A stretch of 64,000 nucleotides of DNA from Naegleria gruberi. Taxonomy: Eukaryota. Under the pieces are notes generated by a model, which did not search any database, had not been told where the DNA came from, and was given only the letters and a program-made list of their open reading frames with translations. The number at the start of each line of letters is the position of its first letter. The stretch's first letter is position 1. Of the stretch, positions 1-64,000 are shown piece by piece. Both the position numbers and the translations under genes were made by a program. Location: NCBI GenBank assembly GCA_000004985.1, contig GG738888.1. One strand, written 5' to 3'.

Positions 1-501
1 ATTTAGAACTATAACATCTAGATGGGTTACATGTTGATATTCTAGATTCAATCACTATTCAATAATTCTTGGTATGATGTTAAGTGACTGGTTCATCTTT
101 TTTGAGGCGTATTTGTTGCTGCTGTGCATGTTCAGCTGATATCCATAGCGATGAGGCAACATGCTATCTCATTCGAAACTAGACTTTTTACCAACATTAT
201 TCGAAAGCTACATGTCAGTCAGTGAAAGGTCAGTCAGCTTGCTGTTGTTATTTCTTTTTTTTGTTAACGAATATTAATCCATCCACATGTTGTAATTTCC
301 ACGCTCAACTTAACAGCATTCTAATATTTCAATTTCACCAAAAGCAATCATCTGACTCAATTTGAACAATCAATTGTTGCTTTTAAACGATCTAATCTAA
401 TTAATACATGTGGTATTATTCAAGATTAGTTTGCCTAAATCTGCTAAATTGACTAGCCGAAAGTCGTTGGATTTATGGGAGAAATCTCCAAACTTGCAGA
501 T

Positions 502-954
502 TTATTGAAAGCAATTTCTGTTTTGCCCTTCTTGTTGGTGAATGAGAGCACAATACAATTGTAGAAGGAATAGGTTCATTTCTTGTTGGTTGTGGATGGT
601 GTTTATAATTTCGTCTGGTTGTGGATCATTTCGAATGGTTTCAGATGCTTGTACTGGTGGAAGTGGTTCATGGTGGGCGTTATTGACTATTGAATGAGAA
701 GTGCTGACATGTTTAGTCACAATTAATTGCTCATTTTCTAATGGTGTGTTTTCAATTCGAAAGACAACAGTTTCGTCCTTTTCTGGGTTCAAAACAAAGT
801 AATTCTTTAATAATTCATCATGACACAACTGTTTTCTCAGTTCATGTTTGACAGACATCTTTACCTTCTTCTTTTGTATTCTATTCAATGTTTTACAAGT
901 TTCGTCCATAAACTTTAGACCTTTCTCCTTCTTTCTAATATTCGAATTTTTCAT
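502..954 (-). CDS. Hypothetical basic protein (150 aa), member of a small local paralog family (copy A)
   Basis: ORF with a true ATG at 954. The first ~85 residues are clearly homologous to the ORF at 2039..2485 (shared LRKQLxxDE[L/I]LKNYFV[L/F]...FRI[E/D]...VT[K/Q]HV and a C-terminal FLLQLY). No family is recognised. Confidence 0.5.
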   Translation of the reverse strand: MKNSNIRKKEKGLKFMDETCKTLNRIQKKKVKMSVKHELRKQLCHDELLKNYFVLNPEKDETVVFRIENTPLENEQLIVTKHVSTSHSIVNNAHHEPLPPVQASETIRNDPQPDEIINTIHNQQEMNLFLLQLYCALIHQQEGQNRNCFQ

Positions 955-1243
955 TGGTTTGAGAGTTTTTTTATTTTAATTTGTATAGACCTGTCATCAT
1001 CAGTTACAAGACCTCCAATATGTAAGCGACGCATGAACCAGATTGTTTTCATTCCTTGTAACGACACATATCTGATGAATTTGAGATTTTTGTTTTGAAT
1101 TGAGTAATTAATTTTGTCCTTTTCAGAGTAGAGACATCAAAGTGTTTCTAAAACAATACCAATAAAATTCCTTATTTGATTCTTGTTTGGTTTTAAGCAG
1201 TTTTTGAAAAATGTTGTATAATAGAAAGTAGACGAAAGTTTGT

Positions 1244-1648
1244 TCAGTTTAATAATTCTTTTATTGATATTGAAGTTCTGACTACTCGTGTAATGTTTCT
1301 ATTAAAATTTGACTTATTCATTAATTGCGAGCTATTTTGATTAGTTTGCCATGTTTCAGGTTTAGTTTCTAATAGTTTCTTTTCTTTTTTTCGTTTTGGA
1401 GGTTTCTTTGTTATTCCCTTCTTGTTGCAGACCTTCCACTTTTCAAGAGTCTCAGTCTTGGTCACTATCATTCTATTAGAAGAATAATTATTGGACGAAT
1501 CCCCTTTCTTTGGTCTTCCTCTTCTTCTTTTCATTGTTTCTTCTACGCCATTACTGTTTTTTGGTGGTGGCGAGAATTCCACCATAGAGAATGTGTGATA
1601 ATTATTAATCTTGTAGGAAGATGCAGATGCTGTATTGATTAGTGTCAT
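1244..1648 (-). CDS. Small basic protein with an AT-hook motif (RRRGRPKK), 134 aa
   Basis: ORF with a true ATG at 1648. It contains a GRP-core AT-hook (KRRRGRPKKG) and a second basic KKPPKRKKEKK stretch. The sequence is low complexity, so coding status is moderately supported. Confidence 0.4.
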   Translation of the reverse strand: MTLINTASASSYKINNYHTFSMVEFSPPPKNSNGVEETMKRRRGRPKKGDSSNNYSSNRMIVTKTETLEKWKVCNKKGITKKPPKRKKEKKLLETKPETWQTNQNSSQLMNKSNFNRNITRVVRTSISIKELLN

Positions 1649-2038
1649 TTTTGTTTTTTGAAAAAGAAAATTACATGAAACAGGTTTTCATTAAAAAGGC
1701 AATCCATAAAGTTTCTTTTTAATGGGAGATTAGGTGCATTTCAGTCATGTCCACTTTAAGATATCAACACACATTCTTTGAAATGCTTTCTCGAAGGAGC
1801 ATTTCATGTAATGCAGCTATTTAATACCGTTACATTACAATACGATTGAAAAGGCAAGTAATTGTTCCAAAAACAGTTGGAAATGAAATCTAAATGGAGT
1901 GTTTTAAAGGAGATGATAGCTCTTGGCCAGATTGGTATTTTTATGCCTATGGTTAAACACCCGACCCGGTTATTCAAGATTGAGAAAAATTGAGTGTGGG
2001 TGGAAACTTGGTTTCGAATAATTGTTTATTGGTGAATG

Positions 2039-2485
2039 TTAGTATTCTTGTTGGTATTGTAAGAGTAAGCTGTACAGTTGAAGGAGAAAGATCATTTCTT
2101 GTTGATAGGTAGAATTATCCATTTGTTGATTTGTATTCGAAACTGTGAAATGCTGATGATCCACAGCATGTGTATTCATTTCATCTTGTCTATTTTCTTG
2201 ATTTCTCTCCTCAATACTATTCGATTCTCCAACTAGTCTAACATGTTGAGTTACCACACTATTTCCGATTTTAAACTCTTTATCTATTCGAAAGGTTGTC
2301 AATTGATCCTTCCTATTATCAAAAACAAAGTAATTCTTTAAAATTTCATCATTCTGTAATTGCTTTCTCAATCCTGGATATTTACTTTTTGGTTTCCTCT
2401 TGATAATCTTGTCTGTGGTCTTTACTGTTTCGTCTATTATCGAAAATTGTTTCGAACCTTTCTTCTGGTTTTGACCACTTGGCAT
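2039..2485 (-). CDS. Hypothetical protein (148 aa), paralog of the 502..954 gene (copy B)
   Basis: True ATG at 2485. The N-terminal ~85 aa align with the 502..954 product, and the C-terminus ends in the shared FLLQLY motif. Tandem arrangement in the same orientation. Confidence 0.5.
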   Translation of the reverse strand: MPSGQNQKKGSKQFSIIDETVKTTDKIIKRKPKSKYPGLRKQLQNDEILKNYFVFDNRKDQLTTFRIDKEFKIGNSVVTQHVRLVGESNSIEERNQENRQDEMNTHAVDHQHFTVSNTNQQMDNSTYQQEMIFLLQLYSLLLQYQQEY

Positions 2486-2923
2486 TGTTGTTTAATTTTT
2501 TATTGAATTACATCTCCTCACAGCGCTTTAGTTGAGGATTAGTTTCGTGAAAATATTATTTATTTGCAGACCGAAACCATGAAACCTCAAATTTGGTCAT
2601 TGATTTCCAAACTGTTATGAAATTGTAAAGATTATTTTTAATCTTACCCGTTTCTCTTGAGGATATTGCCTTTAAAAGTCGTTATAATGCAGTTTTATTC
2701 TATATGGAGTCCACATTGTCTTCAATCTTTCGAATATAGACTGTTCAGCATGATGATGAAATAGAAGTGTTTCAATAAACATTTAGCTAATCTTCAGCAT
2801 GTTGTGATGATTCTAGTTGGTTGTGGTGTAATTATGCAATTGAATACAATCAGCTCTATTATCCGTCTTCTTCAATGTGATGGAGAAATAGTAATTTTAG
2901 GAGAGCTTTTCGTTGTTCGTTGT

Positions 2924-2973
2924 NNNNNNNNNNNNNNNNNNNNNNNNNNNNNNNNNNNNNNNNNNNNNNNNNN
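2924..2973. other. Assembly gap (run of 50 N)
   Basis: Fifty consecutive n characters. The gap interrupts the ORF 2859..3269 on the minus strand. Confidence 0.95.
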
Positions 2974-3641
2974 ATTGAAACTCTTCTGTTTCTTAAAGTT
3001 TCGGATGATTTAGTTGCGACTGCATGCTGTTGATCCTGTCCATCGGCAGCTTGGTGTTGCTTAAGATGATATTGGTTCATTATTTTTGGTTGTTGATTGG
3101 TTTCGGCAAGATTACACTGGAAAGTTTGCATGGTTTCGGATTGTTGTGTTGGTGAAGGAAGTCGAAAGTGAACTTCATTTCTCTGAATCCCACTTTGAGG
3201 GTCTAAATTATTGTCTTCCAGACATGCACTAGAATCTAATGAGAAACTAGACGAAAGTTCATCATCCATTCTCTAAGAAAACCTCTTGGGAAGAATTTAC
3301 TTTTAATGTGTTGATTTGTTTTTTTCAAAGTGTTTTTATTGTAATACGAAAGGAACTTTGCGTTGCCAAACACCTAAACAATTTATGAAACCTGCCAAAC
3401 TGAAATTCTTGACCGAAGAATAGAATAATTTTATCTGAATGTGCTGAATAATGAAGTTAATGTTTGGCAGCCCCATTCCAATGTATTATGACAGGTTCGG
3501 TAACTTTGACAACTTCATTAGAATGTATTTAGTTTTCATAACCTCTCTATCCTAAATTGGTAATAGACAAATACGTTGAACAATAGCAATTGGTATAATA
3601 ATAACAACATTAAGAAGTTAACGAATTCGTTAGAAACAATT

Positions 3642-4169
3642 TTATTGATTATTCTTTGGGGGAATAAATTGACCAAACAAAGTTTCACTTAGAGAAAAAC
3701 CAGATTTCTGATAGAGAGCTTGAGCTTTCAGATTTTCATTCCTTACCAATAGACGAACACCTGCCATGTTTAAATTCTTTGCAATTTTCTTAGTTTCGTC
3801 CAGTAGAATACTAGCAATTCCACATCTCCTGAATTTTTCCCTCACAAACAATTCGTCCACATAGAGATAACCATTTTTCTTATTCAATTTTGGAAGAAAA
3901 CATAAACAAATAAATCCACACGCTTCTCTCTCATCATTTTCCACAATTAAGACCCAAAATGTATTGGAAATCATTCCAGTATTTTTCATGTTGTCGAGAA
4001 AGGATTCCAAATGAAGATTTGCATCTTCTTCCATTCGATTTTCCGACTCGAATTGTTCCTTTAATAATACAAGTAGATTTTCATGTAATTTGTTTTGGGT
4101 TGAGTGAATATTTTCATGGTTTGGATTAAGTGGTTGTAATTGATGTATTGTAAAGCTGTTTGATGACAT
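3642..4169 (-). CDS. GNAT-family N-acetyltransferase (~175 aa)
   Basis: Acetyl-CoA binding core LYVDELFVREKFRRCGIASILLDE...AKNLNMAGVRLLVRNENLKAQALYQKSGF (GNAT motifs A/B). The first real ATG is at 4169 (MSSNSF...); the ORF-track start at 4196 is a TTG. Confidence 0.75.
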   Translation of the reverse strand: MSSNSFTIHQLQPLNPNHENIHSTQNKLHENLLVLLKEQFESENRMEEDANLHLESFLDNMKNTGMISNTFWVLIVENDEREACGFICLCFLPKLNKKNGYLYVDELFVREKFRRCGIASILLDETKKIAKNLNMAGVRLLVRNENLKAQALYQKSGFSLSETLFGQFIPPKNNQ

Positions 4170-4430
4170 TTTTTTTTGAAGAATTTTGTTGAACAAATTT
4201 GTTGAATCTCATTTGCAATTATCATAATCAATTTGTACAATTTGCATTACTGTCGATATCACACAATGTATTTTTAATAAATATCATCAGATTCAGAGAA
4301 AAATTGAAACAAGTTGGCTTAATTTATTAAGGAATAGTTCTATGCTTAGTATTACTTAACAGCTCAACTATCAATTAAGCAGTATCGTTAATATGATTTC
4401 CGAAATTGAAAATAAAGTTAGAAAATTAAT

Positions 4431-6005
4431 TTATCTATTTGGTATGTGAGGTGTAAAGTCCAAATCTTGAACGTTATATTCAATCTTATGGATGGTTGTT
4501 TCATATCTATCACCATTCTTTGAAAAGAATGAATTATCCTTTACTCCAGAATAAGATGAATAGTCCACAATGGTGCTTCCCTCAGCATCTCCTGCAATAC
4601 AGAATGATCTGTCGAATGCTTTCAATAATTTATAATCTCCTTCACCTGCATCAGTTTCAAAATATCCTATCGAATTCAACCAGTGACAAAATTCATCCAA
4701 TGTTTTTCTATTCTCAAATATCATTGTATCCAATTTGGTAAATTCATTCTCGTAATCCAAATTTTGAATGAATGCCTTTAAAGTTTCAGTATAGTAGAAT
4801 TTTCTACTCGTGTTACCCTTCTTTAAATCGGAAAAGTAATTGTCAAAGGTCTTTCCACTTGGTCTACTCAATGAGAGAGCATCCAAAACTTGAGAGACAA
4901 AGTGTTGACAATTACAATCGAGTTGGCTATATGTCTTTTTAGCATTAAATGTACAACAAATATCTGTAATTTTCAAGAAGGCATCCATAATTTGATTCTT
5001 GGTTCTCAAAAAACCAAGATCAATAACAGCAATTGAATTGGATGATTCAATATTCTTATCAGTTCTAACACTAATCAGAGAGTTATTGTACCAATCAAAT
5101 TTCCACTCTCCAATCATGATTCCTGTATGGAGAATACCAAATTCAGTAGTAACAATCTTGGACAATACGCTTCTAATAAAATTATTTCCTTGCAATTCTG
5201 AAATGACCAATTTAACAGCAACATAAGGAGGCTTTTCCATCTTTCTTCTATTTGGATTTGCCAAAATTCTACTGCAAAATGTATTGTACAAGAATCTATC
5301 CTTGCATGTTAAATTTTGGGCATCCAAATCCAAATCACCAGTAAGATTAGCACTCTTGAATGATTTTCCTCTCTCATTGAGAGTCTTGTAATATTCAGAG
5401 AGATTCTTTTTACAATGTTCAATTCCTTGTTTCTCCCAATCATTAAGTTTTTCCTCATCAAATGGAGTTCTCGAATCAAAATCACTATCATCCGATGGTA
5501 AATGTACATTATTTGAATTAGTGCCAATATCACTCTGAGTTCCAGTCGTTGGAACAGAATCAAATTGATAAGCTGGATTATATCTCTGTTCCATTGCAGC
5601 AAAAGTATTCTTCCTACCAGAGCCATTCTCAATATCCTTTCTAATCTTGGCCTCAACCACTGAATCCACAAACGAACTCATACTTCCCTGATCAACATCA
5701 TATAATTTAGAAAGCCTTGCAATAATATATTGTTTTTCATCATCAATTGTTGAACGATCTCCGGTAACAATAGCCTTGGCCAAATCCTTAAAAACATGAC
5801 CATGAAACATTGTATTATTGATCAATAACTTCTCAATCAAGGAATTTTGATATTTAAATTCTCTCATCAGATTTATCAAATCATTATTATCACAATTATT
5901 AATTGGCTTATCAGTAATTGCTCGGGTTGGTACAGAATTTGCAGAATCGGAACCCTTTCCTACATTGAATGATTCGAGGGAATCTTGAGAAAAGTAATTG
6001 CCCAT
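4431..6005 (-). CDS. PPPDE (DeSI-like permuted papain-fold peptidase) domain protein with an N-myristoylation consensus, 524 aa (paralog 1)
   Basis: True ATG at 6005. The N-terminus MGNYFS fits the MGxxxS myristoylation consensus. The catalytic-dyad motifs G-I-L-H-T-G-I-M-I-GEWKFDWY and Y..L.CNCQHFVSQVLDAL resemble the DeSI1/2 motifs GIWHTSIVV and HNCNTFSNEVAQFL. There is a ~250 aa N-terminal extension. 55-60% similar to the 6853..8367 gene across the conserved regions. Confidence 0.7.
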   Translation of the reverse strand: MGNYFSQDSLESFNVGKGSDSANSVPTRAITDKPINNCDNNDLINLMREFKYQNSLIEKLLINNTMFHGHVFKDLAKAIVTGDRSTIDDEKQYIIARLSKLYDVDQGSMSSFVDSVVEAKIRKDIENGSGRKNTFAAMEQRYNPAYQFDSVPTTGTQSDIGTNSNNVHLPSDDSDFDSRTPFDEEKLNDWEKQGIEHCKKNLSEYYKTLNERGKSFKSANLTGDLDLDAQNLTCKDRFLYNTFCSRILANPNRRKMEKPPYVAVKLVISELQGNNFIRSVLSKIVTTEFGILHTGIMIGEWKFDWYNNSLISVRTDKNIESSNSIAVIDLGFLRTKNQIMDAFLKITDICCTFNAKKTYSQLDCNCQHFVSQVLDALSLSRPSGKTFDNYFSDLKKGNTSRKFYYTETLKAFIQNLDYENEFTKLDTMIFENRKTLDEFCHWLNSIGYFETDAGEGDYKLLKAFDRSFCIAGDAEGSTIVDYSSYSGVKDNSFFSKNGDRYETTIHKIEYNVQDLDFTPHIPNR

Positions 6006-6526
6006 CTCCGATGCTTGTTTTAAATATATTTAAATAAATAATAATAATTATAATATTATAATGTTGTTTGTGCTCTCTTGTTAGGAACAATGAATCGGTT
6101 GGTGCAGAGTTTGTGATTTTTTGTGTTTTTTCTTATTGATTTGATCTAATTAGAAGAGGAAGTAAACACGTGTTGGTTTTTTATGAGTTTTAATGAAAGA
6201 ATATTATCTTGACAAAAAAGTATCGATGTTCACGTTCTTTGAAACGTGATTCAAAGCTGTAGTTTGTTGTTTGACAGAAATGAAATGTGAATGCAGGATT
6301 GAAAATCATAAAATTACTCTTGTGCAATTTCTAGATATCCTCTACTTTGAACAAATTTTGGAAGATTTACAGAAGCAATAATTTTGGCTTGTTAATTTCA
6401 ATTCAAAAACCAAACAAAATTAATCTGAGGCTATTTTAAGAATAAATATAGAAGATAAGAGATTGATTTTACACCTCCTTATAGTAAAGACAAAATGGTA
6501 GCAGGAAATATACTAAAATAAAAAGT

Positions 6527-6607
6527 TGCAGAAGGTGGGATTTGAACCCACGAAGCTTGCGCAGTAGAACTTGAGTCTACCCCCTTTGACCACTCGGGAA
6601 CCCCTGC
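6527..6607 (-). tRNA. tRNA-Leu (anticodon CAA), type II with long variable arm, 81 nt
   Basis: The reverse complement reads GCAGGGGTTCCCGAGTGGTCAAAGGGGGTAGACTCAAGTTCTACTGCGCAAGCTTCGTGGGTTCAAATCCCACCTTCTGCA. It has a 7-bp acceptor stem, a GTGGG/TTCAAAT/CCCAC T-arm and a GTAGA-CTCAAGT-TCTAC anticodon arm (CAA). Confidence 0.9.
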
Positions 6608-6852
6608 TTCACATTTATTATCTTTAAATATGTTCTTCGTAAGTATGATCATTGTAAAATGGAAAAAGATGAAGAAAAGAACAGCGAATGGTGAGTGTGG
6701 AAGATTGTGAATATTAATTTGAAGAAATTGAGATCATACTGATGCATTGAAATACAGAGTTTAAATGGTGACAGTCAAACTTATTAATATCAAAGGGGAA
6801 TGACAGATTGAACATGAATAATATTTTGGCAGTTTTTCATCTTTATTGATGT

Positions 6853-8367
6853 CTATCTTTTGAGGAAATATTTTGACAAGTCCAAATCCTTTACATTGTA
6901 CTTGATATTGGTAATACTGGTATCATCATGAAGACCAGATTGAGAAAAGAATGCATTCTCCTTCTTGAATCCTTCCACAGAATAGTCAACCACGACCAAT
7001 CCATCTCTTCCCTTACCAGCAATTACAAACGATCTATCAAATGATTTAAGCAATTGATAATCTTCCTTTCCTTCTTCTGTTGTAAAATGACCTAAATCCT
7101 TGATAAAGAAACAGAATTCATCAAGATCTTTTCTACTTTCGAATTTGATTGACTTCTTTTTCTTGTAAATTGAATCTTGAGCTTTTTGAATCTTGTCAAT
7201 TAAAGCTGGGCTAAAGTAGAATTTTCTTGCCATATCTCCCTTCTTTAAATTTTTAAAATACTTTTCAAAGCACTTGGATTTTGGAGTGACAAGAGAAAGT
7301 GCATCCAAAAGTTCCGAAACAAAGTGTTGGCAATTACAATTCAATTGACCGTACTCCATAGTGGCATTGTATTTACAAACAATGTCTGAAATTTTGAAGA
7401 ATGCACTCAAAATTAAATTTTGATCAATCAGAGATCCCAAATCAATAACAGCAATTGCATTTCCAGAGCCAATATTCTTTTCCTTTCTAACACTGACCAT
7501 TGAATTGTCGTACCAATCGAATTTCCACTCACCAATCAATAATCCAGTGTGGAGGAGGCCAAATTCTGTATTCACTACTTTTGAGACAATGGATCTATAA
7601 ATTTCATTTCCCTCAATTTCTGAAATGATCAACTTAACTTGCATATATGGCTCAGAAGTCAAAACTCTCCTGCTTGAATTACTCAAAATTGGAGCACAGA
7701 ATGTGTTGAACATGAAACGATCTTTGCAGACCATATTTTGAGCATCCACTTCCAAGTCACCTATCAATCCACAAGTTTCGAATTTCTTCTTCTTCTCCTT
7801 CAAAAATTCATAATATTTTACCAAATTCTTCTTGACCTTTTCAATTCCTCTCTTCTCCCACTCGTTCAATTTATCTTGATCGTATGCAGTTGAAATGTTA
7901 TAAAAAGTTTGAGGAGTGACACCTGGATCCTGAGTCTCTGAATGCAAACTTGCTGTTGTTGTTGGAATGGATGAAATATTAATTTTCTTACTTGATGCAT
8001 TCGACACATCCCTTTTAATCTTTGTAATAACCACATTCTCAATAAAACGTGATAGCAAACTTTCCGTGATGGCATAACGAGTGGCATATCTGCTAGCCAA
8101 TCGGTCCCTTTCGTCTTCAATTTTTGATTGATTCTCCTCCAGTATTGGTGCAACAAGTGCAGAGAATATACTTCCAGACATGTCTTTTTCCTTGATGACA
8201 CTGGCCAATTTATTGCTCTTATCCTCGAATTTATAGTGTCTCAGAAGGACGAGCAAATCTTCAGCATCACATTCAGTGATTGGTTTGTTTACTACTTGGC
8301 TAATATCCACAGTAGAGGATTCAAATGATGCAGGCTTGGAGTCAAAAGATGAAGGTTTGCCACCCAT
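6853..8367 (-). CDS. PPPDE (DeSI-like) domain protein with an N-myristoylation consensus, 504 aa (paralog 2)
   Basis: True ATG at 8367. The N-terminus is MGGKPS. It shares motifs with the 4431..6005 gene: CKDRFMFNTFC, LLHTGLLIGEWKFDWY and CNCQHFVSELLDALSL. Confidence 0.7.
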   Translation of the reverse strand: MGGKPSSFDSKPASFESSTVDISQVVNKPITECDAEDLLVLLRHYKFEDKSNKLASVIKEKDMSGSIFSALVAPILEENQSKIEDERDRLASRYATRYAITESLLSRFIENVVITKIKRDVSNASSKKINISSIPTTTASLHSETQDPGVTPQTFYNISTAYDQDKLNEWEKRGIEKVKKNLVKYYEFLKEKKKKFETCGLIGDLEVDAQNMVCKDRFMFNTFCAPILSNSSRRVLTSEPYMQVKLIISEIEGNEIYRSIVSKVVNTEFGLLHTGLLIGEWKFDWYDNSMVSVRKEKNIGSGNAIAVIDLGSLIDQNLILSAFFKISDIVCKYNATMEYGQLNCNCQHFVSELLDALSLVTPKSKCFEKYFKNLKKGDMARKFYFSPALIDKIQKAQDSIYKKKKSIKFESRKDLDEFCFFIKDLGHFTTEEGKEDYQLLKSFDRSFVIAGKGRDGLVVVDYSVEGFKKENAFFSQSGLHDDTSITNIKYNVKDLDLSKYFLKR

Positions 8368-8789
8368 TTCTAATAGTGTGTGTGATGGAAGTTTGACAGT
8401 TGGACGATTTTTTTGTTGATGAATTGTTTAGGTAAGCTGTTAGTTTGACGTATGAATCGTGATAACGAGTGTGAATTGTTATTTTTGCAGTTGAATGTGA
8501 AAGTGTATAGCTATTCGAAGAGGTTGTTCGGTTAGGTTCACGTTCATGAGATTGTTGTTGTCCTGAGCAGGCAGGAGCACAATTTATTGTTTCCTCTCTA
8601 AGAAAGACAATCCTTCATTGTTTCCAACACAAGATGAAACGGTTGTTATTGATATTGTTGATACACATTAACACAAGTTGTTAACAAATAACAATAATAA
8701 TAGTAGTACATAGTAAAGCAAAGCAATTAACACACATCAACATCTTGTTGTTAATTGTTGGCAAAATAGTTCAGCTTCTGATGAAGATG

Positions 8790-9536
8790 TTAATTCTTGG
8801 CAGCAGTAGCAGAAGATGTAGCTTGTTCTGCTTCTTCTGGCTTACCCATCATACCTCTGAGTGAATCAATCATATCTAATTGTCTTCTGATGGTATTATT
8901 GTGTTGTCTTCTCAACTTTCTAGCAGAAATCCAAGCCTTTCTAAACTTTCTCAAATTACCAACTTCCTTCTCCAAAATAGCTTGATATTCCTTCAACTTG
9001 GCTGTAGCAGTCTCATAGGTTGTTTGTTGTTCTGTTGTTGTTGTGGATGATCTCTTCTCATATCGGGCCACATACTTTTTATAAATTCTTTGTGCCTTCT
9101 TGTAAGCCTTCTTCTTCTCAACAACCTTCTTATGAGTCTCCTTAACACGTCTGTTCAATTTTTTGTAGCGTTTTTCCAAGCGCGCCAAAGTCTTTCTCAA
9201 ACGTTCCTCAACACGAGTCAAGTGCATGTGCAAGGATTTGCTCTCCTCCGTTGCCAAATATTTGGATGATGAACCTGATGATGAGAATTTCTTCAATAAT
9301 TTAATGAGGGTCTTTTTCATGCGTTTTTGAGAGCGGATGGTTCGTTTCTTGTGGACCACACGAATATTTTCCTTTTTTGCCTCCACAAAATTTATTGTTG
9401 CTGTTGTAGAGAGAAGCACGACCATCAGGAAGAGAGCAATGGTGAGGAAGGTCAAGATGAAAAACTTGTTGCTTCTCATTGTGATGCTCTGACTGCCGTT
9501 GGATGAGATGTGATGTGGCAGCGAGGTGATAATCAT
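8790..9536 (-). CDS. Secreted/membrane-anchored Lys/Arg-rich coiled-coil protein (248 aa)
   Basis: ATG at 9536, with a second ATG at ~9479 (MRSNKFFILTFLTIALFLMVVLLSTTA) that begins a signal-peptide-like hydrophobic segment. The remainder is a highly basic heptad-like sequence (KRYKKLNRRVKETHKKVVEKKKAYKK...). Confidence 0.5.
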   Translation of the reverse strand: MIITSLPHHISSNGSQSITMRSNKFFILTFLTIALFLMVVLLSTTATINFVEAKKENIRVVHKKRTIRSQKRMKKTLIKLLKKFSSSGSSSKYLATEESKSLHMHLTRVEERLRKTLARLEKRYKKLNRRVKETHKKVVEKKKAYKKAQRIYKKYVARYEKRSSTTTTEQQTTYETATAKLKEYQAILEKEVGNLRKFRKAWISARKLRRQHNNTIRRQLDMIDSLRGMMGKPEEAEQATSSATAAKN

Positions 9537-9984
9537 TTTTTTTTACGGATGAAATTTGTAGATGATAGGTGACTGATAGGATTGACTTGAGTTGTTTGGC
9601 GCGGAGGGAAAATTACTGGCTATGTGATGTATTTTTGGGTTATTTAGTTTCTAAGGAATGAATACTAATTGAGTTAAAGCAATTTCTTGTATATTAGGTT
9701 TGTACTTGGTTTTTAGTTTTATTTGTTTTATTTCGTTGGAAATTGAATGTGTTTCGTTCAACCTATTTTCAAATATCTGTTCTTAGCTCAGAATCAAATC
9801 TGAGATTTTTAACAGTTACAATAGATCTTGTCATGAATCAAAAGTTGACAAGTTACAACCTAATTGTAACCACGACTTGATACACTGATTCATCTGGCCC
9901 AATATTAATAAACCAAATTTATTCAAATGTAGCATATTTACAATGGTAACCTAGTGAGTGGAGAAAACAATCTTCTTATTTTTC

Positions 9985-10605
9985 TCACTTTTCAGTTTTA
10001 GAAATGTCAGTAATCTTGATTGTAACAATTTCATCCTCAGCTGCCTTCATACTACCTGTCTTTACTTCAGATTTTGATTTAACCCATTCTTCCAAATCCT
10101 TCTCTGATAAATGTTTCAATAATTCTTTAGCTTCATCCGATAATTCCACTTGATTATTCTCAGTCCCTATTGTGGAAGCATACATGTATAGTACTAAATA
10201 ATATCCAATATAGACCGCTACTAGGCCAATAATAAATAAAATATACTTTTTACTTGGGGCATCGTCACAATAGGTAATCACATACATGTCATCATCTACA
10301 GGAGTTCTACAAGCCAGTCTTACTTCATTGTCAGTAAAGATACCCAAAAATGGATTGGACTTGGTAACTCTTTCTATTAGGTTTAATTTCTTTGGTGCAT
10401 TTGCATATTTAACTTCCACAAGGCATTGAGAACAAGTATACAATGGAACCTTTTTAAAGTCACCAGTCAATCTTCCACAACAGAAAACTGTTGATTGGAG
10501 TTTTGGTAGTTGAGTGGCTTTTAAAATTCCTAATGCAAGAAATGGAAAGACTAAGACTTTGAGAGGGTATGCAAAATTAACATTATTCTTTACCAATACA
10601 TCCAT
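9985..10605 (-). CDS. Hypothetical membrane protein (206 aa)
   Basis: Long ORF with an N-terminal hydrophobic segment (LKVLVFPFLALGIL), a Cys-containing ectodomain, a TM helix (ILFIIGLVAVYIGYYLVLYMY) and an acidic C-terminal tail. No family is recognised. Confidence 0.45.
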   Translation of the reverse strand: MDVLVKNNVNFAYPLKVLVFPFLALGILKATQLPKLQSTVFCCGRLTGDFKKVPLYTCSQCLVEVKYANAPKKLNLIERVTKSNPFLGIFTDNEVRLACRTPVDDDMYVITYCDDAPSKKYILFIIGLVAVYIGYYLVLYMYASTIGTENNQVELSDEAKELLKHLSEKDLEEWVKSKSEVKTGSMKAAEDEIVTIKITDISKTEK

Positions 10606-10930
10606 TAAATTAGTTCCTTTTGGTACATTATGAATAACTATTCCGATAGAGTTTCATTTCCGAATCAAACATTCCGAATGTAATAATGTTCATGAATAAT
10701 AATAAAAAAAAGAATATGATTTTTGGAAATTTAATGTGTGAGTGATGGTGATTTAATGACTGCTTCAACTTACTCTTCTTTGCCGTACGAACGGTAAAGT
10801 AATTCTTCTCTCTGGTGAATTTTTTCATTTTTTTTTTAAAGTTTTATTTGACTGGTTTAATTTTAGTTGATTGAAGGCTTAATTGCGTAAGGATGAACAC
10901 AAAATGATATTCTTAGTATCAATGATGTAA

Positions 10931-11001
10931 TCGGGTGTGGTATAGTGGTAGCATTCCAGACTGTCACTCTGGCGACCCGGGTTCAATTCCCGGCACTCGA
11001 G
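10931..11001 (+). tRNA. tRNA-Asp (anticodon GTC), 71 nt
   Basis: TCGGGTGTGGTATAGTGGTAGCATTCCAGACTGTCACTCTGGCGACCCGGGTTCAATTCCCGGCACTCGAG. It has a 7-bp acceptor stem, a CCGGG/TTCAATT/CCCGG T-arm and an anticodon stem CCAGA/TCTGG with loop CTGTCAC (GTC). Confidence 0.9.
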
Positions 11002-11180
11002 TATAACTTTTTAACTATTAGGATTCAATTTTAACTTTTTCAAAGAATGTAAACTATATAATATAGTCTACCAATATTTGAAAATTCAAGGTTTAATTAT
11101 CTGTTTTCATCGAAATATTTACAAAAGTTTCAGGTCCATTTTTTTGAACTCATTTTTTACCTTATTCGATCATACTAAAG

Positions 11181-11711
11181 TCAACATCTCGTATAACGAG
11201 AACCTAAAAGATATTCATAACGTTCCAATTCAGCACATGCAAACAATCTTCCATTATCAGCTTTATATACAATCTTTTTAGTATTTGGCTTTATATTTTT
11301 CATTTCATAATAACAATGACATTTCTTATCGAGAAATCTGTGAATCAATGGATCCACAACATATTTCTTTCCATCTCTCTTCACAACTAGTACTACCACA
11401 TGGAGTTGGGTAAAAACATTTAAAGACATTATTTCAGATTTACTAGTAATATTACCATCTCTAAATTGACTCTTCAAGCTTGAATTACGAAGTATATTAT
11501 TCATTTCATTTGCAGAGTAGAATGTTCTCTCGTCTTCACCACAAGGGGATTTCAGTTTTGGAATTAAATGTTTGCACGTTTCGATTAAAGTGTTAAGAAA
11601 CGGGTCGTAAATGTAGTAATACCAATATAAATAGGAAGAAAGGGAAACTATGAAGAGGGAAATCAAGATTAATAGATACATTTTTTTATCTTTCAGTTGG
11701 ATTTGTTTCAA
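11181..11711 (-). CDS. Hypothetical type II membrane protein (176 aa)
   Basis: ORF with an N-terminal TM helix (MYLLILISLFIVSLSSYLYWYYYIY) and a Cys-containing C-terminal domain. No family is recognised. Confidence 0.45.
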   Translation of the reverse strand: MKQIQLKDKKMYLLILISLFIVSLSSYLYWYYYIYDPFLNTLIETCKHLIPKLKSPCGEDERTFYSANEMNNILRNSSLKSQFRDGNITSKSEIMSLNVFTQLHVVVLVVKRDGKKYVVDPLIHRFLDKKCHCYYEMKNIKPNTKKIVYKADNGRLFACAELERYEYLLGSRYTRC

Positions 11712-11874
11712 TGAGTTTCACTATTTGTTTTACTAATTCCTAATTTGGAATTTTTATTTTTTTAGTAGGTTCACAAATCGGAAAATCAACAGAATCAGTC
11801 TTTACAAATTTATTATACATTCAATCTTATTAAGATTTTTCATAACTTTTTATACAATTTCAAATTCAAAAAAA

Positions 11875-12303
11875 ATGTCCACATCAGGAAAGGAATTAAT
11901 TATTCAACAAATTCATCAACAACTTGGTAGACTCCTCAAACAATTAGAAGATGTAGAAGATAATCGAGAACTGCTCGATTCGGAAGAAGAATATTTAGAA
12001 ATCAAGGGAGAAACCCTCAAACAATTAGAAGAGTTTCAGAATACTCTCAACGAATTAAATCATCAAGAATTAGCCTCCGATCAATTAAGCTCCTTCAAGA
12101 TGGCTATCCAGGCAGCATGTAGTCAAGCGTTTAAAACTCCAGAAATTATTTTGTCGATGAGTGATTTTAGGGAAAAGAAGAGTGAATTGTTGAGTGCTTT
12201 GCAGAAATTGGGAGTTTCTTTGAATTCCGAACAGACTCTCTTCTTGAAACAGAATATGAGTGAACAGCTGAAGCAATTTGTGGATGAAGAATCAAAGTGG
12301 TAA
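11875..12303 (+). CDS. LZIC: LZIC homolog (leucine zipper and ICAT/CTNNBIP1 domain protein), 142 aa
   Basis: True ATG at 11875. The N-terminus MSTSGKE...[34 protein letters not shown] and the core [29 protein letters not shown] closely match metazoan LZIC (MASRGK...LQDLEECREELD...[25 protein letters not shown]). Confidence 0.85.
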   Translation: [142 protein letters not shown]

Positions 12304-12375
12304 TGGAAATGGATGTTGTTAATATTTTTGAAGGTTTTGGAAATTAAGGAAATATTTAGTAAAGCAAGGAATAAG

Positions 12376-15218
12376 TTAATGGTAAACATCACGAATGGAT
12401 TTAATTCTTATATTGGAAATGAATTGATCCAAATTTTGAATTCTTAATTGATGATTTAAAGTGGAGAAGCGAATAGTTTCTGATCTTTCTTTCAACATCA
12501 TTAGTCCATTCCTGTCAAATCTTCCTGAATTTCCATCATTTTCTAACCAAACATAAAAGGCAACTTGATCTGAAATCAAATCAAATTGAACCACTGTTCC
12601 ATCCTCCAATAATTTTGCATTGATAATTTTAAAGTTTGTTTTTGGCAAATCAGTGACAAGTGCCAATGGTGAGAGGAAGTGAACATTTTCAGAGATAATC
12701 TCATTAGTAGAATAGTCGGTCAAGGACATGTGGACAAAGCAACGATTCGAAAGGAAGCACAAACTTTCTAGGATGAGCATTTCACTTTCCTTTGCAAAAA
12801 TCATTTGTCCAGAGAGTGGTTGAATGGAAAGGTTTGGGAAATTCAAAGTCTTTTTGATTTCACCATTCGAATATTGAATTATTTTCACAGTGACTGATGC
12901 TGTCAATTGTTTCATTCGATCAGTGGTGACAAAAATCTTAAACCATCCTCCCTGTTCGTAGGATAACACAAGACTCTCTGAGAAGAAATCCTTAACAAAG
13001 TAATGCATCATCTTCCATTTTAATCCATATTCCAAAGACGCCCAGTCCACAGTTTGCCAAATCGAATTCAATTGCCAATATAGGGCTCCATATGTTTGAA
13101 CATTTGGATCATCCCTTAGAGATCTGTAATATTCAGTTTGAGCTTTCATGCAGAGAGCTTGCGAGCATTGAGACAAGTAAATGAAATTTTCAAAATTTCC
13201 ATATAAATTATCAAATTTGAAATGATTTCCTATTTGGAAGAGTATTTGATTGGTACCGTCTGGATGGTGTTGTCTATGATTCATTAGTGTGGAATTATAG
13301 AACCAATCCTGGGCCATACTCACAGATTTGAAAGTTTGTAATGAGGCAAACGATTGATGTCCATACTCAGACATGAATCTGGCTCTTGGGAAATTATCCA
13401 CGTTGGTACAAACTGTACTGTAATCATAATAGTGAACATCTCCCAATGAGGTAGAGTAAGGATTAAGCCAATATCCAACGTATGGCTCTTCAGAAATTAC
13501 TCCCTTTGAAGGGCTTGATGGCCAGAATGGTCTTGAACTATCCACTTGAAGAAGATTTCTCCTCACCGTCTCGAAATATAATGTTCCATAATCGACAATG
13601 TATCTCATCTTGTTTGTGTTTGAATTAATCACTGGCGAGTACCAAGTATCTCCCCACAGAGAGGCCTCATTCTCATTACTTCCACTCCACATGATAATTG
13701 ATGGATGGTGCATCAATCGAGTTGCTTGTTGTTGAATTTCCTTTGAAATACTTTGTAGGAATAGTTCAGTTCTTGGATAGGTAGCACATGCAAACATGAA
13801 TTCTTGCCAAACCAATATTCCCTTCTCATCACAAAAATCATAGAAGGAATCTCTTTCAAAATTTCCACCTCCCCAAATCCTCAAAGTATTTTGATTGGAT
13901 TCTATGAAGGAATCGAGTAAATTTCTCAAATCTTGGTCGCTCACTCTTTCAACAAATGAATCTGGAGGAATGTAATTGGAACCTTTGGCAAATACTGGAA
14001 TTCCATTAATTTCAAAATAGAATGATTTGCTTGGATTGTTGATTGGATCAGTTTCTTGGATTGGCTTTTGAATTATTTTCACTTGTCTGAAAGCAATTCG
14101 TTTTTGTAAAGTGTCGTGGAATGATTGACTGGTGAGTGAGGCTTTCACTTGATAGAGAGGTTGAGACCCATAGCCAACTGGATACCATAATTGAACATTT
14201 TGGCAGGGAGTTGTTAATTCGAATTGTAAAAATCCATTCGAAATTTCACATTGATTGATGTTTACGATTTGAGAATTGGAGCAAATGGAATTTGATGAGG
14301 AATCTTCAATGTTCACTGAAATTTTGATTTGTTTTGGTAAATTAATCTCTGATACTACTTGAATGATGAAAGTGGAATTGATTTTGAACGTATTCGAAAG
14401 TGTTGGAATAATTTCTGCTCCGTTTCTTTTTGGAATAATATTAGATACTGGAAATGTTTCAATTCTCAAATCTTTCAATGTTAGAGAATTATAAACTGTT
14501 ATCAACTTGACTTGTTTCCAAATTCCTCTATTGATTTTTTATAAATTAGTGAGGAAATATTCGAAACTTACATTGGAGCAAAACAAGGACCCCAATCCCA
14601 TGAAAACGAAGATTGTGTCTTTCTTATAAAGTTTCTATTCAACTCACCATGCTGAACTTGCTCATTATCACTTGTTGGAATTGGATACAGACTTTCCTTT
14701 GCTTTCCGTTTCGAATATTCAATAGCAGATTGAAATTTCACAACCAACAAATTGGATTTTTCTCTTATCAAATCAGTTACATCAATCTCAATCTTGTGAA
14801 ACATATTCTCACTACCTCCAATCCACTGTCCATTCAATTCAATATCACAAACAGTATCCAATCCATCAAATTGTAAATAAATTCGTTTCATTTCGTTCAT
14901 TTTCATGCCACTTCCCAAATCAAATTGATTTGTAAATATCCACCCCTCCAAAGCCACCCATCTCAACAGTACATCATTAAATCGATAATACGGATCAGGA
15001 ATTACACTCCGATTATAGAGAATGGTGTGGACTGTTGCTGGAATTTGAAAATTACATTCTCTGATGGTTTGATTGTTGTTTTGGAGACACCAACCTTGAG
15101 AGAGGGGTAATTCTTGGTGTTGTTGTTGTTGTATGGATGTGTGTGCAAGGCTGGTTGAGATCAAAAGAAGGAAAGAGATGAAAAAGAGTTCGTGCATTTT
15201 TTTATGAGATTTAGCCAT
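12376..15218 (-). CDS. Beta-mannosidase (glycoside hydrolase family 2, MANBA-like), 2 exons, ~925 aa
   Basis: Exon 1 is 14572..15218: ATG at 15218, a signal peptide, and the GH2 N-terminal sugar-binding region ending ...[14 protein letters not shown]. The 44-nt intron at 14528..14571 runs GTAAGT...AATAG. Exon 2 is 12376..14527 ([14 protein letters not shown]...). The junction reproduces the conserved human MANBA segment [25 protein letters not shown]. The ORF-track start at 14505 is a TTG. Confidence 0.85.
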
Positions 15219-15412
15219 TCACCCATTGAATCAAAGTTTACAATGAGAATATCATAACTATCTTTTATCAAAGTTTAAGGGTTCGAGCCATTGGTTAAAT
15301 CTGAATTTTATTGAATGGAGTACTATTGAATTAAAGCTGCGTTTATTGAAAGAAGAGCAACAATTTAAGAAACGACTGCTCAACATCTAAAGGGATTTCA
15401 TAATGAATGTAA

Positions 15413-15485
15413 GCTGGCGTAGCTCAGTCGGTAGAGCGTTGGTCTAATAAGCCATTGGTCGCCGGTTCGATCCCGTCCGTCAGCA
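15413..15485 (+). tRNA. tRNA-Ile (anticodon AAT), 73 nt
   Basis: GCTGGCGTAGCTCAGTCGGTAGAGCGTTGGTCTAATAAGCCATTGGTCGCCGGTTCGATCCCGTCCGTCAGCA. It has a canonical D-arm (GCTCAGTCGGTAGAGC) and an anticodon loop CTAATAA. It is close to eukaryotic tRNA-Ile-AAT. There is one C-U mismatch in the T-stem. Confidence 0.88.
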
Positions 15486-15505
15486 TGAAATTTTATATTT
15501 TTATT

Positions 15506-17992
15506 TCAGTAATTGAAAATCTTCAAGACAGAACCATAGAAACCATAAACTTTTCTTTCCTGTGAATCAATTGCCAAACATCCACAAACTGTTCCTTCAA
15601 CATACAATATTGTCACATATTCACATGTCTTTCCATTATAAATTCTCAAATAATTGGAATCGTATTCTGCCTCAAAAATAAAATTATTCTTTGCGTCCAC
15701 ATTCACCACGTACGGCTTATCAAATTGAATTTCCACTCCACACGGAACATTCTTAATAATTTTCCCTTCTTTAGAAACAAATAAGAGTTGATTTTTTTCC
15801 TTTTCACAGACAATCAAGTGAGATTGATCTGCACTGAGGCACATGTCCGTTGGGAAGGTAATTCCAATACCAGTGATGGTTCTTGATAATTTTCCATCCT
15901 TGGAAAGTACAAGAATATCGCCATTAATAGCATCACCTACAAATATTGTACCATCTGAGTCTTGGCAAGTAACACCTTTGGCTCTTCTGATTGGATATGA
16001 CCAAATTTCTTTTCCATTCTTGGAAGAGGAGAATTTAGAAACCTTTCCCATGAATGAAATTACAAAGCTATCATCAATGCTGGAATAACACATCTTGTCT
16101 GGCATATCTCCTAGATTGGTGTGAACTTCAATCTTTCTACTTGTCAAATCCAAAGATAATAAATTTGAATTTAAAAAGTTACTAATTATCAATCTGTTGT
16201 GCTTCTTTTGTAAAACCATACCGAGAGGATTTTTAAAATCCAAATATTCATCATAATTTCCAGTTGACTCTATTTTGTCGACTTCCTCCAAAAATATCAA
16301 TGCATTTTGATCTTTGGATTCTTCAGTAGTAGCATTGGGATCATCCAAGGCAAAATCCAAATCATCCAAGTTCAAATCCAAACCGTCCAAATTCAAATCC
16401 AAACTATCCAAGTTCAAATCTAAATCTTTCAAACTCAAACAAGCAACAACCATTTCAGCCGAAATTCTGTCCTTTGGATTTCTTCTCAACATGGAATAGA
16501 CAAGGTCAATAAAATCTGTAGAGAAATTTCCTCTTTCCAAAATCTTTTTGGATATAAATTTCTTGAAATCTTCTTCATCTTGACTTGTGACAAGTGTTGC
16601 CAATGATGTGACCATATCAAAAGTAGCAAGTTGATACATGGAAACACCCAAAGCAAACATATCAGATGCAAATGAAAATGGATTGGATCCCATATTACTC
16701 ACAGAATATTCGACCAATTCTGGAGCTAAATAATTCATTGTACCCGCAATAGCAACTGATTGAGTGAAATTTTCCAAAGATTTAGCCAATCCAAAATCTC
16801 CCAAAGCAACAGTAATAATTTCATGTTCAGGATCCAAATTTCTAACCAGAATATTATGTGGTTTGATATCTCTATAATTCAATTAAATCAAAGATTTGAA
16901 ACATTTTGAAATTACCTACCTATGAATAGTTCCATCTGTTTTCTGCATCATGTCTAAAGCACTACAAACTTGTCTGGCCACTTCTTTCATCATATTTTCA
17001 TTCAATTCCAATTTTGGTTTCACAACCGATGAGTAAAGACTTCCCTTTGACATGAGCTCCATTTCAATACAAATCTTGGACATGACTCCTGGCAAAAAGA
17101 CATCCAATGTAGAAACAATGTGTTCATGAGTCAATTTGGTCATTTTCATGGCTTCTTGGAGTGCATTATTAATATCCGAAACATTCTCAATGATCATGAT
17201 CTTCAAGGCCTTTTCCTTTCCATTCTTTCTATCGACCACTTTATAGACAGCTCCAAAAGCACCAGCATCCAATCGAATAATTTCAGAATATCTCTTTTCC
17301 AAGATGGCTTCTACTGTTTCTTGAGAGAATGTTTCATTTCTAATAACTGAATTATTGGTGGCCTTATTGGAATTATTACCAGTACTACCAGGTGATGATG
17401 ATTCTCCTCCACTCATTGATTTGAAAGAAGCAATGCTATTTGACATTTCGAATGACATTGAAGGGAAATCTGAAGATGATGAATTTGATTTGTTTGGTTG
17501 ATATTTTACATTGATTGATTTGTCCTCTGGAGCTGCCGTCTTGGAAAATAACATGAAATCTTCAACTCCTTCACTATCAAAGATGGATACTTCCGTTTTT
17601 AATTTTACATCAAAATACGAAAGTTTACACAAACTTTCTTCCAGATTCGAATCTTGGAATTTAGATTGAATAATCTTGAAAAGCTCTGTTTTAGATAATG
17701 TATCGGAAGGATTTAATCTAATATATTGACATTCTTGTGAATTATTTGATAAATTTTGTAATTTTACCAAAACTCTTATAGGATCCGAGTTGGTTGTTGG
17801 GGATATAGTTGCTGTTTTAGTATTTGGTGATGGTGATGATTCTAAAGAAATTGTATTCTTATCTTCCTTTGATCCACCTCTCAACTTTTTCAAGAAGGAT
17901 GACATTTTTTTTGATGTTGTTGAACTTTTTGAAACAGTTTTGTTACATTTATTCACTGATGCAACGAAAGGGCTCAGATCGTTATTATACAA
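15506..17992 (-). CDS. Ser/Thr protein kinase with a C-terminal NHL/beta-propeller-like repeat region, 2 exons
   Basis: Exon A (16920..17992) carries the Gly-loop LDAGAFGAVYKV and VAIK-like ALKIM. The 48-nt intron at 16872..16919 runs GTAGGT...TTATAG. Exon B (15506..16871) begins R-DIKPHNILV (catalytic loop HRDIKPHN), has DFG and APE (MNYLAPE), then an (LDLN)n linker and repeated GxIFVGD / LSKDGK beta-propeller-like segments. The 5' end is uncertain. The track start at 17992 is TTG and the first in-frame ATG is at 17905. An in-phase upstream donor/acceptor pair (GTAAGT at ~18046, acceptor at 18000) suggests a further 5' exon. Confidence 0.78.
16341..16437 (-). repeat. 12-nt tandem repeat encoding (LDLN) units in the kinase linker
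   Basis: caagttcaaatccaaa units translate on the minus strand to LDLNLDSLDLNLDGLDLNLDDLDF. Confidence 0.8.
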
Positions 17993-18183
17993 GAGACGAG
18001 CTGTAAAATGTTTACAAAAACTGTAAATTCAACTACAGTTTTATTCCGAATACTTACCTTTTTCATTCAATTTTGAAACGTGATAAAGACTTTTGACATA
18101 TTGTAACTTTTTATTACTCCAAACTCAACAATTTTCACACCAACCATTTCAGAAAAAAAATACTATTCATCAAAAGCTTGGAA

Positions 18184-20562
18184 ATGAAAGTTGTTTTCCT
18201 TTTATTTCTGCTCGTATTGTTGTTGTTTTTTTCTCAACCTTCAATTGCCTCTGATAATAGCAAGCTCAGGAGAACTTTTCTAAAAGTAATTACTCAATGT
18301 TCATGTCAAGAACAAGTAACAAGTACTTTGGAAGACTTCAATGCATGTAGAATGGGTTCATTTAAATATCAAGGAGCGGGTGATCATGTTCATTTCACTA
18401 CTGAACTCGACCACAAAACTTATGTACTATTGATGAAGGATAAGTATGTAGTTTTGACAGCAGGAGGTGGTGAAGGTTTTGATGGAGTGAATGGTACAGT
18501 GTGTAGAAAACCTGGTTATGCTGGAGATGGTGATTTGGCCATCAAGGCATTGATGAATAGACCACTACACAATTCTATTGATCAAGTTACAGGGGATCGC
18601 TACTTGACTGATTCGCGCAATGACTGTATTCGAAAGGTTTCGAATCAGTACATTGATACTGTGGTAGGAACTGGAAAGTTTGGTACTGGTACACTTGTAG
18701 ATGGATTGCCTGCAACTAGTGTAAGCTTGGACAATCCAGTCAGCACAGTTTTTGCTGCCAATCAGCTCTTCATTCAAGAAGCAAGAGGAATTCTTGTGGT
18801 TAAGAATGAAATCATTTCCATCTTTATTGATCCAAAAGCAACAAACTTTGAAATCACAACATTTGGGGTATCTCCTGATGGTTCAACAGTTTATGTGGCC
18901 ATGCTACAAAACGGATCTTCCTATTTGAAGCAATATCACGAAAACGGCACTTGGACAAACATTATGGGAACATCAAAAAGACAATTAGAGGTTAGTGAAT
19001 TTGGACACAATAAGATGGCTTTTAATTCTTCTCTCTACTTTGTGTCTGATATAGTGTTTACTAATTATGGTACTGTTTATATAATTGACAATTACTTTCA
19101 CAATGATTCTTCATTGATCAAAGCCCAGGATCCAAGAATTAGATACCAATACTCTGCAATACATAGATTAGAAGTTGATGGTTCCTTTACCACTTTGCAG
19201 GTGTCTGATGTCGATACAAGGTTTAGCGATTTAGATGTTCATCCAGATGGAAATAGGTTTATTTATTCCACCAGTGAAGGGAAAACCCAGTCTTTTATTG
19301 CAGAATATGAGATTTATTGCAATGAAGGAAAAGCACTTTCAATCGATAAGAGAAGATGTGTTCCCATTTGTGGACAATATTCTTCTGAGCATCCAATGGT
19401 CTGTAATGGTCACGGTTCATGTTTAGACAATGGTTTATGTAACTGCACTGATGGATGGAGCCAAATTGACTATTGTGAAACTCCAATTTGTTTTGAGGAT
19501 TCCTCAGATTTTGGAGGTTGTACAGGTCATGGAAAATGCATTGGTCCTGATGAATGTGCATGTTTTAAAGGTTATGCCAGTAGTGAAGATGAAGAGAAAA
19601 GATGTCAATTTACACTTTGCCATGGAACACTATCTAATAATCATTCACATGTATGCTCAGGAAGAGGATCATGTGTAGAAGTAGACAATTGTGAGTGTTA
19701 TACTGTGAATGGAGCTCTAGCCTATCAAGGAGATAATTGTGAGTATGCTCTCTGTCATGGAATTTGGTCATATGATACAATGGTTTGCAGTGGAAATGGA
19801 AGTTGTATAAATCTTGACGAGTGTCATTGTCATAAGGATTATTGGGGAGACAATTGCCAACACAAATATAGCAACTCAATAATTTTGGGTGTTGCTGTTG
19901 GTGGTTGCTTGCTAGTGATTGTAATAGTATTGATTGGTATTGTTTGGTTTACTATAACACGCAAGAACAACAAATTAAAAGGTTCTAATCAACTCTTGGC
20001 CAATGAAAAGGAACAATTACTGGGTGATAAGAAGCAATTAGCAGGTTCTTATCAACGCTTGGCCAATGAACAGAATCAATTATTAGGTGATTACGATCGT
20101 TTAAATAAGAAATTCCAAGACTTGGAAAACCAAAAAAATCTCGAGATCAATATAGAACAAAATGGCAAGGTTGTCATGAAACAAATTAATCTAAAAGATA
20201 TTGAAAACAATGCAAACAGGTATATATCTTTTGACTACTTAGGTAATTTCGGTATTAAGAAAATTGCCGAGATTAACATGACAAGATCATTTCTAATTCA
20301 TAGTCGTATTTTCGATTATCAAAAGAATGAACAGATGAGCAATGTTGTTGAAATAATTAGCATTTTCACTCAAAAAGATGCTAACCATCCTCGTCAATAT
20401 ATTGCTTTGAGACACTATCCAAATGATAGGTTAAGAGAAGCATCCTCGGTAGTGAAACAGGCTATATTCACTTTAGAAGGACTTAAAAAAGCCTTCTTAA
20501 GCATGTGTTTAGAAATTTCAAATTCTAAAATAAAACATATTCTGTTGTGGTATTCAAATTGA
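18184..20562 (+). CDS. Type I membrane protein with tenascin-type EGF repeats and a cytoplasmic coiled-coil (~792 aa)
   Basis: True ATG at 18184, followed by a signal peptide (MKVVFLLFLLVLLLFFSQPSIA). There are about 6 Cys-rich EGF-like repeats (CxxxCxGHGxCxxxxxCxCxxGW/Y...C), a TM helix (ILGVAVGGCLLVIVIVLIGIVWFTI), and LLANEKEQLLGDKKQL / LANEQNQLLGDYDRL heptad repeats. Confidence 0.75.
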   Translation: MKVVFLLFLLVLLLFFSQPSIASDNSKLRRTFLKVITQCSCQEQVTSTLEDFNACRMGSFKYQGAGDHVHFTTELDHKTYVLLMKDKYVVLTAGGGEGFDGVNGTVCRKPGYAGDGDLAIKALMNRPLHNSIDQVTGDRYLTDSRNDCIRKVSNQYIDTVVGTGKFGTGTLVDGLPATSVSLDNPVSTVFAANQLFIQEARGILVVKNEIISIFIDPKATNFEITTFGVSPDGSTVYVAMLQNGSSYLKQYHENGTWTNIMGTSKRQLEVSEFGHNKMAFNSSLYFVSDIVFTNYGTVYIIDNYFHNDSSLIKAQDPRIRYQYSAIHRLEVDGSFTTLQVSDVDTRFSDLDVHPDGNRFIYSTSEGKTQSFIAEYEIYCNEGKALSIDKRRCVPICGQYSSEHPMVCNGHGSCLDNGLCNCTDGWSQIDYCETPICFEDSSDFGGCTGHGKCIGPDECACFKGYASSEDEEKRCQFTLCHGTLSNNHSHVCSGRGSCVEVDNCECYTVNGALAYQGDNCEYALCHGIWSYDTMVCSGNGSCINLDECHCHKDYWGDNCQHKYSNSIILGVAVGGCLLVIVIVLIGIVWFTITRKNNKLKGSNQLLANEKEQLLGDKKQLAGSYQRLANEQNQLLGDYDRLNKKFQDLENQKNLEINIEQNGKVVMKQINLKDIENNANRYISFDYLGNFGIKKIAEINMTRSFLIHSRIFDYQKNEQMSNVVEIISIFTQKDANHPRQYIALRHYPNDRLREASSVVKQAIFTLEGLKKAFLSMCLEISNSKIKHILLWYSN

Positions 20563-20933
20563 ATGTCCATGATAAAGTTGTGATGTGGTGATGAAATGTT
20601 GTATTTGGTCTTTAAACTCAAGATACAGTTCATGAATAATGTTGAAATTATATCTAACCTAACGTTGAATGTACAGATTTGAGTAGATATCAATTAAAAA
20701 ACTATACCTTCCTTAATAACCTTACTTCCATCCCAATTCAGGAAGTGCTATTTACTTAATTGTTTTAAGAACCTTCCTTAATAACTTAATCAGGGGCCTT
20801 TTTAGGTATCCATGACTTTCCACCCGAATAATCTCCAGCTTCTTAGAGCGAGTATTCGAGTTGCGTGTGGTCGAAATTCAAGCGAGTGTGGTCAGTTTGC
20901 CGACAAGCTACATAAAAAACCTTAGAAAAAAAA

Positions 20934-23243
20934 ATGGAGGGAAAACAACGTTCGTTGCTGCTGGTTGGAGAGAATTGTAAGGAGGTTGTTGATGATGATG
21001 ATAAAAGAGATTCCATTGTTGTTATTAGAGGAGGAGAGGAGAATGGAAAAATAATGGGAGATGATTTGAAAGGTGTTGAAATAATGGACGCTGAAAAAAA
21101 GGATTTGGCTGCATCTGAAATAATACCCTCATCATTGGCCACAAATAACAGTATTGCTGGTGATTCATTGTCGATGATGAAGAAGGAATTGAATAGTAAT
21201 GAGGGAAATACTCAACAACAACAACAACAACTACACAAGACAATAATATTAGGAGATGATGAGGATGATTCCTCTAAAGAAGATGAGTCAGAAAATTCGA
21301 GTTTGAGAAAGTCAGATAGCTTTACACTATCCACTGGAGAAGATTTAAACACATATCCTTCTAGGTTTTCATTTGAATATCTATTAATCAAGGGAATTTT
21401 ACATCCAAAGATGGTTTCAATAACCTTATTCATTCAATATCATACGATTTTATTCTATTCATTCTATTATCAAGATTTCTACTCTACCGTAGTGCTTGCG
21501 ATTTCTTTTATTGTTGGATTTCTGGTGAATACTCGTTTTGCACTCAACTCGATATGGGCAGCTGTCAAAGTTGGATCCGATAAAGCAGGAAATGCTGAAG
21601 ATGATAAGGGAAGAATGATTTGTAATTTAATATTATTTTCTCTACGATTTTACTATTTAAGATCAATGAGAATGATGCTCATGCCAATTTATTTCATGAT
21701 TATTACGAGTAACAATAATCTTAAACGAGAGGATATGATTTGGACTCTATTTCCAACCTATTATATTTCAATGCATTTCATAGGAAATCTTGGGTATAGA
21801 TTTCTTCTATTATTGATTGGACAGAGTACAGAAGATTTTGGATTTTTCTTTTCAGAGAATATTAGTACCATGATGTGTGTTGTAATGTTTAGTTTCTATA
21901 TTACAACCATCTCAATGCACTTGAAGAATAAGGTCACTTCACTGGAACATACAGGTAGCAAACTTCAATCAGCTCTCTTGACAAAACAAACATTTTTAAG
22001 GTAGGTCTTTAATCATTCTAAATTACTATTTACTTTGAAATATAGACATATAAGTCATGAATTCAGATCTCCATGCTTGAGCTCACTTGGAAGTGTGGAA
22101 CTTTTAAGAGAAACCAATTTGACACAACAACAAACAGAGCTTGTTGATACTATTGCTTCAGCTGATGGAATTTTACTCACTCTTATTGAGGATATTTTAC
22201 TCTTGGCTACACTTGAACATGAAAAGACTGTGGGAAAGAAAGGAGCCATTGACAAGTACATTCAAGTATTCAATCTTGGAAAATGCATGAAACTATTAGA
22301 AAATATCATTAGAAGTTATTGTACACAATTTAATGTGTCTTGTAAATTAATAATTGATGAGGTTTCAAAGAACGCTTGCGTGCGAGCTAACCAATCGAGA
22401 ATTCAACAAGTGATTAGTAACTTATTAACCAATGCAGTGAAGGCCTCCCACAAGGATGGAGTTGTAGAATTTATTTGCACCTGCGAAGGTGAGCCACGCT
22501 TGATCAATGGAATTAAGGAACAGAATTTTGTTTTCAAAGTTGTGGATCATGGTGTTGGAATTGAGAAGAGCAAGCAACAAAAGATTTTCGAGCCATTCTT
22601 TCAATTGCACAATGTCAATGAATCAACAATGCCATCATCTGGATTAGGATTGAACACTGTAATGCACAATGTACGTTCAATGGGAGGAAAGATTTCTGTC
22701 GAGTCAGACCTGGGTATTGGAAGTACATTTACAATTTCTTTACCTTTAGAATTGGTAGAAGAATCTCTAGCTAGGAATGGTTCAAAAGAGGATTTGGCCA
22801 ATTCTTCCATTAATAGACAATTACAAATTCAAGCTTCATATCTGAAATTGTTTGAGCATTCTGAAAAGGATTACAAGGTCTCCTCAAATCCTAAAGCAAG
22901 AATAATTCTGGCAGAGGATAATTCTATCAATAGAAAAGTGTTGGTAAAGTTGTTGGAAAATTTAGGATATTGTTGTGATACAGTTAGGGATGGCAAAGAA
23001 CTTGTGGAAAAGGTAGATTTTATGAAGCACAAGCTTGTCATTACAGATATGAATATGCCCAACTTGAATGGGTTGGAAGCAGCCACAATATTAAGACAGA
23101 GATACAAAGATGAGCTCAAGATTATTGTTCTGACAGCAGATGTTCTGTGTGATTTTCCAACCAATGTATTTGATGCGGTCATTATGAAACCTTGCAATAA
23201 GGCAACACTTCAGCCCTATCTAGAGAAATGGGCAAAAGAATAA
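20934..23243 (+). CDS. Hybrid sensor histidine kinase (multi-TM sensor, HisKA, HATPase_c, receiver domain), 2 exons
   Basis: True ATG at 20934. Exon 1 (20934..22000) encodes a Q-rich region and ~5-6 TM helices. The 45-nt intron at 22001..22045 runs GTAGGT...ATATAG. Exon 2 (22046..23243) begins at the H-box FLRHISHEFRSP (spliced). It has an N-box NLLTNAVKAS, a G-box VVDHGVGIEKSKQQKIFEPF...GLGLN, and a receiver domain RIILAEDNSINRKVLVKLLENLGYCCD...ITDMNMPNLNGLEA...KIIVLTAD. Confidence 0.85.
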
Positions 23244-23321
23244 AAGATCTAGGTTTATTGAAATAAAGGTTTGGATCATTCATTCTTCTACAGAATGAAC
23301 ATCAGTTCACAAACATTACTT

Positions 23322-24359
23322 TCAGTTGGTTGAGTTTCTTCTATAGTTGTTTCTGTTTGTGTATTTCCTTGTGTTGGACTGCTTTCTGTTGGTGATTGAT
23401 TTTCTTCTGGAATCGTTGGTTTCTCCTCCTCTGAGGGTCCTCTTTGGTTTTTCATCTGTTTGAGTTGTTTGAGTTGTGGAGGAGTTTGGTGGAGGTCTGT
23501 ACAAAGTGGCAGATGGTCTATTATAAACTTTAGGTTTTTCAGATGATTCGTCAGAATCTGAATCTGAAGAGCTATCAGCACTTTCATTCTCTGGCGTTGG
23601 AGATCTATTATCACTGGTTGTAGGAGCGGTAGTGGTGGTATTTGTTGTCGAAGGAGCAGCCCTTCCTCTGAGTGTTCTTTTTGGTTTCTCAATTTCTGGT
23701 TGTTGTTCCACTGGTTGTTTTGCAGTTGTCTGGTTGAGTCTTTCTCTTTCCTCCCTTTCTCTTTCCTTCTCTGCTCCAGCTCCATAATTCTTACTGGCCT
23801 CGTATATTTTAGGTTGTATATTTGGATATTTGTTCTTGTGCATCTTTTTCAAATTTTCCTCACTTGCAAGTAAACTCAAATCCGTTGTCTCTATCGATTG
23901 GAGATGTAAATCTTCCATCAGTTTTAATCGATCCATTGCTACCTTTCTTTCCTTATTATCTTTACAGGCTCCAGCATTCACTCTCTTTAACAATTGCAGT
24001 GATGTGAGATAGTATCTCTCTGTTAATCTTTGATTTCTAATCGATAGTTTTGCCTTTTCTCTCAATTCCTCTTTCACTTGACTTCCAGTTTCAAATGATG
24101 TACGAGTAACTGGACCTTCCTTTACTATTGTTGCTGGTTTCTTTTCTACCGCATTGTTCAATGTTGTTGTATTTCCTCCCCTCGATACAGAAGCACTCGA
24201 AGGTCTTGGTTTTCTTGCAATGCTCTGTGCATTGTTACTATTCACTGAAGGTTTTGGTATTGTTCTTCCTTTTGGTAAGCTGGAAGGACGAGCTTGTCTT
24301 CCAGAGCCGATCGTCGATGATGATGACGATGTTGGCTTGTTAATTGTTGCTGAATTCAT
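23322..24359 (-). CDS. Low-complexity Ser/Thr/Lys-rich hypothetical protein (345 aa)
   Basis: ORF with a true ATG at 24359. The nonapeptide EKPKRTLRG is repeated, and a central LKLMEDLHLQSIETTDLSLLASEENLKKM helical segment is present. Composition bias only. The 3' end may involve splicing into the overlapping frame 23288..23785. Confidence 0.4.
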   Translation of the reverse strand: MNSATINKPTSSSSSTIGSGRQARPSSLPKGRTIPKPSVNSNNAQSIARKPRPSSASVSRGGNTTTLNNAVEKKPATIVKEGPVTRTSFETGSQVKEELREKAKLSIRNQRLTERYYLTSLQLLKRVNAGACKDNKERKVAMDRLKLMEDLHLQSIETTDLSLLASEENLKKMHKNKYPNIQPKIYEASKNYGAGAEKEREREERERLNQTTAKQPVEQQPEIEKPKRTLRGRAAPSTTNTTTTAPTTSDNRSPTPENESADSSSDSDSDESSEKPKVYNRPSATLYRPPPNSSTTQTTQTDEKPKRTLRGGETNDSRRKSITNRKQSNTRKYTNRNNYRRNSTN

Positions 24360-24728
24360 CTTATTCTCCTCAACTGTTAATATTCGCTCGCTTTTTAAAC
24401 AATTATCTATTAAAATACTAATACTACGGAATCAATGATCAAACAACACAAAGAATGGCAGCTTATGTTGTTGTGGCGTAATGAGGATTTTTTTTAAGGC
24501 TTTGATTTTTAAAAATTTACGCCTTAATTTTTGTGTAACGGTTAGGAAATTGAACTTTTGAACATACCTACACCTTATTCTTCTCGGAATTGAGAACGTC
24601 TTCATCTGTCCCACTCTTTTCAAATAAATATATAATGTTATGAATATCTTGGGTCTGTTTCAATTCTGTTGATCTTATTGGCTTGTTATTTCCTAATGAT
24701 ACTAGTTGGTACCAACATATAATATTGT

Positions 24729-27263
24729 CTATTTGAGAGAGGAGGTGGTATCGTTTGTTGAATTTGAATCCACACTAATGTATGGTTTGGTTTGATGGAG
24801 TGGAATGGCTGTATTTAGTATTGTCATATCTTGTTGTTGTGGTGGTACTGATGATGGTGATGGTTGTTGTTGTTGAATGGTATGCTGATGTTCAACAGTG
24901 GTATCATTAATGGATTTGTTATGAGATCCAACTCTTCCTAATACCTTGGAAACAAATTGATTTTCAAATTCCTTCATTCCAATATAGTGAGTTTTGTAAG
25001 TTGGTGTTTGTTTCAATCTGCTAAAGGCGTCAATCATTTGAAAAGTTACCAAACTAATAAATTTCTTCTTCCAATCCAATTTGCTTGTGATAATTCCTTG
25101 ATGACTGATTGGAACTTGAGTTATTGTCGATTCCTCAATCACCATTTCAAGTTTTTTCAAATTAGTTTCCAAACTGTCCTTCAATTTGAATGAAGTTGCC
25201 TCTGCATTTAGTATATTCTTCAAAACATAATTTGGGAATATATTTGTAATGTCCTGTTCGGTAAAGTTTGAATTCTTTGAGACAAAAATATAGACTTCCA
25301 ATAACTCGGCTCTGAATTCTGCGGCCAGAAATCTTTTCATAATATCTACACAGAGTACATCGTCCACTTTGTGAGCGAAAAAAAATTCCATTTCTGATTT
25401 CAATTGTTTCAGACCTTCAAACTCGAGGGCTGGCTGTCTAGATTCGTACCAATAAATGAGAATCAAATAACCTGGTTCAAAACAAACCAAACAAACTTCA
25501 AATAATGTTTTGGAAATACCATAAAGAGAATATCCAATAATATGAGTGGCCATCATATTCGTAACTGGTAAAAAGTACACTTCACTCATGTAACTTCCAT
25601 TAATCAAGCTCAGAGCAAAGTAAAGTATTCCAGCCAGTGCAGTAATAATAACAGCTAAAAACTCTGCATGATATTTAAAAGTATCGTCATAAACAAAATA
25701 CCACTTGACAACTTTGGTAAAACTTCCCAATTGTTTGATAATTCCTCTATTGGTCAGCAAGTATAATGTCGTAGAACTGAGACTGAGAAAAATCATTACA
25801 GCAAATGCACCTATGGTCAAATAATCTAAAATATCATTCTTTAAGGTAGTATCAGCAATACCAGAAACTAGGTAAATTAAAATAACCTCAAAACCAATTA
25901 AAAGAATGGAGCAAATAATGTAAGTGATTTTGGATGAAATAATTCTGAACCAGAACGTTTCCTTCCTCTCAGATTCATAATACTTCTTGTAGAACCATCT
26001 ACAAAGAAAGTATCTCACCGTTTGCAAGGTATACAATGAAAATACCAATACCAGGACAGCAGTCATGACAAGGTTCATATAATAATTGTCAAAGGATGCC
26101 ATCACAAAACCAAATCTCAATACACTCACCAGAAAGAATAGAACTGTTGAAAAGTAGGGCGAGAAGAATCTCGATTGAATATATCTATTCCTTCTAGCCT
26201 TGACCAGCATTACCAAAAGACCAATGCAAACAAGTGCCACAATGAAACAAGAAATACCCTTCCAAATATTGTAGAATGGTCTTGTTTGAAAAAAAGCTGC
26301 ATTACATTCCTTTTCCCATCCATGTGATTGAGTCAAGTTGAAAATTTGAACCACTTCGAATAGTTGCTCCTCCTTCAGAAATGGAGCCGTGTAAGACTCA
26401 TTTCTCGAAAATTTAACAAACTCTTGTAGTCCAGTATTTTTCTTGAACACTATTTGCACAATAGTTTTACCATTCAAACGTGGCAATAGGGTATTATCGA
26501 TGTTGAGTTTAGTTGTCAATTGAATAGGATAAAAGGAGTTCAATTGCAAGTCCTGATGGGTTAATTCACTCCTATTAGAATTGAAAATTAAATTCTCCAA
26601 TTTAGTAGCTGGTCGACGACACTCTTCAAAATGTGTCTGATTCCTGTAAATGATACACACTGAATACGAATATTCTCCAAACGTATCCAAATTCCTAGGT
26701 AAATAGCTAACATGATTGCAGAAAAAGTAATAGGGAACATTAACAAGCATGCCACTAGGAGTAGTTGTTAAAGTTTCTGAAGGTGTGACTGAAGTAAGAA
26801 ACGAAATTCCATGACAAATAATAGTCCTATCAATACTTGATGATTTTAGTTGAAATTTCATGTTACTCATCATTGATTGATTAACACCCCCTGAAAGAAT
26901 TAAATCCCATTCCACTCGTACAGGTCCAGTCACTAGACAATTATTAAATAAATTCGTAGAAATCCCAGCAGTAGCCTCCACCATCATCACATTTTCCAAC
27001 ATTAATAAATTAAATATCCAATAATAACAAATTATATTGACAATAATTCCAGATATTGCTCCTCCCTTTTGATGATGATTATATTTCCTGTTGTTCGTTA
27101 TCATTTCTCTCCGATAAAAATCATAAGAAAAACACAAGCAGTCTCTCTTTGATTTCAGCACAGTCGCCACACAATCCAAAATTGTTGTGGGTGGCCCTGT
27201 TTTTGCTTTTTCGTAGTGTGGAGCTTTTTTTTGTGTGTTTGATTTGTGGTTTTGCAAAGACAT
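24729..27263 (-). CDS. Seven-transmembrane receptor-like protein with a large N-terminal ectodomain and a C-terminal RGS-like domain
   Basis: First real ATG at 27263 (MSLQNH...); the track start at 27323 is GTG. A signal-anchor precedes a ~300 aa ectodomain, followed by seven hydrophobic helices between residues ~330 and 640. The C-terminal region FFFAHKVDDVLCVDIMKRFLAAEFRAELLEVYIFV ... FQMIDAFSRL resembles the RGS fold signature F..FL..EFS.ENL.FW. The call rests on hydropathy and weak motif resemblance. Confidence 0.5.
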   Translation of the reverse strand: MSLQNHKSNTQKKAPHYEKAKTGPPTTILDCVATVLKSKRDCLCFSYDFYRREMITNNRKYNHHQKGGAISGIIVNIICYYWIFNLLMLENVMMVEATAGISTNLFNNCLVTGPVRVEWDLILSGGVNQSMMSNMKFQLKSSSIDRTIICHGISFLTSVTPSETLTTTPSGMLVNVPYYFFCNHVSYLPRNLDTFGEYSYSVCIIYRNQTHFEECRRPATKLENLIFNSNRSELTHQDLQLNSFYPIQLTTKLNIDNTLLPRLNGKTIVQIVFKKNTGLQEFVKFSRNESYTAPFLKEEQLFEVVQIFNLTQSHGWEKECNAAFFQTRPFYNIWKGISCFIVALVCIGLLVMLVKARRNRYIQSRFFSPYFSTVLFFLVSVLRFGFVMASFDNYYMNLVMTAVLVLVFSLYTLQTVRYFLCRWFYKKYYESERKETFWFRIISSKITYIICSILLIGFEVILIYLVSGIADTTLKNDILDYLTIGAFAVMIFLSLSSTTLYLLTNRGIIKQLGSFTKVVKWYFVYDDTFKYHAEFLAVIITALAGILYFALSLINGSYMSEVYFLPVTNMMATHIIGYSLYGISKTLFEVCLVCFEPGYLILIYWYESRQPALEFEGLKQLKSEMEFFFAHKVDDVLCVDIMKRFLAAEFRAELLEVYIFVSKNSNFTEQDITNIFPNYVLKNILNAEATSFKLKDSLETNLKKLEMVIEESTITQVPISHQGIITSKLDWKKKFISLVTFQMIDAFSRLKQTPTYKTHYIGMKEFENQFVSKVLGRVGSHNKSINDTTVEHQHTIQQQQPSPSSVPPQQQDMTILNTAIPLHQTKPYISVDSNSTNDTTSSLK

Positions 27264-27390
27264 AATTGGCAGAATATCATACACGAATGGGCATGTTCCC
27301 AACCAGATATGATCATATCTCACTGTTTACATGTTTAATGGAACAAACTTGAGAATCTTGAGAATGGATTTAATTGATGTTTTATTTGAG

Positions 27391-30035
27391 TTATAAGAGA
27401 GTAGCTCTTTCACCAGAGACACGTTTGTAATTCCTTACAAACATGACAACGGTCACAATGAGTAAGGCAACTGCAAAGATTAAGAAGAGAGCACATAGGG
27501 AAATAATGATACCAAAGAAGGCCTTACCAACTTTCATATCTTCTGAAATCACACAAGTATTCTTTGAGGCATTGTAATCATAACCATCATCACAAGCGAA
27601 TGGACAATTGTTGGTAGTGGATGAGTTGGTGTAGACTGCATTTTCAGCTGGCTTATTAGTACAAGCAGTACAGGAAAGTTGACCTGGGTTATATTCACCA
27701 ATGGCACATGGAATGCAGTTCTTCTTTTCAGCAGAGAAACCAAATCCAGGATTACAGCTGGTCAAGATACAGGTTGGAACATATTTACCAGTGTTGGTAT
27801 TACAATTTTGAACACCTTGTCCATTGGTCAAGTTACATGCCTTGGTTTGCCATTTAGCACAAATATCAAAGAATTTCATAGTATCAATCCAAACCTTTGA
27901 TCTATCAACAGCACTTTCCTTAGTATAACTCAATCTGAAATCAGAACCTTCAAAGAAGAATTCCAAAGGAGTTAATTCATTTTGATTCCAAGCATAAGCT
28001 TCACGAATGGCAAATCTGAATCTTGATTGAACTGGAAGTGGCTTTGGAGTAACATCTGAATTAATGTTCAAACTCTTAATATCAGCAAGTAAATCTTCAA
28101 ATTCATAAACTTGACCACCTGGAACTTGTGCAATTTGTTGTGGTTGACCACTCAAACCACCAACGACAACAGTCTTTACCTTTTGAGATTCTTGGAGGTG
28201 ACGAGTGAACAATGCACAAGTGGAGGCACATCTACCATTTGAGAGGAGAATGAAATCATCTGGTGAGTACTTTAACAAATCTTCACCAGTGAAATAGTAA
28301 TTATCAAATGATGGTTGACAATAATTTTCCTTAAGAATGGATGAATAGAATGCTGGTTTTCCATCAGTACCTCTAATGTAACTCTTTTGATTGGTATACC
28401 AAGTTTCATCTTTGAAATTCTTTCCATCAATAGTCTTCCAAGTAGCAAAATTCCAAATAGAATCAGCATCTGGTGACAATTTGGTTCCAGCAGTTGCTAA
28501 TTGTCTTCCCAATTCTGTGGCAATCATGTCAGTTCTAGCAAAGAGAGTTTCAAAATTGCTAGAGAAGGCATTAGAGTGCAAATATTTAATGAGGGCATAA
28601 CCCAAACATTCTTCACCACCTATTTGTTATTAAATTAATCAGAATAGTATTAGTATTTGGAAATTATTTGAATAATAATGTTAAAATAGAATACATACCA
28701 CCATTGTTGGTAACATCGACAATAATACGTGGAATCTTATTGAGCTTGGCAAGATACATGGCTGTTTGGAAATCTTTAGCAAATTGAACTTCATCTTTTG
28801 GAACAAAAGATTCAACAGTAATAACACCAACCTTTCCATCAATTTGGAAATAATTAACTTGATCACCAGTGATGAGATTGACAATATTGTGAGTATCCTT
28901 GGTTGCTTTAGACAAAAGTGGAAGAGTTCTCTTTTCTTGGAGAGGATCGACCTTCTTTTCCTCATTGGTCAATCTAGCTCTATTAGCAGTAGCAAGACAT
29001 GAGGCATAGAAATCGTTTGGTGATTGATAATTAATCAATGAAGAACCAACCCAAGGAATATTAACAGTACTAGTAGTTCCATCAGTAGCCAAAATTTCAT
29101 AGGAAACAATTTCACCATTAACTGGGAATCCGAGTCTATTCAAAGATCTAGTCATGAACAAGTTAGAGATGGCAACATTGAAACGAGCTCCTTCATCCTT
29201 GTAACCACCAGCATTAGCATTAGCCCAATCGACAATATGTCTAATAGCAACCTTTCCATGAATTTTGGTAATTTCACCTCCAACAAACTTTTTCAAATCA
29301 TATCCCAAACCAGTATAATAATCAATAATTCCAGAAGCATTATTGAGAGAGGCAATTCCAATCTTTTGAACATTATCAGCATCATCGAGATAGGAAATGA
29401 TAGAGAATGGTTGTCTCAATACTAAATTTCCATAACATTGAGGAGCAAAATATAAAGTATGTCCATCATTGAGTTGTCTGAAGAGAGCAACAATTGATTG
29501 ATGGAAATCAAAATCATATTCAAAGGTTTCTTGGGAAATCTTTTCCAATTCAGCCAAAAGATCAACTCTAATATTGAAACGTGGATCGGTAGCATTCTTT
29601 ACATATTCACGAAAGACGTACATTGGAATTGTCTTTTGAATACTAGAAAGTGTTTGTTTAGAAATTTCGGAATCCAATGTAATGTTATAAACACATGATT
29701 TAATCGAGTCGTATGAAATAGGAGTATCTATTCAATCAATAGTATTATTAATGATGATGATCCATGTTTAAATTCCAAGTTGATGATGATGAAATTTACA
29801 ATATAAAATAATTCCAACGTCATCATGATGACGATTTAATAAAAACAATTTTAAATTCCAAATTTAATTAATAGGTAATGATGAGTTATCCACTTTGAAT
29901 TTTCATCAATTTTTAAGAATACCTACTTGGTGTAAATTGACAAACATTTTGAGCCTCCGAGAAACCACACAGCACAAGGCAGCTAGTGGCAACGACCACA
30001 AGCATCAACGTGGACAGCAAGTGAGAGGACATTCT
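27391..30035 (-). CDS. S41-family (tail-specific/C-terminal processing peptidase-like) secreted protease with a C-terminal Cys-rich region and TM anchor, 3 exons
   Basis: Exon 1 is 29927..30035: ATG and the signal peptide MNSRMSSHLLSTLMLVVVATSCLVLC. Intron 1 is 29728..29926 (GTAGGT...GAATAG, 199 nt). Exon 2 is 28699..29727 and ends in the ...IPRIIVDVTNNGG S41 motif. Intron 2 is 28620..28698 (GTATGT...AAATAG, 79 nt). Exon 3 is 27391..28619 (GGEECLGYALIKYL...), ending with a Cys-rich region and the TM helix FFGIIISLCALFLIFAVALLIVTVVMFV. The join restores DVTNNGGGGEE. Confidence 0.75.
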
Positions 30036-30199
30036 AGAGTTCATTATTTTTTTTAAAGTCGAAAAAAGCAATTCACACAAAATCACTGCAGTAATAACGT
30101 TTTGCAGTTTTGGGAAGTATCATGCAAAACTAAAATTGTACAACTCCGAGAAGGAGATTTTTCGGAGTTCATTGTTGAGATATTGGAAGCGCAACTAAT

Positions 30200-31546
30200 T
30201 TATTGTTGTTGACTATATCGTTCTTCCAAAGTTTCCAAAACTGAGATGATTGTCACGAGACCTTGAATAAAGTTGGTGTCGTAAACTGGTTGATGGAGGA
30301 GGTTTTGGTGAACGTGGGAAAAATCAATAATTTTCATTGAAAAGTTCTTGTTTCTATCGTAAACAATTAAAAGTGAGCTAGCATACATTCTAAATTTGTC
30401 GTTTTTCTCTGTGAATAAATGGTGAATCTTTCTTACTTCTTTCAGTAAAAGATTAGTGACGTGTCTTCCTACACTAACACGAGTTTCTTCATCAAACCCA
30501 TTACTAAATAAGAAAGTTTCCATTGCTTCAACAATAGTATCAGGGGTGACACTTCTTCCCCACTGTCTATCAAAATATTGATATTCCTTTTTTACAATGT
30601 CATAGATTTTAGCTCCACTAATTCTCATTCCTAGTTGGTGTTGATAGACGTACTTGGATTCTTCTTCCAAAATCTTTTGTGGTGAGGCATCTTCGCCATA
30701 GGTTCTTTGACCCATTTTAATGTCCATCACATTTGGATGATCCATATTAGCTGTAATATCCTCTAATACTATAAAATCGATTGGTTTGAAAGTTTGTTGT
30801 GAAGGAAGTGTTGGTGTATTGGCAGGTGACACTGATGATGAGGACACTTCCGATGAAGATTGACTATTCAAATCACTATTAGTACTAACACCTGCTTGTT
30901 GTAAATATAAAGTATCCATCACTGAGCTGTTTGATGTAATATCAGGTATTTCTCCTTCTTCCAAAGGTACAAAAGTTCTTTGCACTCCATAATATTTCGG
31001 AATGAAAGGAAGAAGATAGGCTGCCAATTTAACTTGATTCTCATAGAAATGAACCTCTGACCACGATCTCTTCTTTCCTGGTTGTATTGCCTTGTATATT
31101 TTACAATCCCTGACCATCAATGAAAGTTCCTTTTTTTTCTTTCTCGTTCCATGCCCAGCCACTTGATTCATACAAGCCTCCAAACAATTTATATCAATAG
31201 GTGTAATCTTCAACTCTCCATAATCTGTTTTTTCAATATAGTACTGTTCTTGTTGATCAGCAACTAATGATGAGGATGACTCTCCACTGACGGCGGACAT
31301 TTTTCGCTTTTTTTTTCTTCTTCGTTTTTTCAATTGTTTTGTATTGATGTTGTCTTGTTGTTGTTGTATTGTTGGTGATGATAATGATGATGGAAAAGAA
31401 TCTTCATCTGGTGTTGAGCAGTATTCTTCTTCTCCTTCATCATCATCATTCGTTGGTGCATTAAAGATATTGTTATTATTAACGATCATTTGAAGATTGA
31501 ATTGGTTGCTGTTATCGGAATACAGATGAGTTTTAAAAGTTTTCAT
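30200..31546 (-). CDS. Inositol polyphosphate kinase (IPK superfamily, IP6K/IPMK-like), 448 aa
   Basis: True ATG at 31546. It carries the IPK signature PNVMDIKMGQRTYGEDAS (PxxxDxKxG), SSLLIVYD (SSLL motif) and IDFSH (catalytic IDF). An N-terminal basic NLS-like KKRRRKKKRK is present. Confidence 0.85.
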   Translation of the reverse strand: MKTFKTHLYSDNSNQFNLQMIVNNNNIFNAPTNDDDEGEEEYCSTPDEDSFPSSLSSPTIQQQQDNINTKQLKKRRRKKKRKMSAVSGESSSSLVADQQEQYYIEKTDYGELKITPIDINCLEACMNQVAGHGTRKKKKELSLMVRDCKIYKAIQPGKKRSWSEVHFYENQVKLAAYLLPFIPKYYGVQRTFVPLEEGEIPDITSNSSVMDTLYLQQAGVSTNSDLNSQSSSEVSSSSVSPANTPTLPSQQTFKPIDFIVLEDITANMDHPNVMDIKMGQRTYGEDASPQKILEEESKYVYQHQLGMRISGAKIYDIVKKEYQYFDRQWGRSVTPDTIVEAMETFLFSNGFDEETRVSVGRHVTNLLLKEVRKIHHLFTEKNDKFRMYASSLLIVYDRNKNFSMKIIDFSHVHQNLLHQPVYDTNFIQGLVTIISVLETLEERYSQQQ

Positions 31547-31700
31547 CAGCCATGTGATGATGAATATCTAGATCACGAAAAACTTGGGGTGATGATGAAC
31601 TTGGTTTTTTTATTAATTTAGAATTTGGAAAAAAATTGAAATTATAAAAAAATTCAAGTTTATGAGTGAATTATTATTTACTACAAGAATGGATTGTGAT

Positions 31701-32672
31701 TTAGATATGAGACTTGCCATCAAGAATGATAAAAGAGTGATCATTGTAAAAATTGAAAATGTACCAATACCAGTAACAACAACGGAAGAAACCAAATGTG
31801 AAATTATTGATAACTGCACCCAAGAAGTATCTACAGAACATATCAGTAGTATCAGCAGTCCATTCGAATCTCATTTCAACTGGTGAAGTAATTGGTTGAC
31901 CAATGATTGGATATTGTGAGCTATATTGAACATTGTAATTGATTTGAGTTTTCTTATTTCTTTCTCTCAATTGAGAAGCAACTTGTGGTGGAATAACAAC
32001 GAATTGACCTCTTCCATATCTAACTTGTTCCAAAAACTTTGGATTATAATATTGGTGGACGAAAGGATATAAGAAACCAAATGTCAAAATAGCACAAGTC
32101 TTCATCAAGGTATATAACAATTCTCTTTGCCATCCAAGATGAACACCATAATAACGAATCACTCCACGACAATCATTTTCAGGTTGCCAAACCACAAACT
32201 CATCCAAATTTGGAAAACTTCCACTTGCTTCCATCTTTTCATCTTGAGTTGGTTTTCTTGGCTTTACCTCCTCTGCCCAATGAATTCTCTCATCCAAATG
32301 AGAATAATAATGAACTGTCATTTGTCCACTAATGTACCAAATGCCGAGCGTCAAATAATTCAACATGTTATTCCAGAAACATCTAAAAATAATGCCAAAA
32401 CCATGAGAAGTATCATAATTCAAACGACGATTACCAATTCTCATCTTTCTAACTTCGTAACGAGTAATTTGATTGACGAATAAGAGTTCTGAAAGTCCCA
32501 ATGTGATTACCTTGAACAAGAAGAACATTATTGCTTCACATGGGTTGTGTTCTCTGCAACCAAAGATTCTATTCTTGACATGACGTTCTTGGTTGAGTTG
32601 GTGGATATTGAGAGGGGTCTTTTGCGAGGAAGGAGAGGTGGAGGTAGCTCCTTGCATTTCGTATGAAGCCAT
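31701..32672 (-). CDS. Hypothetical multi-pass membrane protein (~324 aa)
   Basis: Long ORF. The best ATG, at 32672 (MASYEMQG...), is preceded by an A-run. Several hydrophobic segments are present. The 3' end is uncertain: a TM-like alternative frame at 31613..31819 suggests possible unresolved splicing. No family is recognised. Confidence 0.45.
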   Translation of the reverse strand: MASYEMQGATSTSPSSQKTPLNIHQLNQERHVKNRIFGCREHNPCEAIMFFLFKVITLGLSELLFVNQITRYEVRKMRIGNRRLNYDTSHGFGIIFRCFWNNMLNYLTLGIWYISGQMTVHYYSHLDERIHWAEEVKPRKPTQDEKMEASGSFPNLDEFVVWQPENDCRGVIRYYGVHLGWQRELLYTLMKTCAILTFGFLYPFVHQYYNPKFLEQVRYGRGQFVVIPPQVASQLRERNKKTQINYNVQYSSQYPIIGQPITSPVEMRFEWTADTTDMFCRYFLGAVINNFTFGFFRCCYWYWYIFNFYNDHSFIILDGKSHI

Positions 32673-33146
32673 TTTGAATAGTTTTTTTTTGAGTATTGTG
32701 AAGAAGTGAAGAAGAGAAGAATGAGGGGAAAATTTATTCGAAAGTTGTTTTAAGTTTGTTTTCATGTACTTTCTATATTTGTTATCTTCATGTGGTTTCA
32801 CTAAATTTCAGTATGCGAAACATCACAATAAACTTGTTACTTGTCATTTTCCTTCTTCATTTGACTGAAGTCTAACATATTACACAAGACATATCCTAAT
32901 TCACTGAAGTATATTCAAGACATTAGACTTACTAAACTTGGAAGGTTGTCCAAGTTTTTTTTCTTCATGCTGAAAACAAACTTGGCATCTCATGACAACT
33001 AACACAAATTCGACTCGGAATACAATTGTAATAACTAAGGTTTTTACAATTTCATACACTTTCTTTTCTTTTAATAGAATCGAATTAACCAAAGCTCTTT
33101 TGGTTTATTGGCCAGTAGTTCTATAATATTAATATAATTATAAAAA

Positions 33147-34303
33147 ATGCGTAAACGGACAGAAAGTGATTCTTCTCTGTTGAAATTACCTACAGAAATT
33201 CTTAGAGTCATTCTCTCCTTTCTGAACTATCCGAATACATCAGAATATTGGAAAGTTGCAGACGAAACACTTTTCCATCATCCTATTTCAATGATACTTG
33301 AAAATATGAAACGAATGGTTTTAAATTTGCAATCTATTTGTTCATTCTTTCAAAATGATGACATTCCGATTGGAAGGGAATTAAACGAATTTTGGATAAT
33401 TTTAATCCAGAGAGAATTTTACTTTCCAAAAGGATTTATTGAAAGTAAAAAGGAAAAGATCAGACCAAAAGCTAAAAGATGTTATCTACTATTACATAAA
33501 ATGGTAGAAATGAAATTTAATAATGATTGTTGTGCTATTCGAAACATTCAACATTCAGTTCAAGAATCTAATAATTTCAAAGTGTGTGTAATGGGAGAAG
33601 TAGGAGCAGGAAAATCAAATCTATGTAGAAGATGCGCCAATGATGATTTCTTTGAAGTGTTTGATATGGGAACTGTGGAAGAAATTTTTAGAAAACAAAT
33701 TAGTGTCAATAATCAAAAATTTGACATTGAATTTGAAGAACCTTCCATTTATGGTAAGTTTATTTGAGGATTTTTGAATTCAAAATTGGAATAGATGAGT
33801 TTGAAGCACTTAGAGATATGTCAGTTCGTAACTGCCAAGTGTCAATTATTGTATTTCCATCGATTCATGATTCTGTAAAATCACTAGAACATAGTTTTTC
33901 TCATTTGTATTATGAAATGCATCGAATATTGAGAATTAAGGATTGTGATGATACTCCATGCATAATTGCATTCACAAAAAGTGATTTACTATCCGAATCA
34001 GCAAGTAATAATTCTCAAATCGATACCAAAACTAAAGAAATACTTATTAGAAGATTAATTCGAAACAGGGTCATGCTAAATTGTGGAATTGTGCACATGA
34101 GTGCTAAAACTGGACAAGGTACTGAGGAAATTATGAAAGAAATTATTAATCGATATTTAATTTATTCAACCCCAAAAAATCCAACAAAAAAACAAAATTA
34201 CCAAAATTGGAATACTGAAATAATTTTACAAAAAATAATTAATAATGAAAAGGAAATTACAATATTATATCCAATCAAAAAAGGGGAGAGAAATGTAACA
34301 TGA
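33147..34303 (+). CDS. F-box domain protein fused to an atypical Ras-like small GTPase domain, 2 exons
   Basis: True ATG at 33147. An F-box (LPTEILRVILSFL) is followed by a G1 P-loop KVCVMGEVGAGKSNL and a switch I T (MGTVEE). Exon 1 ends at 33753. The 41-nt intron at 33754..33794 runs GTAAGT...GGAATAG. Exon 2 (33795..34303) continues ...DEFEALRDMSVRNCQVSIIVF, has G4 TKSD and G5 SAK. The join aligns with Ras ILDTAGQEEYSAMRD, but DTAGQ is replaced by EEPSIY. Confidence 0.75.
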
Positions 34304-34374
34304 TGTAAAAAAGGCAAATTTGTAAGTTTTACAAATTTAGAAAGCCAAAACTTTTTGTTTTTCAATACAAAAAA

Positions 34375-35676
34375 ATGCCGTCACATAAACGAAGCCGATC
34401 CTCGCTCACTTCAACAACATCATCATCAGCATCTAGCGAGGAAAATTCTTCACTGCAAGAAAAGCCTAGCAAGAAAACAAAACGTCCAAAGGCTTTGAAA
34501 AAAGTTTGTTCGGATGAAGATTTGGATGATATTCGTATTTATTTATTAACTAGAAAGGTTGATGATACAAGTGATGATTCAGATGAGAAGAATTGGAAAC
34601 GAGCTGATTATAGAGTGTTGAAGAATATTCCAAATCATGATGATGAGGATGATGAGGTTGAACCTGAATCCGAGCCTGAAGTTGTAGAAAGATCTATTGC
34701 TTGTTGTATTAGTGAATTTAATTCTGGACTGTCGGATGATACTGGAGGAGAGGAACAAGTTCGTATTGGATTTTTGTTGGAAAATAAGAGTTCTATTGAT
34801 GTTGCCTATGTAATTGGGTTTAATGGATTGGAGGCTGCTTCAAAAATTCTTAAGAGTGAACGAACAACACTGATTGGAGATTATAGAAATAATACCAAAG
34901 GCTTTTCACAAGACTTTATTGTCAGCAAGAGTAAAATGGCTCAGGACGAAAGTGAAGTAGTTGATCGTGCACTATTAGATAAATTAGGTGTTATTGAGGT
35001 GAAGATTCATCGTGCCCAGAAATCTCATCAGGGAAAATCTCATGGTGATAATTCAAAAATTAAATCCACTGAATCTCCACAAATCAAAATTAAAGAGTCC
35101 ATGATAAAGACTTCAGCCGCAATGAGCTTGAATTTTGGAGCTGTCAAACAAATCCCTTCCCAAAAAGCTGGTGGATTGACAACTTATTTCGATTATAAGG
35201 AGCTTCTTATTAACCTTGAAATTAAATATCGTAATTACATTGGATACTTGGTCGAGTTAGCCAAAGCAAATGTTCCAATTGAGCAAAAGAAAACAACTAC
35301 GGAGTCAGAAAAGAATGAAGAAGAGATTATTGAAATTGAGAGTGATGAAGATGATGAAATTCAAGAAACTACTGCACCTCCACCAATCCAAACCACTCCA
35401 GCTTTGGTGTTAACACCATTCAAAAGTCAATCCTTAATGAGCAAAGTGAAAGAAAATGTGTCACAACTAGAAGCCATGTCAACAGAAGACCTTATCAAAT
35501 TTATCAAATTAATAGACGAAAAGCTATATGAATCCGTGAAAGATCCTTTCAGAAATGAAAACATTGATGGCAGTGTCTTTTTAGCTCTCTCAGGCCAAGA
35601 ATTAAAAGAATTAGGTATTAAAATTGGAGAACAAATCAAAATCAAGCAAATCATTCAACAAGTAAGAGAGAATTAA
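34375..35676 (+). CDS. Acidic Ser/Asp/Glu-rich protein with a C-terminal SAM-like domain (433 aa)
   Basis: True ATG at 34375. There are long acidic tracts (DDEDDEVEPESEPE, ESDEDDEIQE). The C-terminal ~65 aa (LEAMSTEDLIKFIKLIDEKLYESVKDPFRNENIDGSVFLALSGQELKELGIKIGEQIKIKQII) fit the sterile-alpha-motif pattern. Confidence 0.6.
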   Translation: MPSHKRSRSSLTSTTSSSASSEENSSLQEKPSKKTKRPKALKKVCSDEDLDDIRIYLLTRKVDDTSDDSDEKNWKRADYRVLKNIPNHDDEDDEVEPESEPEVVERSIACCISEFNSGLSDDTGGEEQVRIGFLLENKSSIDVAYVIGFNGLEAASKILKSERTTLIGDYRNNTKGFSQDFIVSKSKMAQDESEVVDRALLDKLGVIEVKIHRAQKSHQGKSHGDNSKIKSTESPQIKIKESMIKTSAAMSLNFGAVKQIPSQKAGGLTTYFDYKELLINLEIKYRNYIGYLVELAKANVPIEQKKTTTESEKNEEEIIEIESDEDDEIQETTAPPPIQTTPALVLTPFKSQSLMSKVKENVSQLEAMSTEDLIKFIKLIDEKLYESVKDPFRNENIDGSVFLALSGQELKELGIKIGEQIKIKQIIQQVREN

Positions 35677-35789
35677 CCTCCATGTAAATAATTTCACATC
35701 AAATTCAACAACAATACAAGCCAAATATTGAAATTCGTGTGCTCACTCGACCTTCCTAATAAGCCAATTACACAAAAAAATGCAACAAC

Positions 35790-36857
35790 ATGAGGAAGGA
35801 AATTCTTCAAAGTAGGATTGCGGTTATTTTGAAAAAGAAAACATTATCATCATCAACAAGTGTGGAAGAAGAGACGGAGGAGAGAATAGAATCATCATAT
35901 GGAATGGAACAATATGATATTAATGATGACAAATTAATAAAAACAACAACGGATGAAATAATTATCAAGGAGGAAAGAATTTCGGAATGTAAGAAGGATG
36001 AAAATATTCCTGATAATGATGAGGAACAAGAAGAACAAACAATGGCTGAAGAAGGTGCTGCTTGTGAGGAACAAGAAGTGATTCAAGTCAAGACAGAGAA
36101 GAAGAAGCGACCTTCTCTGACAAAGGAGGAACGTTTGGAGAAGAAGAGAAAGAAATTTGAAGAAGTGAAAAGAAAAAGTGGTGAGTTGGTGGCAACTTTG
36201 GTCCTGAAAGCATTGAAAAAGAAAATGAAAAAGGAGAAGCCAGAAAGCAAGACGAAACAAAGCAAAAAACGAAGCCAAACAAGGAAGAAAGCCGAGAAGA
36301 TCAAAATTGAAGAAAAGGTCGAGGAAGACGATCGTTCAGAGGCAGAAAATACAGAAGCATTAGAAGTCAATGAAGAAGCTCAGGAATTTGATCAAGAGCT
36401 AGGAGGAATGGAATGTGGAGATTTATTGGAAGAAAAACAAGTAACAAAGCCACTTTGGCTTATTTTGATGGAAAAGATGGAAAGAGACTTGGCTCTTTTG
36501 AGTACTCAAGAAGAGGAACAAAAAGAACAAGAACAGCCAACACTTTCACCCTCACCCCCACAAGTATCACAATCACAGGAATCTCATTCGCAAGCAGAAA
36601 GTAACATTGAAGAGGATGATGAAGAAGAAATAGTATTACGAAAAACTACGGTCGAAAAGCCAAAACAAAAGAAACCTACAAACAGATCAAAAACGAAAAC
36701 CACACAAAGGAAAACAAAAGTATCCAAAGCAGCTCCCAAACGAAAGCTCGTTACCTCTGATATTCACACAAATGAAGACTATGAAAAGAATAGAAAGAGA
36801 ACAAAACAAACGAAAATCTTGAGTTTTTTTCAAAGTAATCAAGTAAGCTCTCAATAA
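35790..36857 (+). CDS. Highly charged Lys/Glu-rich nucleolar-type hypothetical protein (355 aa)
   Basis: True ATG at 35790. It has a continuous ORF with KKRKKFEEVKRK and EEDDEEE tracts. Coding status is supported only by ORF length and charged-repeat composition. Confidence 0.5.
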   Translation: MRKEILQSRIAVILKKKTLSSSTSVEEETEERIESSYGMEQYDINDDKLIKTTTDEIIIKEERISECKKDENIPDNDEEQEEQTMAEEGAACEEQEVIQVKTEKKKRPSLTKEERLEKKRKKFEEVKRKSGELVATLVLKALKKKMKKEKPESKTKQSKKRSQTRKKAEKIKIEEKVEEDDRSEAENTEALEVNEEAQEFDQELGGMECGDLLEEKQVTKPLWLILMEKMERDLALLSTQEEEQKEQEQPTLSPSPPQVSQSQESHSQAESNIEEDDEEEIVLRKTTVEKPKQKKPTNRSKTKTTQRKTKVSKAAPKRKLVTSDIHTNEDYEKNRKRTKQTKILSFFQSNQVSSQ

Positions 36858-36923
36858 TATGAATTCATAACATTCAACCTAGGACACCTAAGAATTTTAA
36901 TTTTCAATATATTTAATAATTTA

Positions 36924-39900
36924 TTAATGGTCGTGTTCTTGTGACTTTTTCAATTCCTTCATATAATCCAATTCTCCCATGACAATTGATCTCAAATAGG
37001 AAGCGTTATTTCTTCCAGTTTCCTCAATCAAAGAAGCAAAGATGGATTGTTCACTTCTGGTGAGCAAGTTTCTTGGAGTATCGAATTCAGCTAATTGACC
37101 TGCCTTCAAAGCAACAATTCTATCAGAGTCAATGATAGTGTTGAGTCTGTGAGCAACTGTCAAGACAGTTCTGTCAGAGAATTCAGTTCTAACAGTTTCT
37201 TGAAGAAGGGCATCAGTTTGCATATCAACATTGGCAGTAGCTTCGTCCATGATAAGAATCTTGGTCTTTCTCAAAATTGCTCTGGCAACACAGATTAATT
37301 GTCTTTCACCAATAGAAAAGTTTTCACCATATTCAGCAACCTTGTAAGAAAGTTGACCTTCCAATGACTTGATCTTTTCCTTAATGTGAGATCTTTCCAA
37401 AGCTTGCCAAATTTGTTGATCAGTATATTCATCAAATGGATCCAAATTGAATCTGACAGTTCCTGAGAATAAAATTGGATCTTGAGGAATAATTGCCAAT
37501 TTAGATCTGAGATCATGTAAACCAATCTTGGAAATATCTACACCATCAACAACAATTTGACCTTGAGCTACTTCTGTAATTCTGAACAGAGCTTGCATTA
37601 AGGTTGATTTACCACAACCAGTACGTCCCACAATACCAATCTTTTCAGTTGGGTTTACATGGAGGCTGAGATCTCTCAACACAAAGTCGAGTTCTTCTCT
37701 GTACTTGAAGTAGACGTTTTTGAGTTCAATTTCACCCTTTTGTGGCCATTCTTCAGCTGGCTTGGTTTCTGGAATACTCTTTGGAGCTTCTTGTGGAATT
37801 TCTTCACAATAGTAGAGAACTCTTTCAACAGAGTTCATGGCAGCTTCAGCTTCTGTTGCACAACGAACCAACCAAGAGGCAGTCGAAGTAACAGAAAGAG
37901 CATATGACAATGACAGACCAGCCATAGCAGCTGTTGTACCTCCAACTAGGGCAGCAAGTGCAGCAAATAGAATAACTACAGCTCCCACCAATTCCAAACG
38001 GAAAGCCAACCATCTTTGAGAAACAAGTTGAGCAAAGTAGGCCTTGTTATTTCTGTCCAATAACTTGTGATTTTCCAATACGAATTCTTCTTGTCTTCTG
38101 TATGCTCTAATAGTGGCAATACCAGTGAGGGTTTCACCAAAGTGTGCAAAGAGTGGACTTCTACTGATGGAATCAAGTCTCTTCAATTCACGAGAAGTAC
38201 TTCTGTAATACTTTTGAACAAAATAGTAAACCAACAAGACTGGAATAATTGGAATGATGAAAAGATAACTGACAGTAGCAATCAAAATCAAAGTACCCAA
38301 TACTGAAAAGATGCAATTCAGCAACATTCTCAAAGTACCGATAAGACTTCCGTCAATACTTTCAGTATCCTTAGAGAATCTGTTAATAATACGACCGACT
38401 GGATTGGTGTCAAAGAAATGAGTTGGTGAGTTCATAATCTTATCCAAAGCCTTGGAGTGCAATTGTTTGGCAGCTCTAAGACCAGAAAAACCAAAGGAAA
38501 GTTCTTGGAAGAACATAAAGACGGCACTTCCAACACCCAAAGCAACGTAAATACCAATAAACATTGGCAAATTGTAGCCTAATTCGGTAGGAGTGGCTGG
38601 TAGAGTGCCATTAGTAGCATTATTGACATCATAAGATGAGAATACGGTATCAAAGAGTTCAGTGGAGTTGTACATTGTACTATTGGATGCAGTACCATTG
38701 GTTGGCAGTATACTTTGTGTGGCAATAGTTGACCATTCAGCCAAGAACCAAGATGTCATAATTTGAGAAGCCTGATTCAATGTAAAGAGTAAAAGAATGG
38801 CCAACAAGACAATATAACCACCAGCATATCTAATATAACTCTTATAAACACTAGCCTTGACACTACCTTCAGCACGTTCCTCAGTAGACATTAATTTACC
38901 ATCTCTCTTCTTGATACTCTTTTCTCCTTCTTCTTCCTTTTCTTTCTTTTCTTCAGTTTCTTCTTCCTTGTCTTGCTTGAAATAGCTCTTGAGCATGGAA
39001 GAGAACTTGGAATCACTTTGAACTAATTCAGAGTGAGAGCCTTGAGCAACAATGGCACCATTTTCAACCACAATTACATGATCAGCATCCTTCAAATATT
39101 GCCATTGGTGAGTGACTAATACACGAGTCTTGTTTGATAATAATCCACAAATACAATTTTGGAATACAGATCTACCAACATGTTGATCCAATGCAGAGAG
39201 AACGTCATCGAATAAATAAACATCAGCATCAGAGTAAACTGAACGAGCTAAAGAAACTCTTTGCTTTTGACCACCTGACAAAGTGATACCCTTTTCACCA
39301 ATTTCAGTCATGTCTCCGGCTGTTAAAATTTCCAAATCATTTTCCAAGCAACAAGCTTCAATAGTCTTGTAATATTTTTCAGTATTGAAAGGATTTCCAA
39401 ACAAGATATTATCTCTTACAGTGGCATTTCTAATCCAGGCTTGTTGAGGAACATAGGCAACACTACCAGAAACTTGGAGGTTTCCTGATTGTTTGAACAT
39501 TTCACCGATAATTGCTGACAAGAGTGATGATTTACCAGAACCAACCAGACCCACAATAACAACCAAATCACCCTTCTTGACTTGAAGGTTAACATGTTGA
39601 AGTGTGAAGTCTTTCTTTTCTGGTGCTGATGCCTTTTCCTTATCATCTACAAATTGCAATTCACCTTCAGAAGCTTCTACTACCTCTTCCTCTTCTTCCT
39701 CACCTTCAGCAAGTTCAATAGTGACTTGATCTGCTTCTGCTTCTTCTTCATCTTCAAATTCATTGTACTTTTTCTTTTCAGTCTTTGATCCCTTACTCTT
39801 GGTCTTTGATTTGAGAGTAGGTTGAGCTGGCTTTTTGGCTTCAGGCTTCTTCTTATCCTTGCTTGCTGGTTCTTCCTTCTTTTCTTGGTTGGACTTCCAA

Positions 39901-41510
39901 ATAAAGGTACCATCTTCAATAATAATTGGACAATCAATATCAGATCCTAAAGTAATATCCTCAATTTCATCGGCAAGTAAATAGTTTTGAAGTCTGTCCA
40001 AACTGACCTTAGCTTCAGCAAGGAGGGCAAGAATAGTTGGCAAGAAGGTAGCTGGGAATCTCAACAAGTTGAAATAGGAAAGGGATGGGAAAATAATGTC
40101 AGCATCCAACAATCCACCAGTGGCAGCAAAGATAGCAAAAGTGGCAACACCGACAAACAATGGAGCCATAGTCATTAACATACTGGTAACAATACCAATA
40201 AATGTTGATTGAGTAATCTTCCACATTTCCTTATTTCTGATTTCCATAATCTTTTTTACAAATGAATTTTCCCAAGCATAGAATTTGATAATTCTAATAC
40301 CTTGAATAGCTTCATTAACAAACTTGATACGTTCACCAGTAAATTGAAGCATGGCCTTACGAATTTTTTGAACTACTCTGGCAATAGCACCATTTAAGGG
40401 AATAACAACAACAATAATAGCAACACCAGCTAAGGTTGACCAACCAATGAGTGAGAATAACATCGCCAAGCATACAAAAATTTGGAAAACACCACTCCAT
40501 GTCATGTGTAGATATGTCACTAGACCACAAAGCTTGTTAGCATCAATTGCCATATAATTGATAATATCACCAGAACTGATTTTTTGTCTTGCTGAATTGG
40601 ATAACCTTAAACTCTTTGCATAGATGGCAGCACTCAACCCTGTCTTGAGACGCATACCTTGTGACATGACAATGTGGAAATATTGTTGAATAAATAAAGT
40701 ACTAAATGTTTGAAGAAGGAAAAGCCCTAAAACTAATAAATAACCCTGATAAACTGGAACTGTCTCGGAATCTCTAATTGTTGAAATGATCATCTTTACC
40801 AAAATTGGACTGGTCAATTGAGAAATATCGTAGACAACTTTTAACAAACCAGCCAAGTAAAATCTGAGACCATATGTCTTGTGAATTGCATAAATTAAAC
40901 TTGGTTTGGATTGTTTTTTCTTCTTAATATTTTCATCGAGTTCGTGTGACTCGACATCTTGATGATCTTTTGCTTTGGCTGCTTCCTTGTCCCAATTCTT
41001 CTTAAAGTCATCGGAAAGGTATGCAGCTTCATCAACTTTTCTCAATTTATACAGATCAGATAATTGAAGAACCTTATTGTAACCAGTTTTCATCAATGGA
41101 TTAAACCACCAAAATGATAATCTGGAGAAGATGTTTGCTGTTTCTTCAGGACAGTCTTGTCTATTTTGTGTGTTTTCATTGAAAGAATTTATCAATGATG
41201 ATGAAAATGACAGGTATAATGATGATGGTATAATGATGACAATAAATACTAATTAGAAAACTAATAAATTACAAAATAAAACATACTGATGCTCCTCTGC
41301 AATTTGAAATTCATCCACTTCTTGAACATCTCTAAAGTATTGATCAACATTTTCAGCCATCTTTTTAGGCTCCGAAGCTTCTTCTTCAGTTTCTTTAAAA
41401 GCCAATTGAGGATTCATCACTGTAGGTTGTGAAGCTGTTCCTCTCGTAGCAACATTAGTAAAAACACCACCACCATCATTCTTATTGTATGTCGGCGATG
41501 GTTGCATCAT
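36924..41510 (-). CDS. ABC transporter, C subfamily (MRP-type, 'short' form TMD1-NBD1-TMD2-NBD2), 2 exons, ~1497 aa
   Basis: Exon 1 is 41287..41510, with ATG ATG at 41510 (MMQPSPTYN...). The 126-nt intron at 41161..41286 runs GTATGT...AAAATAG. Exon 2 is 36924..41160. The join gives ...AEEHQ-QDCPEETANIFSRLSFWWFNPLMKTGYNK, the typical ABCC N-terminus. There are two NBDs with Walker A (GLVGSGKSSL, GRTGCGKST), ABC signatures (LSGGQKQRVSLAR, FSIGERQLICVAR) and Walker B (DDVLSALD, IMDEATANVD). Confidence 0.9.
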
Positions 41511-42762
41511 TTTTAATTCTATTTAATTCTATTTGATGATGATAATGAGGATGGAACAATTGAAAAAATGGCGTATGTACGCTTCTTGATGTTCCTGTTC
41601 CGAATCAGATTCTTCTTTGGCTACAAAAGCTATTGATAGACTTTTTTGCTTTTTTTTTGCTTCAAGAATAATTGTTGTTGATTCTTTTTTGAAGGGAGGA
41701 GATGAGACATTAATTCAATGTTGATTGTTGAACAAGAAGAAAGTGCTAGCTTGATGATATTGCACCCGCACGGCCAAAAATTGTGCGTCTCTTACAATGG
41801 TGTTGAATAATGTAATTCTGAGTGAAGGAATTTGCTTTGATACCATTCGATAATATTCATGAATGGTGTGAAACTCTTGCTTAATGCACCTTATTGATGT
41901 AATTCATTGGAAAGTAAAGATTATCTTGGTGAAGAAAATAATTTTCCGATTTAAAATTAAAAAATTAAAAAAATTTCTGAACAACAACAAGCAACACGGT
42001 TCAGAGAATTGATGATTTTCAACAGCAATTCTTTATGACATTAAAAACCGTTCAATGTACAACATGATAGGACTATAAGGAATGTGAATAACATTATTTT
42101 GGAGAAATTTGTAAATAGCTACAGATTTTAAGAAGCAATTATTAATTTTCAAAAAACAATTGATGGATTGTGGAATTACAACATATATTCCTTGTTGGTA
42201 ATCATCGGATATTGTACAAGGGAATATGTGCAAATGTTTTACTTCCTGATTGCTGCATCAAATTATTGAATTTAATACTTTTATCACAATAATACTCATC
42301 ATTTAGAATAATTAGAACGCAATATAGCCTTGTTCTAAATGATCATCAATAGAAACTTCCCTTTCAACATTTGAAGAGCAAAATTTAATTTCACTCGTGT
42401 GAGAAGGAATTATTACCATGATTGAGGAAGATACAACAATAAATACATCCGGGTTGATATAATTATTTGTTATTATTAATAAATTTAATGATGATGATGG
42501 TGATGATGAATATTATCTATGATAATGAAATCTACAATCTTCATTTGAAACACCACCATCATCTGTTTAACCAATTTCAATCATTCACTGATGTTATTCT
42601 TGAAGCAAAACCCAATCGTCCATCATCACATCATTCAATCATCATTAACTTGTCAAAAACTATTTCTCGTCAACATCAAGTAAAAAAAATTCACACCTTT
42701 CACAAGTGTTGAGAGTCGTCATCCATTCTGAAGCACAGAAACAACACATAAAAAACAAAAGG

Positions 42763-45700
42763 ATGAGTAGAAATCGCAAATCCACCAACACTGAAATCAT
42801 TGAAGATGAGTCCCAATATAAAATCAAAGTCAATGATGATGTTTGGTTACCACTTTCTTCAACAGCTTCAAATACAAGTGAACCTAATACACCAACAACA
42901 CCATCCGTAGTAGATTCTGGTGCTGAAGCTTTCCAATTGGCACGTGTCGTTTCAATTGATGAATCAAAACAAACAGCAGTCTGTGAAAATTCACTTACAA
43001 AACAACAAGAAACTTTTAAATTGACTCAACTCTCACCATCAAATCCACTCAAATTAGATTATGCTTTGGATATGGCCAGTTTATCTCATTTGAATGAACC
43101 ATCTGTATTACACAACCTCAAATTGAGATATACTAGAGATGATATCTATACATATTCTGGCTTGTTCTTGTTGGCTGTAAATCCATATAAGAATTTGCCA
43201 ATCTATACAAATGAGGTGATTAAAAAACACTCTGGAAAGAGGAGAGAAGATGTTGATCCTCACATCTTTACCGTTGCTGATGTTTCCTATAGACAAATGT
43301 TGTTGAATGAGAAGAATCAATCCATGTTGGTTACAGGTGAATCAGGTGCTGGTAAAACTGAATCAGGTATGTTATTTTCAATATTCAATCAGTTTTTTTT
43401 ATATTAATATCTATTCTATTTGATTTAATTACTAATTGTATTTTTTTTACAATATTTTGTAATAATTTTTAACAAATTGTAAAATATTCAATAATACTAC
43501 AGTCAAAAAGATTATTCAATATCTTGCAACTGTTGCTGGTGCAACAAGCCACGCTTCATCAGGAGGTGGTAACTTGGAGCAAAAACTCTTACAAACCAAT
43601 CCATTGTTGGAAGCTTTTGGTAATGCTAAAACTATTAGAAACAACAATTCTTCTCGTTTTGGTAAATTCATTTCCATTGATTTTGGTCTTCAAGGATACA
43701 TTGTTGGTACTAAAATTACTCACTATCTCTTGGAAACCACTCGTGTTATTTCACAAGCTAGTAATGAACGTAACTTCCACTTTTTCTATCAAATTTTAGC
43801 CGATCCAGAATCATGTAAAAAGTACAAACTCACCTCTGGTGTTAATTCATTCCATTTTGTAAATCAATCAGGTTGTACTCACGTTCCTGGTATTGATGAT
43901 AAGAAGGAATTCCAAGATACACTCAATTCTATGCGTGTTATTGGTATTAATGAAGATGAAATTGATGCTTGTTGTAGAGTTATTGCTGCCATTCTTCATT
44001 TTGGTAATATTGAATTCAAGAATAATGAAGATGAATTGTCAACTTTGCCAGATCGTTCATGTTTGGAAGTTGCTGCTGAATTGGTTAAGGTCAATCCAGA
44101 TGGTTTAGCTAAAGGTTTCATGAAACCAGATATTATTACTCCAACTGATCGTATTGAAACTCACGTTACTGCACTTCAAGCTTCTTACAATAGAAATGCT
44201 TTGGTTAAATCAACTTACAATCGTTTGTTTGATTGGCTCGTTTCTCGTATCAATGAAAATTTGATTGCCAGAGAAAGTATCAAGAATTTCATTGGTTTGT
44301 TGGATATTGCTGGTTTTGAAATTTTCGAAAACAACAGTTTCGAACAATTGTGTATCAACTTTACTAACGAAAAATTGCAACAATTCTTCAATCATCACAT
44401 GTTCAAGAAGGAACAAGAAGAATATTTGAAGGAAAAGATTGAATGGACATTTATTGATTTTGGTTTGGACTTGCAACCAACTATTGATTTGATTGAAAAG
44501 CCATTGGGTATCTTGTCAATTTTGGACCAACAAACTTTCATGGCTCAAAAGAATGAAGCTGGTCTCGTTCGTGAAATTACCAAGAATCATGGTACTAAAC
44601 CAATTTTCGAAACTTCCAAGTTTAATGAATTGGAATTCACCTTGAAACACTATGCTGGTAAAGTTATCTATGACACCAATGATTGGTTCAAACGTAACGT
44701 TGATCCATTGAATGATGATTGTAAGAAGGCAATGCTTCAATCCTCAATTCCATTCGTTAAGGCTCTTTACAATAGAGCTTCTGATCGTGAAGAATCTTCA
44801 AACTCTGGTAAGAAGCAACAAGGAGCTGGTACTCGTTTCAAGACTGTATCTGCTCAATACAAGCAACAATTGACTGAATTGATGGAATTACTCGGCTCTA
44901 CTGAACCACACTTTATTCGTTGTATCAAACCAAACAATTTACAAAAGCCAGGTATTGTTGAAGATAACAATGTTCTCCATCAATTGAGATGTAACGGTGT
45001 CTTGGAAGGTATCAGAATTTCAAGAAAGGGTTATCCAGGTAGAATCTTGTACAAGGACTTTGTCAGACGTTATGAATTATTAGTTGAAGATCGTACCAAA
45101 TTACTCTCTGATAAGAATGCCACTGATAAGGAGAGAACCAAGGCAATTTTGGAATATATCGAATTCGAAGAAACCAAGCAATATAAACTTGGTCTCACTA
45201 AGGTCTTTTTGAAGTCCTCACAAGAAGCTGAATTGGAAAGCTTGAGAGAAGTTCAAATTTCAAAGATTATTGGTGTTGCTCAAGCTGCTGCTTTGGCTGG
45301 ATATGAAAGAGCTTGTTACAAAAAGTTACAAAGAAGATTGTTGAGTATCAAGACCATTCAAAGAAACTTCAGAGGTTATACCAAGTTGCGTGAATGGGAT
45401 TGGTGGAAGTTGTTGGCAATTGTCAAGCCACTCTTGAAGGAATTCGCTTCTGAGAAACAAACTGAAAAGTTGAAGCAAGATCTCGTTGATTTGCAAGAAG
45501 CTGTCAAGAGAGAACAAGAAGATAAGAAGAAGATTGAATTGGAAAGACAAAAGATGATTCAAGAACGTGATGTTGCCAAGGAAGCACTCAAAGCAGCTCA
45601 CAATGAATTCGAAAAGGTAACTGCTCAAGTCAGAAGTCTTGAACAAGCTGGATCTGAAAAAGATCAAAACATTCGTTCATTGAAGGATGATGGTGAATAC

Positions 45701-48700
45701 AAACAAAGCACCATCAATGATTTGAACAAAACCATTCAAAATCTTGAAGAAGCTATCAAGGTTATGAATGAAAAGATTCACAATTTGGAACAAGAAGTCA
45801 GATCTAGAGATGTCCAATTGAAACAAAAGCAAACTGATATTCAAAATCGTGAAAATGACATTGAATTTTTGAGAAAGAAGCAAAAGGAATTGGAAGGAAC
45901 TGTTTCTGAATTGGAAAACAAGTTGATCGTCGCTGGTAATGAAGTTTCAAGCAGAGATCAAAAGATCATGTTATTGGGCTGTGAATTGGAAGATGAAAGA
46001 TCAAGACTCACCTCCGAAAATAAGACTAGATCTCTTAAGGAAGAAGATTTGAGAAAGTCTGAACAAGCCAACAAGAAACTCAGCCAAGATATTGAACAAC
46101 TCCAAAAGGAAGTTGAAGATTTGACTTTGGATTTGAACAAGACCAAGGTTGAAAAGACCAATTTGATTGATGACACTGAAAGAAAGCAAAAGCAAATTGA
46201 AGAACTCAATAGAAAGCTTGAAAGTGCTCAACAATCTGCTCGTGACTTGCAATACAAGTTGGATAATGAACAACAAAACTTGAAGAGTTCTGAAACTAAG
46301 GGTAAGAGCTTGTCTGGTGATTTGGAATCTGCCACTTTGAGAATTCAATCATTGACTGAAGAAATTCAAGGTTTGGAAGAAACTGTTGCCACTCAAAAGT
46401 CTCAAATCTCTCAACTTACATCCAAGATTGCTACCTTGGAAGAAGTTGAACTCAGATCTCGTGATGCCAAGATTAGAGAACTTGAAAACAACTTGCAAGA
46501 ACAAAAGCAAAGATTTGAAAATGAACTCAACCTCAAGGTTACTGAATTGCTCAGATTGAAGCAAAAGACTGACCAAGAACGTGTTGAAGCTGAACAAGTT
46601 CAATCCAAGTTGACTCAAGAAAAGAAGGATCTCAATGAAAATGCCAAGAATCTTGAAAAGGAAATCAAGAAGCTCCAAAAGACTATTGATGCCACCAATC
46701 AAGAAAAGAATGACGTTTTGCAAAAGGCTCAAAAGTTAGATTCTGGACTCAACCAAGCCAGTGATGAAAAGGAACAACTCCAAAAGAAGGTTCAAGAACT
46801 CGAGAATACCATCAGACAACTCACTCAAGACAAGAATCGTATTGAATTGGACTTGCAATCCACCAATGAAAAGTTGGGCATGACTTCATCAAAGCTTGAA
46901 CAAGTCACCAATGAATTGAACACTGAAAAGAGACGTGCTGAAAAGCTCGAAAGCGATGTTGAAGATTTGGAAAAGGACAAGAGCTCATTGAATGATCAAT
47001 TGACTAAGGCCAGAACTGAACTCGAAAATGAAAAGTCATCCACCTTAAAGTTGAAGGGCGAACAACAAAAGTTGGCCAACGACATTGAAAATTCCAAGTT
47101 GGAAAAGGTCTCCTTGTCAAAGGATAAGGATGAACTCAACTTTGAATTGAACAGATTGAAGGAAAGATTAACTCAACTCGAAAAGGAGAAGGAAAATGAA
47201 GCTTCCGAAAAGTCTCAAGCTCAAAAGAAGGCTACTTCATTGGCTAAGGAAATTGAAAAGCTCCAACAACGTATTGGTGAATTGGAAAATTCAGTCAAGT
47301 CTGAACAATCATCCAAGAGTGAAGTTGAAGGTGATGCCAAGAAGAAGGACTCAGCTCTCAAGGAAGCTAATGAAGAAATCTCTCATTTGAAGAGCAAGTT
47401 GACTGCTGTTCAACAAGAACACGAATTGGCTAAACGTCAAGTTGATGAAGAAGTCAGAAAGGCTGCTCAAATCAGAAATGAACTCAAGGACGTTCAACTC
47501 AAATCTAAGGATGCTTCTGCTGAAAGAGATGATTTGGAAGATGAAATTTCCAAGTTGACTTCTGAAATCAATGAATTGAACTTGAAGCTCCAAGATGCTG
47601 AAAGAAAGACTTCTGACGAACAAAGAAATGCTCAACAACTCGAAGAAGAAATTGAAAGAATTCGTCAAAATGCCTCCAGATCCAGAGAAGAAGTTGAAAA
47701 TGACAATAGACTCTTGAAGCAACAAATGACCTCTCTCACTCAACAAAGTGAAGGTTTTGGTCGTGAACTCAACGATCAAATTCTCAAGTTGAAGCAAGAA
47801 AACTTAAAGCTCAAGAAGGATTTGAAGAATGCCAAGAAGGAAACTCAACCAACTGATGCTGTCGATTCTCAATTAGTTGAAGGTTTGAAGAGAAAGTACG
47901 AAATTGAAGCATCCAACCTCAAATCACAAATTGAACAATTGAGTCTCTTGAAGCACAATTTGGATAACAAGAATATCACAATTGAACAAGAAAACTTGTT
48001 ACTCAAGGCCAGACTCGAAACTGAAGAAAAGCTCAAGAATAAGTTCAAGTCTCAAAAGGAACATGCCGAAAGAGAAATTGATGAATTGAGAAGTATTGCT
48101 GAAGAAACTGAAGATTTGAGAGATGAATTGATCAAGATGAGATCTGAATACCAATTAACCATTAGCAAGTTGCAATCTGAACTTTCTGATGAAAAGGAAA
48201 GATATAACACTTTGGATAAGGTTCTCTTACAAACTCGTAAGGATTTGGATCAAGTTAAACTCGATTTGGTTAGTGAACGTAAAAAGTTGGATCTTGGAAG
48301 TCTTTCTGCCAAGCAACATTACGAAATGGAAATGGCCAATCTCAATCAACTTATCCAAGAATTGAGAAAGGACAAGGTTGACTTGGTCAAGCAAGAAAAG
48401 AAGACTGCTCAAAAACTTGCCGATTTGAAACGTGATTTGCAAGAAGAAATTTCATCCAAGCAAGAATTTGAAAAGAGAGCTTCCAAAGCTGAACGTGAAT
48501 CTCGTTTGTCCAACTTGAATTTACAAGAAAGTGAAACCAAGTATAGACGTGTTGAATCTGAAAAGAAGAGACTTGAATTGGAAGATACCATGAATCGTGA
48601 TCAAATCAAACAACTTGAAAATGAAATTGATAGTTTGAGAACTCAATTGAGACAAGAAAAGATCAAGTCTTCTGCCAAGACTGAAAAGAAGAAGAGAAAG

Positions 48701-48817
48701 AATCAAGTCAAGAAGGTTCTTGCTGATTTGGAAGATGATTTGCAAAGTGGATTATTGAAGGAAGATGATGAAACTGTTGCTGCTGATTCATCTGCTCCAG
48801 TTGAAGCTGAAGAATAA
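42763..48817 (+). CDS. mhcA: Myosin II heavy chain (conventional myosin), 2 exons, ~1972 aa
   Basis: True ATG at 42763 (the track start at 42706 is not ATG). Exon 1 (42763..43366) ends inside the P-loop GESGAGKTES. The 136-nt AT-rich intron at 43367..43502 runs GTATGT...TACAG. Exon 2 (43503..48817) continues VKKIIQYLATVAG. It contains LEAFGNAKTIRNNNSSRFGKF, FNHHMFKKEQEEYLKEKIEWTFIDFGLD, IQ motifs, and a >1100 aa heptad-repeat coiled-coil tail. The head is most similar to Dictyostelium mhcA. Confidence 0.92.
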
Positions 48818-48908
48818 ATTATTTTAAAATTATATTTCACACATCTTGCAAACTCCATGATAACTTGCTTATTAGAAAAGAAGTTGTGATGTTTCCTTAA
48901 TTCGTTTA

Positions 48909-50033
48909 TTAATTTTTCAAAATGAAATCTCTGAGACGATTTTGGCTAGATGAAAAGGATAAACAAGATACAAGGGATTCACAATTTTGTCTACGATCCC
49001 AAATGTATGGACACAAGTCACGGAGAACATGGTCCTTATTACTATCGTGTGCAAATGATCTTACAAGTGAACATGCAGTGGAACAATCCATTGTTGCAAT
49101 ATTATTGGTTTTCTTCAATTGTTGCACGGCTTTTACCTTGTCAGATTCGAATCCAAACAATGAAATAACTCGGATGAGATCACTACCGGCCATTGGAGAA
49201 ACTTGGGATGTGGAATATGTTACAACAATCTTCATCTTGTCACTATCAAAACTCTTGCCTTGGCAAGCATTAATAATTGTATTAGCAAGTGAGCTAGTTG
49301 ATGTTATTGACATTGGTTGGACATAAACTTGAGGTTGAACAAATGGCTGTGGTTGAGAGAATGGTTGTGGTTGACCAAAAGGTTGAGGTTGTCCAAATGG
49401 CTGTGGTTGACCAAAAGGTTGTGGTGGAGGATAATTCATTGGAGGAGGATTATAGACAGAGGTTGTGGTTGGTGGAATAATTGTACTTGGAGTTGTGAAT
49501 GAAACATTAATACCAGAATTTCCAATAGAAATACCATATCCAGTATTCAGAGTTGGTTGTATTGATGGAGGAGTCATAAGACATCTAAAAACATCACCAT
49601 TCGAAAGTGGAATATTTTTCATGTCAAATGTTTCAGATTTCACAGGATATGGATTTCCTTGAAATTGAACATAAATGGTATGCTTATTTGAAGAGACATC
49701 TTTGGCAACATAAAACTCTGCATTTCTTCCATCTTGTTGATTTCTCATAATGAAATATCCAGCATGTGGACAAGAAGTGATTGACCAAGCTTTTCCAGAA
49801 TTTTCAGTATAAGTAGTATTGAGAGTTTGTTGATTCATCATTCCTGAGGCCATCATTCCTGAACTCAATCCATACACATTATAAACACTTGGTTGAGCAA
49901 AATTTGAATTCGATGAAACTCTATAAAAGTTATCACCCATTCCATACAGAGTATTTCCATCAGGACTAGAAGTTAATCTCCAATGTAAATTTCCATCAAA
50001 TGTAATATGAATCACCCAATCACTCGGACCCAT
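48909..50033 (-). CDS. Hypothetical protein with a central (PQPFGQ)n repeat and a C-terminal DUF4476-like domain (~374 aa)
   Basis: The first real ATG is at 50033 (MGPSDWVIH...). The track start at 50057 is TTG and is preceded by an in-frame TGA. It has 5 tandem PQPFGQ hexapeptides. The C-terminal ~120 aa (FDSDKMKIVVTYSTS...LIRVISLFGFESDKVKAVQQL...LSFSSSQNRLRDFI) fit the DUF4476 pattern. Confidence 0.55.
   Translation of the reverse strand: MGPSDWVIHITFDGNLHWRLTSSPDGNTLYGMGDNFYRVSSNSNFAQPSVYNVYGLSSGMMASGMMNQQTLNTTYTENSGKAWSITSCPHAGYFIMRNQQDGRNAEFYVAKDVSSNKHTIYVQFQGNPYPVKSETFDMKNIPLSNGDVFRCLMTPPSIQPTLNTGYGISIGNSGINVSFTTPSTIIPPTTTSVYNPPPMNYPPPQPFGQPQPFGQPQPFGQPQPFSQPQPFVQPQVYVQPMSITSTSSLANTIINACQGKSFDSDKMKIVVTYSTSQVSPMAGSDLIRVISLFGFESDKVKAVQQLKKTNNIATMDCSTACSLVRSFAHDSNKDHVLRDLCPYIWDRRQNCESLVSCLSFSSSQNRLRDFILKN
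49321..49425 (-). repeat. 18-nt tandem repeat encoding (PQPFGQ)x5 inside the CDS
   Basis: tggttgaccaaaaggttg units are repeated on the plus strand. On the minus strand they translate to PQPFGQPQPFGQPQPFGQPQPFSQPQPF. Confidence 0.85.
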
Positions 50034-50558
50034 CGGAGCAGATTTAGTTGATATCAATGTACCAGTCGCAATTCACCTGTTCCCTCTTGCACCCACTGAA
50101 AGGTATTGTAATTTTGTGTCGAGTGCCAAATTCTACCGCTTCCTTCTCTCCATGAACCGCCAATAATTGGTGTTACGTTGCCCATTTTTTCTTTTTCTTT
50201 TTAAATTGTGATGATCAAATGATTTGGAGGCTTTTTTTTAAAGTTTTAAAAGGTTACCTTGGAAGCAAAATTGAGGAGATTGATGTTACAAGTTTATGTT
50301 ATCATGGTTTGGAGTTGTAATGAAGTGAAAAATGTTGAAAGTGGACTCGTAATTGATCAAGAGGTTGAGTTGTAGAGATGATGATCTGGAACAATTTTCA
50401 TGGCAGCTAGATCATTATCTATTAAACAAATTTTTTGGTGGGAAAAAACTGTCAAATGTCGTGAGAGTGTGAAGAAAATATCACAAACAGCTAAATCTAA
50501 TAACACAATTCCAACAAATTATTTAAAAAAGTATTTATTCTAAACTAGCATCATCAAA

Positions 50559-50798
50559 TTATTGAGAAGCTTGATAGATCTTGAAACCCCACCAGATTGA
50601 CCAGAACCAACCGATCAAGAAATAGGCCAAGATGAATTGGAGAATACCAACAATAATAGCTGGAGTCTTCTTTTCAGCTTCTTGAGTCAAAACACCGGCA
50701 ATGACGGTACCCCAACCTGGGAAGAAAATGTTCAAAATCAAAACGATCAAACCCATAGAGGATTCAACCTTTGGAGTGGAGTTGTTAATCATGTCCAT
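50559..50798 (-). CDS. Small two-TM membrane protein (79 aa), possibly SPEC3/Stum-like
   Basis: ATG-initiated ORF with two hydrophobic helices (LIVLILNIFFPGWGTVIAGVL and IIVGILQFILAYFLIGWFWSIWWGF). The Trp-rich GW.WSIWWG tail resembles the SPEC3/Stum family. The family assignment is tentative. Confidence 0.45.
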   Translation of the reverse strand: MDMINNSTPKVESSMGLIVLILNIFFPGWGTVIAGVLTQEAEKKTPAIIVGILQFILAYFLIGWFWSIWWGFKIYQASQ

Positions 50799-51412
50799 CT
50801 TGTTGTATGAAGTAGTTGTGTTGTTTGTTTTTTTTTAACGCAAAAATTTCTCTTCAACTCGCCGCGTTTTTATGAGCCAATGAAGGTCAAAGAAGTTGAA
50901 AAGTTGGCAAGAGTTCAACTGGATGATAAATGGCGGGAAAAAATCACGCAACTCAAAAATGAACGGCAACAGAAAAAATTCCATCTGTGGCATTTGGCTG
51001 ATGACAGGACTGTTTTTGATTACACAGAAAAGGACAGTAGATTTTTCAAATCTCTTTCATAGATGATTTTTTTGTACTGTAGATGGTGTTTGGGTGATAT
51101 TGTAATGAATTACGGTTATTGGAAAGGTTGGTAGAAAGTGGAAGAAAGGTAAGTTACATTATCTCATTGTTGTGTAGAGCTTCTCAAAGGTCTGTATGAA
51201 TGCGAAATGTGATGTTATCTAGTATGGAATCGGAAGAGGTCACCACTTGTGTTGAACATGGTTACAAAGTTCGTTGTAAAAAACATGGAACCTCTACAGT
51301 AAAATTATTGATCACTGTGTTAATTGGATTCTAATTGTAACACAACTACAATAAACTTGTGTTCCATTCCTTGAATACGTTAGTTAATTAGAAACCGTTT
51401 AGTTTCGAACAA

Positions 51413-53836
51413 CTACAGTGTATCAACAACATCCCTCTTTCTATTTTGTGCAAAGAACAAATTCCTATGGAGTGTAACTTCATTTCGTTCAACAATGAAA
51501 CTCTTCTTGACCACCAACAAGGAATTCGATTGAGAGATAATTTCTTCTACTGAACATTTGCTTGGTTTGATCACAAACTCTTCGAGTGCTAGTGATTTCT
51601 TCGTGGTTCCTCTTGTTACTTGCTTGTAAAGAGGGGTGTGAATATTTGGATAGTTTTCTTTGAATTCATTGAGTAGGTCGAGTGCTGTCTTTCCTCTGGA
51701 ATTTTTCACAATGTCAAATTTCAATCCTCTTGCAATTAAAATGCTCATAACGTCCTCTAGAGCATAATGTGTTTTGCTCAAGATTTGTTGAGTGCATAAT
51801 CGAATGAGAAAATGTGAAATGTCGTCTCCCTCCTCTCCACCATACCATTGAAATCCTCCTGTTATTCTTGGAATATTTGAACTTTCTAATTTGAAATGAA
51901 TTGAATTATCCTTATTAAGAATAGTAATGTGAATAAGCTTGGGATGATTTTCGGTTGAGTAATCAAATCCAATTACGTTAGCATCTGATTTTAAATGTCT
52001 TTCGTCTTTTGATTTTAGTAAGAAATACATTATTCTGTTGAAACCTAAATTATCAAAGTAACCAGAAATGTTGATCGTAGGAGATTCGTTCCATTCAGCA
52101 ATAGAGGATAATAAATCTCTGTATAAATTAGTGCAGGAGTGAAGAAGAAAGGTACCATTATGATCTGGTGTCAGTAATATTTCTTCAGCTGATAAATTTG
52201 GAAGTACATTTTGTATGTCCAAATAATCAAACTTTGTAAAATAATGAATTAAATGCTTTCCATTTCGATCTCTGTAATCAATGTCTTGGTAAATTGAATA
52301 ATCAATTGTTGGATTAATTACTCCGGCTACTGCATAAAGAATAGCCAAATCAACTTCAAATCCATCCAATAATTTAAATGATCGAATACCATTAATTAAT
52401 TTCTCTATAGATTTAAAATGAAATATTTTAGTGAGTGGCTGGAATTTGAAATGATTCCATTCATTGGCAACAGCTATTTCTACTGGAGTTAATCCAAAAT
52501 TATTTTCTTCTTGTTCCAATTTATACAAAATATCATTGGGAATGTTTTTGGAAAATTGAGTGTCAGAATAAGTAAAATAATTAGAGCTGTTTCTATTATT
52601 TGTAAAAAAGTAGTGTAAAAAGTTGTTTCCATAAATATCCTTCATCATTATTTGTTGTAAAGTCATTGGTTTATCTTGGTTCTTTTGCATTAAAGGTGTC
52701 ACACCAAATACATCAGGGTTATCCAACGTGTCAAAACAAGAGGTTAAACCCAAATACGAAAAGCAATACTTTCCAATTTTGCTAAATCTGTTGACGAGTT
52801 CAGATTCACTTATTTCATCAGTGGGAAATAGTATACATCTTTTTACATCAAATTTAATAAATGGATATTTGTCAAGAATTTTCAATTGTTCCAACACTAT
52901 CCCCTTAACAATAAAAATTTTAAATTCTGGATATTTCAAATAAATTAGACATAAAATATCCAAAATGTTGTTACTCAGTCCTCCGGAAAATATAGATAAT
53001 ACTATATTCCAATAATGTTCAAAATATCCAATATCAATATCAATATTGTTAATGATGAATTTACAAGTATCAATTCTCTGAAAATATATTGAATAGGCAA
53101 GGATTATTTCTACATGAAATGGTCTCTTTCCCATTAATTTTGAAGCTTTTTTCAAGTATTCAATTTCTTCCATTTCTGTAGGAAAATTAGCACCAATACT
53201 TCTTGGAGCAAGTCCTCCAGATTCCATGAATAAATTTTGTTCATAAATACATGAGATGGTGCTTTGAACTAATGGATAATTCGAAACTAAATATTTCACA
53301 TTTTTAAATATCTTTTTTAATGGAATATTTCCTCCTCTCTTAGTCCAATAATTCTTTCCAAATGGAGCAAAACAGCTCACATACACCACTCTATCAAAAA
53401 CATTTTCATATCTTGTCTTGATTCTTTCCAATACTTTGTGTACATAATTATTATCTTGCAAACACTCCTCCGTATACAGGTTTTGGACACTCCTAATCAA
53501 TGTAAGAGATTCAAAATACGATCTATCAATTGGATATCTTGCCCAATTCTTCTTGTCTCCATTAATCATTTGTAGTTTAATTTCCATCGGTTGAAACGAC
53601 ACAAAGGCTTCATAAAAAGATTTACAAGTAATACACAGTGGTTCCCAAGAGTTGTATTCCGATAATCCATCATCCGAATACTCCAAATCCATCACCTCAT
53701 TAAAATCATCAATTTCCCATCCACGAACATTTGTAAAATCCAACACTGCTAATTTTCGAAGTCGGAAAATATCACGAAAATAATCCAAGTAACTGAAAAT
53801 GTGATGAAGGTTTTCGGGTGGAAGTTTGTTAATCAT
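51413..53836 (-). CDS. F-box-like N-terminus plus ankyrin-repeat-like hypothetical protein (~807 aa)
   Basis: Real ATG at 53836 (MINKLPPENLHHIFSYLDYF, F-box-like); the track start at 53872 is TTG. It has an 800-aa uninterrupted ORF with several ankyrin-like G-(x)-TPL/FLH segments (GVTPLMQ, GNNFLHYF, GLTPVEIAV, GKHLIHYF, GTFLLHSC, GKTALDLL). Confidence 0.6.
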   Translation of the reverse strand: MINKLPPENLHHIFSYLDYFRDIFRLRKLAVLDFTNVRGWEIDDFNEVMDLEYSDDGLSEYNSWEPLCITCKSFYEAFVSFQPMEIKLQMINGDKKNWARYPIDRSYFESLTLIRSVQNLYTEECLQDNNYVHKVLERIKTRYENVFDRVVYVSCFAPFGKNYWTKRGGNIPLKKIFKNVKYLVSNYPLVQSTISCIYEQNLFMESGGLAPRSIGANFPTEMEEIEYLKKASKLMGKRPFHVEIILAYSIYFQRIDTCKFIINNIDIDIGYFEHYWNIVLSIFSGGLSNNILDILCLIYLKYPEFKIFIVKGIVLEQLKILDKYPFIKFDVKRCILFPTDEISESELVNRFSKIGKYCFSYLGLTSCFDTLDNPDVFGVTPLMQKNQDKPMTLQQIMMKDIYGNNFLHYFFTNNRNSSNYFTYSDTQFSKNIPNDILYKLEQEENNFGLTPVEIAVANEWNHFKFQPLTKIFHFKSIEKLINGIRSFKLLDGFEVDLAILYAVAGVINPTIDYSIYQDIDYRDRNGKHLIHYFTKFDYLDIQNVLPNLSAEEILLTPDHNGTFLLHSCTNLYRDLLSSIAEWNESPTINISGYFDNLGFNRIMYFLLKSKDERHLKSDANVIGFDYSTENHPKLIHITILNKDNSIHFKLESSNIPRITGGFQWYGGEEGDDISHFLIRLCTQQILSKTHYALEDVMSILIARGLKFDIVKNSRGKTALDLLNEFKENYPNIHTPLYKQVTRGTTKKSLALEEFVIKPSKCSVEEIISQSNSLLVVKKSFIVERNEVTLHRNLFFAQNRKRDVVDTL

Positions 53837-55047
53837 TTTTTTTTGTAATTCGTCTTTAAAAAAATACAACAACTGTTTGAGGGAAACAGTTAGCGTCTTT
53901 GGCTAGAGGCCAGGTGCTAGCAGCACAGAGGTTGATCAACTACCAAAACTTGAGCATCGGGTTTAGAAGTCAGAGCAAATCGCGTACTCATATTAGCATG
54001 GAGGGTAATATAGTACAACTACCTTACGGTTCAAAGGTTTAAAGTAGATTTGGGTTGATCAATATGGGCAAAAATAAAATAGCTAAGGTAATAGGAGAAG
54101 TGGAGAGTAATGATTTAATTATGAAAAGAATTTGAATGTATTGTAAAACGAAAACACATTGGTTCGTTGATATTGGTGAAGAATTAATTATTAGCATAAG
54201 ACTTCCTGGTTAACTCTTATAACATCTTTATTAAGTGTATTCCTATTTATGGATAATCAAAAGGTTTAGTTTCGTTCCAAATCAAGCTTGAAGGCTAGGC
54301 GATAACTCCAATGTCTCTACAAAAGTCCCCTTCATTTTAAATAATGATGTATCTGTGAAAGAAGCGCTGCTTCCTGCGAACTGTTTACAATTGGAGATCA
54401 TTGACTTCACGTCTTTGAAGCAGGAATCTGAATAGATTCGTATTGTAAACGTAATAAAACATTACCAGATTTTTTTTTGTAATTTTTAAAGCTGCATTAT
54501 TTAAAGTTTCAATGTTATTAAAGAATTCGAAACTTAGTGTCAAGATTGAATTCTTTTATTAAGGGATTAACATCACTTGTTGAGTGGTGATTTCCATGAT
54601 TGAGAAGATGGAAAGTGTAACTTTAGTTTTTCAGCATTTGTCTGAACAAAAGTTTTTACAAAAGAGAGTTCTTCCCATTATTGACCAAGAGGTCTACACT
54701 TTTGGAAATGAGTAAAGAATAGAATAGCAGAGACGAAACCGTCATTGTCATACATTGGAACAACTGGTAAAAGAGTCAAACTTCTCTTTGTCATTGTTGG
54801 ATGATTTAGTAAATTGATAGGATATTTGTTGAGCTTGTGTTTCTGTGAGTGGAATCTCAACAGGTCTTTGACTATATCTAAATCAAACGATCACCAATTA
54901 AACCTCCAGAATGATCAAAAGCTCCAGAACATGCAAAGGAAGGATCACGAGTTGCAGTTTCAATTTGATTGCACAACAGAAACAATCAAGACTATTAGCA
55001 AACTGATGGTCTATTACAATGAGTTTACTATTTTACAATTAATTTAC

Positions 55048-56406
55048 TTATCTAATCCACAACCATCCCATCATGACACCATTAATAGGCATTGGGAGTG
55101 GGTTGTAATAACGGTAGTAATAAAAACCACTACCCTTACCATGAGGTTTTCCATCATAGGAACCACACATTGTCAGACAGTCAATACCTATACCAATCCT
55201 ACCATCTACAGTATCAGAAGTATCACCATCAGAAGAAAAACCAACTCTGATCTTGGATCCAAAGGAATCTTCACCTAGAGCATTGATATAACCAAATCTG
55301 TACCAATAGGCTGCCTTGTAATCGTAAGGAAGAGATCTCCATATACCAAGTGGCTTCTTATTAATTGGTTGAGTACCACAATTTGTTTGAGGTTCACATG
55401 TTGAAGTAGACATGTTGGTGGCATAGGATTTCATCATTCCATTGTTGGCAATCAAATTTCTGGCAGTATCGTACGAATGACTCCAAGAATTGTAATTTTC
55501 TAATGAATTCATAGCAAGTCTAGATTCTCTTCCTGCTAATTTATAAAAGAGAGGTGAGATGTAATCTTCATTGGCTGTAATATTTGTGAATGGTAATTTT
55601 TGTGTTCCTAAAAAGGATAAATCATTTGCAGTCCACATTGCATGGTCATACACGAAAGGAGAAGAAGTACTGGTTTTCATAATAAGAGTCCAACCACCTC
55701 CCATACTTTCCATATCACAATAAGCAGTGTAAATTGTTGGTCCAACATTGATTTGATATAATCCACTTCCTTCTCCATTGTAAGCATATGGCAGAGTTGG
55801 ATATCTGTATCCATAACATGATGTTGCTGTTGTTCCATCAGCAAAGGTTCTTCCCAAAATTGGATCATTAATTGTTGACATGTTTGAACAACTTGAGCCA
55901 CTAAACGATGTGAAACATAGACAATTATTGGATGAAATGCAAGTTCCATGTCCAGAGCAAACGGTTGGTGAATTGGCTGGAACACCATAGCATTCTACAG
56001 GAATATCACAATTTTCTCCTAAATATGTTGAACATTGAGCAGAGAGAATACTAATTTCTGATGAGAGCATCGACCGAGCAGACTCCTTCACTCGTAATTG
56101 ATGTTCTCTTTGAGCAATTTGCTCCAATAGCTTTGTATCATTTGCTTGCTTGAGAAATTCTATACCCTTTGAAATTTTAGCAATCGAGCATGAAAGAATA
56201 TCTTCTTCCTTTTGTTTGTCCTTAATATATCCCCTTAATCCGCATCCCTCACTCTCAGTATTTGTACATTTAGTTGTTGTTGGTGATGAGTGTACCACAT
56301 TCCCTCCCAAGAGACATGTCGCTAATATTACCAGAGAAAGAAGAAGCAGCGCAACTGCTTTTCTTCTTGAAATGATTGTCTTCTTCCTAGATGCTGGACA
56401 AAACAT
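55048..56406 (-). CDS. Secreted protein with a tenascin-type EGF module followed by a fibrinogen-related (FReD-like) domain, 452 aa
   Basis: True ATG at 56406, followed by a signal anchor (AVALLLLSLVILATCLLG) and a coiled segment. The EGF module is CYGVPANSPTVCSGHGTCISSNNCLCFTSFSGSSC. Next comes the FReD core CYGYRYPTLPYAYNGEGSGLYQINVGPTIYTAYCDMESMGGGWTLIMKT, matching the fibrinogen C-domain signature (VYCDM..GGGWTV[F/I]Q). The C-terminal half is divergent and lacks the classic NCA..GGWW. Confidence 0.6.
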   Translation of the reverse strand: MFCPASRKKTIISRRKAVALLLLSLVILATCLLGGNVVHSSPTTTKCTNTESEGCGLRGYIKDKQKEEDILSCSIAKISKGIEFLKQANDTKLLEQIAQREHQLRVKESARSMLSSEISILSAQCSTYLGENCDIPVECYGVPANSPTVCSGHGTCISSNNCLCFTSFSGSSCSNMSTINDPILGRTFADGTTATSCYGYRYPTLPYAYNGEGSGLYQINVGPTIYTAYCDMESMGGGWTLIMKTSTSSPFVYDHAMWTANDLSFLGTQKLPFTNITANEDYISPLFYKLAGRESRLAMNSLENYNSWSHSYDTARNLIANNGMMKSYATNMSTSTCEPQTNCGTQPINKKPLGIWRSLPYDYKAAYWYRFGYINALGEDSFGSKIRVGFSSDGDTSDTVDGRIGIGIDCLTMCGSYDGKPHGKGSGFYYYRYYNPLPMPINGVMMGWLWIR

Positions 56407-56621
56407 TTCAAACAGGTGCTTGTTTCTTTTGGTATTTTTTTACGTTTTTGAAAAGCTCCTTTACGCCTTAGTGTAATCTATTAAATTTTTCCCAGATAAT
56501 TTTCCTATGATCGTTTTGGAAAACAGTAGAAATTTGTTTACGGCCGAACGTTCAATCTCCCAATGGAACGACTCAATAGAAATAGTCCTAATGGTTATTA
56601 TTTCAAATAAACTTAGAATAT

Positions 56622-57227
56622 TTATTTGAAAATAATAAATTTTCCTTTAGGATTTGATTTTCTAAATTCAATTTCTTCAAACTTGTTGTATGAAAATCTC
56701 ACTCGATAGTTTGGTTTATCCTTTTTTTGTTTCCTTTTCTTTGAAATCTTATTCTTAAATAATGAGCTTTCTGGTTGATGAAAAGGGACGCAAAATGGAG
56801 CGTTTTCAATACGCGAAACTGGTTTCATATTGAGATCTATTTCTTCTTGTTGATTATTAGATATTATGATGTTGTTACAGACACTAGGGGAGCATTCATT
56901 AGAGGTTTGAGATGAAGGATTGGTTTGGAATAGAAATTCGTTTGGATTTGAATGGCAAGACAATTTGCTCCACACCAAGCCCAATGTAGATGGTACATTC
57001 CTCAATTCGAGGTCAATTAATTTGTCAATGTAATTTTCATCGAGAGTAATTCTTGTTGTTATTTGTGTTTCTATTATTACAGAACTTGAACTACTTGAAT
57101 TACTTGTACATGTGGATAATTCTGGCTCTTGGAGAAGGTTCATGCACTCACATGCTTTTATCCAAGAATACATGCCCAAAGCTGTATTGTTGTTAAATGG
57201 ATAAACATGTTCCTGGTTTGTTATCAT
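56622..57227 (-). CDS. Hypothetical protein (201 aa)
   Basis: ATG-initiated ORF (ATG at 57227), Ser/Asn-rich with a basic C-terminal KKRKQKKDKPNYR. No family is recognised, and coding status is weakly supported. Confidence 0.35.
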   Translation of the reverse strand: MITNQEHVYPFNNNTALGMYSWIKACECMNLLQEPELSTCTSNSSSSSSVIIETQITTRITLDENYIDKLIDLELRNVPSTLGLVWSKLSCHSNPNEFLFQTNPSSQTSNECSPSVCNNIIISNNQQEEIDLNMKPVSRIENAPFCVPFHQPESSLFKNKISKKRKQKKDKPNYRVRFSYNKFEEIEFRKSNPKGKFIIFK

Positions 57228-58433
57228 GTTGGTAGTTGACTTTAGGTTGTTTTTTTGATAGGTGTTAAGGAATTCCTTTGACCATTGTGGAGTATCGGTT
57301 TAGGTATGTGTGAACCTGGCAAAAATGGTCACTAAGAACGCGACATGGTTTTTAACATGATGTACAATAACTGAAATTGGTGTGCAAACTTGTTTCAGTC
57401 AAACCACACTCACTATCTCAACTCATAGATACTAATTGATCACTTTTCATAAAGGAACATATCTCCAACTACTAATAAATGTGGTTGTTTTACAATTATT
57501 GAAATAGCGATTCTTTCATGTTGTTGAGTATCCAAAGTTTCCGAATTGACTCTTCCAAACGGATACAAATATTAAACTATGGAACAAGTTGCTATTCCAA
57601 TACTGATTACTATGATAAACCATTATGATAACGGAGAATGGAATTAAACTAATGGCATTGATTGATTGCATGTACAACAATGGATAAACAGCTCTTGCAT
57701 ACACATCCAAAATATAATGTGCATCTATATCTGACATGGTCTTCAAGCTGGGTGTACACTAAATAATTATTTTCAAAGAAAATTATTTACGTTGTAGATG
57801 ATAACATGATAATTTGGACAATGTCCAAACTTTCCTTCTAGTTACCACGGGGTACACAACATGATGAAAAACAGTTCAGCGCCATTTTTTCAAAACAAAA
57901 TAATAAAAATCTTCATCACAACAGTGCTTTGTTATTACTTGGCCAAATGTTTGTTGCTTGTGGAGGACACGGAATCTTCAACCTTTCCGAATTGAAATAT
58001 ATTAAATTTAAAAAGGCATTGAAATGATAACTAATTGTGAATGAAAGAATTGAAAAGGAAAGAACTCAACCAATCATATTAATATTTTCAATGTACTGAT
58101 GAAGAGTGTAAAACAGGTCTCGATGCTTCATTATTGTTATGACTTTATGAATGGATCATTGGTCGTTTAAGGAAATGTACCACTGAATGATATAATACAA
58201 TCCAAGGATGGTCAAACGCAAACAAAGATCAAACACAAACAAAATATGATAGGAATGAAATGTTGGGTTGCAACAGCAGCGAATCAAACAATTCAAGGGT
58301 TTACATTGTACAATAATCGTACGATATATCACCCACTACAGTGCTCTAATTAGGTAATACGATGAGGAAATTACCAGTAGGTATGCTTCAATATTAAGCA
58401 AATCATCTTTAAAAAAATTAAGAACAATTAACA

Positions 58434-61400
58434 ATGATTAAGGCTAGAAGTAACTCTTCCCTCATTGTTGGTTTGGTGTTGATGTGCATGATTGCATTCT
58501 TGAGCGTTTATGCAAATGCTCGTAGAGGTGGTGGTGGAGGTGGAGGAGGAGGAGGAGGTGGTGGTGGTAGATCAGCACCAGCTGCTGCTCCAGTTTACAG
58601 AGCACCTACACCAGTTTACACACCAGTGTATAGAGCTCCGCAACCAGTTTATAGAGCTCCACAACCAGTGTACAGAGCTCCACAACCAGTATATAGAGCT
58701 CCAACTCCAGTTTATAGAGCTCCACAACATGTTTCAAGACCTACATCAGTTTATAGACCAGCTTCACAACCAGTTTCAAGACCTGTTACTAGATCTGCTT
58801 CTAAACCAGCTGCTGCCAACAAATTTGTTGCTACAAGGACATTAACTATTGGAAAGATGGCAGTTCACCACCACCACAAGCATGGTAAGCATCACCATCA
58901 TCACCACCACAAGCATGGAAAACATCATGATGGAAAGGATGGTAAGCATCACCATCACAAGCATGGTAAGCATCATCACCATCATCACCACCACCACAAG
59001 CATGGTCATGGAAAGGATGGTAAGCATCATCACCACCATCATCACCATAAACATGGCCATGGTGGATCTTCTGGCTCAACATCTGCTGGTTCCTCTCCTG
59101 TAATGGCAACTTTTGGTAGTGCATCCTCCAGGGGTATCTCACCAGTCAGATCAGTCTCAGTTTCAAATAAGAACGAACGTATTAGTGCTCCAGTTAAATC
59201 ATATAGAAGTGCTATTAAGTCTACTACAGAAAAGAGTACCAATGGTTCTAAATCATCTGTGTCAGTAAAGAGCCTCTCTGCAGGCAAAGGAAAGGAAAAA
59301 GCTCCAACTAAAAAGAATAACTCTCCTTCAGTTCGTAAGCAAAATAACAAATCTTCAACTAGTAAGAAAGATACTAAGGGAGATTCAAAAAAGCCAACTA
59401 CTCAAAAGGATACTAAGAAGAATATTAAGAAAGATAACAAGAAAGATAACAAGAAAGATACCAAGAAAGATGCTAAGAAGGATGCCAAGAAGGGTACTAA
59501 GAAAGATAACAAGAAGGTCAAAGATTCAAAGCCAAAGAAAACCACCGAAAGTGATGCGGATGATTTTTCTTACGGAACTGATGAAAGCTCCTCTCAACCA
59601 CAATACATCCCAGTTGAAAGTGCTCCAGTTGTAAGTGGTGACGAATACGTTGCACAAGTTGCTTCTATTCCTCAAAGAACTTTAGAAATTGAAGAAACTC
59701 CTGTAGTTTTTAGCAACCATGCCTTGCAAGTTAAACAATTTGATACTCCTACAGATGAAGAAGCTCTAGTTCAAAAGAAATCAAATAAGATTGACTCTGA
59801 TGACGAAGAAGTTCCAGTTCAAAAGAAATCTAAGATTGAATATGATGAAGAAGTTCCAGTAAAGAAGTCAAAGAACATTGATTATGAGGAAGAAAATCCA
59901 GTAAAGAAATCTAAGATTAAATCTTATGATGAAGAAGCTCCAGTTCAAAAGAAATCTAAGATTGAATATGATGAAGAAGTTCCAGTAAAGAAGTCAAAGA
60001 AAATTGAATCTGATGAAGAAGTTCCAGTTCAAAAGAAATCAAAGAAGATTGAATATGATGAAGAAACTCCAGTAAAGAAATCAAAGAAAATTGATTATGA
60101 TGAAGAAACTACAAGAAAGAAATCTAAGAAGATTGAATATGATGATGAAGAAGTTCCAGTAAAGAAGTCAAAGAAAATTGAGTATGATGAGGAAGAAAAT
60201 CCAGTAAAGAAATCTAAGATTAAATCTTATGATGAAGAAGCTCCAGTTCAAAAGAAATCTAAGATTGAATATGATGAAGAAGTTCCAGTAAAGAAATCAA
60301 AGAAAATTGATTATGATGAAGAAACTACAAGAAAGAAATCAAAGAAGATTGAATATGATGATGAAGAAGTTCCAGTTCAAAAGAAATCAAAGAAGATTGA
60401 ATCTGATGAAGAAGTAATTCCAAGAAAGAAATCAAAGAAGACTGAATACGATGAAGAAGAAAATCCAGTTTCTTCTATTCCTCAAAGAAAGAGATCAAAG
60501 AAGACTGAATCCGATGAAGAAGCTCCAGTTCAAAATAAATCCAACAAGTCAAAGAAGATTGAATCTGATGAAGAAGAAGCTCCAGTTCAAAAGAAATCAA
60601 AGAAGATTGAATATGATGAAGAAACTCTAGTAAAGAAATCAAACAAGACTGAAACTGATGAAGAAACTCCAAGAATGCAATTTAGTGAAGAAACAATGTC
60701 AATCAAGAAGCAATCAGTCAATACTCCAGAAATTCAAGTAGAAGAGGAAGAAGAATCTGAACAAGTTTCAGCCAAGTCAAATAATTCAAAGAAATCTGGA
60801 AAGAAACATGTTGCCAAGAAACAACCTGTGGAAGATTTAGAAATTGCTCCAAAACAAAGTGCTTCAAAGAAATCAGGAAAGAAGTATGGGAAGAAATCTG
60901 CTAAGAAGTATGGAAAGAAATTAAAGAAATATGGAAAGACATCTGAAAAGAAATTAAAGAAATCAAAGAAATCTGGAAAGAAGCATGGAAAAAAGAAATC
61001 TGGAAACAAGTTTGGAAAGAAATCAAAGAAATCTGGAAAGAAATCAAAGAAGTCAGGAAAGAAATCAAAGTCTAAGAAGTATGGAAAGAAGCATGGAAAG
61101 AAATCTAGAAAGAATAAGAAGTATGGAAAGAAATCAAAGCCAAAGAAGAAGTATGGAAAGAAATCAAAGAAGTCAGGAAAGAAATCAAAAAGAAATCTGG
61201 AAAGAAATCAAAGAAATCAGAAAAGAAATCAAAGAAGTCAGGAAATAGTAAGAAGTATGGAAAGAAATCTGAAAAGAAATCTGAAAAGAAATCAAAGAAA
61301 TCTGGAAAGAAATCTGGAAAGAAATCAAAGAAATCAGGAAAGAAATCAAACAAGAAATCTGGAAAGAGGGTAATTAAAAGGATTCCTATCAAGTCAAACA

Positions 61401-61795
61401 ATTCTGGAAAATATACACCTCAACCAGTTGGATTGCCTTATTCAAGATGGTATAAACAAAGAATCAATAGACTTGCTCCTCAATCAGTTACTCAATTCCA
61501 ACCTATCATCCAACCAATGGCCCAACCAATTGTCGCAATGACCACTTCACCAGTTGTGATCAAGCCACAAATTACTCCACAACCAACTATTGTTAACACT
61601 CCAACAGCTTCAGTAGCTCAAAGACCACAATCAGCAAATGGAGCAATGAATATTCAAAACATTGATATCAATATCGCAACCAATCCACAAGCTCCATCTA
61701 TCGCCAAACCAACTCCAAACATTGAATTGATTAGAAGACTTTTGGCTCAAAGAAGACAACAAGCTCAACAAAATCTTATTCCAATACAAAATTGA
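58434..61795 (+). CDS. Large secreted low-complexity protein (Gly-run, PVYRAPQ repeats, His-rich HHKHGK repeats, 18 tandem 13-aa KKSKKIEYDEEVPV repeats, KKSGKK C-terminal repeats) with an apparent frameshift near 61192
   Basis: True ATG at 58434, with a signal peptide MIKARSNSSLIVGLVLMCMIAFLSVYANA. The ORF in frame 1 runs to 61373. Around 61186-61200 an A-run (tcaaaaagaaatctgg, where the repeat elsewhere reads tcaaagaaatctgg) shifts the KKSGKKSKK reading into the RNLERNQ frame. The original frame continues in ORF 61433..61795 (...SGKRVIKRIPIK...PYSRWYKQRINRL...LIPIQN). This is most parsimoniously one gene with a homopolymer indel or a true frameshift. Confidence 0.6.
58590..58730 (+). repeat. 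Tandem 21-nt repeat encoding (PVYRAPQ)x6
   Basis: ccagtttatagagctccacaa units are repeated with minor variation. Confidence 0.85.
58861..59060 (+). repeat. His-rich repeat tract encoding HHHHKHGKHH(D/H)GKDGK units
   Basis: Repeated caccaccac / aagcatggtaagcat units. The antisense frames give spurious poly-M/V ORFs (58842..59060, 58846..59142). Confidence 0.85.
59764..60660 (+). repeat. Tandem in-frame minisatellite, ~18 copies of a 39-42 nt unit encoding KKSKKIEYDEE(V/A/T)PV(Q)
   Basis: Near-identical units (aagaaatcaaagaa[g/a]attgaatatgatgaagaagttccagt[a/t]...) are visible directly. Variant units encode IESDEE, IDYDEETTR, and IKSYDEEAPVQ. Confidence 0.9.
60770..61370 (+). repeat. Tandem 18-24 nt repeats encoding KKSGKK/KKYGKK
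   Basis: gaaagaaatcaaagaaatctg-type units. They read as KKSKKSGKK in one frame and ERNQRNLER in another. The frameshift at ~61192 lies inside this tract. Confidence 0.85.
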
Positions 61796-61903
61796 ATGTG
61801 GTAACTTTTTATCTAATTTCTATATCTTTCATGTGTTGTTATCAGCAATGTTACTTGGAATGATTGTTGTTTCTTTTTCTCACTTTTTCTCGCTCTCCAA
61901 TAC

Positions 61904-63118
61904 TTAAATTATTTTAGACCTATCTTCATCCACCGTTAATATCACTGTATCAAATAGAGGGGACGATTTCGTAAATAACGCTTTCTTGAATGGAGTTTCC
62001 AATCTAGTGATGGCATCAGCATCTCCTTCTTTGGCACCTCTCAAATATAATACGTAAGCCTTATTGATATCCTTTTCACAACCCCATCCATTCTCATACA
62101 TCCTTCCAAGCAGAAAATGTGCAAATTCACAATATCCACTATCTGATGATCTTTTAAAATGGTCAAATGCCTTATTGTAATCTTGTTCCACACCATTTCC
62201 ATTACAAAGCATTTCTCCATAGGTTGCAATACTATCGAAATTACCTTGTTCCATCGCTTCTTTGATCCACTTGAGAGCTGTTTGGAAATTTTGTTGAACT
62301 CCTTGACCTTTCAAATACATGTCTGCAATATTATTTTTTGCCAAGGCATCTCCCATCTCTGCAGCATCCAAATAATATTCCATTGCCTCTGAATAATCCA
62401 ATTTAACACCCTCACCACTGTGGAAAGCATAACCAACTCTGAAAATTCCATCAATACATCCCAAGTCAGCAGAATTTTCAAAATATTCGAATGCTTTCTT
62501 CAAATCTCGTTTTAATCCAAAGCCATGTCTATACATTAATCCAATTTTTTCCATTGATTGAGCATCACCTAATGCATTTCCTTTCCAAAACCAACTCAAT
62601 GCATTTGAATAATCATCACCCATGTAATAAACATTTCCACATCTATAAATTGCATCCACAGATCCATTATCAGCTGCTTTTTTATACCAATATAATGCCA
62701 TCTCTTGATTTTCTTCAACTCCTCTTCCACTTTCATAAAACCACCCAAGAAGTATCTGAGAATCCAATTCTTCACCTTCGGCAGCTTTTTTGAGCCAATA
62801 AAAAGCTTTTTCCACATTCTCTTCCACTCCATTACCATCATCATACATCCTTCCAACAATTGATTGAAATTCAGGACATCCTTTCTCAGCTCCTTTAAGT
62901 CTCCATTCAAATTCCTTCTGTTTATTATTTTCGGATTCATATCTATCACCAATTACTGCTATTAATTCAATTACAAGTTCGGGTTGTAAGTTCGGATCAT
63001 TCTCACTCTTTTCGAATAGAGTAATTAAATCCTCGAGATTCAATTCGTTTAAATCCGTTTCCATTGCATTGAGTGAGAGTGCTTCGCTCATGGGATCATC
63101 ATCGTGATGTTGTTCCAT
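61904..63118 (-). CDS. Sel1-like repeat (SLR/TPR-like) protein, ~404 aa
   Basis: Real ATG at 63118 (MEQHHDDD...); the track start at 63136 is GTG. There are at least 8 tandem Sel1 repeats with the canonical A..Y/W..AAEQGDA.AQ..LG.MY..G.GV..D...A..W pattern (e.g. KAFYWLKKAAEGEELDSQILLGWFYESGRGVEEN, KAFEYFENSADLGCIDGIFRVGYAFHSGEGVKLD). Confidence 0.8.
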   Translation of the reverse strand: MEQHHDDDPMSEALSLNAMETDLNELNLEDLITLFEKSENDPNLQPELVIELIAVIGDRYESENNKQKEFEWRLKGAEKGCPEFQSIVGRMYDDGNGVEENVEKAFYWLKKAAEGEELDSQILLGWFYESGRGVEENQEMALYWYKKAADNGSVDAIYRCGNVYYMGDDYSNALSWFWKGNALGDAQSMEKIGLMYRHGFGLKRDLKKAFEYFENSADLGCIDGIFRVGYAFHSGEGVKLDYSEAMEYYLDAAEMGDALAKNNIADMYLKGQGVQQNFQTALKWIKEAMEQGNFDSIATYGEMLCNGNGVEQDYNKAFDHFKRSSDSGYCEFAHFLLGRMYENGWGCEKDINKAYVLYLRGAKEGDADAITRLETPFKKALFTKSSPLFDTVILTVDEDRSKII

Positions 63119-63495
63119 TTTTTTTAATAAATACACTATTATTTACTATCGGATGGAAAATAATCTATTTTATATATTAAATGTAAAATTAATTCAACCA
63201 CCATGATCGATCGTATTTATATCTCGGAAATAAGCTATATTCAACAATTCTCTTTTTTGCTGATTGTGATGATGATCAATAGAAGTTTGAGAGGATGGCA
63301 TGCTGGACAGACTCCTAATTCTTGAAGAAGGTTGATAATTTTTATTAATAAGGCACCTTACACAAATTCCTCGTGTGTTCATCATGGCATCGCTAGGAAA
63401 ATAAGATTTGACTCTTCACACCAACAATGCAAATTCGCACCAGCAATTTACACATTAGCCAAATAGGGCTGTAATGAAGCTGTAACCCAAAAAAA

Positions 63496-64000
63496 ATGGC
63501 TTCAACCTCATCGGCGGCAACAATTCTTATTCTTATAATGATGCATCTTTTAGTATCATCACATCAGCGTGAAATTGCGTCACTCTCATGTAAGTTTTTC
63601 TTGTCTTTTGGTTGTTGATTTAATTCCTATTAAGGCAATGGATACTTGAGGTTATTAAAAGGATCTGTCTTTGAGAGTAATATAGACCTTGGGATTGTAT
63701 ATTCTTCAGTCAATTATGGTATTGAACAAGTTAAAAGCCGAGTTAAACAATGTAAATGTCCAAATATTTCGGAGCGAAATTTCCAAAGGCAATACCTAGG
63801 AGGACTTGAAGGATTGGTTTATAATTTAATGAATGATCATCCTACACTTGATAATACCTGTCCAAAACAATCGAGCTGGATAAAGATTAGCTCCCATTTG
63901 AAATCAATATCTTCATGTAATTTGGCTGATGTTTCTAATGGAAGTCCTTGTTTATTTGCATTAGGAATAGGCAGTATTCAAATTCAAGCTGCTTTTGCTG
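63496..64000 (+). CDS. Secreted protein, 5' part (gene continues beyond the window end), at least 2 exons
   Basis: ATG at 63496 after an A-run, then the signal peptide MASTSSAATILILIMMHLLVSS. Exon 1 ends at 63589. The 45-nt intron at 63590..63634 runs GTAAGT...ATTAAG. Exon 2 from 63635 is open to the window end (C-NGYLRLLKGSVFESNIDLGIVYSSVNYGIEQVKSRVKQCKCPNISERNFQRQYLGGLEGLVYNL...). No family is recognised with confidence. Confidence 0.5.

What the first reader, a model, noticed from the sequence alone, without database searches (positions are those of the whole stretch)
58434..61795. Giant secreted Gly/His/Lys-rich repeat protein; reading frame broken inside an A-homopolymer (61186-61200)
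A single gene appears to encode a signal peptide, a (G)15 run, (PVYRAPQ)6, a His-rich (HHHHKHGKHH)n block and 18 tandem 13-residue KKSKKIEYDEEVPV repeats. These are followed by KKSGKK repeats and a Pro/Gln-rich tail. The frame switches at tcaaaaagaaatctgg, where the consensus unit reads tcaaagaaatctgg. After that point the same repeat is read as RNLERNQ for 60 codons to a stop at 61373, while the original frame stays open to 61795. This is either an assembly or sequencing indel in a homopolymer, or a real frameshift polymorphism or pseudogenisation of a rapidly evolving repeat protein. The His-rich block suggests metal binding (Zn/Ni/Cu), and the architecture resembles extracellular matrix or spore-coat-like structural proteins.
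Basis: seen in the sequence. Interest (0 to 1): 0.5.

Follow-up and report, generated by a model that had tools for sequence, protein, structure and literature searches.

The report
Orphan Naegleria repeat-protein gene, one frame break
This is a real but unannotated gene of the amoeba Naegleria gruberi for a long, floppy, probably secreted protein built of simple repeats, and its reading frame is interrupted once at a run of five A's, by either a very recent mutation or a sequencing error, so it is a modest curiosity.

Summary
ORF 58434-61373 (979 codons, frame 0) carries a signal-peptide-like N-terminus, G14, PVYRAPQ repeats, a His/Lys/Gly block, about 20 units of 13-16 residues (KKSKKIEYDEEVPV) and a KKSGKK/KKYGKK array. 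Repeat anchors are all in phase 0 before the A5 run at 61187-61191 (27/27) and all in phase 2 after it (19/19). Frame 2 stays open to 61795. Removing 2 A or adding 1 A gives one protein of 1119 or 1120 aa.

The window is Naegleria gruberi NEG-M. No protein model of this gene exists among 1.84 billion representative proteins. It has no Pfam family and no homologue, so it is an orphan. AlphaFold2 predicts it almost wholly disordered.

A metagenome contig from a second N. gruberi-like strain carries the N-terminal 522 codons as an open frame. Its His block is 41 residues longer, and all coding indels are in frame.

Codon usage and openness downstream of the break still look translated. An intron, programmed frameshifting and an independent downstream gene are all poorly supported. 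Real frameshift allele versus consensus error cannot be settled here, because that contig stops before the break. Function, proposed as a secreted metal- and polyanion-binding matrix or adhesive polyelectrolyte, is inferred from composition only. Interest is low to moderate.

The parts
58434..58520 (+). Start codon and signal-peptide-like N-terminus (aa 1-29: basic n-region, hydrophobic core aa 9-27, A-N-A|RR)
   Evidence: Only hydrophobic 19-mer in the protein (Kyte-Doolittle mean 2.43). AF2 helix at aa 7-27. In-frame stops lie just upstream. No formal signal-peptide predictor was available.
58527..58568 (+). Run of 14 glycine codons
58590..58790 (+). PVYRAPQ heptad array (6 good units plus degenerate ones)
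   Evidence: Third-codon-position diversity is 0.36 against 0.08 at positions 1 and 2. Among units, 34 codon differences are synonymous and 8 are not. This indicates constraint at the protein level.
58866..59060 (+). His/Lys/Gly block (HHHHKHGK-type), length-polymorphic between strains
   Evidence: 41 His in 69 aa here; 68 His in 110 aa in strain-2 contig L002, through in-frame insertions of 3, 111 and 9 nt.
59061..59771 (+). Ser/Thr/Lys-rich region with (K-D-x-K)n 12-nt repeats (59406-59516) and a unique acidic segment (59547-59771)
   Evidence: Codon-usage log-odds are +0.50 in frame 0 against -0.47 and -1.23 in the other frames.
59772..60674 (+). About 20 tandem units of 13-16 residues, consensus (Q)KKSKKIEYDEE(E)VPV; includes a 303-nt higher-order duplication (59881-60020 against 60184-60323, 97% identical)
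   Evidence: All unit spacings are multiples of 3 (42, 45, 48, 54, 63).
60786..61186 (+). Lys-rich KKSGKK/KKYGKK array, part read in frame 0
   Evidence: All anchors are in phase 0. Codon log-odds are best in frame 0.
61187..61191 (+). A5 run: the single point at which the repeat phase moves from frame 0 to frame 2
   Evidence: Deleting 2 A gives an uninterrupted 1119-aa protein; adding 1 A gives 1120 aa.
61192..61366 (+). Continuation of the Lys-rich array, now coding in frame 2. In frame 0 it reads RNLERNQ... to TAA 61371-61373.
   Evidence: All anchors are in phase 2. Codon log-odds are +0.56 in frame 2, +0.21 in frame 0 and -0.39 in frame 1.
61367..61795 (+). Pro/Gln/Ile-rich tail of 142 aa in frame 2 with a predicted terminal helix (NIELIRRLLAQRRQQAQQN) and stop TGA 61793-61795
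   Evidence: Open for 140 codons in 5 of 20000 shuffles. Codon log-odds are +0.43 against -0.28 and -0.41. AF2 gives pLDDT 75-87 only for the last helix. Frame 2 has no ATG, GTG or TTG between 61118 and 61433.

Best explanation
What it is. This is one taxon-restricted (orphan) protein-coding gene of Naegleria gruberi. It appears to be unannotated. Its functional form is a protein of about 1,120 aa. That protein enters the secretory pathway through an N-terminal signal peptide and is otherwise an almost fully disordered, modular polyelectrolyte.

Modules, in order:
- G14
- a PVYRAPQ array
- a His/Lys/Gly block
- a Ser/Thr/Lys-rich segment
- an acidic linker
- about 20 polyampholyte units (KKSKKIEYDEEVPV)
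- a polycationic KKSGKK/KKYGKK array of about 190 aa
- a Pro/Gln-rich tail ending in a short helix

The frame break. In the reference sequence the frame is interrupted exactly once, at A5 61187-61191. The cause is either a one-base loss (A6 to A5) or a two-base gain (A3 to A5). Everything downstream still has the repeat phase, codon usage and openness of translated sequence. The lesion is therefore either non-biological (a consensus or assembly error in a repeat of a heterozygous diploid), or confined to one allele, or very young.

My split:
- about 50% consensus or assembly error
- about 35% real frameshift, allelic or fixed, giving a 979-aa product with a 60-residue off-frame end
- the remainder to the rivals listed below

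Likely mode of action (inferred from composition only). The protein is a secreted or surface-retained matrix or adhesive material. The Lys arrays would bind polyanions. The His block would bind Zn, Ni or Cu, or titrate with pH. The alternating K/E units would keep the chain extended. The arrays expand and contract by unequal recombination or slippage.
For: Shown here:
- Organism. Six window ORFs are exact matches to N. gruberi NEG-M proteins.
- One gene, one break. The phase test gives 27/27 anchors in phase 0 before the run and 19/19 in phase 2 after it. Only the spacings across the break are not multiples of 3. Either correction gives a continuous 1119- or 1120-aa protein.
- Coding. PVYRAPQ units differ mainly at third positions, 34 synonymous against 8 nonsynonymous. 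Codon log-odds favour frame 0 before the break and frame 2 after it, tail included. The tail is open in 5 of 20000 shuffles.
- Second strain. ENA contig L002 carries the first 522 codons as an open frame. All 5 coding indels are multiples of 3, against 1 of 4 in the adjacent intergenic DNA. Substitution density is 4/1402 in the coding part against 14/1441 in flanking non-coding DNA, p = 0.03.
- Disorder. AF2 mean pLDDT is 38, with 862 of 979 residues below 50. The tail scores 57.
- Orphan status. No Pfam hit even at E <= 5. Nothing at E <= 1e-3 in the word-indexed search. The best hit among 1.84e9 representatives is E = 1.7e-18, and the hits inspected were compositional. There is no self-hit either, so no annotated model of this gene is in that library.
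- Assembly quality. 99 homopolymers of 5 nt or more sit inside 28.5 kb of intact ORFs, most of them Pfam-supported. All six other ORF-to-ORF junctions examined are introns, not frameshifts.
Against: - No read-level, transcript or peptide evidence was available, so error versus real mutation is not decided.
- The low indel rate elsewhere in the window argues against a routine homopolymer error. Five A's is not a hard run for Sanger chemistry.
- The four confident substitutions between strains are all nonsynonymous. That fits weak amino-acid constraint and would also suit a decaying gene.
- The signal peptide was judged by hydropathy and the AXA rule, not by a trained predictor.
- The proposed function rests on composition alone.
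Confidence: 0.55

Rival explanations
1. The frameshift is real and fixed in NEG-M. The gene now makes a truncated 979-aa protein that ends in 60 off-frame RNLERNQ-type residues, or it is a very young pseudogene.
For: - No other frame error occurs in 28.5 kb of intact ORFs holding 99 homopolymers of 5 nt or more.
- The arrays are demonstrably unstable between strains.
- All 4 substitutions between strains are nonsynonymous.
- No protein model exists for the locus.
Against: - Downstream sequence shows no decay. All 19 anchors are in one phase, the tail is open (5 of 20000 shuffles) and codon usage looks coding.
- The N-terminal half is intact and more conserved than its flanks in a second strain.
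- Neither point excludes a very recent event.
Confidence: 0.3
2. A spliceosomal intron (best candidate 61151-61248, 98 nt, GTATGG...AAATAG) removes the break, giving a 1087-aa protein that keeps the lysine-repeat phase.
For: - The candidate has GT-AG ends and a length inside the 41-136 nt range of the six verified introns of the window.
- Its AAATAG acceptor is the type seen in real introns.
- Removing it restores one open frame.
Against: - T content is 12%, against 36-51% in all six verified introns.
- The donor has G, not T, at position +6; it is T in 6 of 6 real introns.
- The candidate has almost no stop codons, and its interior is made of the same repeats in codon phase.
- The phase break lies inside it, which an old intron would not predict.
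- GTATGG arises six times simply from the K-K-Y-G codons.
- The 1087-aa product is not in the protein collection.
Confidence: 0.05
3. Programmed -1 ribosomal frameshifting or transcriptional slippage at the A run yields both a short and a long product.
For: A -1 shift on AAA (61188-61190) would move frame 0 to frame 2 and read S-K-K-K-S-G, a variant that exists in frame at 60985.
Against: - The site C_AAA_AAG_A is not an X_XXY_YYZ heptamer.
- The 109 nt downstream fold no better than shuffles (-6.6 kcal/mol, z = +0.49).
- By general knowledge, five A's is too short for efficient polymerase slippage.
- No orthologue is available to show conservation of the site.
Confidence: 0.03
4. 61433-61795 is an independent small gene, and the 979-codon ORF is complete as it stands.
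For: A 120-codon ORF with a TTG start, or 90 codons from an ATG, can be drawn there.
Against: - Frame 2 is coding-like and repeat-coherent from 61192 onwards, upstream of any start codon.
- Frame 2 has no start codon between 61118 and 61433.
- Neither small product is on record anywhere.
Confidence: 0.02
5. This is not a gene at all: a non-coding minisatellite region that happens to be open.
For: - Extreme low complexity.
- No homologue and no annotation.
- Repeat slippage alone yields indels that are multiples of 3 when the units are.
Against: - Eight compositionally different modules share one frame for 2.75 kb in 34% GC DNA.
- An ATG with a signal-peptide-like start lies right after in-frame stops.
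- Variation among PVYRAPQ units is biased to third positions.
- Host-like codon usage in the non-repetitive parts.
- Lower substitution density than the flanks in a second strain.
Confidence: 0.05

Closest known systems
Plasmodium falciparum knob-associated histidine-rich protein (KAHRP); comparison from my own knowledge
   Same: An N-terminal export or signal sequence, then a poly-His block, then lysine-rich tandem repeats. Largely disordered. Acts by electrostatic binding.
   Different: No sequence relationship was detected (no Pfam family; no significant homologue). The organism is a free-living heterolobosean. This protein has extra PVYRAPQ, polyampholyte and Pro/Gln modules.
Marine adhesive and structural repeat proteins (mussel foot protein 1 decapeptides, His-rich byssal preCol and Mfp-4 domains, Nereis jaw Gly/His protein); comparison from my own knowledge
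   Same: Secreted, with Pro/Tyr/Lys short tandem repeats, Gly runs and His-rich metal-binding blocks. Modular low-complexity build.
   Different: Analogy by composition only. There is no evidence here for DOPA, cross-linking or metal content. This protein also has long K/E polyampholyte and KKSGKK arrays not typical of those proteins.
Small signal-peptide proteins with (A/P)PQPVY(V/Y)AP repeats, and cuticle-type APSYKAP repeat proteins, found by the exhaustive search (P0146, P0149, P0155, P0156, P0134)
   Same: Signal-peptide-like start followed by PVY-type Pro/Val/Tyr heptad or octad repeats. Identity is 45-68% over aa 10-120.
   Different: E-values reach only 1e-9 to 1e-4 and cover the repeat only. 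Those proteins are 100-390 aa and share none of the other modules. This is convergent low complexity, not orthology.
K/E-rich tandem-repeat proteins such as P0129 (EEAPVKKKKAKK units), P0132 (ESDDEAPKKSKKKV units) and Entamoeba KERP1 (the last from my own knowledge)
   Same: Alternating Lys and Glu/Asp blocks with a Pro-Val hinge. Composition is similar (K 24%, E 19% in the 14-aa array).
   Different: Matches are confined to the repeat (E = 2e-10 to 9e-9), with no shared unique sequence. KERP1 is small and helical, whereas this array is predicted disordered.

Membership tests
Programmed -1 ribosomal frameshift site | Slippery heptamer X_XXY_YYZ in the zero frame | tested here: not met
   Frame-0 codons are TCA AAA AGA (61185-61193). 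The heptamer A_AAA_AGA fails the YYZ rule.
Programmed -1 ribosomal frameshift site | Stable downstream RNA structure (hairpin or pseudoknot) 5-9 nt after the site | tested here: not met
   61192-61300 folds at -6.6 kcal/mol, z = +0.49; 136 of 200 shuffles fold at least as well.
Programmed -1 ribosomal frameshift site | Conservation of site and overlap in orthologues | not testable with these tools
   No orthologue exists in any searched collection. The strain-2 contig stops at about 60003.
Spliceosomal intron of the N. gruberi type (six verified in this window) | GT...AG ends, length 41-136 nt, and removal restores the frame | tested here: met
   Candidate 61151-61248 is 98 nt and gives an open 1087-aa product.
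Spliceosomal intron of the N. gruberi type (six verified in this window) | Donor GTAxGT, T-rich interior (36-51% T), stops in all frames | tested here: not met
   The candidate donor is GTATGG, T content is 12%, and stop counts in the three frames are 0, 0 and 1. The six verified introns are described.
Secretory (type I) signal peptide | Basic n-region, hydrophobic core of 7-15 or more residues, small residues at -3 and -1 | tested here: met
   K3 and R5; core aa 9-27 (Kyte-Doolittle 2.43, the only such stretch); A27-N-A29|R; AF2 helix at aa 7-27. No trained predictor was run, and a signal anchor is not excluded.
Unitary (decaying) pseudogene | Disabling lesion plus secondary decay downstream (further stops, out-of-phase indels, loss of codon bias) | tested here: not met
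   There is one lesion only. Downstream phase, openness and codon usage are intact. A very young pseudogene is not excluded.
Unitary (decaying) pseudogene | Neutral substitution pattern between strains | tested here: inconclusive
   4 nonsynonymous and 0 synonymous changes in 1402 nt, but density is three times lower than in the flanks, p = 0.03. The comparison covers only the part upstream of the break.
Any curated protein family (Pfam-A, including His-rich, cuticle and chitin-binding families) | Match to a family profile | tested here: not met
   0 families at E <= 0.01 for both ORFs, and 0 at E <= 5 for the corrected protein.
Intrinsically disordered low-complexity protein | No predicted fold; strongly biased composition | tested here: met
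   Mean pLDDT 38, pTM 0.32. The tail scores 57. Composition is K 21%, S 12%, E 8%, with a single Cys and a single Trp.
Metal-binding His-rich protein | Demonstrated binding of Zn, Ni or Cu | not testable with these tools
   Only composition is known: 41 His in 69 aa here, 68 in 110 aa in strain 2.

The most novel reading that the evidence does not exclude
The A-run break is a real, segregating switch. Slippage in the homopolymer or lysine array would toggle a hypervariable secreted His/Lys-rich coat or matrix protein between a full-length form with the Pro/Gln tail and a truncated form with an Arg/Glu-rich helical end. That would give a free-living amoeba a repeat-driven, phase-variation-like way to vary an extracellular protein, on top of the length variation of the His block already seen between strains.
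Probability: 0.06. Interest if true: 0.55.

Novelty: new member of a known kind. Interest (0 to 1): 0.22.

Why it matters
The practical gain is in annotation. A gene of about 3.4 kb with a signal peptide appears to be missing from the N. gruberi protein set, probably because of its low complexity and the frame break. A neighbouring EGF/fibrinogen-like gene seems to be missing as well.

Biologically, this is a clear case of a lineage-restricted, tandem-repeat, disordered, probably secreted protein whose arrays change length between closely related strains. If it proves to be a component of the cyst wall, surface coat or adhesive, the His and Lys arrays would be a simple system for studying metal- or charge-mediated extracellular assembly in Heterolobosea.

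The frame break alone has little importance until reads show whether it is real.

Tried and rejected
- Exact-product look-ups of window ORFs in the gene-position index failed. They turned out to be uninformative. That index holds no positions for the N. gruberi reference: P0122 is in the protein collection but is 'not on record' there.
- The word-indexed homology search with the corrected protein found nothing. Its 8000 candidate slots were probably filled by low-complexity sequences.
- The myosin search, meant to identify the organism, gave only 45-56% identities to proteins under 1000 aa. The organism was identified instead by exact cluster look-ups.
- Two JGI metagenome scans, with the tail and with the middle region, found no relative.
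- The window holds no paralogue. Only compositional matches to the myosin coiled coil and ORF 35790-36857 appeared.
- Guessed products were absent from the protein collection: the 979-aa ORF, the 1087-aa intron model, the 120-aa tail and the spliced myosin.
- Attempts to reach a strain-2 contig covering the break through the neighbouring Sel1 gene failed.
- Literature searches for Naegleria cyst-wall, histidine-rich or repeat secreted proteins, and for PRJEB11402, found nothing relevant.
- Intron, programmed frameshift, independent tail gene and non-coding minisatellite were each considered and ranked low, for the reasons given under the rival explanations.
- AF2 gave high confidence (pLDDT up to 91) to a helix in the off-frame RNLERNQ stretch. 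I treat this as a generic response to Glu/Arg-rich repeats, not as evidence that the frame is used.
Full report
**1. The observation**

- An ATG at 58434, just after in-frame stops, opens a frame-0 ORF of 979 codons ending at TAA 61371-61373.
- The modules, in order, are:
  - a signal-peptide-like start (basic n-region, the protein's only hydrophobic stretch at aa 9-27, then A-N-A|RR)
  - 14 Gly (not 15)
  - a PVYRAPQ array (58590-58790)
  - a His/Lys/Gly block (58866-59060; 41 His in 69 aa)
  - a Ser/Thr/Lys-rich region with K-D-x-K repeats
  - a unique acidic segment
  - about 20 units of 13-16 residues with consensus (Q)KKSKKIEYDEE(E)VPV (59772-60674)
  - a KKSGKK/KKYGKK array (60786-61366)
  
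- The frame change is real and happens exactly once. Anchors GGAAAGA and AAATCN are 13/13 and 14/14 in phase 0 before 61187, and 6/6 and 13/13 in phase 2 after 61191.
- The only repeat spacings that are not multiples of three are those that cross the break.
- The break is an A5 run at 61187-61191. The 14-mer TCAAAGAAATCTGG occurs four times in the array. The variant with five A's occurs once.
- Deleting two A's gives a continuous 1119-aa protein; adding one gives 1120 aa. Both repairs are plausible, because an in-frame A6 variant (G-K-K-K-S-G) exists at 60985.

**2. Is it a gene, and one gene?**

- Among PVYRAPQ units, diversity sits at third codon positions (0.36 against 0.08). Synonymous codon differences outnumber nonsynonymous ones 34 to 8.
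- I built a codon-usage log-odds table from eleven other ORFs of the window, most of them Pfam-supported. It favours frame 0 in every module up to the break. After the break it favours frame 2, both in the rest of the lysine array (+0.56) and in the Pro/Gln tail (+0.43 against -0.28 and -0.41).
- The 140 tail codons stay open in only 5 of 20000 shuffles.
- Frame 2 has no start codon between 61118 and 61433. An independent tail gene is therefore unlikely.

**3. Where the window comes from**

- The neighbours are eukaryotic: myosin II heavy chain, ABC transporter, hybrid histidine kinase, inositol polyphosphate kinase, GH2 mannosidase, protein kinase, F-box, Sel1, DUF4476 and an EGF/fibrinogen-like protein.
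- Six window ORFs are exact matches to Naegleria gruberi NEG-M proteins (EFC41037, 41105, 41106, 41108, 41112, 41120) on a 351,708-bp scaffold.
- An exhaustive phmmer search of the 979-aa ORF against 1.84 billion representatives found nothing better than E = 1.7e-18, and no self-hit. That library is drawn from the same collection as the N. gruberi proteins. The reference protein set therefore apparently has no model for this locus.
- The hits inspected are compositional: PVY-repeat small secreted-type proteins, a cuticle-type APSYKAP protein and K/E-rich repeat proteins.
- Pfam gives nothing even at E <= 5. The word-indexed search, two JGI metagenome scans and a search within the window also found no relative or paralogue.
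- The gene is an orphan.

**4. A second strain**

- The annotated 201-aa neighbour (56622-57227, NAEGRDRAFT_71159) has a cluster mate on a 3742-nt contig of ENA metagenome assembly ERZ929261.
- That contig (L002) aligns to window 56246-60003. It carries a called gene, cut by the contig end, of 522 residues. This is the N-terminal half of the target.
- Against the window, the coding part has 4 substitutions in 1402 nt. Well-aligned flanking non-coding DNA has 14 in 1441 nt (p = 0.03).
- All five coding indels are multiples of three (3, 111, 9, 3, 123 nt). Only one of four intergenic indels is (41, 27, 1, 1 nt).
- The His block is 110 aa with 68 His in that strain, against 69 aa with 41 His here.
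- All four substitutions are nonsynonymous, so constraint on individual residues looks weak.
- In-frame indels are partly expected from slippage of units that are themselves multiples of three, so they are weak evidence for selection.
- The contig ends inside the acidic array, where 140-nt copies are 97-100% identical. It does not reach the break.

**5. Alternatives for the break**

- *Intron.* N. gruberi has introns, and I verified six in the window by restoring conserved or open frames. They are 41-136 nt long, have GTAAGT, GTAGGT or GTATGT donors, end in ATAG or ACAG, and contain 36-51% T. A formal candidate at 61151-61248 (98 nt, GTATGG...AAATAG) would keep the lysine phase and give 1087 aa. 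However, it has 12% T and a G at donor position +6. It is built from the same in-phase repeats as its flanks, and the phase break lies inside it.
- *Programmed -1 frameshift.* The site is not an X_XXY_YYZ heptamer, and the downstream RNA folds no better than shuffles (z = +0.49).
- *General assembly quality.* 28.5 kb of intact ORFs in the window contain 99 homopolymers of 5 nt or more, 29 of them 6 nt or more, without any frame error. Every other pair of adjacent collinear ORFs I examined is joined by an intron, not a frameshift. A routine homopolymer error is therefore not expected a priori.
- *Why an error is still plausible.* A tandem array in a heterozygous diploid is where consensus errors concentrate. 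Naegleria is described as a heterozygous diploid in PMC9928731.
- *Real lesion.* If real, it must be very young, because nothing downstream has decayed.
- *My estimate.* About 50% error, 35% real (allelic or fixed) and 15% for all else.

**6. What the protein probably does**

- AlphaFold2, run on single sequences, predicts disorder almost throughout. Mean pLDDT is 38, with 862 of 979 residues below 50.
- The predicted helices are the signal core, a short one at aa 823-833, the off-frame RNLERNQ stretch (which I regard as a generic Glu/Arg-repeat artefact) and, in the tail, one at RWYKQRINRL and one at NIELIRRLLAQRRQQAQQN.
- Computed pI is 10.0. Composition is 21% Lys, with one Cys and one Trp. 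There is no second hydrophobic segment.
- By inference only, the protein is a secreted or surface-retained polyelectrolyte. The Lys arrays would bind polyanions. The His block would bind divalent metals or act as a pH switch. The K/E units would act as an extended spacer. The Tyr-bearing repeats are candidate cross-linking sites.
- The nearest analogies, from my own knowledge, are Plasmodium KAHRP and marine adhesive or structural repeat proteins. None is a relative.

**7. Verdict**

- The new findings are the organism, the orphan and unannotated status, the exclusion of the more exotic explanations, and the second-strain evidence for an intact, length-polymorphic N-terminal half.
- This is a new member of a familiar kind: a lineage-specific, tandem-repeat, disordered, probably secreted protein. 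Interest is low to moderate.
- The decisive test is simple: count the A's in NEG-M reads and in ERR1078381 reads across 61150-61230.

Noticed in passing
window 55048-56406 (-): A 452-codon ORF with a signal-peptide-like start and weak EGF and fibrinogen-C matches has no exact or near match among N. gruberi reference proteins. Its best hit is a 98%-identical 359-aa protein from ENA metagenome ERZ929261; the next hits are 35-45% identical, one of them from Willaertia magna. It is probably another unannotated gene.
   Followed up: partly
L001 (2535 nt) and L002 (3742 nt) against window 53259-60003: ENA metagenome assembly ERZ929261 (run ERR1078381, PRJEB11402) contains a second N. gruberi-like strain, 96-99% identical in DNA to this region. 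L001 lacks about 620 nt that the window has between 53850 and 54469. The intergenic stretch 57734-57875 differs by 41-nt and 27-nt indels.
   Followed up: partly
window 43367-43502 (+), 22001-22045 (+), 33754-33794 (+), 16872-16919 (-), 14528-14571 (-), 28620-28698 (-): Six short spliceosomal introns (41-136 nt; GTAAGT, GTAGGT or GTATGT donors; ATAG or ACAG acceptors; 36-51% T). They join adjacent ORFs of the myosin II, histidine kinase, protein kinase and GH2 genes and of two unnamed genes. They are useful as a local splice-site reference.
   Followed up: yes
window 42763-48817 (+): The myosin II heavy chain, spliced with the one intron I found, gives 1972 aa. This exact product is not in the protein collection, so the reference model may differ. 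The best motor-domain identities to listed proteins are only 45-56%.
   Followed up: partly
window 61192-61370, frame 0: The off-frame translation of the lysine array (RNLERNQRNQ...) is predicted by AlphaFold2 as a long helix with pLDDT up to 91, while the true frame is predicted disordered. High confidence on charged repeats does not show that a frame is used.
   Followed up: no
window 59881-60020 and 60184-60323: A 303-nt higher-order duplication, seven units long and 97% identical, lies inside the acidic repeat array. It implies recent unequal exchange and probably explains why the short-read contig L002 ends there.
   Followed up: partly
window 6527-6607 (-), 10931-11001 (+), 15413-15485 (+): Three nuclear tRNA genes (Leu-CAA, Asp-GTC, Ile-AAT) lie between protein-coding genes.
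   Followed up: no
window 56622-57227 (-): NAEGRDRAFT_71159 (201 aa, no Pfam family) is identical in the second strain except for a one-codon insertion, whereas the flanking non-coding DNA differs by about 1%. This small orphan appears to be conserved.
   Followed up: partly
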